Both the position numbers and the translations under genes were made by a program. Of a stretch of DNA of 64,000 bases, positions 1 through 64,000 are shown piece by piece. Position 1 is the stretch's first letter. Each line of letters opens with the position of its first letter. The notes below the pieces were generated by a model. That model saw only the letters and a list, made by a program, of their open reading frames with translations. It ran no database searches and was not told where the DNA came from. The stretch comes from Acidobacteriota bacterium. GTDB taxonomy: Bacteria > Acidobacteriota > UBA6911. Location of the stretch: contig OY761556.1 in NCBI GenBank assembly GCA_963664705.1, positions 1,504,001 to 1,568,000 of the forward strand, written 5' to 3'.

Positions 1-222
1 GCGGCAAAGCTGGTCAGGCTTGCGTCCAGTTTCGCCAGCGAGATTCATTTATCGCGCGAAGATGCGAATCAGATGATTGATTCCAAAAGCATTCTCGGCA
101 TCCTGATGCTTGCCGCAGCGAAGGGAACGCGGCTGGTGATCTCCATCGAAGGACAGGATGAAGCGGCAGCCGGTGAGGCGATCTGCAGGCTTTTTGATGG
201 CAAGTTTGGAGAGGAAAGCTGA
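1..222 (+). CDS. ptsH: Phosphocarrier protein HPr, 5' part outside the window
   Basis: Frame 1 reads AAKLVRLASSFASEIHL...IDSKSILGILMLAAAKGT...GQDEAAA, a typical HPr with the Ser46-type KSI motif; its TGA overlaps the ptsI ATG. Confidence 0.92.
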   Translation, partial: AAKLVRLASSFASEIHLSREDANQMIDSKSILGILMLAAAKGTRLVISIEGQDEAAAGEAICRLFDGKFGEES

Positions 223-2039
223 TGGCTGCCCAGAACGAGATCATTTTCAGCGGAAGCGGCGTGTCTCCCGGGATAGTCTTGGGCCAGGCTCTGAAGCTCG
301 ACAGCCATAACCGGCTCATTCTGAAAATTCAGATCGATGATGTGGAATCGGAGGCGGACCGGTATCTGCGGGCGATCGAGGCGGCAAAAGATCAAATGCA
401 GATGCTGCGATCCCGCCTGGAGGAAAAAGTCGGGAACGAACACGGCATTATTCTCGATGCCCATCTGCTCATCCTGGAAGACCGGAACTTCAATGCCGAG
501 ATTCTCGCGACCATACGCGAGGGGCACGCCAACGCCGAATGGGCGGTGGTGCAGGCCACCGACCGGCTGGTCCACGCTTACAAATCGCTGGACGACGAGT
601 ATTTCAGGGAACGCCACAGTGACATTGAGCAGGTCGCGGAACGCATTCTGCTGAATCTTTCGGGAGATCGGCCTTTGAGTTGGGAGCATCTCTCGGGAGA
701 CCTGATCCTCGTGTCTCACGATTTTAACCCGTCCAATTTTGCCACGATGGACACGCACAAGGTTCTCGGCCTTGCCCTGGAATCGGGCGGCAGGACCTCC
801 CACACGGCAATTATCAGCAGAGGGCTGCGCCTCCCGACGGTCATGGGCGTTCAGGATCTGCTGCCCTCGGTCTCCACGGGAGATACGCTCCTGCTGGACG
901 GAGATGAGGGCCTGGTAATCGTCCATCCTTCGCCGGAAAGAATTCAAGCCGCACGCCTGCGAATGGAGGCCTTTGTCTCGCGGCCGGAGTCTTCTGCCGC
1001 CACCACCAGCCCCGTTACAAAAACTAAGGATGGCACCGTTGTCTCGCTGCGCGCGAATACGGAATTGCCGCGCGAACTGGAGACCGCAAAAGCATGCGGA
1101 GCCGAAGGGATCGGACTTTTTCGCTCTGAGTTTCTGTATTTCGGCCACCCGAACCGGTTTCCGGGAATGGATGAGCAATTGGCCGCATACAAAGCTCTGG
1201 CCAAGGAGATGAGCCCCCACCCCGTGTCCATCCGAACGCTGGATGCCGGATCCGAACAGGTGGGTGGCCATGTCGATACCTCCGGTCAATCCAACCCGAG
1301 CATGGGCTTACGTGGGATCCGTTTGAGCCTGCATCGTGAACATGTCTTCCGGACCCAGATTGAAGCTATTCTGCGGGCGAGCTGTGAAGGCAATATTGAG
1401 ATCGTGCTGCCGATGATTTCCACCGTCGAAGAGATCTGGCAGGCCAAAGAGGTGATCTCAAAAATGCGGGCCAAGCTGACGAAGAAAGCCGGCCTGGACA
1501 TTCCCCCGGTCCCGCTGGGGGCAATGGTGGAGGTTCCCGCCGCGGTTCTCGCGCTGGAAACGCTGGCGGGAGAGGTTGATTTTCTTTGTGTCGGCACCAA
1601 CGATCTGATTCAGTACACCCTCGCCGTCGATCGCGGAAACCCGCATGTGGCTTATCTGTTCCAGCCGCTCCATCCCGCCGTGCTGCAATGCCTGGATCGA
1701 ATCGCCGAAGTTGCCGGAAAAGCGAACAAGCCGGTGCGTATCTGCGGGGAGATATCCTCCAATCCTATCTTTGCCGTCCTGCTCCTGGGAATGGGATTCA
1801 CGCAGTTGAGCATGAATCCTCTATCGATTCCGCAGATTCGCAAGGCGATTCGGGAGGTCCCCCTGCCCGAATGCCGGGCCATCGCCAAAAAAGCCCTGAC
1901 TTTTGTGACAGCCCACGATGTGCATCAGTACCTGACGGATGCGGTTTCGGGACTGATTACGTGGGATCTGGCGCCGTATGCGAATGAAATTGCGGTTTTT
2001 AGGGAAAGGAGAAAGGAGACAGGAGTCAGGAGACAGTAG
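222..2039 (+). CDS. ptsI: PTS enzyme I (PEP-protein phosphotransferase)
   Basis: GGRTSHTAI phospho-His motif, GIGLFRSEF, NPSMGLRGIR, VGTNDLIQY, ICGE; 605 aa. Confidence 0.96.
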   Translation: MAAQNEIIFSGSGVSPGIVLGQALKLDSHNRLILKIQIDDVESEADRYLRAIEAAKDQMQMLRSRLEEKVGNEHGIILDAHLLILEDRNFNAEILATIREGHANAEWAVVQATDRLVHAYKSLDDEYFRERHSDIEQVAERILLNLSGDRPLSWEHLSGDLILVSHDFNPSNFATMDTHKVLGLALESGGRTSHTAIISRGLRLPTVMGVQDLLPSVSTGDTLLLDGDEGLVIVHPSPERIQAARLRMEAFVSRPESSAATTSPVTKTKDGTVVSLRANTELPRELETAKACGAEGIGLFRSEFLYFGHPNRFPGMDEQLAAYKALAKEMSPHPVSIRTLDAGSEQVGGHVDTSGQSNPSMGLRGIRLSLHREHVFRTQIEAILRASCEGNIEIVLPMISTVEEIWQAKEVISKMRAKLTKKAGLDIPPVPLGAMVEVPAAVLALETLAGEVDFLCVGTNDLIQYTLAVDRGNPHVAYLFQPLHPAVLQCLDRIAEVAGKANKPVRICGEISSNPIFAVLLLGMGFTQLSMNPLSIPQIRKAIREVPLPECRAIAKKALTFVTAHDVHQYLTDAVSGLITWDLAPYANEIAVFRERRKETGVRRQ

Positions 2040-2118
2040 TCAGAATAGAATTCGCCAAAATTAGTACACCCTCCTGCCTCCTGACTCCTGACTCCTTTCT
2101 CCTGTCTCCTTTTCCTGA
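2001..2118. repeat. Inverted pair of degenerate 7-bp tandem repeats (TCAGGAG / CTCCTGA)
   Basis: aggagaaaggagacaggagtcaggagacag followed by ctcctgcctcctgactcctgactcctttctcctgtctcc. Confidence 0.75.
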
Positions 2119-2187
2119 CACTTTGCCGCAATCTCCGCATCTGATATGTTAGAAAAACGTAAAGCACACAGGAGGGAGGGTGTAAAC

Positions 2188-4287
2188 GTGATCCGCCGAC
2201 TGGTTCTCTTGGTGATTGCAGCTTGTCTGACCGGCGCCCTTGGTTTTACCAATCCGCAGGATGAAACCTATACACGCCTTGCGCGACTCTCTTTGGTTGA
2301 GGGGCGTGTCAGCTTTCAGCATGGTTCGGATGTGGACTGGTCCGCGGCAAGTGTCAACCTGCCGCTTGAACCGGGCGACCGTATTTATACCGGCAATGAT
2401 GGTAGAGCGGAGGTAGAGTTTGACGATGGCTCGACCTTTCGCATGGCCGAAAATACCGATATCGAAATCCTCTCTTTGCGCGAGGAGGGAATCCAGATAC
2501 GGATGTCTCTGGGGCTTTCCACGCTGAATGTTCTGGGAAATGCGGATTTTGAAGTCGACACTCCCACGGCCGCGTTTAACGCGGTGCGGGAAGGCATCTA
2601 TCGCTTTGATGTTGTGGAAAATGGAGATACGGATGCCATTGTACGCAAGGGAGAAATGGAGGCCGCGAATAACCAGTTTTCGCAGCGTTTGCAGGCGGGA
2701 GAGCTTCTGCACCTGACTCTGAAGGATAGAGATAACCCGGAAGTATCCAGCTATGACCGGCGGGATCAATGGGACGAGTGGAATGACCGGCGGAATGCCG
2801 ATCTCCGTGTTTACGGAAATCAGAGGTACCTGCCGGATGACGTCAACATGGGTGCGTCTGAACTGGACCGCTATGGCCGCTGGGTCAATGTGGAGACGTA
2901 TGGGAATGCTTGGATCCCCTACAACATGGCGGATTATTGGAGCCCCTATTCGGTTGGGCGATGGTGCTATCGCCCGATGTATGGGTGGACATGGATATCC
3001 TATGAGCCCTGGGGATGGCTCCCGTACCATTATGGACGTTGGTACCACAGCTCGCTTTACGGATGGTGCTGGCTGCCCGGTCCATCCTACGGGTTCAACT
3101 TCTGGTCTCCAGCCCTGGTGACTTTCTATAACGGACCCGGCTGGGTTTCCTGGTGCCCTCTGGGACCTGGAGATTACTACGACGTCCGGAATTACCATTA
3201 TCGACATGGAATTTACAGCCACCAGATCGCCGAGCTTCGAAGGTTGAACACGAGACCGGCCGGCAACCCGTTCAACCGGGACGTGCGTGGCGCCTTCCGC
3301 ACCGCACAGCTTGAACAGTTCCGCGAGGGCAGCTTTGACGGCAGGAGCCGGAACACGCGGTTTGGAAATATCGATCGCCCGTGGAGCCAGGGGACTCTGG
3401 TGCAAAACCGGCTGGATATTCAGCCGTCCGCGAGAAGCTTCAGCGCGGTAACGGATCGCATCGCGGCGCGGCCCAGTACCGCTCGTCCTTTGCCCGTAGT
3501 GGTACGAGGCATTCCGGAGAAGAATTCCGGGGATCGCGAACGGTTTAATCAGATTACGAACTCCCAGATTCGTTCCGGCTGGTCCGGCAGCGCTCGAGTC
3601 CGAGGAGAACAGAATCCTGATGCCAGACCGAGCGGCCGGGCCATTCAGGTCCCACAAAATCCTCCGGCCTCGAATCCGGGCATGCAGGATCGGCGCGAGA
3701 ATAACGCCCGGCCTTTTGGGCGAACGAATGACAGCGAGAGCTCTCGCGGCGGATCCATCCGGCCAAGCCCCCGGGAGGATAATGCTCCGGCAGCCAGACC
3801 GGAACCGAGAGCGACACCGCAGAATCCTCCGTCAAGGCAGAATAATGAACGGTCAACTCCGGAACAGCGGCGGACTAACCCGCCTGCCCAGGCCAATCCG
3901 AGAAGCGAATTCCGGCAGAGCGACTCCGGCAGCTTCCTCCGCCCGAGCACAGGCCGCTGGAGCAGTCCTGCCCCGGCAGAGGCACCCAGGCCGGTGGAAG
4001 GTGTTCGCACCTTTACAGCGCCGAGATTTGGCAATGGTGCGGGAGGAGGGGCCGATTCCGGTCCGGCGTATGTTCGTCCATCAGAGCCCGCCAACGCCAA
4101 TCGCTCTGAATCCTGGCGAGCGCCTGAAGGGGGAAGGGCTCCCTCCTACAGCGCTCCCAGTGCTGCCCCTGCAGCCCGGCCCTCATTCGAGCGTGGCGGA
4201 GGGGTCCATTCAGCTCCAGCTCCTTCCCGTGAGAGCGGTTCTCCCGGCAGGAGTACCCCGGAAAATAACTCCGGCCGCCGCCGCTAG
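2188..4287 (+). CDS. Exported FecR/DUF6600-like protein with Pro/Arg/Ser-rich disordered tail
   Basis: GTG after GGAGGGAGG; signal peptide; ARLSLVEGRV...GDRIYTGNDGRAEVEF; W/Y/G-rich region PWGWLPYHYGRW. Confidence 0.8.
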   Translation: MIRRLVLLVIAACLTGALGFTNPQDETYTRLARLSLVEGRVSFQHGSDVDWSAASVNLPLEPGDRIYTGNDGRAEVEFDDGSTFRMAENTDIEILSLREEGIQIRMSLGLSTLNVLGNADFEVDTPTAAFNAVREGIYRFDVVENGDTDAIVRKGEMEAANNQFSQRLQAGELLHLTLKDRDNPEVSSYDRRDQWDEWNDRRNADLRVYGNQRYLPDDVNMGASELDRYGRWVNVETYGNAWIPYNMADYWSPYSVGRWCYRPMYGWTWISYEPWGWLPYHYGRWYHSSLYGWCWLPGPSYGFNFWSPALVTFYNGPGWVSWCPLGPGDYYDVRNYHYRHGIYSHQIAELRRLNTRPAGNPFNRDVRGAFRTAQLEQFREGSFDGRSRNTRFGNIDRPWSQGTLVQNRLDIQPSARSFSAVTDRIAARPSTARPLPVVVRGIPEKNSGDRERFNQITNSQIRSGWSGSARVRGEQNPDARPSGRAIQVPQNPPASNPGMQDRRENNARPFGRTNDSESSRGGSIRPSPREDNAPAARPEPRATPQNPPSRQNNERSTPEQRRTNPPAQANPRSEFRQSDSGSFLRPSTGRWSSPAPAEAPRPVEGVRTFTAPRFGNGAGGGADSGPAYVRPSEPANANRSESWRAPEGGRAPSYSAPSAAPAARPSFERGGGVHSAPAPSRESGSPGRSTPENNSGRRR

Positions 4288-4296
4288 GCCGGGTTG

Positions 4297-4352
4297 TTCG
4301 TGAAATGTGTGGAATTCGTGGCAGCTTTTGGGGTTGCCACGAATTCCGCAAA
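4297..4352. repeat. Inverted repeat built on a 9-mer-like unit (possible terminator); a related copy lies near 58473-58531
   Basis: ggaattcgtggcagc ... gttgccacgaattcc. Confidence 0.5.
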
Positions 4353-4425
4353 GCCTCCGAATGCAGCGCTCCTCATCCCTTTGATGCTTCGTCCATCCTG
4401 AATCTGTGCTAGTCTACTGCGGTTT

Positions 4426-6219
4426 ATGGATATATACCGGAAGCTCTACCAGTTCGTTCGTCCGTACCGGGGCACCCTGGTTCTTGCCATGGCGCTTTCC
4501 GTCCTGTTCGGTCTTCTTGAAGCTGCATTGACCTCTCTTTCGATCCCCATGTTCGATGATGTCCTGGTCAAATCGCAGGTTTCCGACTTCACTTCCATCC
4601 AGCATTTCATCTCAATTTTTCTCGCCATTTTCCCCGGGAACAAGATAACGCGGCTGTGTGTGGCGATCCTTGTTTTGGCTTTATTGAAGGGACTTTCCCT
4701 TTATTATGCAAACTATTTCATGAACCGTGTTGGGCAGGGGGTCGTCACGGATCTGCGGAACGCTCTTTTCCATCATGTACTAGGGCAGTCCATGGGATTC
4801 TTCTCTCTGAATTCCACCGGCCGGCTCATGTCCAGGATGAGTGGAGATGTGGAACAGGTACAGGAATCGGTCTCCAACGTCCTTGCGGACTTTGTCCGGG
4901 AAGTCGTTACGCTGCTGTTTCTCCTGTGCGTCACGCTGTGGATTGACTGGAGGCTGGCGTGTCTTTCGCTTCTGATCGCTCCCTTTGTCCTGGTCCTCAC
5001 GCTTGGAATGGGAAAGCGCATCCGCCGCGTCAGTCTGAGGGGCAGGGAAGATGCCGCTACTTTGAATGATCAGCTTCAGCAATCGATTACGGGGATGCGC
5101 ATCATCAAGGCGTTCGGAATGGAGGCGCACGAGGAGGATCGCTTTCGCCATAATTCGGCCCGGCTGTACCGCAGCAATGTGAAAGCGGCGGCCATCCTTT
5201 TTCTGAATTCCCCGGTAATGGAGTTCATCGGATTTGCCGTTTTCATTCCGTTTCTGTATTACGCTTCAGGTCGCATCAACACCGATAAGACCCTGACCTT
5301 CGGGCTCTTTGGCGGGTCGATGTTCAGCCTTTTCCGCATGTATGACCCGATTCGGAAGCTCAGCCGGATGCATGTTCAGTTTCAGCGGGCTATTGCCTCG
5401 GGTGCGCGCATTGTGGAACTCCTGGAAGAGCACAGGGAAATCCAGGATCGTCCCGGGGCAAAAACGCTGGGCGGAATCAATGAATCGATCGAATTCAGGG
5501 ACGTCTGCTTTGATTACGTGGATCAAAGCGGTGAAACGCGAGTGCTGAAGGATATCAATCTGAAGGTCGAGCGGAACCAGGTGGTGGCCATAGTTGGCAG
5601 CAGCGGTTCCGGCAAGACCACGCTGGCTGGGCTGATCCCTCGCTTTTACGATCCTACGTCCGGGAAAGTTCTAATCGATGGCATCGACATCCGCGAATAC
5701 ACCCAGAACTCGCTGCGGAAGCAGATCGCCATGGTTACGCAGGAGACTTTTCTCTTCAACGACACGGTTCGGAACAATATCGGGTATGGAAACATCCTGG
5801 CATCGGAAGAGGAGGTTGTCGCGGCATCACGGGTGGCATTGGCGGACGATTTCATCTCTCGCTTTCCCATGAAATATGCCACCTTGATCGGCGAACGCGG
5901 CCAGCGATTGTCCGGAGGGGAGCGCCAGCGGATCTCGATCGCGCGAGCGCTGCTCAGAAATGCGCCTATCCTGGTTTTGGATGAAGCAACGTCGGCCCTG
6001 GATTCGGAATCGGAAAAACTGGTTCAGCAGGCGCTTACGAATCTTATCCGGGACCGGACCACCTTTGTCATTGCGCATCGTCTGTCGACGATACGGAATG
6101 CGGACATGATTGTGGTCATTGACAAGGGGAGAATCGTGGAGTCGGGGACGCACGACGTGCTGATAGCCCGGGATGGCCATTATCGGAAGTTCTTCCGCCT
6201 CCAGACGGAAGAAGACTAG
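4426..6219 (+). CDS. msbA: MsbA-like ABC exporter (TMD plus NBD)
   Basis: N-terminal TM helices, GSSGSGKT Walker A, LSGGERQR signature, LVLDEATSALD; kdsA/kdsD in the window support LPS synthesis. Confidence 0.8.
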   Translation: MDIYRKLYQFVRPYRGTLVLAMALSVLFGLLEAALTSLSIPMFDDVLVKSQVSDFTSIQHFISIFLAIFPGNKITRLCVAILVLALLKGLSLYYANYFMNRVGQGVVTDLRNALFHHVLGQSMGFFSLNSTGRLMSRMSGDVEQVQESVSNVLADFVREVVTLLFLLCVTLWIDWRLACLSLLIAPFVLVLTLGMGKRIRRVSLRGREDAATLNDQLQQSITGMRIIKAFGMEAHEEDRFRHNSARLYRSNVKAAAILFLNSPVMEFIGFAVFIPFLYYASGRINTDKTLTFGLFGGSMFSLFRMYDPIRKLSRMHVQFQRAIASGARIVELLEEHREIQDRPGAKTLGGINESIEFRDVCFDYVDQSGETRVLKDINLKVERNQVVAIVGSSGSGKTTLAGLIPRFYDPTSGKVLIDGIDIREYTQNSLRKQIAMVTQETFLFNDTVRNNIGYGNILASEEEVVAASRVALADDFISRFPMKYATLIGERGQRLSGGERQRISIARALLRNAPILVLDEATSALDSESEKLVQQALTNLIRDRTTFVIAHRLSTIRNADMIVVIDKGRIVESGTHDVLIARDGHYRKFFRLQTEED

Positions 6220-6238
6220 TCAAGGCCGCCGTCCCTGC

Positions 6239-6534
6239 TAATGCCGCATACTAATTGTTCTGAACCCTGCGGCGCGAGCGAGGCACCAGGCCCGGAGGGC
6301 CGAAAGCGAGTAGCCGGGGGTGAAGCGCAGCGAACCCCCGGATTGGATTAGACCAGTAACAAGCCCTGAAGGGGCGGCAGAATGCCCGATCTTACGCCCC
6401 TACCGGGGCTCTTTCTTGCGCTTATCTGTACCGGGGGTTCGCTGCGCTTCACCCCCGGCTACTTTCTGTTCGCCCCTCCGGGGCTGATACGCATTGCGAT
6501 ACCAAGTTCCTTTGGCAAATAATATGCAGCATTA
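6239..6534. mobile_element. IS4-type MITE, copy 1 (296 bp)
   Basis: Ends TAATGCCGCATACTAATT and AAATAATATGCAGCATTA; flanked by GCCGTCCCTGC / GCCGTCCCGAC; near-identical to 11438-11728. Confidence 0.75.
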
Positions 6535-6754
6535 GCCGTCCCGACGGCATCAACGTCGTGGAAGCGGCCACGTTCTTGCCAGTGAGACGCCGATACGCCC
6601 GAGTGAAGCCTTCCCTGCCCGCAACGACTGCGCTCCCGGAGCAATTTGCAATCGTTCCCGATTTTCTAAAGTCAAAAGATACAAAGGTTAACCTTGACGT
6701 ATCCCCCCATCCTCGCTACACTATTTTGATTTCGGCACCGAGGTATGCCAACCG

Positions 6755-7630
6755 ATGATTCTGAGCATGACTGGCTTTGGGAGTGGCTCCGCTCAGAAGG
6801 ACGACATCACGGTCTCGGTGGAAATCAGGACTGTCAACCATCGTTTCCTGGATCTCCACATACGACTGTCGAGAGAGTACCTGTTCCTTGAGGGAGAGAT
6901 TCAACAACTGGTTCGAGGTGTGCTGGATCGTGGGCGGGTCGAAGTGAATACGACGATCCAGAACACGAGTGCAGCGGCATTTCTGGTCAACACCAACCTG
7001 GTCAAAGGGTACCTGGAGGCGGCCGGAAGGCTGAAGCAGGAATTCAACCTCCAGGATTCGCTGGATCTGAAATCCATCCTGAGCCTGCCCGGTGTTCTTC
7101 AGAACCGGGACATGGTCACCGACAATACCGCAGCCATTTCGGAGTTGGTGGCTGCCGCTGTCAGAACAGCGCTCGACGGAGTTCTGCAGATGCGTCGCAA
7201 AGAAGGGGAAGCGCTGCGCACGGATATGCTGAAGAACCTCGGATCGGTGGAAGCGAGTTCGAGTGAGATCCAGCAGTTGAGCAGCAATTCCTCGATGGAA
7301 TACATGCAGAAGCTGAAGGATCGGCTTGCGCAGCTTCTCCCGCAGGGAGGACTGGATCCGCAGCGTCTGGCGCAGGAAGCCGCGCTCCTTGCGGACAAAT
7401 GCGATATTTCGGAGGAAGTGGCTCGCCTGAGAAGCCATATTGAGCAGTATCATGCTTTGATGGATGGGAAAGAGAAAGCGGGAAAGAAGCTCGATTTCCT
7501 TCTTCAGGAGCTGCAGCGCGAGGCGAACACCATTCTTTCAAAATCGGGAAATCTCGATGTTTCCCGCAACGCCATCGCGATCAAGGCCGATATTGAAAAA
7601 CTCCGTGAACAGGTTCAGAACGTTGAGTGA
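6755..7630 (+). CDS. yicC: YicC/YloC family endoribonuclease
   Basis: MILSMTGFG, VNHRFLD, GKKLDFLLQELQREANTILSK, EKLREQVQNVE. Confidence 0.95.
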   Translation: MILSMTGFGSGSAQKDDITVSVEIRTVNHRFLDLHIRLSREYLFLEGEIQQLVRGVLDRGRVEVNTTIQNTSAAAFLVNTNLVKGYLEAAGRLKQEFNLQDSLDLKSILSLPGVLQNRDMVTDNTAAISELVAAAVRTALDGVLQMRRKEGEALRTDMLKNLGSVEASSSEIQQLSSNSSMEYMQKLKDRLAQLLPQGGLDPQRLAQEAALLADKCDISEEVARLRSHIEQYHALMDGKEKAGKKLDFLLQELQREANTILSKSGNLDVSRNAIAIKADIEKLREQVQNVE

Positions 7631-8270
7631 GACGATAAAGCGAAGCGGCAATCTGATTATCGTTTCGGGACCCTCGGGTGCGGGGAAGTCCGCCCTGGTT
7701 GGAAGTGTCTTGAAGCTCGTGTCGCGCGTGCGGTTTTCGGTGTCCTATACGACGAGAGCGCCGCGCGGAACAGAGACCGATGGTGTGGAGTATTTCTTTG
7801 TAGACAGGGCGGAATTTGAATCTTTGATTGGAAGCGACAGTTTTCTTGAATGGGCTGAAGTGCATGGCAATTTGTACGGCACTTCAAAAGCCTTTGTGGA
7901 AGACCTGATGATGCAGGGCTACGATGTCCTGTTGGATATCGATGTTCAGGGGGCGGGAATTATTCGCAAAAAGCGGCCGGATGCCATTGCCGTTTTCATC
8001 CTGCCGCCATCTTTCGATGTTTTGCAGAGCCGTCTCGTGCACCGAAGTCTCGATACGGAAACGGTTGTGGAGCAGCGGCTGAAGCGGGCCTGTAACGAAA
8101 TCAGCCACTACAAGGAATACGATTATCTGGTCATCAATGAGGATCTCGGCAGCGCCATACGCGAACTGGAGTCCATAATTGTAGGAGCGCGGTGCCGGAC
8201 CGCTGCCAGGGTTGAATCCGTCAAGTCGATATTAGCTACTTTTGGAGGAATGGATGCAGAAGGTTCCTGA
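7623..8270 (+). CDS. gmk: Guanylate kinase (start approximate)
   Basis: SGPSGAGKS, SYTTRAPR, EWAEVHGNLYGT, LDIDVQGA. Confidence 0.95.
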   Translation: MSETIKRSGNLIIVSGPSGAGKSALVGSVLKLVSRVRFSVSYTTRAPRGTETDGVEYFFVDRAEFESLIGSDSFLEWAEVHGNLYGTSKAFVEDLMMQGYDVLLDIDVQGAGIIRKKRPDAIAVFILPPSFDVLQSRLVHRSLDTETVVEQRLKRACNEISHYKEYDYLVINEDLGSAIRELESIIVGARCRTAARVESVKSILATFGGMDAEGS

Positions 8271-8457
8271 AAGCATTGGATCTAAATACCGATTTATCAT
8301 TATTGCGGCGGAGCGTGCCAAGCAGTTGCAGAACAATGCCAGGCCGAAGATCAAAACCCGGTCCACCAAGCCGGCTCATATAGCGATGCGGGAGATCGAG
8401 CAGGATCTGGTTGCTTTTGAAATGCAGACTCCGGTAGAGCCCTCGAGTCAGGGTTAG
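8254..8457 (+). CDS. rpoZ: RNA polymerase omega subunit
   Basis: SKYRFIIIAAERAKQL...KPAHIAMREI; GGAGG RBS; gmk-rpoZ-coaBC order. Confidence 0.9.
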   Translation: MQKVPESIGSKYRFIIIAAERAKQLQNNARPKIKTRSTKPAHIAMREIEQDLVAFEMQTPVEPSSQG

Positions 8458-8466
8458 GGAGTTCCT

Positions 8467-9645
8467 GTGAAGATCGCGCTGGGCGTAACCGGTTGCATCG
8501 CTGCCTACAAGGCTATCGAGGTCATGCGAGGGCTTCAGAAGGCCGGCGCATCCGTGCAGGTGATTCTGACGCGCTCGGCGGCCGAATTTGTCACGCCGCT
8601 GACTTTTGAATCCTTGTCGGGACAGCATGTCATCACGGACATGTTTGAGGCGGAACTGAACCGGGATATCCGGCACATCAGTGTCGCGCAGTCCATTCAA
8701 CTGCTGGCGGTCGTGCCGGCGACGGCGAACATCATCGGAAAGTTTGCCCACGGGATCGCGGATGATTTTCTGTCCACGCTGTATCTTTCCACTCCTTCCC
8801 CTGTCTTTATTGCGCCGGCGATGAATGTGGAAATGTGGCATCACGCGGCGGTGCGGGCCAATGTGGATATCCTCAAGAGCCGTGGACACTATTTCGTGGA
8901 TCCGGAGCCGGGCATGCTTGCCTGTGGCATGGAGGGGGATGGGAAGCTGGCGACCGTCGATGTGATCGTCAGCCGGATTCTCCAAGTGCTGCGTGCGGGT
9001 GACGCGCTTTCGGGGATGAAGGTGCTGGTTACCGCGGGGCCAACGGTTGAGGACATCGATCCGATCCGGTTTCTATCCAACCGGAGTTCCGGGAAGATGG
9101 GGTATGCGGTGGCGGAGGAAGCTCGCCGTCGCGGGGCTACGGTCTACCTCGTATCGGGTCCAACGGCGTTGAGTGCGCCGGCAGGCGTGCAGCGAATTTC
9201 CGTGCGTTCGGCGGCCGAGATGAAGGATGCCGTGATGCGTCTGTATCCGGACGTGGACATTGTTGTCAAGGCTGCGGCGGTTGCCGATTATCGCCCGGTG
9301 GAAGTTGCCGCGCAGAAGATCAAAAAAGGCAAAGATGAAAAGATCCTGCATCTGACGCGCACGGAAGACATTCTCGAGACTCTGGGGAAACAGAAGAAGG
9401 GCCAGGTACTGGTCGGATTTGCGGCTGAAACGGAAAACCTTCTTGAGGCCGCGAAGGAGAAGCTGCTGCGCAAGAACCTGGACCTGCTGGTGGCCAATGA
9501 TGTCTCCCGGGGAATCTTTGGTTCGGATTCCTCCACGGTCCACATTCTGAACAAAGGCGGGGAGACAATTACCATCGAAGGGCAATCGAAACTCTCCATT
9601 GCAGGCAAAATCCTCGATTTGGCATTAGCTGTCAGAAAGGGCTGA
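8467..9645 (+). CDS. coaBC: Bifunctional PPC decarboxylase / PPC synthetase
   Basis: GVTGCIAAYK, PAMNVEMW, TAGPTVEDIDPIRFLSNRSSGKMG, AAAVADY, GFAAET. Confidence 0.96.
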   Translation: MKIALGVTGCIAAYKAIEVMRGLQKAGASVQVILTRSAAEFVTPLTFESLSGQHVITDMFEAELNRDIRHISVAQSIQLLAVVPATANIIGKFAHGIADDFLSTLYLSTPSPVFIAPAMNVEMWHHAAVRANVDILKSRGHYFVDPEPGMLACGMEGDGKLATVDVIVSRILQVLRAGDALSGMKVLVTAGPTVEDIDPIRFLSNRSSGKMGYAVAEEARRRGATVYLVSGPTALSAPAGVQRISVRSAAEMKDAVMRLYPDVDIVVKAAAVADYRPVEVAAQKIKKGKDEKILHLTRTEDILETLGKQKKGQVLVGFAAETENLLEAAKEKLLRKNLDLLVANDVSRGIFGSDSSTVHILNKGGETITIEGQSKLSIAGKILDLALAVRKG

Positions 9646-9698
9646 TACTCGAAGCGGGCGCACCTCGCCCCATCCGGTAGCCAGCATCGTATTCACTT

Positions 9699-10589
9699 AT
9701 GAAGTCAGGCACTGTAGTCATCATCGGACGACCCAATTCCGGAAAATCCACTCTGCTGAACGCGCTCGTGGGGCAGAAAATTTCCATCGTATCCCCGAAG
9801 CCGCAGACGACGCGGCATCGCATCCTCGGGATCACAACCGAAGCGCGCGGACAGATCGTCTTCATGGACACGCCGGGAATTCACAAGCCGGCCTATGGGA
9901 TGAATCGTCGGATGCTGCACACCGTCTACGACGGGTTGAGAGATGTTGATCTTGTGCTCCTGGTCGTGGATGCCTCTATTGCCTACGGGTCGGGAGAGCA
10001 TTTTGTTCTCGAGACCGTAAAAAAAGCGGAGGCGCGGTCGCTGCTGCTGCTGAACAAAATTGACAGCATTGCCAAGAACAAGCTGCTTCCCATTATGCAG
10101 CGGTATGGAAGCTCGTATGAGTTTCTGGAGATCCTGCCGATTTCTGCAAAGACCGGTGAAAACCTCGATCTGCTGCGCGACAGGCTTTTCGAATATCTGC
10201 CGGAAGGGGAGCCGCTTTACGATTCTGAACAGTTCACAGACCGGACGGAGAGGTTTCTTGCCTCCGAGTTCATCCGCGAAAAACTGCTGGAGCGTGTTCG
10301 CGAGGAATTGCCGTATGCCTGTGCCGTACTGATTCGTAAGTTTGATGAAAGCCAGAGAGAAGAAAAAAACCTGGTGGTGATCGATGCGGACATCCTGGTC
10401 GAGAAGCGTTCGCAGCAGGGGATTGTTCTGGGTGCCGGCGCTTCGCAGCTTCGGGATCTCGGCATCTCCGCCCGCAAGGAACTGGAACAGCTGCTCGATT
10501 GCAAGGTATACCTCGGCCTCCAGGTGAGAACAGCGCGAAACTGGCGGAATGACGACGCCGTGCTGGATCAACTGGAGCTCGGGCTATGA
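9699..10589 (+). CDS. era: GTPase Era
   Basis: GRPNSGKS, PQTTR, DTPG, NKID, C-terminal KH domain. Confidence 0.96.
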   Translation: MKSGTVVIIGRPNSGKSTLLNALVGQKISIVSPKPQTTRHRILGITTEARGQIVFMDTPGIHKPAYGMNRRMLHTVYDGLRDVDLVLLVVDASIAYGSGEHFVLETVKKAEARSLLLLNKIDSIAKNKLLPIMQRYGSSYEFLEILPISAKTGENLDLLRDRLFEYLPEGEPLYDSEQFTDRTERFLASEFIREKLLERVREELPYACAVLIRKFDESQREEKNLVVIDADILVEKRSQQGIVLGAGASQLRDLGISARKELEQLLDCKVYLGLQVRTARNWRNDDAVLDQLELGL

Positions 10590-11368
10590 TCGGCGATGAA
10601 AAGCTTGAGAAGCAGATACTGGAGCATCTGAAGCTTTACAGGGATTTGGGGGTGCGTTGGGTGCGAGCGTCCGAAAAGCCAAAACAGAAGGCGGCTGCCC
10701 GAACGCAGCGGCGGCCGGATCCAGTGGCGCGGCCGGTTTCGGGACCGGTTCCGAAAACGACCGAGCCGGCGAAAGCGGAAGTCCGTCCGGCGCAGCCAGC
10801 CGCGCAACCGGATAAATTCTTTGATGCGATCCGGGTGGATCTGACGGATTGCAAGCGCTGCAAGCTTTGGTCCACGCGCAAGAACATCGTGTTCGGTTCG
10901 GGGAATCCCCATGCGGACCTGATGTTTGTCGGGGAAGCCCCCGGGGCGGACGAAGATGAACAGGGTTTGCCATTTGTAGGGCGCGCCGGCCAGCTGCTCA
11001 CCAAAATCATCGAGTCGGTCGGACTGCAGCGGAGCGATGTGTTCATCTGCAATATCCTGAAGTGCCGCCCACCCGGAAACCGCAATCCGGAAAGCGAGGA
11101 AATCGCCGCCTGTGAGCAGTTTCTTTTCCGGCAGATTGAGGCGGTGAAGCCGAAGATCATTTGTGCGCTGGGCACGTTTGGTGCGCAGACGCTTTTGCGG
11201 ACCACAGAGCCGATCGGGAGGCTGCGCGGTCGCATGCTCGAATACCGGGGCGTTAAACTCATTGCCACCTATCATCCTGCCTACCTGTTGAGAAACCCGA
11301 TGGAAAAGAGGAAGGTGTGGGAGGACATGCTGGTAATCAAAAAACACCTCGGCTCCGTTCATCCATAA
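10586..11368 (+). CDS. Family 4 uracil-DNA glycosylase (4Fe-4S)
   Basis: [37 protein letters not shown]. Confidence 0.93.
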
Positions 11369-11437
11369 ACATCACCGCATGCGCGTCAGGCCCGGGCATA
11401 AGAAATCCGCGTCCGCCGGGAGCGCCGCCGTCCCGGC

Positions 11438-11728
11438 TCATACTGCATTGTATTTGTTCTGAGCCCTGCGATGCGAGTGAGGCACCAGGCCCGGAGGGCC
11501 GAAAGCAAGTAGCCGGGGGTGACGCGTAGCGAACCCCCGGATTGGATTGGACCAGCAACAAGCCCTGAAGGGGTGGCAGAATGATCGATCGTTCGCCCCT
11601 CCAGGTTTTTCTCGCGCTTGTCTCTACCGGGGGGGCGCTGCGCTTCACCCCGGCCACTTTCTGATCGCCCTCCGGGGCTGATATGCGTTGCCCAACCAGG
11701 TTTCTTGGGCAAATAATATGCAGCATTC
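11438..11728. mobile_element. IS4-type MITE, copy 2 (291 bp)
   Basis: Perfect 11-bp direct repeat GCCGTCCCGGC at 11427-11437 and 11729-11739; body colinear with 6239-6534. Confidence 0.75.
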
Positions 11729-11818
11729 GCCGTCCCGGCGGCAGCAGCTGTGGTGAAAGTGGCCAAGCTTTTGCCGGTGAGATGCCGGCGTTCCCGACAG
11801 GTAAGTCGGCAGGAAATC

Positions 11819-14275
11819 ATGCGTGAAATCGTCGATATAGCCATCCCGGTTGGAATTCGAAAAACTTTTTCTTACTCTCTGCCGCCGGAGTTCCGAGGAT
11901 GCATTGCGGAAGGAATGCGTGTGCTGGTGCCATTCGGCCGCAAGCTTCTGACCGGGTATGTGGTTGGCTTTCCGGAGAGCGCGCAGGTGGAGATGAAGAA
12001 GCTGCGCCCTGTCCGGGAGTTGCTCGATTCTGAACCTGCCGTTCCTGCAGCGCTGGTGGAGACGGCGCTCTGGGTTGCCAGGTATTACTTTGCTCCGCCG
12101 GGAGAGGTATTCCGGGCTTTGTTTCCGGCGGGGACGCAGGTGTCGGGAGAGCGGCGCGTCTCTCTTACGCCCAAAGCGGAGAGGCTTCTGGCTGGGGGAT
12201 TACGTCCGGTTGGGCTACGCTCTCAGGAAGATAGGATCCTGGATATCCTGGCAAAGGAAAATTCACGGACAATCAAGGAGCTGTCCGAGTCTTCGGGGTT
12301 GCAGGGTGTCGATGGCTGGATCGAATCGCTCGTAGCGGCGCAATGGGTGCAGGTCGAGACATTTGTTGAAGTGGCCAAGGTGAAGGCGAAGGAGCAGCTG
12401 GGAATTCGCATTCTCGAATTCTCTCCTGAAATTGCCGCGGATCTGCCGACCGCGCAGAAACGGCTGTTCTCGGTGCTCAATCCGGCCGGGGAGCCGGTTC
12501 TGCTGCAGGACGCGTTGAAAGCAGCCAACAGCACAAACGGCGTGGCCCGCGCCCTGGAACAAAAGGGACTGGTTTCGATTGCACCGGCTCAACTGCACCG
12601 GACACCGCTGGACCTGGCCGCCACCGAGGCTTCGATTGCGCCGGTCCTGACGCCGGCACAGAGCGAGCTGGTCGATGGCGTTCTGCAATTGATTTCACAA
12701 GGGCAGGCGGCCCGTTGCCTGATTCATGGCGTGACGGGAAGCGGTAAAACCGAGATCTATCTGCGGCTGATTTCCGAGGTGCTGAAATCCGGTGGCACCG
12801 CGATGTTCCTTGTTCCGGAGATTGGGCTCACTCCGATGCTCAGCCGATTGGTTGTATCCCGTTTCCCGGGCCAGGTTTCGCTGTTGCACAGCGGCATGTC
12901 TCCGGGGGAGCGGTTTGACCAGTGGAGCCGGATTCGGGCCGGCCAGGCCAAAGTTGTGGTTGGAACTCGGTCCGCCGTGTTTGCACCGCTGAAGGATCTT
13001 CGATTCATTGTCATCGATGAAGAGCAGGATTCATCCTATAAGCAGGATGAATCCCCCTGCTACCATGCGCGCGAAGTAGCCTGGCATCGGATGGCGCAGT
13101 GTGGCGGGGTCCTGCTGTTGGGTTCGGCAACTCCATCGATAGAATCCTTCCACTGGGCCAGGCGCAGCGGCCGCTGTTTTTCACTGCCGGAGCGGATCGA
13201 GGCAAAGCCGTTGCCCCTGGTCCATATCGTCGACATGACCCGGGAATTCCAACGCGTCGGCAAACGAACGGTCATTTCAGCAGCCATGGAAGAGGAACTG
13301 CAGAGCTGCATGGATCGCCAGGAACAGGCGATCGTTTTGCTCAATCGCAGAGGGTATTCCCGGTCGCTGCTGTGCCGGAGCTGCGGGCACGTGTTCACAT
13401 GCCCGGACTGCAGCATCAGCATGACTTACCATCAGCTGGAGGATCGGCTGGCTTGCCATTATTGCGGGCAGGATCGCAGCACCCCGGATGTCTGCAGCGA
13501 GTGCGGGGGGGCCTACATTCACTATTCCGGAGTAGGGACCGAACAATTGGAAGCACTGCTGAAAGCACTGCTTCCGAAGGCGAGGATTGCCCGCCTGGAC
13601 AGAGACTCCACGCGCCGACGCGGTGTGCTGAGATCCACGCTGTTTGCCTTTGCCGATCGCAAGCTGGACCTGCTGGTCGGAACCCAGATGCTGGCAAAAG
13701 GGCACGATTTTCCGAACGTTACGCTCGTAGGTGTTGTGTCCGGCGATTCCGGGCTGGCATTCCCGGATTTCAGATCCGCGGAAAGAACGTTCCAGCTTCT
13801 GACCCAGGTGGCGGGCCGCGCGGGCCGGGGGGCCTCTCCCGGCCGCGTGGTTCTTCAATCGTACTACCCCGACAACTACGCGCTGCAGTTTGCACAGCAA
13901 CAGGATTATCAGGGGTTTTATGAGAGGGAGATCGATTTCCGTCGGTTGATGGGATATCCCCCCTATCGCGGATTAGTGCAGATTCTCATTGCGGATCCCG
14001 ACCATTCCAAGGCTTCGGCGACGGCCGAAAAGATAGCCGCTACTTTGCGGAGACTTGCGGCCCGGACTGAAGGCCCGATGCGGCCGCATGTGCTGGGGCC
14101 CGCAGCGGCGCCGATTGAGAAGCTGCGCGGCAATTTCCGGATGCAGGTATTGGTGAAGCTGCACCCGGATTTGCAGGGCGCCGCGATTCTTCAGGATTGC
14201 TTTGAGGAATTGGACCGGCAAAAGTTGTCGGCAGCGCGCGTGCATGTCGACGTCGATCCTCTGTCTCTGCTTTAG
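11819..14275 (+). CDS. priA: Primosomal protein N' (replication restart helicase)
   Basis: GVTGSGKT, VPEIGLTP, IDEEQD, NRRGY, four CxxC pairs, GTQMLAKGHDFP, QVAGRAGR. Confidence 0.96.
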   Translation: MREIVDIAIPVGIRKTFSYSLPPEFRGCIAEGMRVLVPFGRKLLTGYVVGFPESAQVEMKKLRPVRELLDSEPAVPAALVETALWVARYYFAPPGEVFRALFPAGTQVSGERRVSLTPKAERLLAGGLRPVGLRSQEDRILDILAKENSRTIKELSESSGLQGVDGWIESLVAAQWVQVETFVEVAKVKAKEQLGIRILEFSPEIAADLPTAQKRLFSVLNPAGEPVLLQDALKAANSTNGVARALEQKGLVSIAPAQLHRTPLDLAATEASIAPVLTPAQSELVDGVLQLISQGQAARCLIHGVTGSGKTEIYLRLISEVLKSGGTAMFLVPEIGLTPMLSRLVVSRFPGQVSLLHSGMSPGERFDQWSRIRAGQAKVVVGTRSAVFAPLKDLRFIVIDEEQDSSYKQDESPCYHAREVAWHRMAQCGGVLLLGSATPSIESFHWARRSGRCFSLPERIEAKPLPLVHIVDMTREFQRVGKRTVISAAMEEELQSCMDRQEQAIVLLNRRGYSRSLLCRSCGHVFTCPDCSISMTYHQLEDRLACHYCGQDRSTPDVCSECGGAYIHYSGVGTEQLEALLKALLPKARIARLDRDSTRRRGVLRSTLFAFADRKLDLLVGTQMLAKGHDFPNVTLVGVVSGDSGLAFPDFRSAERTFQLLTQVAGRAGRGASPGRVVLQSYYPDNYALQFAQQQDYQGFYEREIDFRRLMGYPPYRGLVQILIADPDHSKASATAEKIAATLRRLAARTEGPMRPHVLGPAAAPIEKLRGNFRMQVLVKLHPDLQGAAILQDCFEELDRQKLSAARVHVDVDPLSLL

Positions 14276-14343
14276 CCCGCATACTAATTAGAGGTTGAGC
14301 TGCGGAATGAAGGCGGGACCCACTGGAAGCGCCGACGTCTCCG

Positions 14344-14827
14344 TAATACCATTTGCTTTTTTTCATTTGCCGATCTTTCGCCCTTCAGGGCTACTATTAT
14401 TTCACCACCCTACCAGGGGTTCGCTCCGCTCACCCCTGGCTACTTGCTTTCGGCCCTCCGGGCCTGGTGCTTCGCTCGTGTCGCAGGGCTCAGAACAAAT
14501 TTTGCGCCTCCGGCGTTCCTGCCAGGGCAGGGGTTCGCTCCGCTCACCCCTGCTTAAACTCCGGCGCTTTCGAGGCTCTTTGAACCGCGAAGCTCGCCCA
14601 GAGCCCTACCTCTTGCGCCTCCAGCGTTCCTACCAGGGCGGGTGGGTACTTCGTTGCCCTGTGACTCGATTCAAGCAGCCGTTGGTGTCATCGGCACGGA
14701 GATCCAGCGCCGGAGGCGCGAAAGATAGTAGCCCCGGGCGAGCTTGCGAGCCCGGGGTTATACTCGGGGGAATCAAAGAGCCCTGAAGGGGCGAAAGAAA
14801 GCGCCTGAAAAAAAGTAAATGGCATTG
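14344..14827. mobile_element. Second IS4-type MITE (484 bp) carrying inverted REP-like modules
   Basis: 22-bp terminal inverted repeats TAATACCATTTGCTTTTTTTCA / TGAAAAAAAGTAAATGGCATTG (19 of 22 match); about 14370-14500 is an inverted copy of the left half of the 6239/11438 element. Confidence 0.65.
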
Positions 14828-14975
14828 GGTGTCTCGCCGGCAAGCCAACGCTCCCGGTGCTGTGATCGACAGGTGCATTGTTTGTTTGGTTCAAAACGGC
14901 AAATTGTGGTACAACGAATTCGTGTTCGTAATCCGGAGTGTGTCCCAGATACAATCAAGTTGAAATGGAGGAATT

Positions 14976-15521
14976 ATGGCAGCATGCTCTAAATGCGGGT
15001 CGGTCGTAGCAGACGGCGCATCCTTCTGCAGCGTTTGTGGGTCACCGGTGTCAGTTGTCAGCAATCCTGTTCCCCCACCTCCGCCCCCACCGCAGTCCCA
15101 GTTTCAGCCTCAGTATCAGTCCCAGCCTCAGCCCCAGGCGCCGCTACAGCCTCAGATGGGAGCGACCTCGGCCGGCCTGAGTTCCAATGTTGCCGGCGCT
15201 CTTGCCTACCTGGTGGGTCTGATCACTGGAATCATCTTCCTGGTTCTGGATCCGTACAAGGGTGATCGTTTTGTCCGCTTCCACGCGTTTCAATCGATTT
15301 TCCTGAATGTCGCCCTGATTATTTTCGGATTTATCTGGAGCGCGATTGTGGGAATGCTGATCTTCTCGCTCGGGCTGCTTTCGCTGGTCAGTTTGATCGG
15401 CTCGCTAGTCTACCTTGCATTCTTTATTCTGTGGTTGTTCCTCATGTTCAAGGCGTACAACAAGGAAATGTTCAAGCTTCCGATCATCGGGGATATTGCC
15501 GAAAAACAGGCTGCCAAATAG
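14976..15521 (+). CDS. Zinc-ribbon plus DUF4870-like membrane protein
   Basis: CSKC...CSVC, Pro/Gln linker, ALAYLVG...VRFHAFQS...FKLPIIGDIAEK. Confidence 0.8.
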   Translation: MAACSKCGSVVADGASFCSVCGSPVSVVSNPVPPPPPPPQSQFQPQYQSQPQPQAPLQPQMGATSAGLSSNVAGALAYLVGLITGIIFLVLDPYKGDRFVRFHAFQSIFLNVALIIFGFIWSAIVGMLIFSLGLLSLVSLIGSLVYLAFFILWLFLMFKAYNKEMFKLPIIGDIAEKQAAK

Positions 15522-15593
15522 GATTTATGATTTGCGGCGGACAATGAGCGGATTGGCCCGCCATCGTCCGTCGCAAATCGTCAACGCTTCTTC

Positions 15594-16499
15594 ATGAGTC
15601 ACGATCACGCACATCACGCGCACCACGCACCGAAAACCGGCAAACAGAATCTGACCCTCGCCCTTGCGATAACCGGCACATGGTTTGTCATCGAGCTGGC
15701 CGGGGGGCTGTATGCCAATAGCCTTGCACTGCTGGCGGATGCAGCGCACATGCTCACCGATCTCGCTGCCCTCGGTCTGAGCCTGTTTGCCCTCAAGATA
15801 TCTGCGCGGCCAGCCACGCATTCCAAGACGTACGGGTACCTGCGTGCCGAAATTCTGGCCGCACTTGCCAACGGCATTTTTCTTATCCTGATCGCCATAT
15901 ATATCTTCTATGAATCCTATCAGCGTTTCCGTTTGCCGGAGGAAGTGAAGAGCGGGACAATGCTCGTCATTGCGTTCACCGGGCTCCTGGCCAATGTAAT
16001 CACGGCCGCGCTTCTGTTCCGGAGCCGGCATGAAAATCTGAATCTGCGAGGAGCCTTCCTGCATGTGCTCGGGGATACGCTTGGATCTGTCGGGGCCATT
16101 ATCGCGGGCGTGCTGATGATTCTTAAAAAGTGGTACCTGGCCGATCCTATTGTGTCAGTGGTTGTCGGTGCGCTGGTGCTGTACAGCTCCTGGGAACTGG
16201 TGGCCGAGAGCGTGGATGTGCTCCTGGAAGGCACGCCCAGGCATTTGAATATTTCAAATATCCTAAACGACCTGGGTCAGCTGAAGGGCGTCCGCTCGGT
16301 CCACGATCTGCATGTGTGGTCCATCACATCCGATATGACAGCCATGAGCTGCCATGTGGTGCTGAAGCCGAACGTGGATGCGGGCGAAGCGCTGGCTGCA
16401 TCCAACCGCCTGATGCGCGAAAAGTATGGGATCGATCATACGACCATCCAGATCGAATTCGACGATTGGCATCCGGGCGAGGACGTCGGCTGCCACTGA
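15594..16499 (+). CDS. CDF family Zn/Co/Cd efflux transporter (CzcD/ZitB-like)
   Basis: His-rich N-terminus, SLALLADAAHMLTD, NLRGAFLHVLGD, VHDLHVW. Confidence 0.93.
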   Translation: MSHDHAHHAHHAPKTGKQNLTLALAITGTWFVIELAGGLYANSLALLADAAHMLTDLAALGLSLFALKISARPATHSKTYGYLRAEILAALANGIFLILIAIYIFYESYQRFRLPEEVKSGTMLVIAFTGLLANVITAALLFRSRHENLNLRGAFLHVLGDTLGSVGAIIAGVLMILKKWYLADPIVSVVVGALVLYSSWELVAESVDVLLEGTPRHLNISNILNDLGQLKGVRSVHDLHVWSITSDMTAMSCHVVLKPNVDAGEALAASNRLMREKYGIDHTTIQIEFDDWHPGEDVGCH

Positions 16500-16500
16500 C

Positions 16501-16668
16501 AAATTACGAATTACGAATGACGAATGATGAATTACGAATGGAACAGCGCGTCCCGGTCTGCGTCATGCGTCATGGGATCGGAACTCTTCCACAAAGGTCT
16601 TCTTAATCAGCCAGCCCAATCATCGCCACATCGTATGTTTTCTTTCGTCATTCGTATTTCGTAATTCG
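16501..16668. repeat. Inverted pair of 7-bp tandem repeats (TTACGAA / TTCGTAA) between convergent genes
   Basis: attacgaattacgaatgacgaatgatgaattacgaat ... ttcgtcattcgtatttcgtaattcg. Confidence 0.75.
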
Positions 16669-17190
16669 TCATTCTGCTGGCGGTGCTGGCGGAACCGGCG
16701 GCTGATACACTGGCGGCATTGCGCCATCTCCGGGTTTGCGTTTCTCGAACAACGCGACGCCGATGGCGCCGCCGACCATGCCGAGCAGGCAGCAGAATGA
16801 AAGCATAAAAATGATGCCTAATGCATAAATAACCCCGGAGTTGGCAATGAAGGCTTCGGCCATTCGGCGGGTTTCCGGCGGCACATTCGGCATCTGTTCC
16901 ATGGATTGCCGGACCTGTTCGACGAAACTGCCATGTCCCAGCAGCATCTGCATCGGCACGGAGAACAGGCCGATGACGATGGCTCCGATGAAACCCGTCA
17001 GCAGCCCGAGCTGGACGCCGCGCCCGAGTTTAACGGCAACCGGCGAGTCCTTAACATAGATGTACGCGGCGATAACGCCGCCGGCAATGACCCAGGCACA
17101 GCAGAGGCAGCTGACGAGGGGCAATGAAGAAAGGATTCCCAAAACCACTCCGCCGATCACCGCAGGCTTCCACAGTCTTTCTTCATTCAT
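16669..17190 (-). CDS. Integral membrane protein, about four TM helices
   Basis: MNEERLWKPAVIGGVVLGILS...; start overlaps the upstream gene's stop (ATGA). Confidence 0.8.
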   Translation of the reverse strand: MNEERLWKPAVIGGVVLGILSSLPLVSCLCCAWVIAGGVIAAYIYVKDSPVAVKLGRGVQLGLLTGFIGAIVIGLFSVPMQMLLGHGSFVEQVRQSMEQMPNVPPETRRMAEAFIANSGVIYALGIIFMLSFCCLLGMVGGAIGVALFEKRKPGDGAMPPVYQPPVPPAPPAE

Positions 17191-17714
17191 ACAAGGTCTC
17201 CTTTGGGTTGCGGGGATGCCAGGAGCAGCGGGCGCAGGGATGCGTCCTCGGCCAGCTCTGAGAGTCCACGCATAACAAGTGAGGATGCCAGCGTGCCGAA
17301 AAACAGGCCGCTGAAAAAGCGCGTGCACCAGGTGTTCGTCCATAGTCCGGCCGCCGGCGCCAGTGCATCGCAGGCAAGCAGTAGGACAGCGCTCAAAATC
17401 CAGCCGCGGCGCGTCCGAGGGCTTCGGTTCATAACATCCATGTTCAGAAAACAGCCGAGAAACAGGCCTGCATAAATACCCATGCAGCGGTGGCAGACCG
17501 CCAGGGGATACCCCAAAAGCGAGAAGGATCTCTCCGGCATCTGATGGCAGATGCGGGAGAAGAGCAGGTACAGGACAGATGCGGCCGTGCCGTGCGAGCG
17601 GGCGAGCAGGATGGGCGCCGCGACGGCACACAGGCAAACCATGCCGCAGGCAGCCGCCACAGCCATGCGCGGCTGGATCGACAATAAGAGATTTCTAAGG
17701 ACTATCCGCTTCAT
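17187..17714 (-). CDS. DUF2085-like membrane protein
   Basis: ICHQMPERSF and AVCHRCMGIYAG motifs. Confidence 0.8.
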   Translation of the reverse strand: MKRIVLRNLLLSIQPRMAVAAACGMVCLCAVAAPILLARSHGTAASVLYLLFSRICHQMPERSFSLLGYPLAVCHRCMGIYAGLFLGCFLNMDVMNRSPRTRRGWILSAVLLLACDALAPAAGLWTNTWCTRFFSGLFFGTLASSLVMRGLSELAEDASLRPLLLASPQPKGDLV

Positions 17715-18022
17715 CCCTACCCCCCCCATTCAAGGGACCGCCATTATACCCGATAACGGCGAAAAGTCTGAAACACGGCAATTCCAGCTCTTTTTTTGGC
17801 CATCCGCCCCGCCTCCACTGGAGCTTCCTGGCGTACCATTTGGGACAGTTTCACTATGCGGAACAGGCCAAAATCCGCTAAAAATGCGGGTAAAATGAAG
17901 GTTCACTTGCGGGGGTTTCGATTCGGATAGCCAATTTCGAATCCTAGGATAAGTTTTTTTTATCCGTCAATGGCCCCTCGATTGCATGGGGGCGCCAAAG
18001 TGGAGCGGGGACCCTACTTTGG

Positions 18023-18115
18023 ACACAAGATTTTGTGCAGAAACGAAGTTTTGGACTATATCTTGTGTGAATTTTCCAAATATATCTTGACAAGCAATTG
18101 CAATTCCCTTATACC
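18023..18115 (+). promoter_or_regulatory. Sigma70-type promoter preceded by two NrdR-box-like palindromes
   Basis: TTGACA (18087) - 17 bp - TATACC (18110); ACACAAGATTTTGTGC at 18023 and GGACTATATCTTGTGT at 18053. Confidence 0.5.
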
Positions 18116-18138
18116 AAATTGCGAAAGGTTAGGGGTGG

Positions 18139-19164
18139 ATGAGAGTTGGATTAACTTTTAATATGAAGAGGGGCGAGCCGGAGGAGGCGCAGGAACCTCC
18201 TGGTAGTTACCCGGCGGACAGCCAGGCGGAATGGGACACACCCGAGACCATTGCCGCCGTGGAGAGCGCCTTGGCCGAACGCCATGAAGTGATCCCGATC
18301 GATGCCGGCGGGGACGCCTATGGTGCCCTCCAGAAGACCCGGCCGGACATCGTTTTCAATATCGCGGAGGGGAGTTCCGGCCCCTGCCGCGAGGGCTACA
18401 TCCCCTCCATCCTGGAGCACCTGAGAATCCCATACACAGCCAGCGACCCCCTCACCCTGAATATCTGCCTGGACAAAGCGCGGACCAAGGAGATTTTGGC
18501 CTATTACGGTCTGCCGACTTCCCGTTTCCGAGTCATCCGGGAGGACGGGTTTTCGTCCAATAGCCTGCATTACCCGCTGATGGTAAAGCCTTTACATGAG
18601 GGGTCCAGCATCGGGATCCGGAACGACTCGTTGGTCCGGAACCGGCAGGAGATGCGGGAGCGAGTCACATGGCTGATGCGGCAGTATGGGGAGCCGGCTT
18701 TGGTGGAGGAGTTTCTGCCCGGACGCGAGTTTACGGTGTCCATCATCGGCAATAACGAAGAAGCCCGTGCGCTTCCGATTGTGGAGATTCTCTTCGATTC
18801 ACTCCCGGACGGAGTGAATCCTATCTATTCCTATGAGGCCAAGTGGATTTGGGATCAGAGTTCAAATCCGCTGAAGATTTTTGAATGTCCGGCCCGCCTC
18901 AGTCCGGAACTGCAGGCTGACATCGAGAGCGCGTGCCTTCGCGCCTATGCGATTTTGCGGTGCCGCGACTGGTGCCGCATTGATGTACGTCTGGACGCTT
19001 CAGGTCGCCCTCATATTATTGAGCTCAATCCCTTGCCCGGAATTTTGCCGAAGCCGGAAGACAACTCCTGTTTTCCGAAAGCGGCGCGTGCGGCGGGGAT
19101 CAATTACAACCAGTTAATCAATGCGGTCCTGGATACTGCGTGTAAACGCTACAGGTTGATCTGA
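18139..19164 (+). CDS. D-Ala-D-Ala ligase-like ATP-grasp protein 1
   Basis: VFNIAEG, PYTASD, VKPLHEGSSIGI, EEFLPGREF, RIDVR, ELNPLPG. Confidence 0.88.
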   Translation: MRVGLTFNMKRGEPEEAQEPPGSYPADSQAEWDTPETIAAVESALAERHEVIPIDAGGDAYGALQKTRPDIVFNIAEGSSGPCREGYIPSILEHLRIPYTASDPLTLNICLDKARTKEILAYYGLPTSRFRVIREDGFSSNSLHYPLMVKPLHEGSSIGIRNDSLVRNRQEMRERVTWLMRQYGEPALVEEFLPGREFTVSIIGNNEEARALPIVEILFDSLPDGVNPIYSYEAKWIWDQSSNPLKIFECPARLSPELQADIESACLRAYAILRCRDWCRIDVRLDASGRPHIIELNPLPGILPKPEDNSCFPKAARAAGINYNQLINAVLDTACKRYRLI

Positions 19165-20207
19165 TGGAACACAACGATTGCGTCATTCTCTACAACGCTG
19201 CGAGTATTGAAGAAGTGGATGGCTGCGAAGAGAAGATTTACGCCTCGAACATTATCCGTTCGGAAGTGGTGGCCATCGAGGAAAGCCTCCGCGAAGGCGG
19301 CTTCAACCCGTATGTGCTTTCGGTTGAGTATTTCACGAAAGACCTGGTCGATACTCTGGCCGATCTCGCGCCGAAGTTTGTGTTTAACCTGGTGGAAGAG
19401 ATCAACGGGAAATGCGAACAGGAAGCCTGTGTCGCGGGGCTGCTCGACATGATGGGAATCCCGTATACGGGCTCCGACCCGTTTGCATTGGGATTGGCGC
19501 TTAATAAATTTCATGTGAAGCAGATCCTGCGATCAGCGGGCATCCCCACGGCCCGCGGATTCCTGCGGTTCCCGGGGCAGAAGCTGTCGATTCCGCGCGG
19601 CATGCGGTTCCCGATGTTTGTGAAGCCAGCCCACGAGGATGCCAGCCTCGGGATCAACAGCAATTCCGTGTGCTACACGGCGGAGCAGCTCGAACGGCAG
19701 ATCCGATATATTCAGGAGATTTATCAGCAGGAAGCGCTGATCGAAGAATACCTGGACGGTCGTGAATTCAACGTCTCGGTGATCGGCGACAAGCGGCCGG
19801 AGGTGCTCGCGGTTCAGGAAATAGACTTTTCCGGAATGCCGGAGGGGGAACCGCGAATCGTGAGCTATCGCGCGAAATGGGACGAGGAGAGTGATTTTTA
19901 CAAAGGCACCGTGCCTGTCTGCCCGGCAAATATTCCGAAGCGAATGGAAAACCGGATTCGCGATGTTGCGATCCGGAGCCATTTGACCCTGGGCTGCCGC
20001 GATTATTCGCGTGTGGATATGCGCACCGATGCCCGCGGCAACCTGTATGTGCTCGAGGTGAATCCCAACTGCGATATTTCGCCGGGGGCCGGATTCGCGC
20101 GGGCCGCAGGAGTTGCCGGATACAGCTACACCGAGATCATTGTCAAAATCAGTGAAACAGCTATGGAGCGCGGCGCGAAAGTGACCGACGCCATTTATGC
20201 ATTCTGA
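19164..20207 (+). CDS. D-Ala-D-Ala ligase-like ATP-grasp protein 2
   Basis: VFNLVE, PYTGSD, VKPAHEDASLGI, EEYLDGREF, RVDMR, EVNPNC. Confidence 0.88.
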   Translation: MEHNDCVILYNAASIEEVDGCEEKIYASNIIRSEVVAIEESLREGGFNPYVLSVEYFTKDLVDTLADLAPKFVFNLVEEINGKCEQEACVAGLLDMMGIPYTGSDPFALGLALNKFHVKQILRSAGIPTARGFLRFPGQKLSIPRGMRFPMFVKPAHEDASLGINSNSVCYTAEQLERQIRYIQEIYQQEALIEEYLDGREFNVSVIGDKRPEVLAVQEIDFSGMPEGEPRIVSYRAKWDEESDFYKGTVPVCPANIPKRMENRIRDVAIRSHLTLGCRDYSRVDMRTDARGNLYVLEVNPNCDISPGAGFARAAGVAGYSYTEIIVKISETAMERGAKVTDAIYAF

Positions 20208-20697
20208 CGAGCATCCAACGATTGCAGTTCGACCGATGGCATCACGCGATCTACCTGTCGTCTCTTCACTAGTCGGGTCGATCGAGAACTTCAATGGAGC
20301 TGAAGTCGACTGTGCCCTGGAACTGATCAACATCTATCTGCAGAACGATAATCAAACCGACTACCGTGTGGTTGTGGCCGAGGATTCTACCCCCTCCGTG
20401 CGTGCGTATGCGTGCTGGGGACCGGTGCCGCTGACCAGGGGGACGTATGACCTCTACTGGATCGCAACGCACCCGGAGTCGCGCGGTCACGGTTATGGGC
20501 AGGCGCTGATGTCGTATGTGGAAGACAAGGTTAAAGCAGAGAAAGGCCGGCTTCTCGTCGTGGAGACGTCGGGAAAAAGTTCGTACACCGCAACGGTTCA
20601 GTTTTATCAACGCCTCGGGTACGAGGAGGCATCTCGTATAGAGCACTTTTACGATGTCGGGGATGACAGGCTGATTCTTGTGAAGAGGCTTTCCTGA
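20197..20697 (+). CDS. GNAT family N-acetyltransferase
   Basis: YDLYWIATHPESRGHGYGQAL, VETSG, FYQRLGY. Confidence 0.9.
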   Translation: MHSDEHPTIAVRPMASRDLPVVSSLVGSIENFNGAEVDCALELINIYLQNDNQTDYRVVVAEDSTPSVRAYACWGPVPLTRGTYDLYWIATHPESRGHGYGQALMSYVEDKVKAEKGRLLVVETSGKSSYTATVQFYQRLGYEEASRIEHFYDVGDDRLILVKRLS

Positions 20698-20716
20698 CAG
20701 GGAGACAGGCTCGCAA

Positions 20717-21811
20717 ATGGAACGAATGGAGCAGTGGACGATTGATTTACGCAACAGCGTTACTCAGGGGCAGCAGCTTGCCGCGGATTTTGGCGCGGAC
20801 GCCTCGGAGATCGACGCCATCTGCAAAGAGTATCCGATGCGAATTCCCAAGTATTACTACAACCTGATCAAAGGGAAAGGGGATCCCGTCTGGATGCAAT
20901 CGGTGCCGTCGATCCAGGAGTTGCGCGATATGAATTCTCCGGAGGATCCGCTGCACGAAGAGGAAGACAGCCCCGTTCCACGGCTGACGCATCGCTATCC
21001 GGATCGCGTGCTCCTGCTCGTGACAGACCGCTGTCCGATGTACTGCCGTTTCTGCACGCGGAAGCGCATGGTCGGCAGGACCAGCACCATCACGGAAAAA
21101 ACCATCGCGATGGGCATCGACTATATTCGGAGCCATACCGAGATACGGGACGTACTGCTGTCCGGCGGTGATCCGCTGATGGTCAGCGACCGCAAACTGG
21201 AGCGGATTATTTCCAGCCTGCGCGCCATTCCGCATGTGGAGATCATTCGAATCGGAACGAGATTCCCCTGCGTCCTGCCGAGCCGGATCACGGATTCGCT
21301 CTGCAACATGTTGAAGAAATATCATCCGATCTTCATCAACACCCATTTCAATCACCCGCAGGAAGTGACGCCGCAGGCGAAGGAAGCCTGCGAACGCCTG
21401 TCGAACGCGGGAATCCCACTGGGCTGCCAGACTGTTCTCATGAAGGGGGTTAACGACGACCCTGCGATTTTGAAAGAGCTGATGCACAAGCTCCTGATGA
21501 TGCGAGTGCGCCCCTACTACCTGTATCAGGCAGACCTTACCCGGGGAACCAATCACTTCCGCACCCGTGTGGAAGCCGGACTGCAAATCATGCAGTCCAT
21601 GCGCGGATACACCACCGGGTTCGGAGTGCCGCAGTTTGTGATCGATGCTCCCGGCGGCGGAGGTAAAATCCCCCTGATGCCGGACTATGTCGTTCGATTT
21701 GATGAGAAGGAAATCGTACTGCGGAATTTTGAGGGGAAACAGTACCGGTATCCGCAGGCGGATCAGCCCTACGTCAAAGATACGCGCGACGTCGAACTGA
21801 TCAACTTCTAG
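20717..21811 (+). CDS. KamA family radical SAM protein (lysine 2,3-aminomutase-like)
   Basis: THRYPDR, CPMYCRFC, SGGDPL, HFNHP, PYYLYQAD, DAPGGGGKIP (PLP lysine). Confidence 0.92.
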   Translation: MERMEQWTIDLRNSVTQGQQLAADFGADASEIDAICKEYPMRIPKYYYNLIKGKGDPVWMQSVPSIQELRDMNSPEDPLHEEEDSPVPRLTHRYPDRVLLLVTDRCPMYCRFCTRKRMVGRTSTITEKTIAMGIDYIRSHTEIRDVLLSGGDPLMVSDRKLERIISSLRAIPHVEIIRIGTRFPCVLPSRITDSLCNMLKKYHPIFINTHFNHPQEVTPQAKEACERLSNAGIPLGCQTVLMKGVNDDPAILKELMHKLLMMRVRPYYLYQADLTRGTNHFRTRVEAGLQIMQSMRGYTTGFGVPQFVIDAPGGGGKIPLMPDYVVRFDEKEIVLRNFEGKQYRYPQADQPYVKDTRDVELINF

Positions 21812-21930
21812 GTTCCTTCGATGGAAGTGCAGAGCTTTTGCCGGGAGCGCCGCGGTTGTTGCCACCAAAGCCGGTGCTCCCGGCAAAATAGGTTCCATAA
21901 ATAAATGGGGTTGATTAGTTTTTATCTTTG

Positions 21931-22153
21931 AACCGCGAAGACCTCGAAGACCGCAAAGATTTTTTGGCTCATTTTGCTGCTGGGCAATGAGATAGTGTGA
22001 TGGATAGGAAAGAAGTTGTGCATCATATTGTCGATTCAGCGGTGCCTGATGTATGAAGCATCAGGGATGAAAGCCAGCGTATGATCTGGCGAGAACGATA
22101 ACCGCAAAACCTGCTAAAATATTTTCTTTGCGGTCTTCGGGGTCTTCGCGGTT
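21931..22153. pseudogene. Eroded GxxExxY-family cassette between 29-bp inverted repeats
   Basis: aaccgcgaagacctcgaagaccgcaaaga and its inverse (28 of 29 match); internal remnant MDRKEVVHHIVDSAV then LMYE from 22000. Confidence 0.5.
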
Positions 22154-22427
22154 AATGGGGTTGCTAATTCGGTCAAGTCAGGTTTTGTTAGGAGCGCAGC
22201 GGTTGTTGCCACCAAAGCTGGCGCTCCGGTAAAAACAGGTTCCAGATCTTTGTACCCAATCAATAACGAGCAGCATTAGGGAAGTACCGCCCGACTTCTT
22301 TAGTGCTACATCGGACAAACCGGCGCTTTCGCTGACGACAGGCGCCGTGGCACTATTTCCACTAAAGGTTTTCTTGCACTGCCGTGTTTCGGCTGATAAT
22401 CTGCGCAAATAATGTGAGGGACGTGCG

Positions 22428-24092
22428 ATGAAGTTTATTTTTGTAACGGGCGGAGTTCTTTCATCGTTGGGAAAAGGGTTGGCAAGCGCTTCCATCGGCT
22501 GTCTTCTGGAAGCTCGCGGCTTGAAGGTCAATTTCCTTAAGCTGGATCCGTATATCAATGTGGATCCGGGTACCATGAGTCCTTTCCAGCACGGAGAGGT
22601 CTTCGTGACCGACGACGGCGCGGAAACCGATTTGGACCTTGGGCATTACGAACGGTTCGCCAACGTACGGCTCACCAAAGAGAACAACTCCACAACCGGC
22701 AGGATTTACCAGACCGTGATCGACAAGGAACGCAAAGGGGAGTTCCTCGGCAAAACGGTCCAGGTGATCCCTCATATCACCAATGAAATCAAGGCGACTA
22801 TTCGAAAAGTTGCCCAGGATGTGGATGTTGCGATTATAGAAATAGGCGGAACCGTCGGCGACATCGAGAGCTTGCCTTTCCTGGAATCCATCCGCCAGAT
22901 GCGCAATGAGGTTGGTCGGGAAAACTCGATTTTTGTGCATTTGACACTTGTACCTTATATTGGAACTTCCGGTGAATTAAAGACAAAACCGACTCAACAC
23001 AGCGTCAAGGAACTGCGCGAAATCGGTATCCAGCCTGATATCCTGCTGTGCCGGACCAACCGCCTTCTGGGGAAAGAGATCAAATCCAAGATTGCGCTGT
23101 TCTGTAACGTTTCCGAAAAGGACGTCATTACGGCACTGGATGTACACAATATTTATGAAGTACCGCTCGTGTATCACAGTGAAGGTCTCGATGACACGAT
23201 TGTCAGCCACCTGTCTCTTCCGGAGCAGGCGCCGGATCTGACCCGCTGGGAGAAGATGATTGAGGCGGCGCGCAATCCACTCGATTCCGTGCAGATTGGA
23301 ATTGTGGGGAAGTACGTCGAGTACGAAGACTCATACAAGAGCCTCAATGAAGCGCTTTATCATGGCGGGTTGGCCAATCAGCTGCGTGTGGAGCTGAAGT
23401 GGGTGGAATCGGAAGGTCTGATTGATGAAATGCTGGACGAGCAGTTGGGTAAGTATGACGCGATCCTTGTTCCCGGTGGATTCGGGAAACGGGGAATTGA
23501 GGGCATGATCAAAGCGGCGCAATGGGCGCGTGTAAAGAAGGTCCCATACTTTGGCATTTGCCTGGGCATGGAATGCGCGGTGATTGAGTATGCGCGCAAT
23601 GTCTGTGGGCTGCAGGCAGACAGTTCCGAGTTCGATCCCGCAGCGCCGCATCGGGTGTTCTACATGTTGCGGGAACTGCTTGGAAGCGAAGTCATGGGGG
23701 GGAACATGCGGTTGGGCGCGTATCCTTGCCTTATCGAGCCCAATTCGCTGGCACACAAAGTTTACGGGGCCAAGGAAATCTCCGAGCGGCATCGTCATCG
23801 CTATGAGTTCAACCGGGAATACGAGAAGATCATCACCAGTTATGGCATGAAGTTTTCGGGCAACTCTCCGGATGGCAACTTCGTGGAGATCGCGGAGCTT
23901 CCGGGCCATCCATGGTTCCTGGGTTGTCAGTTCCACCCGGAGTTCAAATCGAAGCCGCTGCAGCCGCATCCTCTGTTTGCGAGCTTTATCGGCGCCGCCT
24001 GTCTGCATAAGTCGGACAGGAGGAAGCACGCCGAAGAGGCGGCGCAGGCCGAAATCCAGGTTCCCAAGAATCAAGATACGGCCCGGTCCTGA
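22428..24092 (+). CDS. pyrG: CTP synthase
   Basis: [53 protein letters not shown]. Confidence 0.98.
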
Positions 24093-24099
24093 GGATTGA

Positions 24100-24924
24100 A
24101 TGGGTTCTGTCAAAATCGGTTCGATAAAACTCGGCAGTAAAGGCCGGCCGTTTTTCATTGCGGGCCCCTGCGTCATTGAAAGTGAGAAGCATTGCCTGAA
24201 GATGGCGGAGCGGCTGGCGTCGTACGCGGCACGGCTCGACGTTGACCTTATTTTCAAGGCGTCGTTCGACAAGGCAAACCGTACATCCGTCAGCTCCTAT
24301 CGAGGGCCGGGACTGGAAGACGGGTTGCGCATTCTCGAAAAAGCGCGCGACGTCAGTGGTCTTCCCGTCCTCAGCGATGTTCACGAAATGGACCAGGTAT
24401 CTGCGGCGGCGCAGGTATTGGATGTTCTTCAGATTCCCGCATTTCTTTGCCGTCAAACCGATCTGATCCAGGCAGCGGCCAAGTCCGGCCGCTGCGTGAA
24501 TTTAAAAAAAGGGCAATTTCTATCTCCTCTGGAGATGCGGAAGGTACTCGAAAAAGCGCTGGCGACGGGCAATCACAATATCCTGTTGACCGAGCGTGGA
24601 GCTTCGTTCGGATACAACAACCTTGTCGTGGATTTTCGCTCCTTTGTGATCATGCAGTCTTTTAGACAACCGGTGATCTTTGATGTGACCCATAGCGTGC
24701 AGGCTCCTGGAGGGCAGGGGGACAAATCGGGTGGAGACTCTCGGTTTATCCCGTACCTGGCGCGTGCCGGCGCCGCCGCCGGTGTGGACGGGTTCTTTTT
24801 CGAGGTTCATGATAATCCCTCCCTGGCCCTGTCGGACGGCCCCAATTCTCTCGACCTGAAAACCTTTCCCCGGCTGATTGAGGACATTCTGCGGATTCGC
24901 GGTGCGCTGCGGAGGACCCTGTGA
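24100..24924 (+). CDS. kdsA: KDO-8-phosphate synthase
   Basis: AGPCVIES, KASFDKANRTS, QIPAFLCRQTD, DVTHSVQ. Confidence 0.97.
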   Translation: MGSVKIGSIKLGSKGRPFFIAGPCVIESEKHCLKMAERLASYAARLDVDLIFKASFDKANRTSVSSYRGPGLEDGLRILEKARDVSGLPVLSDVHEMDQVSAAAQVLDVLQIPAFLCRQTDLIQAAAKSGRCVNLKKGQFLSPLEMRKVLEKALATGNHNILLTERGASFGYNNLVVDFRSFVIMQSFRQPVIFDVTHSVQAPGGQGDKSGGDSRFIPYLARAGAAAGVDGFFFEVHDNPSLALSDGPNSLDLKTFPRLIEDILRIRGALRRTL

Positions 24925-25898
24925 AAGCCGTCGGGACGCATCTTGCGTTGGCAACGGCCGCCCGTGTTCTCGAGGCGGAAGCGGAAGCGATTCGGACACT
25001 CATCGACCGGCTTGGAGAATCCTTTTTGACCGCGGTAGATCTGGCCGTCTCGTGCTCGGGGAAGATCGCGGTAACGGGGCTGGGAAAATCCGGAATCATC
25101 TGCAAGAAGATTGCCGCCACGCTCAGCAGCACGGGGTCTCCTTCCATCTTTCTGCACGCGGCTGATGCTCTGCATGGCGATTGTGGACTGCTTGGAAAAG
25201 AAGATGTGGTGCTGGCGATTTCCAAAAGTGGCGAAACGGAAGAGGTGCTGCAGATTCTGAATGTCGCAAAGCGAATGGGACTGCCGGTGATTGCGATGGC
25301 CGGCGAGCCGGGATCCTCGCTGGCGCAGTTCGCCGATGTGTTTCTGGACGTCAGCGTCGCCGAAGAAGCGTGCCCGCTCGGGCTGGCGCCCACTACCAGT
25401 ACGGCCGCGGCACTGGCAATGGGTGATGCCCTGGCGATGGCTCTCATGGAAAGAAAGGGCTTCGGCAAAAACGATTTCGCTTCGTTGCATCCGGCCGGCA
25501 GCCTGGGGAAAAAGCTGTTGCGTGTCAGGGAATTGATGCATACGGGAGCTGGGATCCCGCGCGTGCTCGAGTCGACGCCAATGGGCGATGCGATTTATGA
25601 GATGACCCGGAAGAGCCTTGGGATGACGGTGGTGACCGGCGAAGACGGCGTCCTGCTTGGCGTGGTTTCGGATGGCGATCTGCGACGCATGCTGCAGAAA
25701 TCCACCGATCCCATGAAGCTGAAGGCCGGGGAAGTGATGTCCCGGAATCCGAAGACCATTTCTGAGGATGAGCTGGCGACGGTGGCGCTGTCAAAGATGG
25801 AAGAGATGAAGATCACCAGCCTGGTAGTGGTGGATGCGGCCCGCGTGGTTACTGGCGTGGTGCATGTCCACGACCTGTGGCGCACCGAAATGTTCTGA
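24921..25898 (+). CDS. kdsD: Arabinose-5-phosphate isomerase (KpsF/GutQ; SIS plus two CBS domains)
   Basis: TGLGKSG, ISKSGET, EACPLGLAPTTST, HPAGSLG. Confidence 0.93.
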   Translation: MKAVGTHLALATAARVLEAEAEAIRTLIDRLGESFLTAVDLAVSCSGKIAVTGLGKSGIICKKIAATLSSTGSPSIFLHAADALHGDCGLLGKEDVVLAISKSGETEEVLQILNVAKRMGLPVIAMAGEPGSSLAQFADVFLDVSVAEEACPLGLAPTTSTAAALAMGDALAMALMERKGFGKNDFASLHPAGSLGKKLLRVRELMHTGAGIPRVLESTPMGDAIYEMTRKSLGMTVVTGEDGVLLGVVSDGDLRRMLQKSTDPMKLKAGEVMSRNPKTISEDELATVALSKMEEMKITSLVVVDAARVVTGVVHVHDLWRTEMF

Positions 25899-25931
25899 AA
25901 CCGGGAATACCGGGATCGGCGCCGCCGCGGC

Positions 25932-26034
25932 CAATGCCGCATATTATTGGCAAAAAGGCGCCTTGGAGCGCTGCAGCTTGCTGCCGCTTTTGAAGACCAT
26001 TAAAGCCGAAGGCGGTGGCAAGCTACCTCACTCC
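25932..26034. repeat. Solo MITE end followed by a REP-like inverted repeat
   Basis: caatgccgcatattattggcaaaaagg matches the reverse complement of the MITE right end; ggagcgctgcagcttgctgccgc ... gcggtggcaagctacctcactcc. Confidence 0.55.
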
Positions 26035-26089
26035 GAAGGGCTTCGCCCTCGATAAATAAGCCGAGCGCCCGTCATTTTTTGGCTGCCGG

Positions 26090-26614
26090 TTACATCCCCC
26101 AATAATCGTGCGTGTTGACCGGCTTTCCCTGGAGTTTCAGATAATAGAAAAGTTGTCCTTTATGGGCTTTCAGATGATCGATCATCTGAAGAAGACGGTG
26201 TCCCAGGCTCATGGGTGATGGGTCCCAGGGAGCCGGTGCCTGTTGGTTCTCCAGGTCTTCCTCTTTGCACCGGGCAAGGATTTCCAAAGCGGTTTTCTTG
26301 TCCTCGCGCAGCAGTTTTTGTCCCTCGGCAATACTGGCGACTGTGGGCATTTTCTCGGCAGGCGGGAGCATTTCCTCCTGCGGCAGCTTGCTTGGATCGA
26401 CATCCTGGGGCATTCCCCAATCTCCGGTTGCGAATCCTTTGAACGTCGCGCCGCAGGATGTGCACAGATGCATCAGGAGCTGTCCCGTGGTCATCCAATT
26501 CGGGCCGGTGGAAGGCTTCCAGGGAAGCATCTGATCATTGGCCAGGGAAACCAGTTTTTCGGTGGAAGCATAGGCAAATTCGAGTTCTGACTTCAGTAGT
26601 TCCGTCCATTTCAT
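26090..26614 (-). CDS. DinB family protein
   Basis: MKWTELLK...[19 protein letters not shown]...[17 protein letters not shown]; only the last part of the listed 683-aa ORF is real. Confidence 0.85.
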
Positions 26615-26755
26615 AAGGTTCCGCTTTCTGTGGGGGGAGTGGCTGAGGTAAGTGTAGCATTTTGCGCTGCGGAATCTAAAACCGCGCAAAACTCTGTGCC
26701 GATCTTTCCGGATGTCACTTGCGGTGGCCCCGGGCGATGGGTATGCTTTCGGCTT

Positions 26756-28261
26756 ATGTATTCCGACGACGATATCCGTACCTGCATCCGTGTACTCCAT
26801 GATCTGATATCCGATCCCGATGCCTTTGCGCGGCTTACGGAATCCGAACGCATAGAGCTTCTGCATGTGGCCGGACTTCTTTCCCGTCCGGACCGGGAGT
26901 CTCTCAAAAAAAGAAGCAAGGCCATTCGGAAGGAGATGCGATCCGCAAACACCCGGATAGAGCGCGCGGCTCGGGCTGCCACCGGCATCCGGAGCGCCAG
27001 GGAAGCAGCCGTATTCGCGGCACCCCGTATGCTCTCCGCGCCTGAAATCCCACACAACGTCGTGGAACTGAACTCTCCCCGCAACTGCTATATCTGCAAG
27101 GCCGAATTTACCAGGCTCCATTTCTTTTACGATGCGCTCTGTCCGGAATGCGCAGAGTTCAATTATGCCAAACGGTTTCAGACGGCGGATCTCAACGGAC
27201 AAACCGCACTCATCACCGGCGCCCGCGTGAAGATCGGGTACCAGGCAGCGCTCATGATGCTCCGCGCTGGAGCCAGGGTGATCGCCCTTACGCGGTTTCC
27301 CGCGGACGCAGCGCTCCGCTATTCGAAGGAGGAGGATTTCCCGAGCTGGAGCGACAGGCTTCAGATCTTTGGGGTGGATCTCCGCCACACGCCGAGCGTG
27401 GAAATTCTTGCGCGGCATATTGAGGAAACCGAAAACAGGCTCGACATTCTCGTTAACAATGCGGCTCAGACAGTCCGGCGTCCCCCCCAGTTTTATGCGC
27501 ATCTTCTTGAAAATGAACGCCACGGCCGTTCGATCCTTACAGCCGCGCAACAGGATCTTCTCGCGGGATATAGCGATTGCGTGCGGAGGCTGGGAACGGA
27601 ACCTGACCGGGCCAATCTGCCGGTCCGGTGGCAATCGAGAACGCCGGGAATTGGGATTTCCCGATCCGCGGAGCTGTCGCAAATCGCCTATGAACACGAT
27701 CAGTCGCTCGAACTCGAAACGGTTTTTCCGGAGGGGAAACTGGATGCCGACCTTCAGCAGGTGGATCTTCGGAATGTCAACAGCTGGAGACTGAAACTGG
27801 GCGATGTTAAAACCTCGGAGATGATCGAGCTCCAACTGGTAAACGCGGTCGCTCCCTTTGTGCTCTGCAACAGGCTGCTGAATCTCATGAAACGCGACTT
27901 CACAGGCTGCAAGCACATCGTGAATGTCTCCGCCATGGAAGGTAAATTCCTCCGATTTAAAACGAATGGCAGGCATCCGCATACCAATATGGCAAAGGCT
28001 GCCTTGAATATGCTGACCCACACTTCGGCGTCGGATCTGGCCGGCTTCGGCATTTTCATGAACGCCGTGGATACGGGCTGGGTAACCGACGAAGATCCGG
28101 TTCTGCTTGCGCAGCGGAAACAGGAATTGCATGATTTCCAACCGCCGCTCGACATCGTGGACGGAGCCGCACGCGTTTGCGATCCGTTTTTCGACGGCAT
28201 CAAGTCAGGCACGCACTGGTGTGGGAAGTTTTTGAAAGATTACAGGCCGATAGACTGGTGA
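26756..28261 (+). CDS. SDR oxidoreductase with N-terminal CxxC...CxxC extension
   Basis: CYICK...[38 protein letters not shown]. Confidence 0.88.
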
Positions 28262-28883
28262 AGGAAAAGAAGGCAGGAGACATGACAAAGCAGGATTAAT
28301 CATCGGTGAATGCACGCCACAGGCCGGAAGCACAGACTAGTTCACTGGAGCAGCATTCCCTGCATTCTCCACCAGGCAGAGATAATCGTGAAAAGCGCAT
28401 CCGCCCGTGATGGACACAACGGGCGGGATGCCTTGTTCGAATGCTATTTGACGATTAGTTCGCTGTCGTGCCGTCGCGACCATTGGGGCCACCCGGGCCA
28501 GCCAGGGATTGGATTAAGCGTACCACTTCATCGATACCTAACTTCGTTTGCAGCGCGGTTACCTGATCTACCGTCAATATTTTGATAACACTCACGGCAA
28601 AATCAATCTCGGCGGCCTCTCGCGTCAACGCTTCTGCGCTCCTCTCATCCTGCAAAAAATGGGAATGGCGTTAAATTATTGTTAACCCGCTGTTCTTGAA
28701 TTCATCGCATCACCCTGTTGCATCAACGCTCAACGGAAGCTGGACGGATATACAAGGAAGGCTATCTGAACCATCCGGTCTTTCTGGTATGCTGTGCAAT
28801 CAGATATGGACTATGGAATCTGAACGGTGCCGCAATGCTGTGTTGGGGCATGTATCCTTCGATTGCTTTAGTGAGAGATCTTA

Positions 28884-30368
28884 ATGCGCGTAATGCTGAT
28901 CAATCCCCTGAGCGGCTGGTTTAAATATGACCCGATGGGGATGCCTCCGCTCGGTGTGTTGACTGTTGCCGCCAAACTTCGGCGGGAAGGGCATGAGGTT
29001 GTTTTCGTCGACCGCAATGCGCAGGCTTTCGGGAACAAAGAGAATGGCGCTTTTGCCGGCGGGCAGGATATTGATCTCATCAAAGCTCTCGATAAAAGGA
29101 CCCGGTCTGAGGTTTCCCGGTTTAAGCCCGACATAGTGGGTCTCACTGTGATGACCAGCCAATTGCGCGATGCGCGACATGTTGCGGATTTGGCGCGATC
29201 TGCATGCCGCAGCCAAACTTTGATTGTTGCCGGAGGTTACCATCCGACTTCTGAGCCGTTGACCATATTTCGCGATATCCCAAGCCTGGATATTGCCGTT
29301 CGGGGCCAGGGAGAGTTCGCCATGACTTTACTGGCCGATGGGCTGCCACTCGGCAAAATTCCAGGCCTGACTTACCGGGCTGCGAGGCGAGAGGATCGGA
29401 GCGTTTTGAGTTTTTTCCGCAGGCGGCGATCCGAGTTAAGTCCGAGCTCAATTCTCAGCACAGCGGACGGGCCCTGGTCCAAAGATCGCTTTTTTACAGT
29501 GCGTCCGGCGCGAGATCTCCTGGACAAGTCCTATTACCAGCGCGAAGGGGACGGTGTTATCAATTGCTATTACTTCCGGCAGCCGGCATCGATTATTTCC
29601 TCGAGAGGCTGCCCCAAACGCTGCGCGTTCTGTGCCTCCGTGCTGATGGAAGACAAGCTGTTTTTTAGTCCCGTTGAGGCATTGATCCAGGAAATCGAAG
29701 AACTGGTCGACAACGGCGTAACGGGCCTGTTTTTTTACGATATCAATTTTCCGGTGTATCGGAAGCGCGCGCGATCCTTCTGCTCGGCCATGGTCGAGCG
29801 TGGCCTGGCGGACCGGGTCAAGTGGATTGCCTGTGCCTCAGCCGACGATCTTCCCTATGAATTGTTGCCTGATATGAGACGGGCGGGCTGCATAGGGATC
29901 GTTTTTGGTTTCGAGTCCGCATCGCAGCGCGTGCTGGATATTCTCGGCAAACGAACGGCCGCCGAACTGAACCAGAAGGCGGTCGATGCATGCAAAGCCA
30001 ACGACATCCGGCCGCAATCCGGCTTCATTGTGGGGGTTCCGGGAGAAACCGAAACGGATATTCGGATAAGCCTGGATTTTATTGCAAAAAACAATCTGCT
30101 GAGCAGTCTTAACCTGCTGCTCCCCTTGCCTGGGACTCCCATCAACAAACAGTTGCGGGAGATGGGAAAACTGAATTGTGAAGATCCTGATTACTGGGGA
30201 TTAATCGCTGATACGAATGCGCCCATAATACCGTCGCGCGTTTACAATGATTTGCCGTTCGATCATTTTATGGAGCTTTATAATTACGGGATGCAGACGG
30301 TTTGTGCCCCTACATGGAAGACCGTATTTGCTGATAGACCGTCTGTCCCCAAGCCGGCGGATAAGTAG
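28884..30368 (+). CDS. Cobalamin-binding radical SAM protein
   Basis: PPLGVL, PDIVGLTV, AGGYHPT, SRGCPKRCAFC, GFESAS, FIVGVPGET. Confidence 0.9.
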   Translation: MRVMLINPLSGWFKYDPMGMPPLGVLTVAAKLRREGHEVVFVDRNAQAFGNKENGAFAGGQDIDLIKALDKRTRSEVSRFKPDIVGLTVMTSQLRDARHVADLARSACRSQTLIVAGGYHPTSEPLTIFRDIPSLDIAVRGQGEFAMTLLADGLPLGKIPGLTYRAARREDRSVLSFFRRRRSELSPSSILSTADGPWSKDRFFTVRPARDLLDKSYYQREGDGVINCYYFRQPASIISSRGCPKRCAFCASVLMEDKLFFSPVEALIQEIEELVDNGVTGLFFYDINFPVYRKRARSFCSAMVERGLADRVKWIACASADDLPYELLPDMRRAGCIGIVFGFESASQRVLDILGKRTAAELNQKAVDACKANDIRPQSGFIVGVPGETETDIRISLDFIAKNNLLSSLNLLLPLPGTPINKQLREMGKLNCEDPDYWGLIADTNAPIIPSRVYNDLPFDHFMELYNYGMQTVCAPTWKTVFADRPSVPKPADK

Positions 30369-30411
30369 CGAAGCCGTTGGTCCGGATGGATGCATCGGAG
30401 GCTGAAAAGGA

Positions 30412-31653
30412 GTGGAGATGGAGGCAGGAAATACTGGCGCGCGCCATTTCGACGCGGAGCGTGCACGAAGCTATTGGCGTTACGCGCCGTCGGGGTTGGG
30501 CAAGCATGACACGCGCCTGCTGGCTACATTACCTGATACGGAATTGCTGCAGATCTGGAATGATGCCTTTATCGCTCGATTCCGCGGCTATCCGGAGGAA
30601 GATATTTTCGCTCAAATTGCAGCGCAGGATTTTGCCAGCCGCCGCATACTGTCCATCGGATCGGGGCTTGGATTTCATGAGGTCCTCTATGCCTCCAGAG
30701 GTGCTGAGGTCACCTGTGCCGATATTGTCGAAAGCAACCTCGCGGTAATCAACCGCATTGCTTCATTAAGGGGCGTGGCCGATCGAATCAAGACCCTGTA
30801 CTGCGCCGATAGCTCCGAGGCGGTGTACGGCGGCCCCTATGATGTCGTGTTTATTTATGGTTCGCTGATGGTGATGCCTGAATCCATGCAGCGAAACCTG
30901 TTGGCTCGCGCAAAGGCCTCTTTGACGCCGCGCGGCCAAATGATCCTGATGCTTTACACATGGCAATTTGCTCGAAGCACCTGTGGATGGGATTCCCCTG
31001 AGCACTTTGACCCTCTGGTTTTTGCCCGGGCTTCAGATCCAAGCGTGGGCGAGGAGCATTGTCCTTGGTCCGACTGGCATGATGATAGGAAGGTGCTCGA
31101 GTTGGTGGGTTCTGATATGGCGATTGCACGCCGCCAAACCTGGAACAATGCACTTTATATCTGGTACCTTTTGCAGCCTGGCCCGGCGCCGCAAAGGATC
31201 GAGCCTTTTTACAGCCTGTCCGAAATTGTAGCCCGGATGAGCCGTCGGCTTGATCTAAGCCCGAACCAATGGAACGCCTATGCGGCCAGTTCAAAAGTCC
31301 GCAACTCCGATGTCCTGGTCCACACCCAGAAGAATACCGCAAGTTACGCGTTGGGGTCGGCAACATTGAGCCGGGATGCCGATGCGGGCGGAGCAAATTG
31401 CATCTGCATGGATGTCAGCGTTCATGAAGGAGCGTTGTCCATTGGCATTCTTGATGCCGATTCCCAGAAGTTCGTTGCCTCCCAGATCATCACACAACCG
31501 GGGCGACAGACGGCGTTGATTGCATCCGATCTGCCGGAACGTTATCAGATCATTATTTCGAATTTCCGGCCGGAAGCGGCCGCCGTTTCGGTATTCACGA
31601 TTCACAAAGTCACAGCGGGTTGCCATCCCTGGCTATCCGTGCAAGGATTCTAA
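30412..31653 (+). CDS. Class I SAM methyltransferase with an extra C-terminal beta-rich domain
   Basis: ILSIGSGLG, VTCADI, YDVVF, LTPRG. Confidence 0.75.
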   Translation: MEMEAGNTGARHFDAERARSYWRYAPSGLGKHDTRLLATLPDTELLQIWNDAFIARFRGYPEEDIFAQIAAQDFASRRILSIGSGLGFHEVLYASRGAEVTCADIVESNLAVINRIASLRGVADRIKTLYCADSSEAVYGGPYDVVFIYGSLMVMPESMQRNLLARAKASLTPRGQMILMLYTWQFARSTCGWDSPEHFDPLVFARASDPSVGEEHCPWSDWHDDRKVLELVGSDMAIARRQTWNNALYIWYLLQPGPAPQRIEPFYSLSEIVARMSRRLDLSPNQWNAYAASSKVRNSDVLVHTQKNTASYALGSATLSRDADAGGANCICMDVSVHEGALSIGILDADSQKFVASQIITQPGRQTALIASDLPERYQIIISNFRPEAAAVSVFTIHKVTAGCHPWLSVQGF

Positions 31654-31812
31654 ATGAAAGGCGCATGGACTCCACCGCCATGCTGGAAGTGCTGGTGCGA
31701 ATACCCGCAAGAACCAATCGATTTCGCTTTTTAAAATGGCACAAAAGATAGAATCAGCGGGAATCCGAGGCGTTTTTACGCCAAAATTTATAACTGGAAT
31801 GAAAAGAGCGCA

Positions 31813-32778
31813 ATGATGGATGCTGCGATCGAACTGATAAATGTAACCAAAACATTCGGCAACACGGTTGCCATTAAAAATTTGGACCTCGCGATCCCGC
31901 GAGGAGGAATTTATGGATTCATCGGCCCGAATGGTGCCGGGAAAACGACAACGATCCGCCTGATCATGTCGATTCTCTTTCCGGACTCCGGGTCTCTTTC
32001 GGTGTTGGGATACCGTTCGGCGCTGGAAGCAAAGAAACGGATCGGCTACTTGCCCGAAGAACGCGGCGTATACCGCAAAATGCGGGTCGGAGAGTTTTTG
32101 GATTTTGTGGCGGGTCTCAAAGGGCTCAAAGGACCAGATCTCGGGAAAAGGATCAAGACTTCACTCGAGCGCGTTGGCCTGGGCGGTACCGAGCAGCGGC
32201 GGTGTGAGGAGTTTTCCAAGGGAATGCTCCAGAAGGTTCAGTTTCTTGCTGCCGTGATTCATCAGCCGGACCTTTTGATTCTGGATGAGCCCTTCAGCGG
32301 CCTCGATCCTGTCAGCTCAAAACTCTTGCGTGACTTGATTCTGGAGGAACACCGCCGGGGCGCAACGATTCTCTTTTCGACTCACGTGATGCCCCAAGCG
32401 GAGGAAATCTGCCAGCATGTTGTGATGGTGCATCAGGGCCGGAAAGTGCTGGACGAAAAGGTTGCCACAATTTGCAGCCAATACGATCCGCGGACCATCG
32501 AATTGGTTCCCCTCGACTCCCAGGCCGATATGACGCCGGTTGCGGGCATTGAGGGAATTGAGCGCATGGAATGCAGCAATTCAGTTTACAAGCTGTCGCT
32601 TCGCGATGGAGTGAATCCGGCGGAGGCAATGCGCAAAATCATAGATGTTGTCGCTCCTGCCCGCCTGGAGTTGTCGCGGCCGCATCTCGAGGAAATTTTT
32701 ATCCGCTTGGTGTCGTCCGAAAGCGATACCGCCGAAGACAGACGCAAATTGAGAGTGGATCTGGGGGAACAAGGCTAA
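31813..32778 (+). CDS. ABC-2 type ATP-binding protein
   Basis: GPNGAGKT, FSKGM, LILDEPFSGLD, STH. Confidence 0.92.
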   Translation: MMDAAIELINVTKTFGNTVAIKNLDLAIPRGGIYGFIGPNGAGKTTTIRLIMSILFPDSGSLSVLGYRSALEAKKRIGYLPEERGVYRKMRVGEFLDFVAGLKGLKGPDLGKRIKTSLERVGLGGTEQRRCEEFSKGMLQKVQFLAAVIHQPDLLILDEPFSGLDPVSSKLLRDLILEEHRRGATILFSTHVMPQAEEICQHVVMVHQGRKVLDEKVATICSQYDPRTIELVPLDSQADMTPVAGIEGIERMECSNSVYKLSLRDGVNPAEAMRKIIDVVAPARLELSRPHLEEIFIRLVSSESDTAEDRRKLRVDLGEQG

Positions 32779-34148
32779 TGAATAATATTTTTAGGATAGC
32801 AAAGCGTGAGTTCATGGCCACGGCGGCCACGCGCGCATTTGTCATCGGCCTTTTGATATTTCCGAGCATGATTGCGATTTTTGCCTTGCTGGGGCCCCGC
32901 CTGTTTGGTTCCAGGGATTTTAAGATTCAAGGCACGATAGCCGTAATCGATCCTACGGGCCGCGTCCTTCCGGAACTGCGGAAATCCTGTGATCCTGTGA
33001 CAATTGCGGCGGGGCGCAAACTGGCGGCGAAGAGGGCTCTGGCCAATGCGCCGCAGCAGGTTCGGCAACTGGCCGAAAGCTCAGGCAACAAAAATGTCTG
33101 GGACTCGCTGGAGCCGATTCCCAACATCCAAATTATCGAGCGCCCTGCCGCATCGGACCTCGAGAAGGAAAAGGCCTGGCTTTTAACTCAGACAAGAGAG
33201 AATCCGCGTTTAGCGCTGGTAGTTGTGCATGGAAATGCGGTCGAACCGGCCGGGGGGAGTCTGGATTATGGCTCGTATGATCTCTATGTCCCGCCCAATA
33301 TCGATGATCGGGCGGGGAATGAAATACAGCGGTGCCTTCGAGAAGCGATTGTAAATGCCCGGCTGCAGGTGCGCGCACTTGACCAGACGGAAATAGATGC
33401 CATTGTTCAGGTGCCGCCGGTGCGGTCCACCACTGTAACCGTCAAAGAGGAGCGGCAGACGGTCCGTGGATTCAACGTAATGCTGCCTGCGGTATTTGGT
33501 GCGTTGCTGTTCATGGGAGTGATCGGAGGAGGGGGGCAGTTGCTTACGACCATGGTTGAGGAGAAATCCAACCGTATCGTGGAGGTTCTGTTATCGGCTG
33601 TTTCACCAATGGAATTGATGGCGGGCAAGCTTCTGGGCCAAATGGCGGTCAGCCTGATTGGAATGGCGTTGTATATTGCGATGGGAGTCGCAATGCTGGC
33701 CGGATTTTCGCTTTTCGGGCTTTTTGACGTTTCCCTTATTTTCTATCTGCTTCTATTTTTCCTTATCACCTATTTGCTGATGGGCTCATTGATGATGGCT
33801 GTTGGTGCGGCTGTCAATGATATGAAGGAAGCGCAGTCCCTGATGGCCCCGCTGACAATCATCTTCATGATTCCATGGCTGCTCTGGATGCCGATTTCCC
33901 GCAACCCGGATTCTGTCTTTAGCATTACGATGAGCTTCACTCCTTTTGTGAACACGTTCGCGATGCTCTTGCGCATGGCATCCAATACGCCTCCTCCATT
34001 CTGGCAGGTGTGGCTCTCGATCCTGATCGGTATCGGGACGGCGTACATCGCCCTCTGGTTTACGGCCAAAGTCTTTCGCATCGGGCTTCTCATGTACGGG
34101 AAACCACCCAATTTCGCAACTCTTATTCGCTGGGCTCGGGCAGCGTAG
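32778..34148 (+). CDS. ABC-2 type permease (NatB/YhaP-like)
   Basis: IAKREF, EEKSNRIVEVLLSAV, AGKLLG, FRIGLLMYGK; TAATG coupling. Confidence 0.9.
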   Translation: MNNIFRIAKREFMATAATRAFVIGLLIFPSMIAIFALLGPRLFGSRDFKIQGTIAVIDPTGRVLPELRKSCDPVTIAAGRKLAAKRALANAPQQVRQLAESSGNKNVWDSLEPIPNIQIIERPAASDLEKEKAWLLTQTRENPRLALVVVHGNAVEPAGGSLDYGSYDLYVPPNIDDRAGNEIQRCLREAIVNARLQVRALDQTEIDAIVQVPPVRSTTVTVKEERQTVRGFNVMLPAVFGALLFMGVIGGGGQLLTTMVEEKSNRIVEVLLSAVSPMELMAGKLLGQMAVSLIGMALYIAMGVAMLAGFSLFGLFDVSLIFYLLLFFLITYLLMGSLMMAVGAAVNDMKEAQSLMAPLTIIFMIPWLLWMPISRNPDSVFSITMSFTPFVNTFAMLLRMASNTPPPFWQVWLSILIGIGTAYIALWFTAKVFRIGLLMYGKPPNFATLIRWARAA

Positions 34149-34252
34149 GAAAAAAGGGAATTGGAGCCGAAGCAATCGATTCGTTGCCTGCGTATGACCG
34201 GATGGCCAAACCTCATATCGCGATTAAGAGGGTGTTTGTGGCGCAATAGTGC

Positions 34253-34281
34253 TTGCGAAAAGCTGCGACAAAAAGTAAAGT
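34253..34281 (+). promoter_or_regulatory. Probable native tRNA-Gly promoter, now pointing into the element
   Basis: TTGCGA - 17 bp - TAAAGT, about 60 bp before the tRNA 5' fragment. Confidence 0.4.
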
Positions 34282-34336
34282 ACTTGCAATGTAAAGCTGT
34301 GCTGAAACCAAGGCATAGTGAACAAGGTAGTTAAAG

Positions 34337-34359
34337 TGAGCGGGAGTAATTCAGCGGTA
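34337..34359 (+). repeat. Left attachment site: duplicate of the tRNA-Gly 5' end
   Basis: TGAGCGGGAGTAATTCAGCGGTA identical to 44750-44772. Confidence 0.92.
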
Positions 34360-34487
34360 TTTGTCCACCCCAGCAAGCAAAAATAATCAAAAACAATAAA
34401 ACATAGATAAATCCTGCTGTTTACGCGGGTGCGGGGATGCCTCTCTTTTTTGTTCTCTGCTTAAAATTGCGCTTTTTCATTCTTTTT

Positions 34488-34598
34488 TGTTGCGGTATTG
34501 GTGCGACGGAGTAATAGTAATTTCGGCTGGGTGATAATTAATTCAAATTTTACACCCTAATTTCTAGCAGTCGCACCAGTCGCACCAATACCGCAACA
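34488..34598. repeat. Perfect 20-bp inverted repeat (candidate integrase arm sites)
   Basis: TGTTGCGGTATTGGTGCGAC (34488-34507) and GTCGCACCAATACCGCAACA (34579-34598); a 17/19 copy at 44683-44701. Confidence 0.75.
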
Positions 34599-34602
34599 GA
34601 CT

Positions 34603-35700
34603 ATGAAAATTGCCCTACGATCCAGACCGACTACGATACGTGGCAAACGAAGCCTGTACCTTGATTTTTACGACAACGGCAGGCGCTGGTATGAAAGCCT
34701 GGGCTTATACACGATCGGCGATCGTGAGGCGGATAAACAGACAAAACGGCTTGCAGAAACTATCCTCAGCCAGCGGCGGCTTGATGCTGCATCGACTAAC
34801 AACGCGCTGCCAGCGCCATCACGATCAAAAGCCGATTTTGTGGAATTCTGCCGGAAGATCGGAGAGGAAAAGCCTTCGGAGAATACCCAGCTTGTTTGGA
34901 AAAACACCATTTCCCATTTAAAAGCCTTCGCGGGGGAACATGGAATTACGCTCGGGGCCATCAATGAAGCTTTTCTGGAAAGATTCCGCGACTACCTTTT
35001 GACGAAGGTGAGCCCGAATACAGCGCTCACCTATTTTTCCAGAATAAAGACAGCCTGCAGGAAAGCGGCGAATGAGCAAATCATCCCGCGTTATGTCGGA
35101 AGCGGTATCACGATCAGAAAACAGCAGACTAACCGCGCATACTTGACACTTGAGGAACTGCAAAAGCTCGAACGGACTCCAAGCGCAAACCAGGCGGTAA
35201 GGGATGGCTTCCTGTTCTCATGTTTTGCAGGATTGCGATATAGCGACGTAAAAGCGCTGACCTGGGATCAGGTAAGGCGAGAGGGAAATCATTCGTTCTT
35301 GTGGTTCTCACAAGAGAAAACAGGGGATTTTCAATCACTCCCGCTATCTCACCAGGCGCTTGAAATTCTGAACGCGCAGCAAAAGGCAAAACCTTCGCCG
35401 AAGATCCGGCAGGAAATTGGGAAAGACATTATTTTCAAGCTTCCTGCTCAGCAGACTGTGGACAAGGCTTTGAAGCGCTGGGCGAAGCGGGCCGGGATAG
35501 AAAAAACCGTTAGTTTTCATGTGGGCCGTCATACCTTCGCAACACTGGCGCTCACCTATGGTGCGGATCTTTACGTTGTTTCAAAGCTGCTCGGGCATCG
35601 GCGGATAGAGACAACGGAAATATATGCAAAAGTCGTGGATAAATCCAAGCGGGATGCAGTTACACTTCTGCCAAAGCTCAAACGAGCGCCGAAAAAATAA
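34603..35700 (+). CDS. Tyrosine integrase with N-terminal arm-binding region
   Basis: SLYLDFY, GLRYSD, EKTG, FHVGRHTFAT, LLGH, TEIYAK give the R-K-H-R-H-Y catalytic set. Confidence 0.95.
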   Translation: MKIALRSRPTTIRGKRSLYLDFYDNGRRWYESLGLYTIGDREADKQTKRLAETILSQRRLDAASTNNALPAPSRSKADFVEFCRKIGEEKPSENTQLVWKNTISHLKAFAGEHGITLGAINEAFLERFRDYLLTKVSPNTALTYFSRIKTACRKAANEQIIPRYVGSGITIRKQQTNRAYLTLEELQKLERTPSANQAVRDGFLFSCFAGLRYSDVKALTWDQVRREGNHSFLWFSQEKTGDFQSLPLSHQALEILNAQQKAKPSPKIRQEIGKDIIFKLPAQQTVDKALKRWAKRAGIEKTVSFHVGRHTFATLALTYGADLYVVSKLLGHRRIETTEIYAKVVDKSKRDAVTLLPKLKRAPKK

Positions 35701-35929
35701 AGCCGATAGTCTTTAGATCCTTCACAGATATATCCAAAAAATATCAAATATCCTATAAATGTGTCTGATTAAACAGAACACCTAAAAATATTTGTGTAGC
35801 GCTGACAGCCTTTATTTATAAGGGTTTAGTGGCGATATAGGGGGGTGTCTTACAAGATAGGACATAGTTTTTTTATTTGCCCATCTTTAATCTACTACTC
35901 GGCTGTTGTTGTTATTAGGAGATTCCAAA

Positions 35930-36217
35930 ATGACCAATCGTGAAATTGCCGAAAAATTAGAGAGCATAGAATCTAAGCTTTCCGATCTGACCAAGGCCTC
36001 AGAAAAACCCTTTGATTTGGCGGCGGCTGCGGACTATCTGAAGATGAGCAGAAGCCACTTATATCAATTGACCTGCCGAGGAATAATAGCGCACTACAAG
36101 CCAGGCGGAAAGCGAATCTACTTTGAAAAATGTGATTTGGATGAATACGTGCGGCGGAACCGTATCAGATCGCAATTCGAATTGGAATCTGAAGCTGCCA
36201 ACCGGATATCGGCTTAA
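35930..36217 (+). CDS. Excisionase-type helix-turn-helix protein
   Basis: AAADYLKMSRSHLYQLT...IAHYKPGGKRIYFEKCDLDEY. Confidence 0.88.
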   Translation: MTNREIAEKLESIESKLSDLTKASEKPFDLAAAADYLKMSRSHLYQLTCRGIIAHYKPGGKRIYFEKCDLDEYVRRNRIRSQFELESEAANRISA

Positions 36218-36229
36218 GAAGGCTTCCCA

Positions 36230-37087
36230 ATGAATAAGTTTTGGTGGTTTCCATTTCCTGTCGAATGGTGGCTGGTTACTACACGGTTCATGACTGCAGA
36301 ACAGGCAGGCTTTCTAATCAACCTGATGGCTGAATGTGGAAATTCGCCTGAGTGCGGAATTCCCGCCGACCCTGATACTTTGTGGCAGCGGGCGCGCGCA
36401 AAAAATCGAAAACGATTCGAATTTTTATCAAAACCAGTCCTGGAATTGTTTGTACTCCGAAATGACTTCTATTACTCACGAAAATTGCTCGAACTGAAAG
36501 AAGACCTTGACGAAAAGACAGCCCGCCGTCAAGCAGCTGGAAAAGCTGGAGCTACAGCCCGCTGGGGATCAGAAAGCGCAAAGCAACCGGATAGCAATGC
36601 TATGCGTTTGCCATCAACGCCGCATGCGGATGCCATAAAATCGCAATGCGAAACAATGGCATATACAGTTACAGATACAATTAGAGATACAGAACATAAC
36701 AGAACAGAAGATAAAAATACTTCTTGCGCTGCGGCAAGCGCCGCGCCGGAACCAGTCGAGCCGGTTATATCGCTTCCTCTGAATGATGGAACTGAATTTT
36801 CAGTTGAGCAAAAAATGCTCGATGAGTGGCTAGAACTTTATCCTGGCGTCGATGTGCGCCAGGCGCTTCGGAATATGCGCGGCTGGCTTCTCGGTAATCC
36901 ACGGAATCGAAAAACCTGGAGCGGCATATACAAATTCATCGTTAGTTGGCTCTCAAAGGATCAAAACAAAGCGCCAGCACTCAGTGGCAAGAACGGCCAC
37001 CGGAAACTAGCCAACATAGCCAGGCTGACAGAGGAAGATCTTTCGGGCGGACGGACCATGAATCCAGATGGGACTTATCGATTATGA
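36230..37087 (+). CDS. Phage replication initiator (YdaU/DUF1376-like N-terminus)
   Basis: WWFPFPVEWWLVTTRFMTAEQAG, AGKAGATARW, DTIRDTE linker, LYPGVDVRQALRNMRGWL...RKT...FIVSWL. Confidence 0.8.
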   Translation: MNKFWWFPFPVEWWLVTTRFMTAEQAGFLINLMAECGNSPECGIPADPDTLWQRARAKNRKRFEFLSKPVLELFVLRNDFYYSRKLLELKEDLDEKTARRQAAGKAGATARWGSESAKQPDSNAMRLPSTPHADAIKSQCETMAYTVTDTIRDTEHNRTEDKNTSCAAASAAPEPVEPVISLPLNDGTEFSVEQKMLDEWLELYPGVDVRQALRNMRGWLLGNPRNRKTWSGIYKFIVSWLSKDQNKAPALSGKNGHRKLANIARLTEEDLSGGRTMNPDGTYRL

Positions 37088-37228
37088 ACGGATTTCCTGC
37101 TGTGCCCAGGTCTCAAAACTACCTTTCAGGGGCAGGCGTCAACGGACTACTCCACCGTTGACAGTCGATCGGCAACCGTGGCACATGCCGATCGGCACAA
37201 CACACAAATGACGAGAAAGGAAAAACAA

Positions 37229-38047
37229 ATGGAACAGGCAAGCGTTGTTACGGATCAGCAATTACGGGCGAGCTTCCGCGCTGTAATCGGCAAATCTGAA
37301 TCTGTGATTGTCAGAGAAGACAAGAAAATCTGGCGTGCATTCCACGCGCAGCTACCCGGACCGCATAAGCCAATAACGCGCGAGCAAAGCAAACGCTGCG
37401 CTGAAGCTGAGGGGCTTGTGTACGAAGGGCTTCAGCCCTGGGGATTTTGCCTATACCGGAAAGATGCGAAAAGGCCCGAAATTCGGCTAATGGCATATGC
37501 GCGTGAAAAGGGATTGCATTATGTCGATGCGCCTGCATCGGGTTCCGCAAGCACGTCCAAAGGCGCGACGGTTGAACCTGGCCAGGCCATCGTCAAAAAC
37601 GATGTTCCGCAAGCTAAGCCTGCCCAGAAAAAAACGTTCAAGACTCCAAGACAAATTGCGGCGGATGCAGTGCAACTGGTAGAAACCGCGCGGGCAGAAG
37701 GCCGCATTCTCAGCAGTTCCGATGCTGTGAATATGGTTTTAGCCAGGCCCGGAACTGTTTGCTCAGCAATGCTCAAGGAAAGCGTGAGCCCGCACAGTGA
37801 TGAGCCCGCATCCGCCGTGGTGGATAGCCAGGTGCGCCAGGTGCAGGACTTGGTTGCGTATGAAGCGGCGCACGGTCGCAAACTCACAAACGCCGAAGCC
37901 CTGGCGATAGTTACGCAAAAAGAAAGCGCCGAAGATCCGAAGCAGCTGGCACGCAGGGCGCAGCAATATGTTGACGCCCAGGCCGCGCTGGGGCACCGAG
38001 TAACCATGGCCGAGGCAGTCTCGACTATTTTACAAACAAACCACTAA
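37229..38047 (+). CDS. Hypothetical protein with three helix-Gly-helix repeats resembling phage scaffold C-termini
   Basis: RBS AGAAAGGA; repeats ...ARAEGRILSSSDAV, ...EAAHGRKLTNAEAL, ...QAALGHRVTMAEAV. Confidence 0.65.
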   Translation: MEQASVVTDQQLRASFRAVIGKSESVIVREDKKIWRAFHAQLPGPHKPITREQSKRCAEAEGLVYEGLQPWGFCLYRKDAKRPEIRLMAYAREKGLHYVDAPASGSASTSKGATVEPGQAIVKNDVPQAKPAQKKTFKTPRQIAADAVQLVETARAEGRILSSSDAVNMVLARPGTVCSAMLKESVSPHSDEPASAVVDSQVRQVQDLVAYEAAHGRKLTNAEALAIVTQKESAEDPKQLARRAQQYVDAQAALGHRVTMAEAVSTILQTNH

Positions 38048-38057
38048 AGGAGGCCGT

Positions 38058-38486
38058 ATGAAAGAACTTGTTGAAGTTCAAGATTTCTATAATGCGATCG
38101 GGCGCGCTGTAAAGGAAAGCGCCACACGAGAAGCGCTCACCTGGCTGGAACGAGTGCGCGCGGCAATTGAATACGCAGAGCAGCGGGAACTGTCAGAATC
38201 GGAGCGCGATGATATCGCGGCTATAAGAAGGCGGCTTGCGTTTGAAGCCTTAGAAATTCAGCAGCGACTGCTTCCGGTACTGAAGCAGCTTGAGACCGCG
38301 CTGTTTGATGCAGCTGGAAAAGCGGCAATTGATACCGCGTGCACCGGTGTCACCAAGGATTTTGGCGGCGGAAACGTTAAGCGCTATCCGGCTCCATTTC
38401 AGCATCCCGCTGAATACGAAAAGGCAAATTCGGAACCAAAGCGGGAACCATTCCTGCAGCGCCTTTTTGGGAAGGGAGCCGCTTAG
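38058..38486 (+). CDS. Hypothetical alpha-helical protein
   Basis: Strong RBS AAGGAGG; operon position. Confidence 0.75.
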   Translation: MKELVEVQDFYNAIGRAVKESATREALTWLERVRAAIEYAEQRELSESERDDIAAIRRRLAFEALEIQQRLLPVLKQLETALFDAAGKAAIDTACTGVTKDFGGGNVKRYPAPFQHPAEYEKANSEPKREPFLQRLFGKGAA

Positions 38487-38678
38487 ATGTCTGAACAAAT
38501 TGCGGGCAGGCTCAATGACATTCTATTGGGCTTAACTTATCGAAGAAGTTCGGATGATTTAGGGAGTGTACAGCTTCCTGAGTGCGCGCGAAAAGCGATT
38601 GTTTCCGCACTTCTCCCAGAGATCAAAAAAATGATTGCTGAAAACTCTTCCCAGGCTGAAGAAAAGCCCAGCAAATGA
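38487..38678 (+). CDS. Small hypothetical protein
   Basis: ATG immediately follows the previous TAG. Confidence 0.55.
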   Translation: MSEQIAGRLNDILLGLTYRRSSDDLGSVQLPECARKAIVSALLPEIKKMIAENSSQAEEKPSK

Positions 38679-39201
38679 TTTGGCCAGGCGCGCCCACGGC
38701 GTTTCGCTTGACCGAGGCTTTCAAACCTTTCACTCGGTCAGGTGGTTTCCGTGGCAGAGCGCCGATACCTGCGGCAAGCTTCTGGAGCGTGGGCGGCTTG
38801 TCGCAAATAACCAGCGATAGGAAATATCATCGGGAATGCGATTCAAAACCGAAATGACAGAATCAAACCGAAACGATTACGGAAAATGCAAGAGTGCCCG
38901 GCGCTGCGATTGCCAGGCACTCTTTTTAGTTTGCGCGCTTGTCTCGTTTGATAGGACATTGGCAGCAGGTACACCCCAAGGATAGAGTGACGGCATGGTA
39001 AGAGATTTGAAAGAGTTAGGGCCAGTGCAGAAGCGCGGCGGGGGTGGTACACCCAGAGGCGTGAGGGTGTTTTTGAAGGCTGGAGGTACTGGTAGGAAAT
39101 TTTTTAGCGCGGGTACCGGCGATGGCGGGCTTTGGCTTACGTAACGGGTTTTTTAAGTCGTGTCAGTGTCAGTTTGGCTAACCCTGGGAGGGTAATCGGA
39201 A

Positions 39202-39753
39202 ATGGCAAATAGATCTGCTGGTAACCTGGTAAGAGTGACGCAGATCATGGCGGATTTTGGATGCTCTGAGCGCCAGGTTGGCCGCTTCGTTTCTGAGGGG
39301 ATGCCCAAAGCCAGGTACGGCAAATATGATCGGCTGGCGTGTCTTATGTGGTACTCGAAAAAGCTAAGGTGCGACCTTGATGCTGCTGGCGATATAACCG
39401 ACTTAGAGCGGGAACAAATCAGAGTACAGAGAGCAACCGCAGATCTAAAGGAAATGGAACTTAGCGATAGACGCGCCAGCTTGATACCGCGCTGGATACA
39501 TGAAAAGCACGTACAGATGGCTTTTGACGCTGTGCGGCGGGCTATCCTGCCAATCGCAGAGCAGATCGCGCCTGAACTTGAAGGCCTGGATAGATTGGAG
39601 ATCAAAACCAGGCTGCACAAGAAGTACCGCGATGTTTTAAGCCAGCTGGCCACGGGCGCGGATGTGGTAATGGAAGTACCTTCCGACGATGATGCGGGCA
39701 CCGAAGTTAAGCAGCCGATCGCAAAGAAGCAAAAAACAAAAGGGCGTAAGTAG
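39202..39753 (+). CDS. Terminase small subunit, lambda Nu1-like
   Basis: Winged HTH ADFGCSERQVGRFVSEGMP...GKYDRLACLMWY, coiled coil EREQIRVQRATADLKEMEL, AILPIAEQIAPEL. Confidence 0.8.
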   Translation: MANRSAGNLVRVTQIMADFGCSERQVGRFVSEGMPKARYGKYDRLACLMWYSKKLRCDLDAAGDITDLEREQIRVQRATADLKEMELSDRRASLIPRWIHEKHVQMAFDAVRRAILPIAEQIAPELEGLDRLEIKTRLHKKYRDVLSQLATGADVVMEVPSDDDAGTEVKQPIAKKQKTKGRK

Positions 39754-39780
39754 GCGCTCAAGCCTGAATGGAGGGAGTCT

Positions 39781-39975
39781 ATGCGCGCGCGATATCACAG
39801 CGTTTGCCGTACTTGTAAAAAGCGCATCCGACCAGGTGAGGAAATTCGTTTCGTGCGCGAAAATTTCACGATTCATCAAAACTGTTCGCCCAAAGTACCG
39901 CCGAAGTCTTCCGCGCTGAATCAGCAACGGACGCAGCTTGCCCTTGAACGGTTTGAGCGCGCCGGATTCCGGTAG
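39781..39975 (+). CDS. Small Zn-finger-like protein
   Basis: RBS GGAGGGAG; CRTC...IRPGEEI...HQNC. Confidence 0.65.
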   Translation: MRARYHSVCRTCKKRIRPGEEIRFVRENFTIHQNCSPKVPPKSSALNQQRTQLALERFERAGFR

Positions 39976-40001
39976 TACCAGGCAAGGAAAGGGGAAAATT
40001 G

Positions 40002-42860
40002 ATGGCTAACAATGCGGCACCTGATGTGCGGGTAAGGCTCAGCGCTGAAGGCGTGGCCGAAGTAGTCAAGGCGTTTAAACAGGTTCAAACCGAATCCGAG
40101 AAAACCAAAAAGGCTGGCGCAAGTTCGGGCGGCGCGATCGGGCAGCTTATGGGAAACCTGGGCGGCCTAAAATCGCTGATTCCCACCATAACCGTGGCCG
40201 GAATAATCACGGGCTTTGTGGCCATGGCAAAGGGCGCGCTGGATGCGGCGGCAGCCATCGGCAAAATGAATCAACGCACTGGGCTTTCAGTGCAAACCCT
40301 GAGTGTAATCGGTTATGCCGCGCAAAAAACCGGCAGTGACTTGGAAGTGGTAGAAAAGGGCTTTGTCAAATTTGATAAAGCCATGCTGCAGCTGGACAAT
40401 AACAGCAAAGCCACGCGGGATGCCCTGCAGGATTTAACGGGCAGCGCTGATTCACTGAATGGCCTTAACACGGATGAAAGGCTGAAAAAGGTAATTGATG
40501 CCCTGGCGCAAATGGAGCCCAGCTACAGGCGCACGGCACTGGCCCAGGAATTTTTTGGAAGGGGCGGCGCGCAACTGCTACCCATCATTGACAAGCTGGG
40601 CGGGGAAGGCTTCGCAAAGCTCCGCGAGGAAGCGGAAAAAGTGGGCCTGATGTATGACAAAAGTTTTATCCAGGCGGCCCGCCAGGCTAAAGCAGGCATG
40701 CGCCAGCTGCAGCTGGAAGCCAGGGGCATGGCCACACAATTTTCTGCTGGCCTTATTCCAGCCATATCTGATGCAGGCGCGGCGCTGATGGAAGCCACGG
40801 GCGGCAGTGGTATTAATGGCTTCAAAATGCTGGGAGAATTCGCGGGCAATGTTATCAAAACGATTATATCCGCACTTGTAAAAATCGGCCTTAACGCTAC
40901 CTGGATTTTTGGGCGCGTGGCCAGCCTTGGCACACGCACATTTGAGTTGATTAATAATGCCGCGCATGGCCGCATCAAGGTGGGCTGGGAAGCCTTCAAG
41001 CAGGGAATAATTAACGATTCCACGGCGCTGGATAAAACCCTGCAGGATAAATACGACAAATTCCAAATGGCCCTGGAGGGCAAAAAGCGCCTGAAGCCAG
41101 AGCCAGAGCCCGTGCAGGATGAGACGGACTACAGCTATAAGCCCGATGAAGGGAAGATAGAAAAGGCGCGCCGGGCCGCGCTGGCACTTGCGGAAGCTAA
41201 CCAGGATGCAGCCGCGCGCGTGGCGGCTGCCGAACTGAAGCAGCGCGAAGCGGAAGAAAAGGAAAAGTATGAAAAGGGCCTGGAATCCTTGAATGAATAC
41301 TACCAGGCGCGCCTGGATATGACGCGGGAGCAGGCCGCAAAAGAGGAAAAGGCCCTATACGACAAAATCCAGCAGCTGCAGAAAGCACCCCTGGGTAAGG
41401 ATGAATTGCAGGATGAGCGCCAGGCCGAAATTGTGAAAGCATCCGCAGATTACCAGGTGAAGGTGCTAGAAAATACGGCGGCGCTTAAGGCCCTGGAAGC
41501 GGAAAGGGCCAAAGAAATGGAAGACCTGCAGCAGAAGGCCCTGGAGTTTGAAAAGAAAATCCAGAAGGTGCAGGCCGATAGATACCGGGCCGCAAAGGCG
41601 GATATTGACGCCCAGGCGGCGGCCCTGGATGCGCTGCTGCAAAAGCAGGGCGTGGCACCTGCGCAGCGATCGCAGCGCGTGGAAGCCTTCCGGCAGGCTG
41701 GTTACCAGGAAATAGATTTCGGCCAGCTGCAGAATGATGGCGATAGAGCCATAAAGGAAATTGCAAACGCCAGGGCGGATATTAACCGGCAAGCCCAGGC
41801 GGGCCAGCTTACTGAAATGGAGCGAGAGCAGCAAATAGCAAATATGGAACGCGCGCGGCTGCCGATTCTGCAGGAAATTGCCAAAGCCCTATCAGGCACT
41901 GCCATAACGGATGAGCAACGCCAGGCCGCCGCTGATTTCCAGGTGCAGATTGAATCCATGGCTTTTAACCAGCAGCGCGACCTGGGCACCCAGGCCCTGC
42001 AGCAGCTGGACAGGGCGCGCCAGGATATCCAGCGCAAGGTACAGGAAGGGCAACTGTATGAATTCCAGGGTGAGGAACAAATCAGACAGCTGGAAATCCA
42101 GCGCCTGCCACTGCTGCAGCAGATAGCGGATGCAATGAAGGCGGCAGCCATCACGGATGAGCAGCGCCAGGCTGTGGCAGACTTCCAGGCGCAAATAGAC
42201 CAGCTGGCCACCAGCACCAATAAGGCGGCCCTGGAATCGGCAGCGTTTAAACGCGACGTGCAAGGCGCGCTTACATCCGATCTTACTAACTGGTTTTCAA
42301 GCGGCATAGACGGCGCTGAAAGCCTGGGGGATGCATTCAGGGGCCTGGCCGCCAGCGTGGTGCAATCGCTGCGGCAAATCGCTTCACAGATGCTGGCAAA
42401 CCTGCTTATCCAGAAAATGCTGGGCCTGGTGGGCGGAATTGCAGGCGGCGCACCTGCCGGCGGATCGGGCGGCGGATCTGCGCCCGTTTTCGTTGCCAGT
42501 GGCGGCCTGGTGCGCGGGCCTGGTACTGGCACCAGCGATAGCATAGCAGCCCGGCTTTCCGATTATGAATACGTGGTGCGCAGCGCGGTGGTAAGAAAGC
42601 CAGGCGTGCTGGAGTTTTTAAGCAGGCTTAATTCTGGCGGGCCAGTGGTGCGCACTCCCAAAAGTTACCGCTTCGCCCAGGGCGGACTGGTGGATGTAGC
42701 GGCATCTGGCAAGGGCGGGCAAGCAGGCATCACTGCAGTGCTGGGCCTAGATGAAGCACTGCTATTAAAGCGCGTGGAAGCTTCCCCAGAATTCAGCAGA
42801 GTAATTGTACGGACTGCCGCGAACAATCAAAAGGCAATGAACAATGCCCTGGGAAGGTAG
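40002..42860 (+). CDS. Phage tail tape-measure protein (952 aa)
   Basis: DVRVRLSAEG start, A/Q/E/K-rich helical body, QEFFGRGGAQLLP, C-terminal ASGGLVRGPGTGTSDSIAARLS.EYVV...FAQGGLV. Confidence 0.9.
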   Translation: MANNAAPDVRVRLSAEGVAEVVKAFKQVQTESEKTKKAGASSGGAIGQLMGNLGGLKSLIPTITVAGIITGFVAMAKGALDAAAAIGKMNQRTGLSVQTLSVIGYAAQKTGSDLEVVEKGFVKFDKAMLQLDNNSKATRDALQDLTGSADSLNGLNTDERLKKVIDALAQMEPSYRRTALAQEFFGRGGAQLLPIIDKLGGEGFAKLREEAEKVGLMYDKSFIQAARQAKAGMRQLQLEARGMATQFSAGLIPAISDAGAALMEATGGSGINGFKMLGEFAGNVIKTIISALVKIGLNATWIFGRVASLGTRTFELINNAAHGRIKVGWEAFKQGIINDSTALDKTLQDKYDKFQMALEGKKRLKPEPEPVQDETDYSYKPDEGKIEKARRAALALAEANQDAAARVAAAELKQREAEEKEKYEKGLESLNEYYQARLDMTREQAAKEEKALYDKIQQLQKAPLGKDELQDERQAEIVKASADYQVKVLENTAALKALEAERAKEMEDLQQKALEFEKKIQKVQADRYRAAKADIDAQAAALDALLQKQGVAPAQRSQRVEAFRQAGYQEIDFGQLQNDGDRAIKEIANARADINRQAQAGQLTEMEREQQIANMERARLPILQEIAKALSGTAITDEQRQAAADFQVQIESMAFNQQRDLGTQALQQLDRARQDIQRKVQEGQLYEFQGEEQIRQLEIQRLPLLQQIADAMKAAAITDEQRQAVADFQAQIDQLATSTNKAALESAAFKRDVQGALTSDLTNWFSSGIDGAESLGDAFRGLAASVVQSLRQIASQMLANLLIQKMLGLVGGIAGGAPAGGSGGGSAPVFVASGGLVRGPGTGTSDSIAARLSDYEYVVRSAVVRKPGVLEFLSRLNSGGPVVRTPKSYRFAQGGLVDVAASGKGGQAGITAVLGLDEALLLKRVEASPEFSRVIVRTAANNQKAMNNALGR

Positions 42861-42865
42861 AAAAT

Positions 42866-43141
42866 ATGATTCCGGCAACTACTCTGTTTTGGGTGATAGT
42901 GGCCGCGCTCTATGCGATTATCGGGGCATTCTGGGCAGGCGCTGCAAAGGTACACGGGGCAATACGCTGTATAGCGATCTTGAGCGGAGAAGTGAAAGAG
43001 GAATGGCCAGCGGCCCGCAATTATTACCATTGGATTAGGCCCTTGGGATTTTTCTTTCTGTGGCCGCTGTTTTGTTGGATCGCGGATTATAGAGTAGAAA
43101 AGGAACGGCGCGCCGAAGATAAGCGGCGCGCCGGGTCATAG
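42866..43141 (+). CDS. Small two-TM membrane protein
   Basis: Two hydrophobic segments and a charged tail; begins 5 bp after the TMP stop. Confidence 0.6.
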   Translation: MIPATTLFWVIVAALYAIIGAFWAGAAKVHGAIRCIAILSGEVKEEWPAARNYYHWIRPLGFFFLWPLFCWIADYRVEKERRAEDKRRAGS

Positions 43142-43186
43142 TTATTTGATTGTGCGGCCTTGGCTGCGGGCCAGGGCTGCATATTC

Positions 43187-43348
43187 CTACACTTCTTTTT
43201 CTTCGAAGCCGCACAATCGCGCGGCGCATTCCACCACGGTTTCTATATCCTTTTCCTGAAGCGCGGCCTTCATGCGGGCCAGGATGGCTTCGCGGGCCTT
43301 TCCCATTTCAATCAGTACCTCCACCAAGGGGCGTCTATCTTCGCTCAT
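43187..43348 (-). CDS. Small hypothetical protein (53 aa; not in the ORF track)
   Basis: MSEDRRPLVEVLIEMGKAREAILARMKAALQEKDIETVVECAARLCGFEEKEV; ATG abuts the upstream TAA. Confidence 0.55.
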   Translation of the reverse strand: MSEDRRPLVEVLIEMGKAREAILARMKAALQEKDIETVVECAARLCGFEEKEV

Positions 43349-43672
43349 TTAGCATCCTGTCCTGACGAAGTGCGTTATTCGGCTCACAGCAATCAATGCA
43401 TTTAATCCCTTTTCGGCCTTTGTGGACGCGGCAGGATTGAAGGCGCTCTGGAATTGTGACGGCCACAAGTGCAAGAACGATAGGGCATCCCGCTGGGCTG
43501 CGGAGATTCTAAGCAGCGCGCGCGATCGCGCGTAAGCATCTACCTTAGTTGGGCTCATTCCGGCAGCTTGTACCGTGAGGCCCGTAATATCAGTTTCGAA
43601 GTCTTCGACTCTGAAGGCTGCAGGATTGCGAAGAATCGCATTCTGAACTTTTAAAAGTAATCGGGTATTCAT
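43349..43672 (-). CDS. Hypothetical phage-type protein
   Basis: GGAGG RBS; MNTRLLLKVQNAILRNP...LWPSQF...RITHFVRTG. Confidence 0.65.
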   Translation of the reverse strand: MNTRLLLKVQNAILRNPAAFRVEDFETDITGLTVQAAGMSPTKVDAYARSRALLRISAAQRDALSFLHLWPSQFQSAFNPAASTKAEKGLNALIAVSRITHFVRTGC

Positions 43673-43950
43673 TTTTGGTATTCCTCCGGATGTACCGAAG
43701 GCACGCGGGTATATAATGCGGACGGCGCGCTGCGTGCCCAAATCACGCGGTTCGCTAGGCCCTGGTGGGTGTTAGTAGCACTCCCAGGGCCGCCAATCCC
43801 TACCATCTTGTTTGCTTGGGCCTGATTTTGTCAAGCTGGATACGTCCGATTTGTGCCCGCCATCACATTTTTCGTGCATAGCGGGAACAAGATGTTCCGA
43901 TATAATAAGCGGCATTCCTTAGCCCAATACGACCGTAAAGGAGGAAGCTT

Positions 43951-44562
43951 ATGTTCTGCCAGAAATGTGGGAAAGAGATTCCTGACCAATCGACCTTTTG
44001 CAATCATTGCGGCAATAAGAGCACGGATAATGCGGAAAAGAGCCAGAAGAAGAGCAGAAGCAGCGTTCTCCCCTGGGTACTTGTTCTTATTCTGGCAACT
44101 GCAGTGGTTGCGCTATGGCTCACAAGCGGAACAGTAAAGAAATCAGAGCCGGAAACGGCTGCTATGTCACAGGCAACTAAAGTGAGGGAACAAGTTTTTA
44201 TTCCGAAAGAAGATTCCCTTATTTCGGGAACCATAAACATTCCAGCTGGGAAGATACATGAAGCCCGAATCTTGATATCGGAAAAGATGCGCAATCCCAG
44301 GATAGTGGGCCATTTCAGCGCTTCCGGTGGATCGGGCAACGATGTTCAAGTGGTTCTCACGGATGAAGACAATTTCGTTAATTGGAAGAACGGGCACCAG
44401 GGCCGGGCTTTGTATAATACCGATAAGATTACCCAGGACTCAATTAACGCCAGAATTCCAGGGCCTGGAATTTACTATTTAGCCTTTAGTAATTCCTTTT
44501 CGACATTCACTGAAAAGCAGGTTACTGCAGACATCAAGCTGAAGTACGAAATTCTTCAATAG
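43951..44562 (+). CDS. Zinc-ribbon, single-TM protein with a beta-rich external domain
   Basis: MFCQKCG...FCNHCG, TM helix, GHFSASGGSGND, GIYYLAFSNSFS; AAGGAGG RBS. Confidence 0.8.
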   Translation: MFCQKCGKEIPDQSTFCNHCGNKSTDNAEKSQKKSRSSVLPWVLVLILATAVVALWLTSGTVKKSEPETAAMSQATKVREQVFIPKEDSLISGTINIPAGKIHEARILISEKMRNPRIVGHFSASGGSGNDVQVVLTDEDNFVNWKNGHQGRALYNTDKITQDSINARIPGPGIYYLAFSNSFSTFTEKQVTADIKLKYEILQ

Positions 44563-44752
44563 AGAGATTAAACGGGTAAGCTCTTGAAAAAAAATCCGTT
44601 CCAGGATAAATTGTTGCCCGTGATGAGCACGAAAGAGCAACGGGCAATTCGGAATGGCAACCCCATACACCAGAATTTGACTTGTTGCGAAATTGGTGCG
44701 AATAGGAAATTGCAAAAACAGTAAGTCTATCAATTTCAATAAGATAGATTGA

Positions 44753-44827
<75 letters not shown>

Positions 44828-45243
44828 GCCAAATCAAACAAATCCAATCACTTACGGCGACACGAAAAAACGAGGAGAGAACGGGTTCCCTACTGGTGCA
44901 GCCAGGGTGCAGATTCTGATCGGTCTAGACTGGGTATCCAAACTCGCAGGGACAATGGATGCCAATATATTTCTCCCATGGCCGTTCCCACTGCAGGCCA
45001 CGGATTAAACAACAGCAAACCCTATTGAGCAATGTGATCGTGAAGCATTGGAGATATTCTGCGCAGTCCACCGTGAGATGAAGAATCTGTCCCAGGCGAT
45101 ATAGCGTCGGATGAGGGCAGCGTTTTTGCTGTTGAGTGTAGCAGGGGTGCAGATTTTTGCCTGATTCGAGGATGTACTTGATGCCAGATTTTAATAGAAA
45201 GCGTGTCCCATATATGGGACGCTGACGCAGAAGTTTAGATGAA

Positions 45244-45592
45244 ATGGAGTGGATTCCTGTTCGCTTTTACGGCTCCGCGCGGGATGTAATTCATGGTTGG
45301 CCGCTGGAGGTTAAGAAGGAATTAGGGTCAGTATTGACGAGACTTCAGAAAGGCGACTCCATTGGAATGCCTGATGTTCGGCCCATGCCCGATATCAGCC
45401 CGCAGGTTTCAGAGATCAGAATACCTGACAGGAGTGGAAATTGCAGAGCATTGTATGCAATCCGAACGAAATTTGGAATCTTGCTGTTCCACGCGTTCCA
45501 AAAAAAAGAGCCGCAAAACCTCCGAAAGGGAGAAGAAGACCGCGCGAACTCGACTTGAAGCTTTTTTGAAAGAACTTGAGGAAGGGCAATGA
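45244..45592 (+). pseudogene. RelE/HigB (Gp49-like) toxin, frameshifted at an A8 run
   Basis: RPMPDISPQVSEIRI...RALY...LFHAFQKK; expected end SRKTSEREKKTARTRL is in the +1 frame after 45500-45507. Confidence 0.8.
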
Positions 45593-45891
45593 AACAAAAA
45601 AGGGAAGGCAGCAAAACCGTTACGGCGAAGACACCGAACGATATAGGACGGATACTGGGGCTTACTCCAGGGGATATTGCTCTTATGAAATACAAGACAG
45701 AGCTATCGCATCTGGCCGTCAAATCGATCCGGGAATCGGGACTCGCGCTCGGTGAAATTGTAAAAAGATCCGGGGTTGCTCGCTCGAAAGTGTCCGCGAT
45801 AAAAAACGGAGCAACTGTTTCTGTTTCCTGTGATCTGTTAGTGAAAATTATCGGTGCCACGGGCGTTGAAGTTCAACCCAATGCTGCCTAA
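45589..45891 (+). CDS. XRE-type HTH antitoxin
   Basis: ESGLALGEIVKRSGVARSKVSAIKNG...SCDLLVKI; ATGA overlap with the toxin's restored stop. Confidence 0.8.
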   Translation: MKQKREGSKTVTAKTPNDIGRILGLTPGDIALMKYKTELSHLAVKSIRESGLALGEIVKRSGVARSKVSAIKNGATVSVSCDLLVKIIGATGVEVQPNAA

Positions 45892-46029
45892 GATACCGCC
45901 AGGTCGTCCTCTCGAAAGAAAAAGGCTTTCCGATTCCGGACTGAAAACTCTGGTCCGCAATCTGGATGGATGGCTCTCAAATTCAGTGCTTGTCCAACCC
46001 AAGCCAGTTTGATTAAGGAGGAATTGAGG

Positions 46030-46647
46030 GTGAATTCCAAAAGAGTGGCGCCTGTTTATCAAATTAAAATTAGTCTGCGGGATACGGAACCCCCTGTTTG
46101 GAGGTGCATTCAGGTCCCATCGAGCTATAGTTTTTGGGATTTGCATGTCGCTATCCAGGATGCCATGGGTTGGACGGATTCCCATCTCCACATGTTTCGC
46201 GTCTCCTCCACAAATAAGCGGAAAGGGGTAAACATAGGGATTCCGGATGAGGACTTCGATGATATCCGGATCTTGGCCGGATGGGAAATCCCACTTTCCC
46301 TGCATTTCCGAGAACCTGGGGCCAAGGGAATCTATGAGTATGATTTTGGGGATAGCTGGGAGCACGACATTCTTCTTGAAGGAGTGCTCATTCCAGAGGT
46401 GGGGGCGAAATATCCGCGGTGCCTCGCGGGGGAGAATGCGTGTCCGCCTGAGGATTGCGGAGGGATTGGAGGATACTACAACCTTCTGGAAATCATTCGT
46501 GACCCGCTTCACGAAGAGTACGAAGAAAGTCTGATTTGGCTAAAGAGCATGGTTCCCGGAAATGTCCCGTTTGACTCGACGAAATTTGCTCCGGAAGAAG
46601 TTCATTTCAATAACCCGAAGAAGAGGCTCAGATCCCTTCACATCTGA
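46030..46647 (+). CDS. Plasmid pRiA4b ORF-3 family protein
   Basis: YQIKISL...PPVWR, DLHVAIQDAMGWTDSHLHMF, YEYDFGDSWEH, ACPPEDCGGIGGY. Confidence 0.9.
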   Translation: MNSKRVAPVYQIKISLRDTEPPVWRCIQVPSSYSFWDLHVAIQDAMGWTDSHLHMFRVSSTNKRKGVNIGIPDEDFDDIRILAGWEIPLSLHFREPGAKGIYEYDFGDSWEHDILLEGVLIPEVGAKYPRCLAGENACPPEDCGGIGGYYNLLEIIRDPLHEEYEESLIWLKSMVPGNVPFDSTKFAPEEVHFNNPKKRLRSLHI

Positions 46648-46835
46648 CGCGTACCGCAAGATGGTAGTTTCGCCCGGAATTTGCGAACTTGTAGCCAAAG
46701 GTTGATGGTTCATGAAGGATAGAAGTTCGGATTCCAAATATTCCATTAATATTCTATTAAGGGAGCGTGCTGCACCAGTTCGAGGAATATGCTGATTTTA
46801 CATAGCCGTGATTCAATGCCATAAACGCCTAAGTC

Positions 46836-46866
46836 CGTCGCCGGTTCGATCCCGGTCTCCCGCTCC
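46836..46866 (+). repeat. tRNA-Gly 3' fragment 1 (att site)
   Basis: CGTCGCCGGTTCGATCCCGGTCTCCCGCTCC identical to the tRNA. Confidence 0.9.
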
Positions 46867-46969
46867 CAAAAGATAAAATCACTTATAACGATACGGAAAA
46901 ATTGAGGCGGAAGCGATTTTTGCTCCTGGGTGCAGATTCTTCCCAAATTAAACCCATACTGCAAGCATC

Positions 46970-47001
46970 GGGTGACACTTCATACCGGAGACATAGGTAA
47001 C
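46970..47001. mobile_element. Solo IS481-like terminal sequence
   Basis: gggtgacacttcataccggagacataggtaac resembles IS481-family ends with repeated binding motifs; no transposase nearby. Confidence 0.4.
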
Positions 47002-47298
47002 GGTTTTGGTGCGAAACGCCCGCAGGTTCTAATCTACAGCTCGGCCGTGAGGCATGGGCGCAGGCTACATTGCCGATAACCTTTATCCGGCCCAGCGGAT
47101 GGGTAGTTTACTTCTCAATCGGGGGCCGTATCTCCAAAATCCAATCTGTATTTTAAATTTGGAAACACGGCCCAATGAACCCCATTTTAGCCAAGATAGC
47201 AGTACCTGCACATTTCCTATATGATTGTATGAGTCAATAAAGGCTTCTGAAATGAGCATCGTTGCTGATCAAACGAATTTGCGGTGAGGGAAATTAGG

Positions 47299-48573
47299 AT
47301 GTCGCATAATCCATTTAAGAACAGAAATGAAGACAGCGCATCACCGGCCAAGATTGGGAAACTGGGATGGCGATATCACTGCATCGCGAGCTGGTCTTTA
47401 CTCGCCCAGCTGTGCACCTGCGCGCTGCTCTCTGCACTGATCTGCCGCGCCCAGACGGCGCCCCCTATTGGTCCCATTCGGAGCATCGCTTCGAACGGCA
47501 GCTTTTCGATCGTTGTCAAAGCCGATGGTTCCGTAGTAGGGTGGGGACGAGATCCCGATGGACAGGCGGCTCGACAGCCGTCGCAAAAGCGCGTGATCAC
47601 CTCCCCGGAAACGATCAGCCTGCCAGGCAAAGTGCTGCAGGTGGCGCTTGGTGAAACTACGCAGTACGCGCTCCTTGAAGACGGTACGGTGATTGCGTGG
47701 GGGACAAACGATGAGGGCCAATTAGGTAATGGCCCTATGGGCGCCAGCGGAGAATTGGGCCGATACCCCAAACCATCGGTGACCCCGGTGCTCGTTACCG
47801 GCCTCACTGACATCATTCAGATTGCGGCAGGCTGGAAACACGCGGTTGCTTTGCGCAAGGATGGCACTGTATGGGCGTGGGGGAGACGTGATAACGGCGA
47901 GATCGGCGACGGCAAGCCCGAGGGGCTGAGTGCATTGCGAGCCATCGGACCTACTCGCGTTCCTGGCCTTGAAGGCATCACGCAAATTGCGGTGGCGCGA
48001 CCGCACAACCTTGCGCTCCGGGCCGATGGCCGCGTGGTGGCATGGGGCTCGAACAGGGACGGCGAACTCGGCAACGGTGGACGCCTGACGGGATGGACGC
48101 CGACGGAAGTGAGCGGCATTGATCGTGTCATCTCGATTGCTGCGGGCACTGGTGGCGGCAAAGGCCTTTCGGGTGCGATCCGAAGCGACGGCACGGTCTG
48201 GTTATGGGGAACCAATACCTCCGCGCAGATGGGCAATGGACTTGGGCCGCTGTCGCCTGACGATCCCGGCGGACGTGTGCTGCAACCTGTACCGGTGGCT
48301 GGAGTGGCCGGTGCGAAGAGCCTTACTATCGGCGATGGGCACATCGCGGTGCTGCTCCGCGATGGAACCCTCAGAATGTGGGGTCACGATGGCTGGGGCC
48401 AGATCGGAGTAGGCACATCGGGCTTCTACCACGATATTTATCTTGGCGGCCCACATTCATTCGCGGTTTGCACCGACGGGAAGCTCTGGGTCTGGGGCAA
48501 GAGCTTCATAGAGAATAGTCCCGGCCTGCTTGGGAAGAACCTTTATGCTCCAACTCAGCTCAACTTGCCCTGA
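47299..48573 (+). CDS. Exported RCC1/BLIP-II repeat beta-propeller protein
   Basis: Repeated DG(T/S)V.(A/G)WG.N..G(Q/E)(L/I)G units; hydrophobic leader. Confidence 0.85.
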   Translation: MSHNPFKNRNEDSASPAKIGKLGWRYHCIASWSLLAQLCTCALLSALICRAQTAPPIGPIRSIASNGSFSIVVKADGSVVGWGRDPDGQAARQPSQKRVITSPETISLPGKVLQVALGETTQYALLEDGTVIAWGTNDEGQLGNGPMGASGELGRYPKPSVTPVLVTGLTDIIQIAAGWKHAVALRKDGTVWAWGRRDNGEIGDGKPEGLSALRAIGPTRVPGLEGITQIAVARPHNLALRADGRVVAWGSNRDGELGNGGRLTGWTPTEVSGIDRVISIAAGTGGGKGLSGAIRSDGTVWLWGTNTSAQMGNGLGPLSPDDPGGRVLQPVPVAGVAGAKSLTIGDGHIAVLLRDGTLRMWGHDGWGQIGVGTSGFYHDIYLGGPHSFAVCTDGKLWVWGKSFIENSPGLLGKNLYAPTQLNLP

Positions 48574-48845
48574 CGCATCCGCTGCTTTCTCCCCTGTCAG
48601 GCTTGCCGTCGACGTACTCCAGTACAATGTAATCCGGGCCTATGTCGAAAAGCTGGCAAATATAAAGGTGATTTAGTGCGGCGATGCGGACAATTATCAA
48701 TTGCCGGCTTCTATGGGTCGAAGAAGGATGGTCTGTACTCCATTAAGAACATGGTTTTCGCGGACCCGCATAAACAGGGCGTATTCTGATCATCGAAAAT
48801 CAACACCATGCAACCTATGTTATGTATTTTCAATGTTGAGTCAAT

Positions 48846-48894
48846 TTCCCAAGCTGGACGTTGCCGGTTCGATCCCGGTCTCCCGCTCCAGCCA
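48846..48894 (+). repeat. tRNA-Gly 3' fragment 2 (att site starting at the anticodon loop)
   Basis: TTCCCAAGCTGGACGTTGCCGGTTCGATCCCGGTCTCCCGCTCCAGCCA, one mismatch to the tRNA and its trailer. Confidence 0.92.
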
Positions 48895-48914
48895 GATCAA
48901 ATAAATCAAATAAC

Positions 48915-49118
48915 TTAGCGGAACGAGGAAGAAGCGGGAAGGGAAGCTCTGCGAGTCCGGTTGCGTCTGGGTGGCGCTTTCTGGCTAATGAGAGAAAGAC
49001 CCGTATGGCCATCCGCAGCAGTTTGCACGATAAAATCTCTGTCTTCCAGATATGCTCCAATGCTTTCGCGAAGGGATGGATCATCATCGATAATCAGTAC
49101 GCCGGTGGATGGTTTCAT
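48915..49118 (-). pseudogene. Truncated response regulator receiver domain
   Basis: VLIIDDDPSLRESIGAYLEDRDF...AADG; similarity ends before the phospho-Asp. Confidence 0.75.
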
Positions 49119-49516
49119 AATCTATCCTCGCAATGTACGGTTTCCAGCAATGTTTTCAGGGCTGCTTCCAATTCGGATATATTCAACAGAGGTTTTCGGA
49201 AAACCTTGCCGCAAATACGAGGTACATTTACAAAGCTCTGAGGAAGCTCGTAGTCCAGCGAACCCGTGCAAATTAAGAAAACGATATTCGGATTAAGATT
49301 TGTTGCTGCTTTTATGAAATCATCGCCGGTCATTCCTCCCATGCGTGTATCAACAATCGCAGCGGAAGCCGGCCGAGCCCGAAGCTGATTCAATGCTGTT
49401 TCTGCGCTTTCACATGAAAGAACACTCCATCCACGATCTTCAAAGAATGCAGACAGGCTTATTCGAATGGACTCGTCATCATCAATCACCAGAATCAACG
49501 ATTCTTCACGGGTCAT
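49115..49516 (-). CDS. Single-domain response regulator
   Basis: LVIDDD, AIVDTRMGGMTG, ICTG, FRKP. Confidence 0.9.
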   Translation of the reverse strand: MTREESLILVIDDDESIRISLSAFFEDRGWSVLSCESAETALNQLRARPASAAIVDTRMGGMTGDDFIKAATNLNPNIVFLICTGSLDYELPQSFVNVPRICGKVFRKPLLNISELEAALKTLLETVHCEDRL

Positions 49517-49523
49517 AAAATCC

Positions 49524-52500
49524 TCATTTCTCCCCTAGAAACAGACGGATAATGAAACGAGTACCTTTCCCAAGTTCCGATTCGACGCTGATTTGCCCTC
49601 CATGGTTTTCAACGATGATGAAATAAGATACGGAAAGCCCCAACCCGGTGCCTTGTCCCACGGCTTTGGTAGTAAAAAAGGGCTCAAAAATGCGCTTGCG
49701 GATTTCTTCCGCCATGCCGGGTCCGTTATCTTCAATCTCGATACGCGCCATGCCGCCGTCGCGTACTGTACGCACAATAATGCGGGGCGGTGAAGGCATA
49801 ACGTTCTGGAGCAGCGCATCCTGCATGGCTTCAGCACTGTTGCGGAATAAATTGAGCAAAACCTGCTGAATCTTTTGCGGTTCGCATGGGACCGGCGGCA
49901 GATCTTCTGCATATTGCCGGATGATTTCTATTTTCCTAAAGTCATAGTTCTTTTTCAGGTTGTAATCCGTGCCCGCCAGTTCCAAAGTCTCGTTTATCAA
50001 TGAAGGCAAATCGGCACTGGTGCGGGTTGAATCTGCCTTCCTGCTGAAACTGAGCATATTTTGAACGATGCCGGCTGCGCGCAACCCAGAATCGCGGATT
50101 GTGTCGAGCATTTGGGGGATCCCTCGAGTTTCCGCGTAGGCATGCAGAGCATTGAGAGAAATTCCGCACCGGTCCGCTACCGTCCTGTTCGCTGGCAAGT
50201 CACCGAGCAGCCTGTCTCTCATAACGGAAGCAGTCTGCATCATGCCTCCAAGCGGGTTATTAATTTCATGAGCCATTCCTGCAGCCAACCCGCCTATTGA
50301 GAGCATCTTTTCACTCTGGACCATCATTTCTTCCATCCGTACTTTTTCAGTAATATCATCAAGCCGTATCACTGCCCCTTCTACTCCGTTCGCGATCAAG
50401 GGGAAAATGGTCATATCCTCATAATGCAGTTCTCCCGCTTCACTATAGGAACGGCGTGCTACGTGTCTTGAGTTGCGGTCCTTGATTGAGCGGAAAATTT
50501 CAGACATCTGATCCGAAATGCGAGGAAACACCTCTTCCAGCCTCCGGCCGATCGCTTCACTTGATAAAAGCTTTGTATCTGATTCGGTGCGGCGGTTCCA
50601 TTGGGTTACTTTTCCATTCTGGTCCACTCCGATCAGAACGGATGGCATGGATTGAATTATGTTGGTCAAATAATTGCGAAGCCTGCGCAGTTCTTCTTCT
50701 TCCCGCTTCCTATCGGAAATATCCTTACAGACGGTCAGTGAATAGGTTTCCTCATTGGTAACCCATTTGCGGCTGGAGAGAAGAACAACCGCTACGGATC
50801 CATCTTTTCTGCGAGCGTGCATCTCGCACTGGTTCCCGGTCGAAAGCTCATGCAGCGATTTTGCCCACTGTTCCCATGCAGAAAGGTCCACCCATAAACC
50901 GATATCAAGAGTTGTTTTTCCGGAGATATCTTCAGAGGTGTAGCCGAAAACCTTTGAAAAGGCGTTGTTGGTTTCAATAATCATGCCGTCTGAATCGCGG
51001 GTAACCAAGGATGCATCGGGCAATGTATGAAAATAGCTGAGATATTTGTTCTCTAATTCACGCTTGGCTTCTTCTGCTTTTCTCAACTCGGTTATGTCTA
51101 CCGTGGTACTCAATATGCAGGTTTTGCCTTTAATTTGAACCAGTTTTGCCGAATAAAGCGTGTGCCGTTTTTTCCCGTCTACATTGCGTGTCGTCAAGAG
51201 TTCTTCATTTTGCAGTACCCCGTCTCTCAACAGTTTCTCGTATGCAAGCGCGCTGTGCTCTGGGTTTTCCAGAGTAAACAGTTCGTATTGATTGGAATTT
51301 ACCACCTTATCTTTGGGGACGCCCGCCGCTTCACAAAAAGCTGGATTGGCATCGATGGTATTGCCGTCCAGATCCGAAATTCTTATGCTGAACGGAGCGA
51401 TTTCAAAAATTGTCCTGAATTTTTCTTCGCTTTCCCGTAATGCTTTTTCTGCCGTAATCCGCTCGGTGACATCTTCTTGAACTAGAATGACAGAGAATAC
51501 ATTCCCCTTGGCATCGCGTATTGGATAGAGCTCTCCCTGGAGAATTTTCCTCCTGCCAACGCCCAAAGTTTTTTGAAGATCAAGTTCAAATGGTGGAACA
51601 GTAAGCTGCTCTCCAGAAAATGCTCTTCGAAGAAGAGGCTGCAACCCCACCGCCTCCGTTTGCGGGTCTCGGAATATGTTGTATTTAACGACAGTTTCCT
51701 GCGTATCACCACTCAGCCTCAGGTGCGTTTCATTGGCGTGGATCACGTCTCCAGACGGGGAAAAAACTATAATTGCGAATGGAGACTGATCTACAATGGA
51801 ACGGAAACGGTTCTCGCTCTCGCTCAGTAGCTCTTCGGCTCGTTTGCGTTCACTGATATCACTGGTGCAGACGATCATCCCTGTGTAGTTTCCCTTTTCA
51901 TCAAACAAAAAGCGTCCCGATGAGCGAATCCAGATATAGTGCCCATCCTGATGCTGTAATCGATACTCCACTTCCTGGTCTTTTCCTGTGCGGATTCCGT
52001 CCTGCATTCTGGACATTACGCGAATCCGATCATCGGGATGAACATTGTCGAGGACAGACACGCCCATCAGGCTGTTCGGATCTCTCCCAAATAGCTTCTT
52101 CTGAGCAGGGCCGGCATAGATGTAGCGTCCCTGGGAATCGAGTTCGCTCACAATATCAGACATGTTATCCGTCAAGCGTCGATACATCTCCTCACTTTTC
52201 CGAAGTTTCTCCTCCGCTTCTTTTTGTTGCGTGATGTCGATGCCAACGACAACCTGTTCACCGAAAGGATTTCCGGGTTGCAATAGGGCGGATGTGACCA
52301 GCCCTAAAAACTTTGAGCCGTCCTTTCGACGCATTCGGGTCTCCAAAGATGCAACATTCTTTGTTTTTAATTCTGTCTGAAAATACGTTTTTACCCGAGA
52401 AGCCTCCTCCGGATCGGCATTCAGAGATTCTGTGTGGAGTCCTAAGATCTCATTCTGGTTGTATCCGAACATCTCCCTGCCTGCCTGATTGGTATCAAGA

Positions 52501-52913
52501 ACTTTGCCCTCAGAGGATAGTAAGGTTATTGCCACAGGTGCCGTGCGCAGAACAGTGGCGAGTTTTGCCTCACTTTCGTGAGCCCGCATCGTCATGGTTT
52601 CAAGATTCTGGGCCATTTGGTTCAGGGAATCGGCCAAACCTTTCCATTCATCACGCGATTTGACCAACGCCCGCGCACCAAAGTCGCCTTGAGCAATTTT
52701 TCGCTGAACAGCTGCAATGTGATAAAGGGGCCGTATTGTGAACCGGTTAAATAGGACCATTGCACATACTGTAAGTATGGCTATTCCACCTAGCAGAGCG
52801 AGCATGATCGCGTAATCATTGTGCGTTGAGGTAAAGAAAAAGATGATAAAAACCGCGCTGCCCAGGACTAGAGGTAGTAAGGACAAAAGGAGGAGTTTGT
52901 GCATCAGTTGCAT
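49524..52913 (-). CDS. Sensor histidine kinase (two TM, HAMP, six PAS)
   Basis: Six PAS/PAC units ending in DIT/DIS/DVT; AHEINNPL, DNGPG, FEPFFTTK, GTGLGL. Confidence 0.93.
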   Translation of the reverse strand: MQLMHKLLLLSLLPLVLGSAVFIIFFFTSTHNDYAIMLALLGGIAILTVCAMVLFNRFTIRPLYHIAAVQRKIAQGDFGARALVKSRDEWKGLADSLNQMAQNLETMTMRAHESEAKLATVLRTAPVAITLLSSEGKVLDTNQAGREMFGYNQNEILGLHTESLNADPEEASRVKTYFQTELKTKNVASLETRMRRKDGSKFLGLVTSALLQPGNPFGEQVVVGIDITQQKEAEEKLRKSEEMYRRLTDNMSDIVSELDSQGRYIYAGPAQKKLFGRDPNSLMGVSVLDNVHPDDRIRVMSRMQDGIRTGKDQEVEYRLQHQDGHYIWIRSSGRFLFDEKGNYTGMIVCTSDISERKRAEELLSESENRFRSIVDQSPFAIIVFSPSGDVIHANETHLRLSGDTQETVVKYNIFRDPQTEAVGLQPLLRRAFSGEQLTVPPFELDLQKTLGVGRRKILQGELYPIRDAKGNVFSVILVQEDVTERITAEKALRESEEKFRTIFEIAPFSIRISDLDGNTIDANPAFCEAAGVPKDKVVNSNQYELFTLENPEHSALAYEKLLRDGVLQNEELLTTRNVDGKKRHTLYSAKLVQIKGKTCILSTTVDITELRKAEEAKRELENKYLSYFHTLPDASLVTRDSDGMIIETNNAFSKVFGYTSEDISGKTTLDIGLWVDLSAWEQWAKSLHELSTGNQCEMHARRKDGSVAVVLLSSRKWVTNEETYSLTVCKDISDRKREEEELRRLRNYLTNIIQSMPSVLIGVDQNGKVTQWNRRTESDTKLLSSEAIGRRLEEVFPRISDQMSEIFRSIKDRNSRHVARRSYSEAGELHYEDMTIFPLIANGVEGAVIRLDDITEKVRMEEMMVQSEKMLSIGGLAAGMAHEINNPLGGMMQTASVMRDRLLGDLPANRTVADRCGISLNALHAYAETRGIPQMLDTIRDSGLRAAGIVQNMLSFSRKADSTRTSADLPSLINETLELAGTDYNLKKNYDFRKIEIIRQYAEDLPPVPCEPQKIQQVLLNLFRNSAEAMQDALLQNVMPSPPRIIVRTVRDGGMARIEIEDNGPGMAEEIRKRIFEPFFTTKAVGQGTGLGLSVSYFIIVENHGGQISVESELGKGTRFIIRLFLGEK

Positions 52914-53417
52914 ACTTGCCTCTCCAGCGTAAGAACAATACTCAAAATACACTACGAGCGCTGTGGGATTATATTTTGCCGATTTTTGTTATTTTCTAAT
53001 TCTGCCAGTATTCAAAATGTAGAGATATTGTCAAGCAGGGAATCAGACATCGCTTAATTCCTGGCGCGTGAATTTGCCTGCCAAAACTGCCGCAAAACCT
53101 CCAAGGTTGTCAGGATCCTGGATGCTTTGCGAGGTGGAATGGATTTTGCAGGGTGTTCTAAAAATCACTCAAGGCTGCGTGGTTTTCATTTCTAAAACGG
53201 GTTTTGCTTCTTTCCGTTTTCGAGGAAATGCTTTCCAAACCGCTGGTTCAAGTCTCCTCTCATGTGAAGAAAGAACAGCGCTGTTTAACGAGTGGGGTGG
53301 TAAAAATCGAATGCTATTTGCGCCTATGCGACCTGTCCGTTCCATCCGAGGTTATTATTAGCGCCAGGTGAAGCATCCGCGATATACTGCAAGGTAATAT
53401 TTATTTGGAGGTATCGC

Positions 53418-55955
53418 ATGCCTGAAACTGCAAGCGTAATAACTGCCGGAGCTCCACCGCTCTCAATCGAACCCTATGATCGCGAATGGGGTGTTGGCGT
53501 CTCAGGCCTTGACGAAAATCCATCCCCATTTCCGCGCATCAATAGGATGCTAAAATGGCTAAAAGACCTCCACAGCACCGCCGATTCACAGCGCGCCGTT
53601 ATTGTCACCGAGTGCTTTGAGAAGTACGCGGCGTATCCGCAGAATATCAAATGGGCGCTGACGATGCGGGAAATTTGCGAGCGCGTCGATATCCATATCT
53701 GGCCGGAAGAGCTTATTGCCGGTGAGCTTGCGGCAGCACCCAATGGCGCACCTATCTATCCGGAGTTCTCCATCGACTGGCTTGTGGATGAATTTGAGAA
53801 CCGCCCCATGGAAGACAGGAGAAATGATCGATACGTGATCGCCGAAAAAGTTAAGAAAGATATTTTCAATATCCAGCCGTATTGGAAAAACAAGACTGTC
53901 TCAGAAGCGATCATTCAATCCTATACCGAAGATGAAGCAAAAGGATCCCATCTTGGGAAAGCTGTTTTGTTGGAAAGCCTGTTTATTTATGCCGGTGTCG
54001 GGCATGTCTGCATCAACTACGAAAAGCTTTTTAAAACCGGTTTTGGCGGCATCCGCAGAGAAATCGAAAAAAGGCTTGCTGTTCTAGACACCTCTCTCCC
54101 AGAAAATATCAAGAAGCAGGAGTTCTATAAAGCTGAGCTCATTGTTCTGGAGGGCGTCCAGACATTCATTTCGCGTTATGGCAAACTCGCTTCAAAGATG
54201 GCGCTCACGGAAGCCGATTCAGTACGGAAAGAGGAGTTGGAGCGAGTTGCGTCCAACTGCCTGCACGTGGCGACGGAGCCTCCACGCGATTTTTGGGAAG
54301 CTATCCAGCTTTGGCATATTGCCACGAATATGATTATTATTGAATCAAACGGTCATTCTGTTACCTATGGACGCTTTGACCGGCTGTTTTACCCATTTTA
54401 CAAGCTGGACGTGGAGAAACGCCATCTAACTCGCGAATTCATGCAGGAGCTTATCGAGCATGCGTTTTTGAAAATGCATCAGCTGCGAAAGATCCGCGAT
54501 ACCCCTGCCATTACGTTCGCAAGCGGTACGATGATGGGCGGCACGGCGCTTGACGTCGGCGGCGTTGACGAAGACGGGAACGATAGCACCAACGATTTGA
54601 GCTATATGGTGCTTGACGCACACGCGCACACAAGAATTCCCAACCCCTGGATGGGCGTTCGGCTTCACAAAGATTCGCCTCGGGAATTTAAAATCAAGAC
54701 GTTCAATGTCATACGCATTGGAACTGGTGAGCCGAAGATATTCAACGATGAACCGATGATCAAGTCCCTCATGAACTACGGCAAGCCGATTGAGGAGGCA
54801 CGAAACTATGTCGGTGTTGGCTGCGTGGAACCCTGCGTGCCCGGCAAGACTTACGGCATGCACGATTCCGGCTCGGTAAATCTCTCGAAGATTTTGACAC
54901 TGGCGATTCATGGTGGCCAATGCATCGACTGCGCGTCGACATGCCCTCGATATAAAGTCTGCGCCGGCATCGGAAAGACCCTATCTCTCAATACCGGAAG
55001 CCTTGAATCCTTTCAGAGCTTCGATGAGGTGCTTGTTTCCTTTAAGAAGCAGATGAAATACTGGTGCGATATCCTCATCTCCTGCCTCAATAAAATGGAT
55101 TATGCACAGCAGCGCCTCAAGCCGCTGCCCTACCTCTCGCTCTTGATGGATGACTGCATTGAGTCGGGCAAAGACATTACAGTGGGCGGAGCGCATTACA
55201 ACCACTCGGGTCCTCAAGGCGTAGGTATCGGCACGACGGCCGATAGTCTCTCGGTCATAAAACAGCTCGTATTTGACGAAAAGCGTGTAACAGGCGCCGA
55301 TCTGCTCAAGGCTCTGCGCGCAAACTGGGAAGGGTATGAGCCTTTATATGCCCTCGTCAACAGTGACCGTATGCACCATTACGGCAACAATGATGACTAC
55401 GCAGACGACATAGCGAAATTTGTTATGGCAACCTATTGCGAGAACATCGAGCACCGACCGACACCGCATGGAGGCCAGTACATGCCCGGTGTATTCTCAG
55501 TGACAAATAATGTCATGCATGGGACGGTTGTCGGTGCAACGCCTGACGGCCGCAAGGCCGGCGAGCCTGTATCCGATTGCATCGGTCCTGTCCATACACA
55601 GTATAGTTCGCATGACAGGCGCGGTCCGACCGCTATCGCCAAATCTGTTGCAAAGCTCGACCATGCCCGCATTGGAAACGGAATTATTCTTAACTGGAAA
55701 TTTTCGCCTACCGCTGTTTCCGGCGAGACTGGCCGGGATAACCTCATTGGCCTCATGGATGCCTATTTTGAAGACCAGGGCATGCAGAGCCAGTTTTCCA
55801 TAATCGGCAGAGATATGATGCTTGCAGCGCAGAAGAACCCTGAGAAATACAACAATCTCGTCGTCCGCATCGCGGGTTATAGCGCGTACTTTGTCGAGCT
55901 GAGTCCGGAACTGCAAAATGACCTAATTGGGCGCACCGAGCTTTCTTTCGATTAA
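53418..55955 (+). CDS. Glycyl radical enzyme 1 (substrate unknown)
   Basis: GCVEP Cys loop, VRIAGYS Gly loop, GRFD, YGNNDD, ATPDGR. Confidence 0.93.
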   Translation: MPETASVITAGAPPLSIEPYDREWGVGVSGLDENPSPFPRINRMLKWLKDLHSTADSQRAVIVTECFEKYAAYPQNIKWALTMREICERVDIHIWPEELIAGELAAAPNGAPIYPEFSIDWLVDEFENRPMEDRRNDRYVIAEKVKKDIFNIQPYWKNKTVSEAIIQSYTEDEAKGSHLGKAVLLESLFIYAGVGHVCINYEKLFKTGFGGIRREIEKRLAVLDTSLPENIKKQEFYKAELIVLEGVQTFISRYGKLASKMALTEADSVRKEELERVASNCLHVATEPPRDFWEAIQLWHIATNMIIIESNGHSVTYGRFDRLFYPFYKLDVEKRHLTREFMQELIEHAFLKMHQLRKIRDTPAITFASGTMMGGTALDVGGVDEDGNDSTNDLSYMVLDAHAHTRIPNPWMGVRLHKDSPREFKIKTFNVIRIGTGEPKIFNDEPMIKSLMNYGKPIEEARNYVGVGCVEPCVPGKTYGMHDSGSVNLSKILTLAIHGGQCIDCASTCPRYKVCAGIGKTLSLNTGSLESFQSFDEVLVSFKKQMKYWCDILISCLNKMDYAQQRLKPLPYLSLLMDDCIESGKDITVGGAHYNHSGPQGVGIGTTADSLSVIKQLVFDEKRVTGADLLKALRANWEGYEPLYALVNSDRMHHYGNNDDYADDIAKFVMATYCENIEHRPTPHGGQYMPGVFSVTNNVMHGTVVGATPDGRKAGEPVSDCIGPVHTQYSSHDRRGPTAIAKSVAKLDHARIGNGIILNWKFSPTAVSGETGRDNLIGLMDAYFEDQGMQSQFSIIGRDMMLAAQKNPEKYNNLVVRIAGYSAYFVELSPELQNDLIGRTELSFD

Positions 55956-55975
55956 CGCAGCCAATTGGAGGAAAC

Positions 55976-56959
55976 GTGCTGTTTCGAAATTCTGCCGGTG
56001 AGCCGTGTGCGCTGGTGAACAATATTCAGAAATATACGATCCACGACGGACCGGGCATCAGAACTGAGATTTTTTTCACAGGCTGTGCGATGCATTGCCT
56101 GTGGTGTTCGAATCCTGAGACGATTGCGTTTAGGTCTATAATTGGGTGTTATCCAAACAAGTGCCTGTCGCTTGATAAGTGCTCCTGGTGTGTAAAATCA
56201 TGCCCCCTGCAGGGAGCACCCCTTGAATTCGAAAACGGCATTCTTAAATCCATCCGGATGTCTTCTGTCTGTGATACCTGCTTCCAATGCGCCCACGCCT
56301 GCCCGTCTCAAGCGCTTAAGCGGTGGAGCGAGCTCATGACGGTCGAAGCCATGATCAAGGTGATAAAAGAGGATCTCAGCTTTTATCGAAAGACCGGCGG
56401 CGGTATGACGCTTAGCGGCGGTGAAGTGATGATGCAGTGGGAAGTCGCTGCCATGCTTTTAGAATCGTGTAAGATGTTGGATATTAATACCTGCGTTGAG
56501 ACCGCATTGCATTGTCCCCGCGAGCACATGGAAGCCGTGTTTAAGTATGCCGACCTTGTCATTGCGGATATCAAGCATATGAATACACAAATTCATAAAT
56601 CCTTAACCGGTGTCGGCAATGAGTTGATCCTGGACAACCTTAAAAGGACGGTTGAACTGGGCAAGAAGCTTGTAATCCGCACACCTGTGGTGCCGGGATA
56701 CAATGGCGACGAGGCCAATATGCGGGCGAGCGGCGCTTTTATTCGGGATGAATTGCAAAATGAAATTGTTCAATATCAATTGCTTCCGTTCCGGAAACTG
56801 GGCACCGAAAAATACAATTCGCTAGGTATTCCTTATCCCCTGGGAGATTACCGGCCTCCAGAACGGAGCGCCTGGGAGCATGATCTGCTGCAGTATGCCG
56901 ATATGCTAGTCAATGAATATGGCGTGCCTGCAGTCCCCGGTTCCAGCAAGCCATATTAG
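55976..56959 (+). CDS. Glycyl radical activating enzyme with ferredoxin insert
   Basis: HDGPGIRT, CAMHCLWCSNPE, two extra Cys clusters, SGGE. Confidence 0.93.
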   Translation: MLFRNSAGEPCALVNNIQKYTIHDGPGIRTEIFFTGCAMHCLWCSNPETIAFRSIIGCYPNKCLSLDKCSWCVKSCPLQGAPLEFENGILKSIRMSSVCDTCFQCAHACPSQALKRWSELMTVEAMIKVIKEDLSFYRKTGGGMTLSGGEVMMQWEVAAMLLESCKMLDINTCVETALHCPREHMEAVFKYADLVIADIKHMNTQIHKSLTGVGNELILDNLKRTVELGKKLVIRTPVVPGYNGDEANMRASGAFIRDELQNEIVQYQLLPFRKLGTEKYNSLGIPYPLGDYRPPERSAWEHDLLQYADMLVNEYGVPAVPGSSKPY

Positions 56960-57304
56960 ATCCGAAGCGCTTTCCCCCTCGCGTCCCATAGGAGTTCAGT
57001 TAAGCGCCAATGCCGCGTTTCTATCAACCCTGAGCATCTTTCCCTGCAAAGCGCTACCCGTTGATTCTCCAAGCAGGGATGGGGCCTAATCAAATCCATA
57101 AATTGGATGTCCGCCATGATAGCGAACATACCTGAGCGAAAGCCGGGATCTTGTTGTGAGCGCTAGCGCAAATTCCTATGGAAAATCGTCCACACTGAGA
57201 ACTATATTGATTCCAGACCGAAGAAAAACGACAGCAACACGATATAGTCGCCTGGCAGACAAATGCCATCCGAATCATGAGACTTGGCCGGGATAGGAGG
57301 TCCT

Positions 57305-58447
57305 ATGAAGTCGAAGTCGTCACGGAGGGAATTCCTGCGCGCAGGATTAGCCATGCCCGCCGCCGGGCTTATCTCCTCAAGCACACAAGATGCGTTTTCT
57401 CAAGTGCCTGCCGAGATTACGTATAGAACCCTGGGCAACACAGGGCTGAAGGTCTCCGCAATCGGGTACGGTTTGGGATACGATCCGACTCCCGAAATCG
57501 TCACGCGCTGCATCGATTTGGGAATCAACTACTTTGATACTGCGCCAAACTACGGGAATGGCGAGAGTGAGCGGATCCTCGGAGCTTGCATCAAGGGAAA
57601 GAGAGACAAGGTCGTGGTCTCCACCAAAGCCAACACGAAAACCAAGGCGGATATCTTGAAGGAAATGGATGTCAGTCTGCAGAATCTCGGGACAGATCAT
57701 GTGGATGTGTATCTCCTGCATGCCCGAGATACGGTGGAAAGAGTACTCGATGAAGCGCTTGAAGCTCTGGCGATAGTGAAAAAGCAGGGGAAAGCCCGGG
57801 CTGTCGGGATCAGTTGTCACGACCCCAATAACATGGCGGACCACGTCATAAAATGGAAGTTGGACCTGATGCAGACCACCTACAGCTATGCGATTGGCGC
57901 GCCATTCAGGGATGCGGCGATTAAGAAGGTTCACGATGCGGGCGTCGGCGTAATAGCGATGAAGGTAATTATCGGCTTGACCACGGCTCCAAGGGATTTG
58001 GCCCAGAAACCGCGGCTGAAAGCCGAGGAGACCCCTATTGCAGCGCTCAGATGGGTCCTGCGGAATCCGGCAATCGACACAACGGTTCCGCACCACGGGA
58101 GCATCAAAGAACTCGAGATGAATGTCCGGGCGATGACGGGATCGTACTCTCCGGCTGACGAGAAGCTTTTGTATGTGCGCAATGAACAGAACCGCCCGCT
58201 CTACTGCCGCATGTGTTACCAATGCAAGGGGCAGTGCCCGCAGGGAGTGCCGGTTACGGACGAGTTGCGCTTCCTGGCTTACAACGACTTCGGTCGCAGC
58301 CTTTATCAGGCGCACCTGAGTTTTATGGAACTGCCCAAAAATGTCCGTGATGTGCGTTGCAGCGACTGCTCCTCCTGCGTCATTCAGTGCCCGAATGGGG
58401 TTATGGTAAGGGATCGGCTGATTCGTACTCAGGAGTTGCTGGCATAG
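57305..58447 (+). CDS. Aldo/keto reductase with Tat-like leader and C-terminal 4Fe-4S domain
   Basis: SRREFL, YRTLGNTGL, YFDTAPNYG, CRMCYQC...CP, CSDC...CP. Confidence 0.88.
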   Translation: MKSKSSRREFLRAGLAMPAAGLISSSTQDAFSQVPAEITYRTLGNTGLKVSAIGYGLGYDPTPEIVTRCIDLGINYFDTAPNYGNGESERILGACIKGKRDKVVVSTKANTKTKADILKEMDVSLQNLGTDHVDVYLLHARDTVERVLDEALEALAIVKKQGKARAVGISCHDPNNMADHVIKWKLDLMQTTYSYAIGAPFRDAAIKKVHDAGVGVIAMKVIIGLTTAPRDLAQKPRLKAEETPIAALRWVLRNPAIDTTVPHHGSIKELEMNVRAMTGSYSPADEKLLYVRNEQNRPLYCRMCYQCKGQCPQGVPVTDELRFLAYNDFGRSLYQAHLSFMELPKNVRDVRCSDCSSCVIQCPNGVMVRDRLIRTQELLA

Positions 58448-58569
58448 TGCCTCAATTTGCACTTCGAAAAACGCCACGAATTTCGCGAATTCCACTAATC
58501 TCTGCATTGTGGGATTCGTGAAATTAGTGGCGGCAGGTCGGGCTGCACAATGGGGAAAGGGAATGTGCG

Positions 58570-60990
58570 ATGACGGAACGAGTCCATCGGCTGAAAAGCA
58601 AGATAATCACAAGCGGCCAGCATATCGGCATCGAAAAATTCAAGATCATCGTCGCGTCGGAAAGACAATGCACAGGCTATCCGCCTATCCTCCGGCGGGG
58701 CATTACCCTGAAGAACGTTCTTGAGCAGATGCCGATTTTTATCCAGCCTGATGAGCTGATTGTCGGAAACCCGGCCGGTCATCCATACGGGCTTGAAATT
58801 GAGGCCGGACTCGGCAAATGGGATAAGGACGAAGTTGATGCGCTCAGAACGGATGGCTATAAGTTCGACGAGAAGGACGAGAGCGAGATGCTGTCCATCA
58901 ACGAACAGTTCAAGCCCTTCGGAATGTATAATGGGGCAAACCTGATCATAGCTGCCGACGACAGACTGGATGTTTTCGCGCGCTGCGGCATGATGCTTGC
59001 CCCGTGGAAAAAAGACAAAACTCTCGGGAATCGGGTTGGAGGTGGAGCCGCATGCTCAGGCCTGGGCAATGGCCCCGGCTGGAATTTGCTTTGCATCGAC
59101 TTCTCCATTCCGCTCACACGAGGTCTGGATGCTCTGATCGAGGAGTGCCGGACCGAACTGAAGAACAATCGCTATTTTGACAGGCTCTCCTACGATCGAG
59201 GCATTACTTTACAGGCAATGATCGCATCGCTGGAAGGACTGGTGCATTACGCTCAGCGTTTTGCCCGGCTCGCCGATGACATGGCCGGCAGGGAGGTGGA
59301 TCCGCAGAGGAAAAAGGAACTGCTGGAGATTGCCGCGATATGCAGGAGAGTGCCGGCGTATCCCGCGCGGACATTCCGGGAGGCCCTGCAATGCTTCTGG
59401 TTCGTTTTCCTGCTGATGAATCCTTCGCCAACGCCCGCGATGGGACGCTTCGACCAGTATATGTATCCATCCTACAAGGCGGATATTGAGGCGGGCAGAA
59501 TAACCGATGATGAGGTACTGGAATACCTGTGCTGCCTGCGTGTCCGCTGTATGGAGCTGAATCAGCAATCGGGTAAAGAAATCCGCAAACGCACTTCCGG
59601 AGGAGCGCGTTGGATGAACATGACTATCGGTGGGGTGAAGCCGGATGGCAGCGACGCAACCAATGAATTGACTCACTTGATCCTGGACGCGCTGATGGAG
59701 TGTCCGACAACCCACCATACCATCACGCTTCGTGTCGCCGACTCTACTCCGGATTCCATTATGCTGAAGGCTGTTACCGCCCAGGCAAAGGGAATGAGCA
59801 TGCCGGCTTTTGTTGGAGATAAATCCTATATTAGCTATTTCAATAAACCGAACGACCCTGATGATGGGCTCGACATTGAAATTGCCAGGGACTACTGCAT
59901 GACCGGCTGTATCGACGGCAACATCGCCGGGCGTACACGTACCATGGGAATCACCATGTTTGTTGTGCCGAAAGTTCTCGACCTGTTCATGCACGACGGT
60001 TGGGATGCAAATATCAAAGAGCAGGTCGGGCATAAAATCGGAGATCTGGGCAGGTTCGCCAACTACGAGGATTTTCTCGAGGAATTCAAAAAGGAGTTTA
60101 CCTATTTTATCCGGCTTTCGGCGGAAAAGCTCAATATCGAAAGCATTGTTTTCAAAAACATGTTCCCCGATCCGTTCCGCGCAGCTCTCATGGACGGCGG
60201 CATACATTCCGGGCTTGACTGCTATGCCCAACCTTATGATTTTGAAAACAACCAACTCCTCAATCCAGTCGGGATGGTTAATCTTGCCCAATCGCTTTAT
60301 GCGATCAAGAAGCTTGTTTTCGAAGAAAGAGACGCCACATTGTCGGAGCTTGTCAAGGCATTGGATGCCAACTGGCAGGGCTATGAGGAGCTTCGGGCCA
60401 GGTGCCTGGCCCTGAGTCATTACGGAAACGGCATCGATGAGATCGATAAGATTGTTGGCGATTGTTATGCATTCTGGGCGGATGTTGCCGACACGATTCC
60501 ATCCATACTGGGTGGGCATTTCAGATGCTCTGCAATCTCCATTACGTCCCACCAGCCGGGCGGTGCGCTGGTCGGCGCCTCCCCGGATGGCCGCTATTCC
60601 GGAGAGATCCTCGCCGACGCATGCGCATCTCCAATGAGGAGCACCGATATCAAGGGTCCGCTGGCTGTTTTCAGAAGCGCTCTTCAAATTCCTCAGGACC
60701 GTTTTCAGGCCATGCTCTTGAATATGAAAATCCACCCGTCAGCCCTTCAATCGGATAGCAGCAAGCTAAAGCTGGCAAGCGCGATAAGAACGTATTTCGC
60801 TCATGGCGGCAAGCATGTGCAATTTATTGTGTGCGATCCGAAGACACTCGAGGACGCGAAGGCGCATCCCGAAGATCACCGCGATTTAATGGTACGGGTA
60901 GCGGGCTACAGCGCCTATTTTGTCCAGCTCACGCCTGGATTGCAGGATGAGGTCATCGCGCGCACGGCACATTTGTTGAATGAGCCCTGA
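58570..60990 (+). CDS. Glycyl radical enzyme 2 (substrate unknown)
   Basis: GRFDQY, MTIGG, GCID Cys loop, ASPDGR, VRVAGYS Gly loop. Confidence 0.92.
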   Translation: MTERVHRLKSKIITSGQHIGIEKFKIIVASERQCTGYPPILRRGITLKNVLEQMPIFIQPDELIVGNPAGHPYGLEIEAGLGKWDKDEVDALRTDGYKFDEKDESEMLSINEQFKPFGMYNGANLIIAADDRLDVFARCGMMLAPWKKDKTLGNRVGGGAACSGLGNGPGWNLLCIDFSIPLTRGLDALIEECRTELKNNRYFDRLSYDRGITLQAMIASLEGLVHYAQRFARLADDMAGREVDPQRKKELLEIAAICRRVPAYPARTFREALQCFWFVFLLMNPSPTPAMGRFDQYMYPSYKADIEAGRITDDEVLEYLCCLRVRCMELNQQSGKEIRKRTSGGARWMNMTIGGVKPDGSDATNELTHLILDALMECPTTHHTITLRVADSTPDSIMLKAVTAQAKGMSMPAFVGDKSYISYFNKPNDPDDGLDIEIARDYCMTGCIDGNIAGRTRTMGITMFVVPKVLDLFMHDGWDANIKEQVGHKIGDLGRFANYEDFLEEFKKEFTYFIRLSAEKLNIESIVFKNMFPDPFRAALMDGGIHSGLDCYAQPYDFENNQLLNPVGMVNLAQSLYAIKKLVFEERDATLSELVKALDANWQGYEELRARCLALSHYGNGIDEIDKIVGDCYAFWADVADTIPSILGGHFRCSAISITSHQPGGALVGASPDGRYSGEILADACASPMRSTDIKGPLAVFRSALQIPQDRFQAMLLNMKIHPSALQSDSSKLKLASAIRTYFAHGGKHVQFIVCDPKTLEDAKAHPEDHRDLMVRVAGYSAYFVQLTPGLQDEVIARTAHLLNEP

Positions 60991-61156
60991 CATGGTTCCG
61001 GTATTTTCAATCGCGTGACTCCGATCAGGCAAAATGAGGCTATTGCCTGTCGAATGCCTCGGATGTTCTTGTATTCGAGAGATGTAAATAGAAGAATAGT
61101 CTGTTCGTTGAACGAAACTCGTAAAACTTCGCGAAAGAAAGGTGACCGCTCTTCGC

Positions 61157-61714
61157 ATGACGACTTCAGCTGGAAATAACCCATTTTTACGATTGCTGCT
61201 TCTTTTGACACTCTCCCTGACTTCACTCTTTTGTCCAATGACGCTTGGGCAAGCCCCAGTGGTACCCGCGCGCGACGCGCTCTTGGATAAGCTGGCCGGA
61301 CATTGGGTGATGACCGGAACTATCGGCAAGCGGGCTGTAACGCATGACGTCGACGTTGATTGGATCCTCAACCGTCAATATATCCGTATCCACGAGGTTT
61401 CGCGCGAAAAGGATGATGGCAAAGCGCTCGCATACGAAGCGTGGATATACATTGTTTGGGATAAAGAAAACGCTGAATATGTGGTTATGTGGTTGGATAA
61501 TACCGGCACGACCAACTTTGCGGCTGAGGGCGTCGGGCACGGAAAGCCGGACGGCGACCGGATCCCATTCGTATGGAAATCAGCAGACAAGAGTGGTATT
61601 CGGAATACATTCGCATACAATCGCGCGAGCGAAACCTGGTCCTGGGCGATTGATAACGTGGACAAGTCGGGGACACCGTCCCCGTATGCAAATGTGACGT
61701 TGAAGCGGAAATAG
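61157..61714 (+). CDS. Exported beta-rich protein (DUF1579-like; start uncertain)
   Basis: Signal peptide; LDKLAGHW, WILN, YVVMWLDNTG. Confidence 0.6.
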   Translation: MTTSAGNNPFLRLLLLLTLSLTSLFCPMTLGQAPVVPARDALLDKLAGHWVMTGTIGKRAVTHDVDVDWILNRQYIRIHEVSREKDDGKALAYEAWIYIVWDKENAEYVVMWLDNTGTTNFAAEGVGHGKPDGDRIPFVWKSADKSGIRNTFAYNRASETWSWAIDNVDKSGTPSPYANVTLKRK

Positions 61715-61808
61715 CCACAGTGCAAAGATCATCTGATGGAAATATGGTTTTCTGATCATCGAAAATCAACGCCTCGCAACTTGTCTTCATTATTTTCGAT
61801 TGAGCTAT

Positions 61809-61852
61809 TTCCCTAAGCCGGATGCTGCCGATCTATCCCGGTCTCCGGCTCC
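61809..61852 (+). repeat. Degenerate tRNA-Gly 3' fragment 3 (att site)
   Basis: ttccctaagccggatgctgccgatctatcccggtctccggctcc; its upstream flank matches the flank of fragment 2 (ctgatcatcgaaaatcaac...). Confidence 0.75.
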
Positions 61853-62026
61853 TGTTCCGGCGGCTGCTTGTTTTTTGTTGTCTCCAGCAAAGCAGGTGAG
61901 ATATATTGATCTGGGTTCTCCGCAATTCAGGACGCTGCCTGTGACCCGCCACTAAAACATCATCCCCCGCCTTTTGACTGAAAAAATTGAGTCGAACTAC
62001 TAACTAGCACAAAATGAGGAATAATT

Positions 62027-62284
62027 ATGAGAATGACAAGAACAGATAAGACTTGGGAAGGTTTCCCCGTTTATCTAGCCACGGAAAAATCAGATGCATT
62101 GGAGCTAATCAATATCGGCACAGAAGAAAAGTTATCGCCCGCCTTTCTTGTCGGTCCGCAAGTGTTGGATAGAATTCAGGGCAATTACTGTAAAAGCCAG
62201 CCTGCACTGGAGTATTTGATCAAACAATTTCAGGACGGCAAGCTGGAATTGCTTAATCCCCCAGAGGAGAATAAGCGCGCATAG
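62027..62284 (+). CDS. Hypothetical protein
   Basis: GAGGA RBS; 85-aa ORF. Confidence 0.5.
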   Translation: MRMTRTDKTWEGFPVYLATEKSDALELINIGTEEKLSPAFLVGPQVLDRIQGNYCKSQPALEYLIKQFQDGKLELLNPPEENKRA

Positions 62285-62434
62285 CGGCCAGGAACAATAC
62301 CTTCCAGGTCTCTAGTCGATTTACGGCAAGGAATTCTTTGGACTATGGTTCCCTTGAGGTTAATTCTCAAACGGCGGATCCCATGGGAGCGGCGGCTTCC
62401 GGCATGTTAAAATTTCCATGGAATAGACTAGAGG

Positions 62435-62803
62435 ATGCCCATGAGAATGAATCGCCTGGTGCCGATGCTGCCTGTGAAGAGCCTGCCGGCGAGCATCGAG
62501 TTCTATCAAAAACTCGGGTTCAGCGTTGAGCAAAGGAATGATGATTGGGGTTGGGCAATGCTTCGCTTTGACGACTGTCATCTGATGGTGGATCAATCGA
62601 TCCGTCACCCTAACGTGCCTAATCAATCCGTTCTATACTTTTATCCCGAAAATATCGTGGCATATCACGAGCAGGTGCGAAGAGGTGGCTTGGACATCCC
62701 AGACTTGGATACCACTTTTTACGGAATGACAGAATTTCGAATTGATGATCCGGACGGCAATCGATTGTGGATTGGGCAGAACACTCGATTGGAGCAAAAA
62801 TAG
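62435..62803 (+). CDS. VOC/glyoxalase family protein
   Basis: PMLPV...SIEFYQKLGF, TFYGMTEFRIDDPDGNRL. Confidence 0.88.
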   Translation: MPMRMNRLVPMLPVKSLPASIEFYQKLGFSVEQRNDDWGWAMLRFDDCHLMVDQSIRHPNVPNQSVLYFYPENIVAYHEQVRRGGLDIPDLDTTFYGMTEFRIDDPDGNRLWIGQNTRLEQK

Positions 62804-63183
62804 TCAGAGAACAGGATGGAGAGAACGGTTCCCAGTTTTCTCCGCTAATGCAATCTGCCGCGATTATGTAACTGCTTTTCAGCACGGTGTTTTGATCTCC
62901 GGCCTCTTTCCGAGCCTCCAACCGGATCGATTTACTCGCTCTCCATTTGCACTCTATTGAGAACCTGCGTTTCGCGGCTCCGCATAAACAGGGCGCTTCC
63001 CGGCTGCGCCAAGTCTCTTTTCCCCATTAAATACTGCTAAGAAATCCTGAAAACATCTCGATAAAAGGATATGGGGTCAGTGTAAGAGCAATCGCGCATG
63101 CTCGACCCGTTGATTACGCAATACATCCTTCCAAGTGGACGTTGATATTGCATTTAGCCGCATCACCGGCGATAGGAATAGGA

Positions 63184-64000
63184 ATGAGCACGTATTTGCT
63201 GAAGGCAGTCAGGCGGGTACTACTGAAAACATCGGCGGGAGTATGTTTGATTTTTATTATGCTCGCAACAGCTGTTTCGGGACTGGCTGCGACCAGCGTA
63301 GATCTTAGCGTCTCTTCTTATAACTGGACGCCCGACCCTGTTATTCGAGGTGGTTCCGCTGTATTCTCCGTTGTTGCCACAAACAATGATGCCAGTTTTG
63401 CAGCCTCGAACCTGACGTTAGCCGTACAACTTCCTGCAAATATCGACTTCAGCACGGTGGCAACCACAACGCCGTCGGGATGCGCTTTCAATCTTACCGC
63501 CAATCCGCAGACTCTCACCTGCACAAAGGCAACTCTGGCTGCTCTGGCCACCTGGAGTTTGAGCTTCACTGGAGTCGGTTCCTCCGCCGGCACGCAAAAC
63601 ACAGTTGCAACGGTGAGCGCTGCGGACAATAGCGATTCGAACAGCGGCAACGATTCTCTAACGAAGCCGACAACGGTAATCAAGGGCGGTGACCTGACAA
63701 TTCAAAAGAGCGGACCCGCTTCGGCAACCGCGGGTTCGACAATAAGCTTCACTATTCGCGTAACGAACAATGGCCCTGATCCGGGGACTACTTTTCGTGT
63801 AACGGACAATCTTCCGGCTGCAATCGATTTCACCTATCAGTCGGCTTCCGGCACCGGTTGGGGGTGTAGCCATAGCGGTACAACGGTAACCTGCGACTAC
63901 TCCGGTGCTGAAGTGACCTCCGGAAACCATGCTCCGGACATCACGCTCACGGGACGCGTCATTACCTCGGGGGGAAGTATTACGAATGGAGCTTCCGTTA
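63184..64000 (+). CDS. Exported DUF11-like Ig-repeat surface protein, runs off the window
   Basis: Open frame from ATG 63184 (absent from the track): signal peptide, DLSVS...TNN, DSNSGND, DLTIQKSGP...FTIRVTNNGP...VTDNLP. Confidence 0.85.
   Translation, partial: MSTYLLKAVRRVLLKTSAGVCLIFIMLATAVSGLAATSVDLSVSSYNWTPDPVIRGGSAVFSVVATNNDASFAASNLTLAVQLPANIDFSTVATTTPSGCAFNLTANPQTLTCTKATLAALATWSLSFTGVGSSAGTQNTVATVSAADNSDSNSGNDSLTKPTTVIKGGDLTIQKSGPASATAGSTISFTIRVTNNGPDPGTTFRVTDNLPAAIDFTYQSASGTGWGCSHSGTTVTCDYSGAEVTSGNHAPDITLTGRVITSGGSITNGASV

Follow-up and report, generated by a model that had tools for sequence, protein, structure and literature searches.

Tandem phage scaffold tails on a candidate head-size switcher from a satellite-like island of Acidobacteriota

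A design like the one reported here is known from CpmB of SaPI1, a satellite protein in which the C-terminal capsid-binding end of the helper's scaffold is joined to an unrelated N-terminal domain (PMC5644958). As described there, CpmB and the 80alpha scaffold are proposed to vie for the same site, and CpmB dimers that straddle capsomers lead to T=4 heads; each 72-aa chain has a single helix-and-hook RIIK tail, and valency is gained by dimerising. Rcm of SaPIpT1028, a larger multi-helical switcher, is likewise said to mirror the scaffold of its helper (PMC12409344), and P4 Sid is another satellite protein that sets head size (PMC6893505). As to the island itself, the cited accounts of the Gram-negative cos PICIs (such as EcCICFT073 and PmCI172) describe elements of about 10 kb with an integrase, an HTH regulator, a replication gene and a cos site, all features also found here, along with TerS in some of them and a lambdoid helper (PMC6092414, PMC6893505).

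Here, we examine a 64,000-nt stretch of an Acidobacteriota bacterium (contig OY761556.1 of assembly GCA_963664705.1, positions 1,504,001 to 1,568,000; hereafter the window), in which a 10.4-kb island at a tRNA-Gly gene encodes P0001, a protein with three scaffold tails in tandem (Table 1). We propose, as a reading with even chances of being right or wrong, that P0001 is a multivalent competitor of a helper's scaffold that would redirect head assembly to small, satellite-sized heads.

Table 1. Features of the island and its integration site (positions in the window)
Feature	Position	Strand	Evidence or remark
attL core, copy of the tRNA-Gly 5' end	34338..34359	+	direct repeat with 44751-44772, spacing 10,413
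20-nt inverted repeats (34488-34507 / 34579-34598)	34488..34598	.	likely integrase arm sites
Tyrosine integrase	34603..35700	+	PF00589 5.6e-22, PF13102, PF17293; phrog_1
Excisionase-type HTH regulator	35906..36217	+	PF12728 1.9e-11; phrog_66 1.7e-5
Likely replication initiator, primosomal/DUF1376-like	36230..37087	+	phrog_3992 1.3e-8; PF07120 0.003, under cut-off
Triple scaffold-tail protein P0001, 272 aa	37229..38047	+	repeats, family profile, AlphaFold2 model
P0001 N-terminal alpha/beta domain, no known family	37229..37528	+	AlphaFold2 pLDDT 91.8 (residues 1-100 modelled alone); 11 family members
Scaffold-tail copy 1, residues 139-171	37643..37741	+	22.0 bits, phage-tail profile
Scaffold-tail copy 2, residues 197-230, lowest-scoring copy	37817..37918	+	13.9 bits, phage-tail profile
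Scaffold-tail copy 3, residues 236-268	37934..38032	+	39.9 bits, phage-tail profile
142-aa protein, no family	38058..38486	+	conserved in L001, 72% identity, dN/dS 0.19
63-aa protein, no family	38487..38678	+	conserved in L001, 69% identity
cos-like site: AGGTACT, 21 nt, 12-mer at 39112-39123 (predicted cohesive end)	39084..39127	+	multi-locus alignment
Small terminase TerS, Nu1-like	39202..39753	+	phrog_57 1.9e-19; 49% over 164 aa to L031 TerS
64-aa Cys-rich protein	39781..39975	+	phrog_1581 4.7e-9; host prophage homolog, E 1e-5
Full-length tape measure protein (TMP), 953 aa	39999..42860	+	several TMP PHROGs
91-aa predicted membrane protein	42866..43141	+	also 3' of TMP in L122 island, E 6e-21
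Cargo, zinc ribbon + GOLD-like protein	43951..44562	+	PF13240, PF01105
attR core	44751..44772	+	direct repeat
tRNA-Gly(CCC), integration target	44753..44827	+	

The initial annotation had singled out three copies of a ~30-aa motif in P0001, and these copies are real. None of 300 shuffles gave a score as high as the best internal repeat of the whole protein; the scores of copies 1 and 3 and of copies 2 and 3 were each reached by 1 of 5000 shuffles, with the pair of copies 1 and 2 being weak (185 of 5000). All three score against the phage-tail profile, and in an AlphaFold2 model from 11 rows each is predicted to fold as a long and then a short helix joined by a loop (H140-156/163-172, H194-214/221-230 and H237-253/260-271), the helix-loop-helix motif being 31 aa long. 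The model has a folded part (1-100), a low-confidence linker (104-130) and then the three units, separated by linkers of about 25 aa (copy 1 to copy 2) and about 5 aa (copy 2 to copy 3). Since the whole model has a pTM of 0.39 (mean pLDDT 80.5), it does not fix the relative arrangement of the units. The ORF is preceded by AAAGGA, a ribosome-binding-like site, and the gene is under purifying selection: compared with its counterpart in a related island (L001), at 39% synonymous divergence, dN/dS is 0.37 for the gene and 0.44, 0.25 and 0.48 for copies 1, 2 and 3, with all three tails intact in both islands and a capsid gene detected in neither.

Where does the motif come from? The earlier reading had likened it to the C-terminal ending of phage protease/scaffold proteins, and the tails of named phages and of viral loci bear this out. 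Eight named phage loci, picked by capsid similarity to a related island, provided 742 ORFs, among which a profile of the three P0001 copies alone, a search that the initial annotation had advised, ranks the proteases of VPHZ6, POA1180 and B3 first, each at its C-terminus (E 0.0015, 0.009 and 0.019; next ORF 0.2). A family profile, which includes P0009 (an S49 protease, see below) and no named phage, matches the last 35-40 protease residues in five of the eight (B3, TJ1, VPHZ6, KS10 and POA1180; E from 2e-11 for B3 to 6e-5 for KS10; next ORF 1.4) and missed Dennis, BcepMu and RcapMu. The source of the motif is represented by B3 ORF36/36Z, KS10 gp28/29 and the VPHZ6 S49 protein (Mu I/Z-type and S49), which have the same pattern at the same C-terminal position; in the B3 and KS10 records, the tail-bearing protease end is annotated as a nested scaffold gene.

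In a wider viral sample (581 loci had such B3-type capsid genes, of which the best 80 were used; tail cut-off 12 bits), 70 of 7,756 ORFs carry the tail, always as a single copy and at most 15 aa from the end. Where a protease was called on the 5' side of the capsid gene, it bears the tail in 59 of 64 cases (10/11 of S49 and 49/53 of Mu I type), with 16 of these 80 loci having no called protease, several due to contig ends. At least 98 further proteins with a tail, all single-copy and C-terminal, are present among 7,997 candidates scored, a set biased to phage tails, and 79 of them match the Mu I type protease. When the host's 97,603 six-frame ORFs are searched with a profile built from 64 phage tails, P0001 comes out at E 8.6e-19 (next 2.2), which is a consistency check and not a fully independent result, the 64 having been selected with the family-trained profile. 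No Pfam family covers the motif, and Pfam and PHROGs gave no useful match for P0001, its copies or 72 tails, so that the match to a DNA-binding or other non-structural domain that would have spoken against the initial annotation did not occur. A PDB sequence search with the repeat profile gave no match to the tail, lambda gpC/Nu3 has no such tail, and none was found in 14 loci of 3-4 kb that contain distant relatives of the capsid (2 from unpublished G159, which enters into no other claim here). As a separate observation, some stand-alone scaffold genes of ~150 aa also end in a tail (L061:7491-7934, L096:546-1031, L097:7422-7913 and L063:7078-7530), and L097 has it on both the stand-alone scaffold gene and the protease.

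Judged by sequence, then, the P0001 motif is the C-terminal tail of the protease/scaffold proteins of phages with B3-type capsids. Such tails probably bind capsid protein, given their position and by analogy to two scaffolds in which the capsid-binding part has been described, namely the helix-turn-helix of P22 (10.1101/2022.12.13.520362) and the last 16 residues of 80alpha (PMC5644958); the account of JBD30, as far as it goes, has no resolved scaffold. The phage protease/scaffolds have one tail behind a protease, whereas P0001 has a new domain in place of the protease and several copies of the tail: P0001 has no Pfam or PHROG match to a protease domain, and the S49 scaffold of L031, a lambda-like phage contig, aligns with it at the tail only (56% over 34 aa for copy 3).

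The new domain (residues 1-100), which folds separately in the model and of which the initial annotation made no mention, has a pTM of 0.82 when modelled alone. Its predicted order of elements is helix-strand-helix-helix-strand-strand, a winged-helix/R3H-like order; the best VIA match is weak (R3H domain 2cpm, Z 5.2, rmsd 4.2, 78 aligned), its structural neighbours (R3H and winged-helix domains, Z 5.2 or less) are in the range of common arrangements, and VIA-align gave middling Z only. BFVD (Foldseek, E 0.001) had no match for the P0001 model or the domain model, and the ESM Atlas had none for the domain and only unnamed clusters, under 0.9, for the copies. Could this domain hold the island's cos or origin DNA, with the tails holding a procapsid, so that P0001 would be an adaptor giving the island a packaging advantage? 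The order of elements with R3H and winged-helix among the best neighbours, the charge of the domain (18 K/R against 13 D/E) and its absence from the best 80 of 581 viral loci would agree with this; however, a best Z of 5.2 at rmsd 4.2 is no more than common arrangements yield, and the scaffold sites are inside the shell, whereas DNA enters later via the portal. The N-terminal domain of CpmB, moreover, is a dimerisation module, and we consider an adaptor improbable.

The P0001 family is rare in the host's class and phylum, being present in 2 of 137 genomes of the class and, with a second profile, in the host genome alone among 401 genomes of the phylum. P0001 has two full-length homologs (65% and 58%), and with a profile 12 matches were obtained among 1.84 billion representatives; in 50,697 phage records, tblastn with the three-copy region as query had a single chance match (E 1). 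The N-terminal domain is common to 11 proteins, P0001 and P0002 included, and is followed by one tail in P0006 and P0011, two in P0004 and P0008, three in P0001, P0002, P0003, P0005, P0007 and P0013, and four in P0012. Multiple tails are therefore not required, as the one-tail members indicate. P0010 and P0014 are tail copies without this domain, and P0009, which has two copies at its end, is a head maturation protease of the S49 type (phrog_53, 1.4e-81). Genomic context is available for three of the 11 N-domain proteins.

By its gene content, the tRNA-Gly island is satellite-like. Searches with the L031 genes found no match in the island for portal, large terminase, capsid, decoration, tube or tail chaperone, and no PHROG match for portal, large terminase, capsid or tail tube was found among 13 ORFs. 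A third copy of the 20-nt inverted repeat is at 44683-44701. Just outside attR, a Gp49/RelE-like and HTH pair and a pRiA4b ORF3-like gene occupy window positions 45244-46647. If the island were instead a decayed prophage, P0001 would be a rearranged leftover of a scaffold gene; TerS, TMP and the cos site are of phage origin, and no excised or empty-site joint was seen in three low-depth assemblies (depth about 4.6), one contig of which covers the left flank and the island up to 44788. Yet both att cores are intact and the ORFs unbroken, phage scaffolds are single-tailed in 70 of 70 cases (best 80 of 581 loci), and four islands, inserted at three types of tRNA gene, are alike in size and layout and differ in cargo, all of which makes decay highly improbable.

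These four islands measure 10.0-10.4 kb. The L001 island, like that of the window at tRNA-Gly, shares the core from the HTH gene to TerS, has other cargo and no TMP, and is about 10.0 kb long, an alignment estimate as its left end is missing. Its cargo (L001:3774-8176), a WD40 protein of 860 aa with a signal peptide plus two unknown proteins in place of the TMP block, leaves the total length nearly as in the window island. The L122 island (L122:5353-15607; tRNA-Glu, att spacing 10,208) has a cos-like site, a TMP (42% identical to that of the window) and a TerS-like stretch from which no clean ORF was called; portal, large terminase and capsid were not detected in it. It encodes an S49 protease that ends in two tails (23.9 and 11.5 bits) and is 58% identical to P0009, with which it forms a 100/100 clade in a tree of 20 S49 rows; the clade has a long branch and is provisionally placed within the lambda-like S49s. 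The initiators of L001, L122 and the fourth island all differ from that of the window, and a TMP is present in two of the four.

The fourth island (G114, locus L014; tRNA-Arg, att spacing 10,013) has the two-tail P0004 immediately 5' of a phrog_1005 B3-type capsid gene (59% identical to the B3 capsid), followed by TerS; this pair is at L014:8394-9968, in an island without portal or large terminase. The island's own capsid could be a Ccm-like switcher. Satellites that bring a capsid are known, and P0004 stands at the scaffold position before the capsid gene, from which P0001 might be read as the scaffold that such an island uses for a capsid of its own, left as a remnant in the window after loss of the capsid gene. 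Against this, the window and L001 islands, where no capsid gene was detected, keep three intact tails under purifying selection, and they carry more tails than the capsid-bearing island; there is thus only a slender chance that this is the answer.

To which phages, then, might the island owe its parts? Eleven of the best 80 of 581 loci are lambda-like, with TerS, GpA terminase, portal, S49 scaffold, decoration, B3-type capsid and TMP; one of them, L031, is a 41,787-bp contig whose S49 scaffold has a single tail. Copy 3 is nearer to the tails of this group (median 74, n=9) than to others (median 49, n=57; p 0.0006), as is copy 2 (p 0.015) and copy 1 is not, in comparisons among kin that are not independent. 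The island TMP is 58% identical to the 968-aa TMP of L031 over 970 columns and is 15 aa shorter. The cos-like site aligns with L001, L014, L031, L053, L029 and L027; in L031 the same site (AGGTACT, 21 nt, 12-mer between CGCG-like arms) lies before terS. Its layout resembles that of the lambda ends, to judge from the lambda record, which has GGGTCCT, an element we take to be the one called cosQ, 23 nt before its end and a similar 12-mer at its start. A strict cos pattern, written after the sites were seen, has three matches in the 6.9-Mb host genome (the island site, the resident lambda-like prophage and one other) and occurs in 3/3 other islands, 6/14 lambda-like loci and 1/69 other loci. Taken as sequence matches, TerS, TMP, cos site and tail of the window island all point to one lambda-like phage group. 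The assembly with the capsid-bearing island also contains a lambda-like prophage, L120, whose S49 scaffold has a single tail and whose capsid protein is 70% identical to the island capsid.

The host's own prophages were considered as helpers and rejected. The lambda-like one (~39 kb near tRNA-Leu, G000:C1:5131981-5171186) has GpA terminase, a cos-like site and a distant TMP, yet its capsid is phrog_4523-type; it shares the small Cys-rich gene with the island. The second, HK97-like prophage region (G000:C1:2561000-2583000, with S49 protease, TMP and a methylase-like gene) has an S49 without tail. No B3-type capsid gene or single-tail scaffold was found in the host genome, and as neither prophage has a B3-type capsid or tail, their capsids are the wrong partner to test. 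Elsewhere in this chromosome, about seven tandem ~250-bp repeats (G000:C1:5193400-5195050) appear as repeated ORFs.

In light of these tails, what might P0001 do? We suggest that a cos-type helper of the L031/L120 kind would induce excision and replication of the island, and that each tail would dock where the scaffold binds, on the inward-facing side of the helper's capsid protein, three linked tails there outcompeting the helper scaffold's single one. The short linkers may narrow the angle between neighbouring capsid subunits, in the manner of the CpmB dimer, the island TerS with the helper's large terminase would package DNA from the island cos, and the island TMP may take the place of the helper TMP in the tail. 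That tail binding ends in a smaller head, as argued from CpmB, seems to us a toss-up. The calculated T=3/T=7 volume ratio is 0.28, near the ratio of island to helper size: the islands (10,413, 10,013 and 10,208 bp, and the L001 estimate) are a quarter of helper-type contigs of 39.0 and 41.8 kb, which are possibly partial.

The shared size is equally well explained by a concatemer in a full-size head, since four 10.4-kb copies make up the 41.8-kb L031 contig. P0001 might then be a capsid-binding decoy without size change, its tails blocking or misdirecting helper assembly or recruiting procapsids. The motif evidence supports such a decoy as much as redirection to small heads, four islands of a quarter of helper length each have a cos-like site, and EcCICFT073 is described as packaged in full-size heads (PMC6092414). 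Blocking heads that the island needs would however bring it little gain, closely spaced tandem tails suit cross-linking, and in the known instance of tail sharing, that of CpmB, head size does change (PMC5644958); we therefore hold a decoy to be unlikely, though worth keeping in view. Returning to the size-switching reading, we put forward, with slightly less than even confidence, a wider picture: a hitherto undescribed capsid-switcher family in which one to four tandem helper-scaffold tails on a new domain would set the curvature, and thereby the size, of hijacked heads, within a lineage of ~10-kb cos islands that borrows tails, protease, capsid and tape measure from a single group of lambda-like phages, the L122-type island with S49 plus two tails being an intermediate between phage scaffold and switcher.

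How scaffolds set the triangulation number is an open question, and in CpmB the tethering of two scaffold tails alters head size. The natural series of one to four tails with varied linkers would make the roles of valency and spacing testable on one capsid protein. In addition, the tail is a candidate capsid-binding motif, common to many transposable and lambda-like phages and missing from Pfam, and the tail protein offers a marker for Acidobacteriota satellites that would go unnoticed with standard gene sets. The cited accounts (PMC5644958, PMC12409344, PMC6092414, PMC6893505, PMC12987554, PMC12822802) already treat cos satellites, TMPs encoded by satellites and competition through scaffold tails. 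What is new is that the tails stand in tandem and vary in number, together with the N-terminal domain and the connection to a single phage group; a search of the open-access literature (main texts) found no publication on tandem scaffold repeats in phage satellites.

Compared with PICIs, the window island has an integrase with att repeats at a specific site, a length within about 10-15 kb and no portal, large terminase or tail tube. At the AlpA/MerR position after int it has an HTH_17 excisionase-type gene without AlpA match, and in place of the Pri-Rep module a primosomal/DUF1376-like initiator; unlike the Gram-negative cos PICIs, it has no AlpA or Pri-Rep match and carries a scaffold-tail protein and a TMP. 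It is not a cf-PICI, which would bring its own capsid, portal and both terminase subunits. TMP-encoding satellites like it are the PLEs with their own TMP (PMC12987554) and the EPIPs, which are also described as encoding TerS and a scaffold (PMC12822802), and a chimeric-tail function as in PLEs is possible for the island TMP. PLEs, as presented, have a tail chaperone and baseplate hub besides the TMP, neither of which was detected in the window island (PMC12987554). An EPIP assignment was rejected as well: the integrase is a tyrosine one, and no counterpart was detected to the serine integrase and head-tail adaptors (adaptor plus stopper) given for EPIPs (PMC12822802). Unlike in PLEs and EPIPs, the TMP is optional in window-type islands (2/4).

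Of the two analogies drawn by the initial annotation, that with CpmB holds for the shared tail and the competition, and that with P4 Sid fails, Sid being portrayed as an external cage and not as a copy of the helper scaffold tail (PMC6893505). Rcm differs in belonging to a pac-type staphylococcal system, and its account describes no tandem scaffold-tail copies (PMC12409344). Compared with SaPI1, no CpmA partner was detected in the window island, and its helper would be cos-type. Where the CpmB chain ends in RIIK, a C-terminus absent from the P0001 sequence, the P0001 family carries one to four helix-loop-helix tails of another family in tandem on one chain.

Follow-up and report, generated by a model that had tools for sequence, protein, structure and literature searches.

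Why would an integrated element that encodes neither a capsid nor a tail tube carry an intact gene for a tape measure protein (TMP), and in whose tails would that protein serve? The gene lies at positions 40002-42860 (+) of the window, i.e. the whole stretch of 64,000 nucleotides of acidobacterial DNA that we analysed. An earlier note had described an uninterrupted TMP of 952 aa with a ribosome-binding site. This holds. The frame has 952 stop-free codons and AAGGAAAGGGGAAAA stands 5' of it. Pfam gives no match, but 11 of the 15 PHROG matches are tape-measure families (best named one at E 7.6e-25), and the profile of the family matches the JBD30 TMP (PDB 8rk3, E 1.8e-27) as well as PDB 8zdo (E 1.9e-22). 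The protein has one hydrophobic stretch (about residues 55-86) and an internal duplication of some 82 aa (about residues 571-734, 246-nt repeat spacing). Its orthologues in complete phages occupy tube-chaperone-TMP modules: of 33 loci with at least 400 bits and at least 2.5 kb of upstream DNA, 29 have a tube gene no more than 4 kb upstream, as do 76 of 86 at a threshold of 200 bits. This context counters the idea that the protein is some other coiled coil. The JBD30 tail measures 180 nm (PMC11445458), and scaling by its 1158 aa (chain length from the PDB match) predicts a tail of about 148 nm for the island protein, close to the 140 nm or so proposed before.

The TMP gene makes up 27.5% of an island (34337-44772) of 10,413 bp with an identical core of 23 bp at either end, hence the more than a quarter noted earlier. 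The attL core (34337-34359, +) copies the 5' end of a tRNA-Gly(CCC) and is identical to the attR core (44750-44772, +), where tRNA and repeat searches find the tRNA gene intact (44753-44827). A perfect 20-bp inverted pair (34488-34507 and 34579-34598), with a third copy at 44682-44701, probably represents the arm sites of the integrase. The latter is a tyrosine integrase of 365 aa (34603-35700, +; PF00589, PF13102, PF17293, phrog_1) with arm-binding, SAM-like and catalytic domains. It is followed on the same strand by an HTH_17 excisionase or regulator of 95 aa (35930-36217; Pfam and PHROG), a primosomal-like replication protein of 285 aa (36230-37087; phrog_3992, E 1.3e-8), a 272-aa protein derived from a phage scaffold (37229-38047) and a full-length terminase small subunit, TerS, of 183 aa (39202-39753; phrog_57, E 1.9e-19). 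At the other end, a 203-aa accessory protein (43951-44562, +) has zinc-ribbon, membrane and GOLD-like features in Pfam. We found no match to AlpA, a repressor or a primase in Pfam or PHROG, and no lysis gene apart from a partial phrog_971 match inside the TMP. A scan for promoters and terminators gave results at chance level.

The remaining genes are small. A helical protein of 142 aa (orf142; 38058-38486, +), modelled as two long helices at low confidence (pLDDT 62), and two short ORFs of 63 and 60 aa (38487-38857, +) match nothing in Pfam, PHROG or PADLOC. A 64-aa Cys/His protein (orf64; 39781-39975, +; phrog_1581) has no match to the tail chaperone TAC and is not a tail chaperone; a homologue at 42% lies in the region of resident prophage A. 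Directly 3' of the TMP is a 91-aa membrane protein with a hydrophobic N-terminus (orf91; 42866-43141, +), which has only four database matches, itself included. A 107-aa helical protein lies on the opposite strand (orf107; 43349-43672, -). None of the eight small ORFs matches a defence gene in PADLOC, and a hidden chaperone among orf64, orf63, orf60 and orf142 finds no support in HMM searches.

The island lacks what a phage needs to build a virion. Among its 13 ORFs, a PHROG scan finds no capsid, portal, large terminase (TerL), Dit, tip or baseplate hub gene. HMMs for the tube, TAC and TAC-T of the phage family discussed below have no match in its six frames (E up to 0.5), and the same chaperone HMMs do detect TAC and TAC-T in a sister island, E267. 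The reported absence of tube, chaperone and distal tail genes around the TMP is confirmed at the reach of these profiles, which a TAC with a different fold might escape, and the view of the element as a likely satellite holds too.

Four separate parts of the island, the TMP, TerS, a motif before terS and the scaffold-derived protein, point by their sequences to one phage family. This family, to which L279 and L246 belong, consists of lambda-like siphophages of about 42 kb. Among TMPs of known context the closest is that of phage L279 (58% identity, same internal duplication), part of a full tube-TAC-TAC-T-TMP module. The phylogeny proposed in the earlier note as a way to candidate helpers places the two proteins as sisters with support 100/99 (20 selected rows, LG+G4 without mixture model), and both termini of the TMP are conserved between island and phages. 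TerS is 49% identical to that of phage G1226/L279 and 48% to that of L246. The 272-aa protein is most similar among scaffolds to the protease/scaffold of L279 (27% over 179 aa, E 1.4e-9). It derives from the scaffold half of such a fusion, the protease domain being gone, and its C-terminus carries the terminal helical motif of the scaffold three times, once strongly and twice weakly (HMM domains at i-E 3e-12, 0.098 and 0.61). We predict from this that it binds capsid protein or redirects capsid size. The conserved non-coding motif (39085-39121, +), 80 nt before terS, is a predicted packaging (cos-like) site. It was defined with L246 and the sister island L003, has a single match in the 6.9-Mb genome, and recurs independently in three further islands (E265, E267, L086) and 55 nt before terS in phage G1226. 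As a general terminase marker it is weak and of low specificity in a large database: among viral matches with enough downstream DNA, a GpA-type terL follows in 5 of 64, against 1 of 60 in the control. Parts that match one phage family, with capsid and tube missing, make it likely that the island parasitises phages.

The explanation that we favour, and consider probable on these sequence comparisons, is that the island is a satellite that would insert its own TMP into the tails of siphophages of the L279/L246 family, using the chaperones of the helper. Infection by such a phage would lead the island to excise and replicate. Its TerS would guide TerL of the helper to the site that the island carries, and the scaffold-like protein would compete for helper capsid protein and yield small heads, as CpmB does in SaPI. 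The island TMP, whose C-terminal anchor is nearly that of the helper, would nucleate tube assembly on the helper baseplate, with chaperones, tube, baseplate, capsid, portal and large terminase all supplied by the helper. Several observations count against this explanation. One is that the island encodes no chaperone by which its TMP could be favoured over that of the helper. Also, no helper of the family resides in the 6.9-Mb host genome, where the tube and TAC HMMs have no match. Of the resident elements, the lambda-like prophage A (about 5.13-5.17 Mb of contig C1 of genome G000) was rejected as helper: its TMP is only 26% identical over 175 aa, with different termini, and its TerS is unrelated (E 0.39). 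The HK97-like prophage C and a tailless island, B, have no tblastn match to the island TMP or TerS.

Could the gene instead be a useless passenger, left by chance or by deletion of an L279-like prophage? The terS, scaffold-like and TMP genes do come from one phage family and stand in phage order, and no attP/attB joint appears in the assembled contigs of three runs spanning attL (where depth is flat by construction). An open frame is also less telling than it seems, since 15% of simulated genes of such length, evolving without constraint, show no stop at 2% divergence; at 5% neutral divergence this falls to 0.7%. Yet both att cores, the arm-like repeats and the integrase are intact, no fragments of portal, capsid or tube genes are left, and the integrase and replication genes are unmatched in the G1226 phage record. 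A protein that has lost its protease domain while repeating the scaffold end motif in tandem does not look like decay either. The comparison of dN and dS proposed earlier could be made against L279 (dN 0.36, dS about 1.9); it spans both lineages with dS near saturation, so that selection inside the satellite is not isolated.

Other islands also speak against decay. Six further tube-less islands carry a TMP of the same family: L003, E265, E267, L086, L288 and L100. The frame is open in L003 (896 aa), E265 (891), E267 (894), L086 (870) and L100 (987), and up to the contig end in L288. Thus, the suggestion that homologous elements might usually lack or disrupt the gene is not borne out among these relatives. 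All were located through their TMP, so islands without one are under-counted. L003 (10,208 bp, 47-bp att at a tRNA-Glu) has the order motif-terS-TMP-orf91-orf107, and E265 (18.4 kb) and E267 (17.4 kb) have att sites at other tRNAs. The architecture is found again at other tRNAs, beside other integrases and with TMPs that were captured independently. Broken copies do exist in the close cluster of P0081, where P0004, P0080 and P0083, at 98.6-100% identity, have frameshifts or are cut short, which would favour decay. P0004 lies on a contig equal in length to that of an orf107 homologue, so that a satellite copy may be decaying here, unless the breaks are read errors. Overall, we regard a useless remnant as quite unlikely.

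The TMPs themselves were captured repeatedly by unrelated islands and are not leftovers, because those of satellites are polyphyletic and that of the island is a mosaic. On the tree, satellite TMPs require five changes for five rows (excluding fragments, duplicates and P0045-P0056), and a single clade of the island and L003 proteins is rejected (p-AU 6.3e-5, for a group chosen once the FastTree tree had been seen). Within the island TMP, residues 81-260 best match P0003 (66%), residues 401-570 L279 (75%) and residues 741-952 P0081 (75%). The first segment, which differs from L279 by 60%, shows a mean identity of 43% to the family, against 49-65% for the others, and its match to another natural TMP indicates that it was swapped, not degraded.

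This mosaic bears on what the protein does. The earlier note had offered three roles: chimeric tails, poisoning of helper tail assembly and evasion of TMP-directed exclusion. Poisoning would mean that the TMP ties up chaperones or baseplates of the helper, or makes dead tails, and so lowers helper output, and that island particles use leftover helper tails. Without an island chaperone the TMP must indeed compete for the helper TAC, the segment 81-260 diverges from the family, and tail assembly is a known target of defence, as with Rta (PMC12987554). But the island itself needs tails, both termini of its TMP are conserved with those of phages, the divergent segment is a natural sequence, and a short fragment would do as poison, so that a full-length, compatible TMP would be a costly inhibitor. 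Sister islands also add TAC or hub genes, which fits building, not blocking. To our judgement, therefore, interference as the sole role is improbable, and chimeric tails appear to fit the sequences best. That the protein is interchangeable with the helper TMP, is not selectively incorporated and merely adds to the yield of tails once helper late genes are suppressed by the island, accords with a length within 16 aa of that of L279, the 75% identity in the middle region and the missing chaperone, but is very unlikely given that the island has no further tail gene that would be limiting, that the one-region swap and the hub genes of sister islands suggest specificity, and that loss of tmp in PLEs, though these carry their own TAC, reportedly cut transfer by 96-99.9% (PMC12987554).

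What, then, would the satellite gain from its own TMP in helper tails? A new tail length is an unlikely purpose, because 952 aa against 968 aa in L279 predicts a difference of less than one tube ring (tails of about 148 and about 150 nm). For an L246-like helper the corresponding figure is about 139 nm. On the sequence evidence, the gain is likely to be control over how DNA is delivered, or else a way past TMP-directed defence; for the latter, the third of the proposed roles, the swapped residues 81-260 make a plausible case. Since the predicted tail matches that of the helper, selection for length can here be told apart from selection for entry or for evading defence.

Carriage of TMPs by satellites is already known, having been described recently in PLEs (PMC12987554) and EPIPs (PMC12822802) of other bacteria, and the island is a variant on this theme. 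PLE1, PLE4 and PLE11 of Vibrio cholerae, which form chimeric tails with helper ICP1, are likewise integrated and are described as having their own TMP but no tube or capsid genes (PMC12987554). Their set of TMP, TAC and BhuB is paralleled by the TAC or baseplate-hub-type genes beside the TMP in E265 and E267, whereas our island has the TMP alone. The PLE TMP is 20% identical to that of its helper, a lytic myophage (PMC12987554); the island TMP shares 58% identity with that of a siphophage, and its family has been repeatedly re-captured. EPIPs of Mycolicibacterium aichiense resemble the island in size (about 11 kb), in terS, TMP and scaffolding genes and in a siphophage helper, predicted in the island's case, but are reported with a serine integrase, a head-tail adaptor, a stopper, an annotated major capsid protein and tails longer than those of the helper (PMC12822802). 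In the island, which sits at a tRNA 5' end, the integrase is of the tyrosine type and all these head genes are missing.

Gram-negative cos PICIs with Rpp have in common with it an integrase, an HTH regulator, a replication gene, a gene of the TerS family and a predicted packaging site with kinship to a lambda-like helper (PMC6092414, PMC6739421). They differ in that the island TerS is full length and 49% identical to phage TerS, with no AlpA or primase match. Moreover, PICIs of about 12-15 kb are defined in one account by the absence of structural genes (PMC6092414), whereas this 10.4-kb island, with sisters of 10.2-18.4 kb, carries a TMP and a scaffold-derived gene. The same account describes PICIs as having their integrase, replication module and master regulator in a conserved order, as using att sites that prophages never occupy, and as relying on a helper to be induced and packaged (PMC6092414). 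SaPI1 CpmB is also a satellite protein with the C-terminal motif of a helper scaffold (PMC5644958); we claim no homology, and the island protein has 272 aa, comes from a protease/scaffold fusion and bears the motif up to three times. Finally, cf-PICIs with putative tmp genes are satellites with tmp and no tube, as far as described, but encode capsid, portal and terminase (PMC12987554), and the island has no capsid, portal or TerL.

The published PLE work, in the part that bears on this, does not settle what satellites need a TMP for, or by what means it prevails over that of the helper (PMC12987554). The present family offers a minimal case, one TMP with no chaperone and a helper family indicated by four separate parts, within a natural series of TMP only, TMP with chaperones (TAC and TAC-T by HMM in E267), TMP with a hub (phrog_1101 and JBD30 8rk3_o at E 6.5e-49 in E265; by ORF likeness in E267) and TMP with a capsid gene (the circular L086), the TMPs having been captured several times. 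With it, tail piracy would also reach Acidobacteriota, for which a literature search on satellite tape measures returned unrelated ecology work only; a practical limit is that assemblies are the sole source on both host and helper. One might speculate that in acidobacterial islands the tail ruler is a swappable key: a helper-compatible TMP would be re-captured in each lineage, its N-terminal region recombined, and the whole paired with a small inhibitor, orf107 or orf91, that blocks the helper TMP at assembly or entry and spares the island's own. We hold this to be doubtful. If true, one gene without a chaperone would suffice for the takeover of a siphophage tail, and E265 and E267 would be steps toward a tail tip and a host range of their own.

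Viral-contig scans with single TMP, orf107 and orf91 queries gave no relatives. The predicted fold of orf107 (pLDDT 80) has no PDB match and resembles only uncharacterised phage proteins in BFVD. By sequence it is a distant member of the unnamed phage family phrog_889, with 399 related representatives at E<=1e-3, and so is not exclusive to satellites. Among the islands, orf107 is common to L003 and E265, orf91 has a 38% homologue at the equivalent position in L003, and the replication protein's C-terminal part is 57% identical over 70 aa to the replication protein of E267.

The lone tape-measure protein (TMP) gene sits in a real genomic island. It spans 10,413 bp between two identical 23-bp cores, at 34337-34359 and at 44750-44772, which are copies of the tRNA-Gly(CCC) 5' end. 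The island encodes a tyrosine integrase, an HTH_17 protein, a primosomal-like rep, a 272-aa protein and three small ORFs, followed after a non-coding gap by a full-length small terminase (TerS, phrog_57), a 64-aa ORF, the TMP, a 91-aa membrane protein (orf91), a 107-aa ORF (orf107, on the opposite strand to the other genes named) and a zinc-ribbon accessory gene. Assembled read contigs span attL and contain no excision joints. The TMP gene (40002-42860, forward strand) is a stop-free frame of 952 codons with a purine-rich ribosome site. It has no Pfam match; tape-measure families account for 11 of its 15 PHROG matches, and a profile built on 42 relatives retrieves the TMP of the Pseudomonas siphophage JBD30 (PDB 8rk3, E 1.8e-27). 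Hence, the uninterrupted TMP described in the earlier note stands, and so does its isolation from tube and chaperone genes: HMMs of the tube and of the tail assembly chaperones TAC and TAC-T, drawn from the L279/L246-type phage family, are silent in the island, while the same HMMs find both chaperones in the sister island E267. Among 51 genomes of the host's order, orf107 occurs only in the host itself, and one further genome encodes a full-length relative of the TMP. The island is therefore sporadic.

Relatives of the TMP mostly belong to complete tail modules. Of 33 loci that score at least 400 bits and have 2.5 kb of upstream DNA, near-duplicates included, 29 have a tube gene upstream; with the threshold at 200 bits it is 76 of 86. 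The closest TMP of known context (968 aa, 58% identical) belongs to the siphophage record L279/G1226, whose 41.8 kb encode portal, protease/scaffold, capsid, tube, TAC, TAC-T and TMP. The two TMPs have an internal duplication of ~82 aa in common, the TerS proteins are 49% identical, and the best match of the 272-aa protein is the scaffold half of the L279 protease/scaffold (27% over 179 aa, E 1.4e-9); the 272-aa protein no longer has a protease domain and contains repeats of the terminal scaffold motif. L246, a prophage from a genome of the same genus, encodes a TerS 48% and a TMP 41% identical (the latter over full length), plus a GpA-type large terminase (TerL), portal and tube. A conserved motif precedes terS, 55 nt upstream of it in G1226. 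Defined from three sequences and afterwards searched elsewhere, it was also found in the sister islands E265, E267 and L086 and in G1226, not in G1227, and its only copy in the host genome (6.9 Mb) lies inside the island. Since it is a weak marker in IMG/VR at large (5/64 against 1/60 for the control), its role as a packaging site is only a prediction. An HMM search of the host genome found no tube or TAC of the L279/L246 family, and the resident lambda-like prophage (G000:C1 ~5131981-5171099, TMP 1156 aa) was ruled out as helper, its TerS being unrelated and its TMP different. The helper would come from outside.

We favour, with moderate confidence, a satellite that places its own TMP into the tails of an L279/L246-family helper, a reading drawn from anatomy, kinship, recurrence and mosaicism, whose steps we infer. 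The helper would trigger excision and replication of the island, and island TerS would bring helper TerL to the motif. The scaffold-derived 272-aa protein might compete for capsid protein, as SaPI1 CpmB is described to do (PMC5644958). Helper chaperones would fold the island TMP, which would then template tails on helper baseplates. Scaling by the JBD30 TMP (1158 aa, for a tail given as 180 nm and 45 rings; PMC11445458) predicts a tail of ~148 nm. The difference predicted from L279 is ~2.5 nm, less than one 4-nm ring, and length is thus not likely to be the selected trait; a more likely one is the delivery of DNA, or evasion of defences directed at the TMP.

The same TMP family recurs in other islands. 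L003 (10,208 bp, at tRNA-Glu, bounded by 47-bp repeats) has a different integrase and rep and a protease/scaffold gene, and its gene order resembles that of the window island (motif-terS-TMP-orf91-orf107). Two of 301 genomes of its order carry orf107, both in TMP islands. Its terS (9626-9997) is short (123 aa), without ~35 central residues relative to the window terS, and may be an Rpp-like derivative. A single genome, G617, holds both E265 (L265/L276, G617:C15 90005-108476, 18.4 kb, tRNA-Arg), with rep, TMP, protease, terS, a tip/hub gene and orf107, and E267 (L267/L277, G617:C15 365333-382797, 17.4 kb, tRNA-Gln), with TAC, TAC-T, TMP, terS, terL and a tip/hub-like gene. Neither has capsid, portal or tube; in both, the tail tip/baseplate-hub-type gene (~843 aa) accompanies the TMP. 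L086, a 10,179-bp contig with overlapping ends and apparently circular, carries a protease-capsid fusion, a TMP nested among phage TMPs, a serine integrase and the packaging-like motif; no terminase gene was found in it. L288, which is cut by a contig end, and L100, whose limits were not found, both encode integrase, rep and TMP and lack tube and TAC. The E265 protease, a 283-aa ORF of E267 and a 147-aa ORF of L288 have in common another repeated motif at the C-terminus. The TMP frame is open in all these islands, and the missing or broken TMPs that would have spoken against the earlier note did not appear, in a sample biased towards TMP retention because every sister island was reached via its TMP.

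In an IQ-TREE tree of 20 rows the window TMP is sister to that of phage L279 (support 100/99), so that TMP phylogeny did name a candidate helper, as the earlier note had proposed. Grouping it with L003 and the two rows nearest to L003, a group chosen after the first tree was known, was rejected (p-AU 6.3e-5), and a FastTree tree of 62 rows needs five changes for the five satellite TMPs included. Since the window island and L003 have flanking genes in common, the simplest reading is that TMPs were replaced, or separately captured, from phages. Against the favoured satellite reading count three frameshifted or truncated members of the P0081 cluster of TMP relatives, one of which may lie with an orf107 homologue. 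The TMP is also mosaic: residues 81-260 are 66% identical to the relative P0003 against 40% to L279, residues 401-570 are 75% identical to L279, and residues 741-952 are 75% identical to P0081.

That the island is a remnant, or its TMP a passenger, seems to us improbable. A dN/dS comparison with L279 showed constraint on the pair of TMPs (dN 0.36, dS about 1.9), which is not assignable to the satellite branch. In neutral simulations (150 each) the frame stayed stop-free in 15% at 2% divergence and in 0.7% at 5%; the intact frame alone can thus rule out neutral drift only where it exceeds a few percent. We hold it just as doubtful that the island TMP does nothing beyond interfering. Its last 38 residues, corresponding to the part of the JBD30 TMP that anchors in the baseplate, are nearly identical to those of L279. 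A non-selective supplement of helper TMP is the least probable account.

Tail-modifying satellites have precedents. PLEs are reported to assemble chimeric tails, for which they encode a TMP, TAC and BhuB of their own, and further putative satellites, cf-PICIs among them, to carry tmp genes (PMC12987554); EPIPs are presented as mycobacterial satellites of 11 kb that carry terS and a TMP gene (PMC12822802). As these papers describe them, the island belongs to neither kind, and its TMP sets it apart from PICIs as characterised by the absence of structural genes (PMC6092414). Judged from its genes, it would work most like the cos-type PICI of PMC6739421, with a PLE-like tail step added. The PLE and EPIP papers were the only primary reports of satellites with tape measures in the literature we found, which also contained a conference report and a paper on SaPI capsids and whose supplements may list further cases; we found no such case for Acidobacteria. 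What appears to be new is a chaperone-free TMP of predicted function and mosaic make-up, a helper family to which four parts of the island point, probable repeated capture of TMPs, and sister islands that form a graded series.

Other elements came to notice as well. By ORF reading, L275 (G101:C18 ~441000-452500) is an integrase-AlpA-primase island with protease/capsid, neck protein, HNH, a 99-aa chaperone-like ORF and a 699-aa TMP of another family, and no tube. At a tRNA-Val of the host genome, outside the window (G000:C1 ~1034971-1044593), a ~10-kb island with integrase, primase-like genes, HNH, TerL, capsid, protease and portal, and no tail genes, looks cf-PICI-like from its ORFs as read and one Pfam TerL match. 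After the tRNA-Gly, two further islets of ~2 kb (44783-48917), neither with an integrase, end in copies of the tRNA 3' part (46823-46894 and 48846-48917); the same tRNA-Gly is therefore used at both ends. The genes of one islet are a Gp49/HTH_37 toxin-antitoxin-like pair together with a pRiA4b ORF3-like gene; the other encodes an RCC1-repeat protein. Just left of the ABC transporter genes flanking the island, a B12-binding radical-SAM-like gene adjoins a methyltransferase-like gene (28884-31653), both named from reading the sequence. A second tailed prophage of the host, HK97-like (G000:C1 ~2540000-2598000, TMP 1443 aa), lies in a region with several long ORFs (1600-1700 aa) that are YD/RHS-like in appearance.
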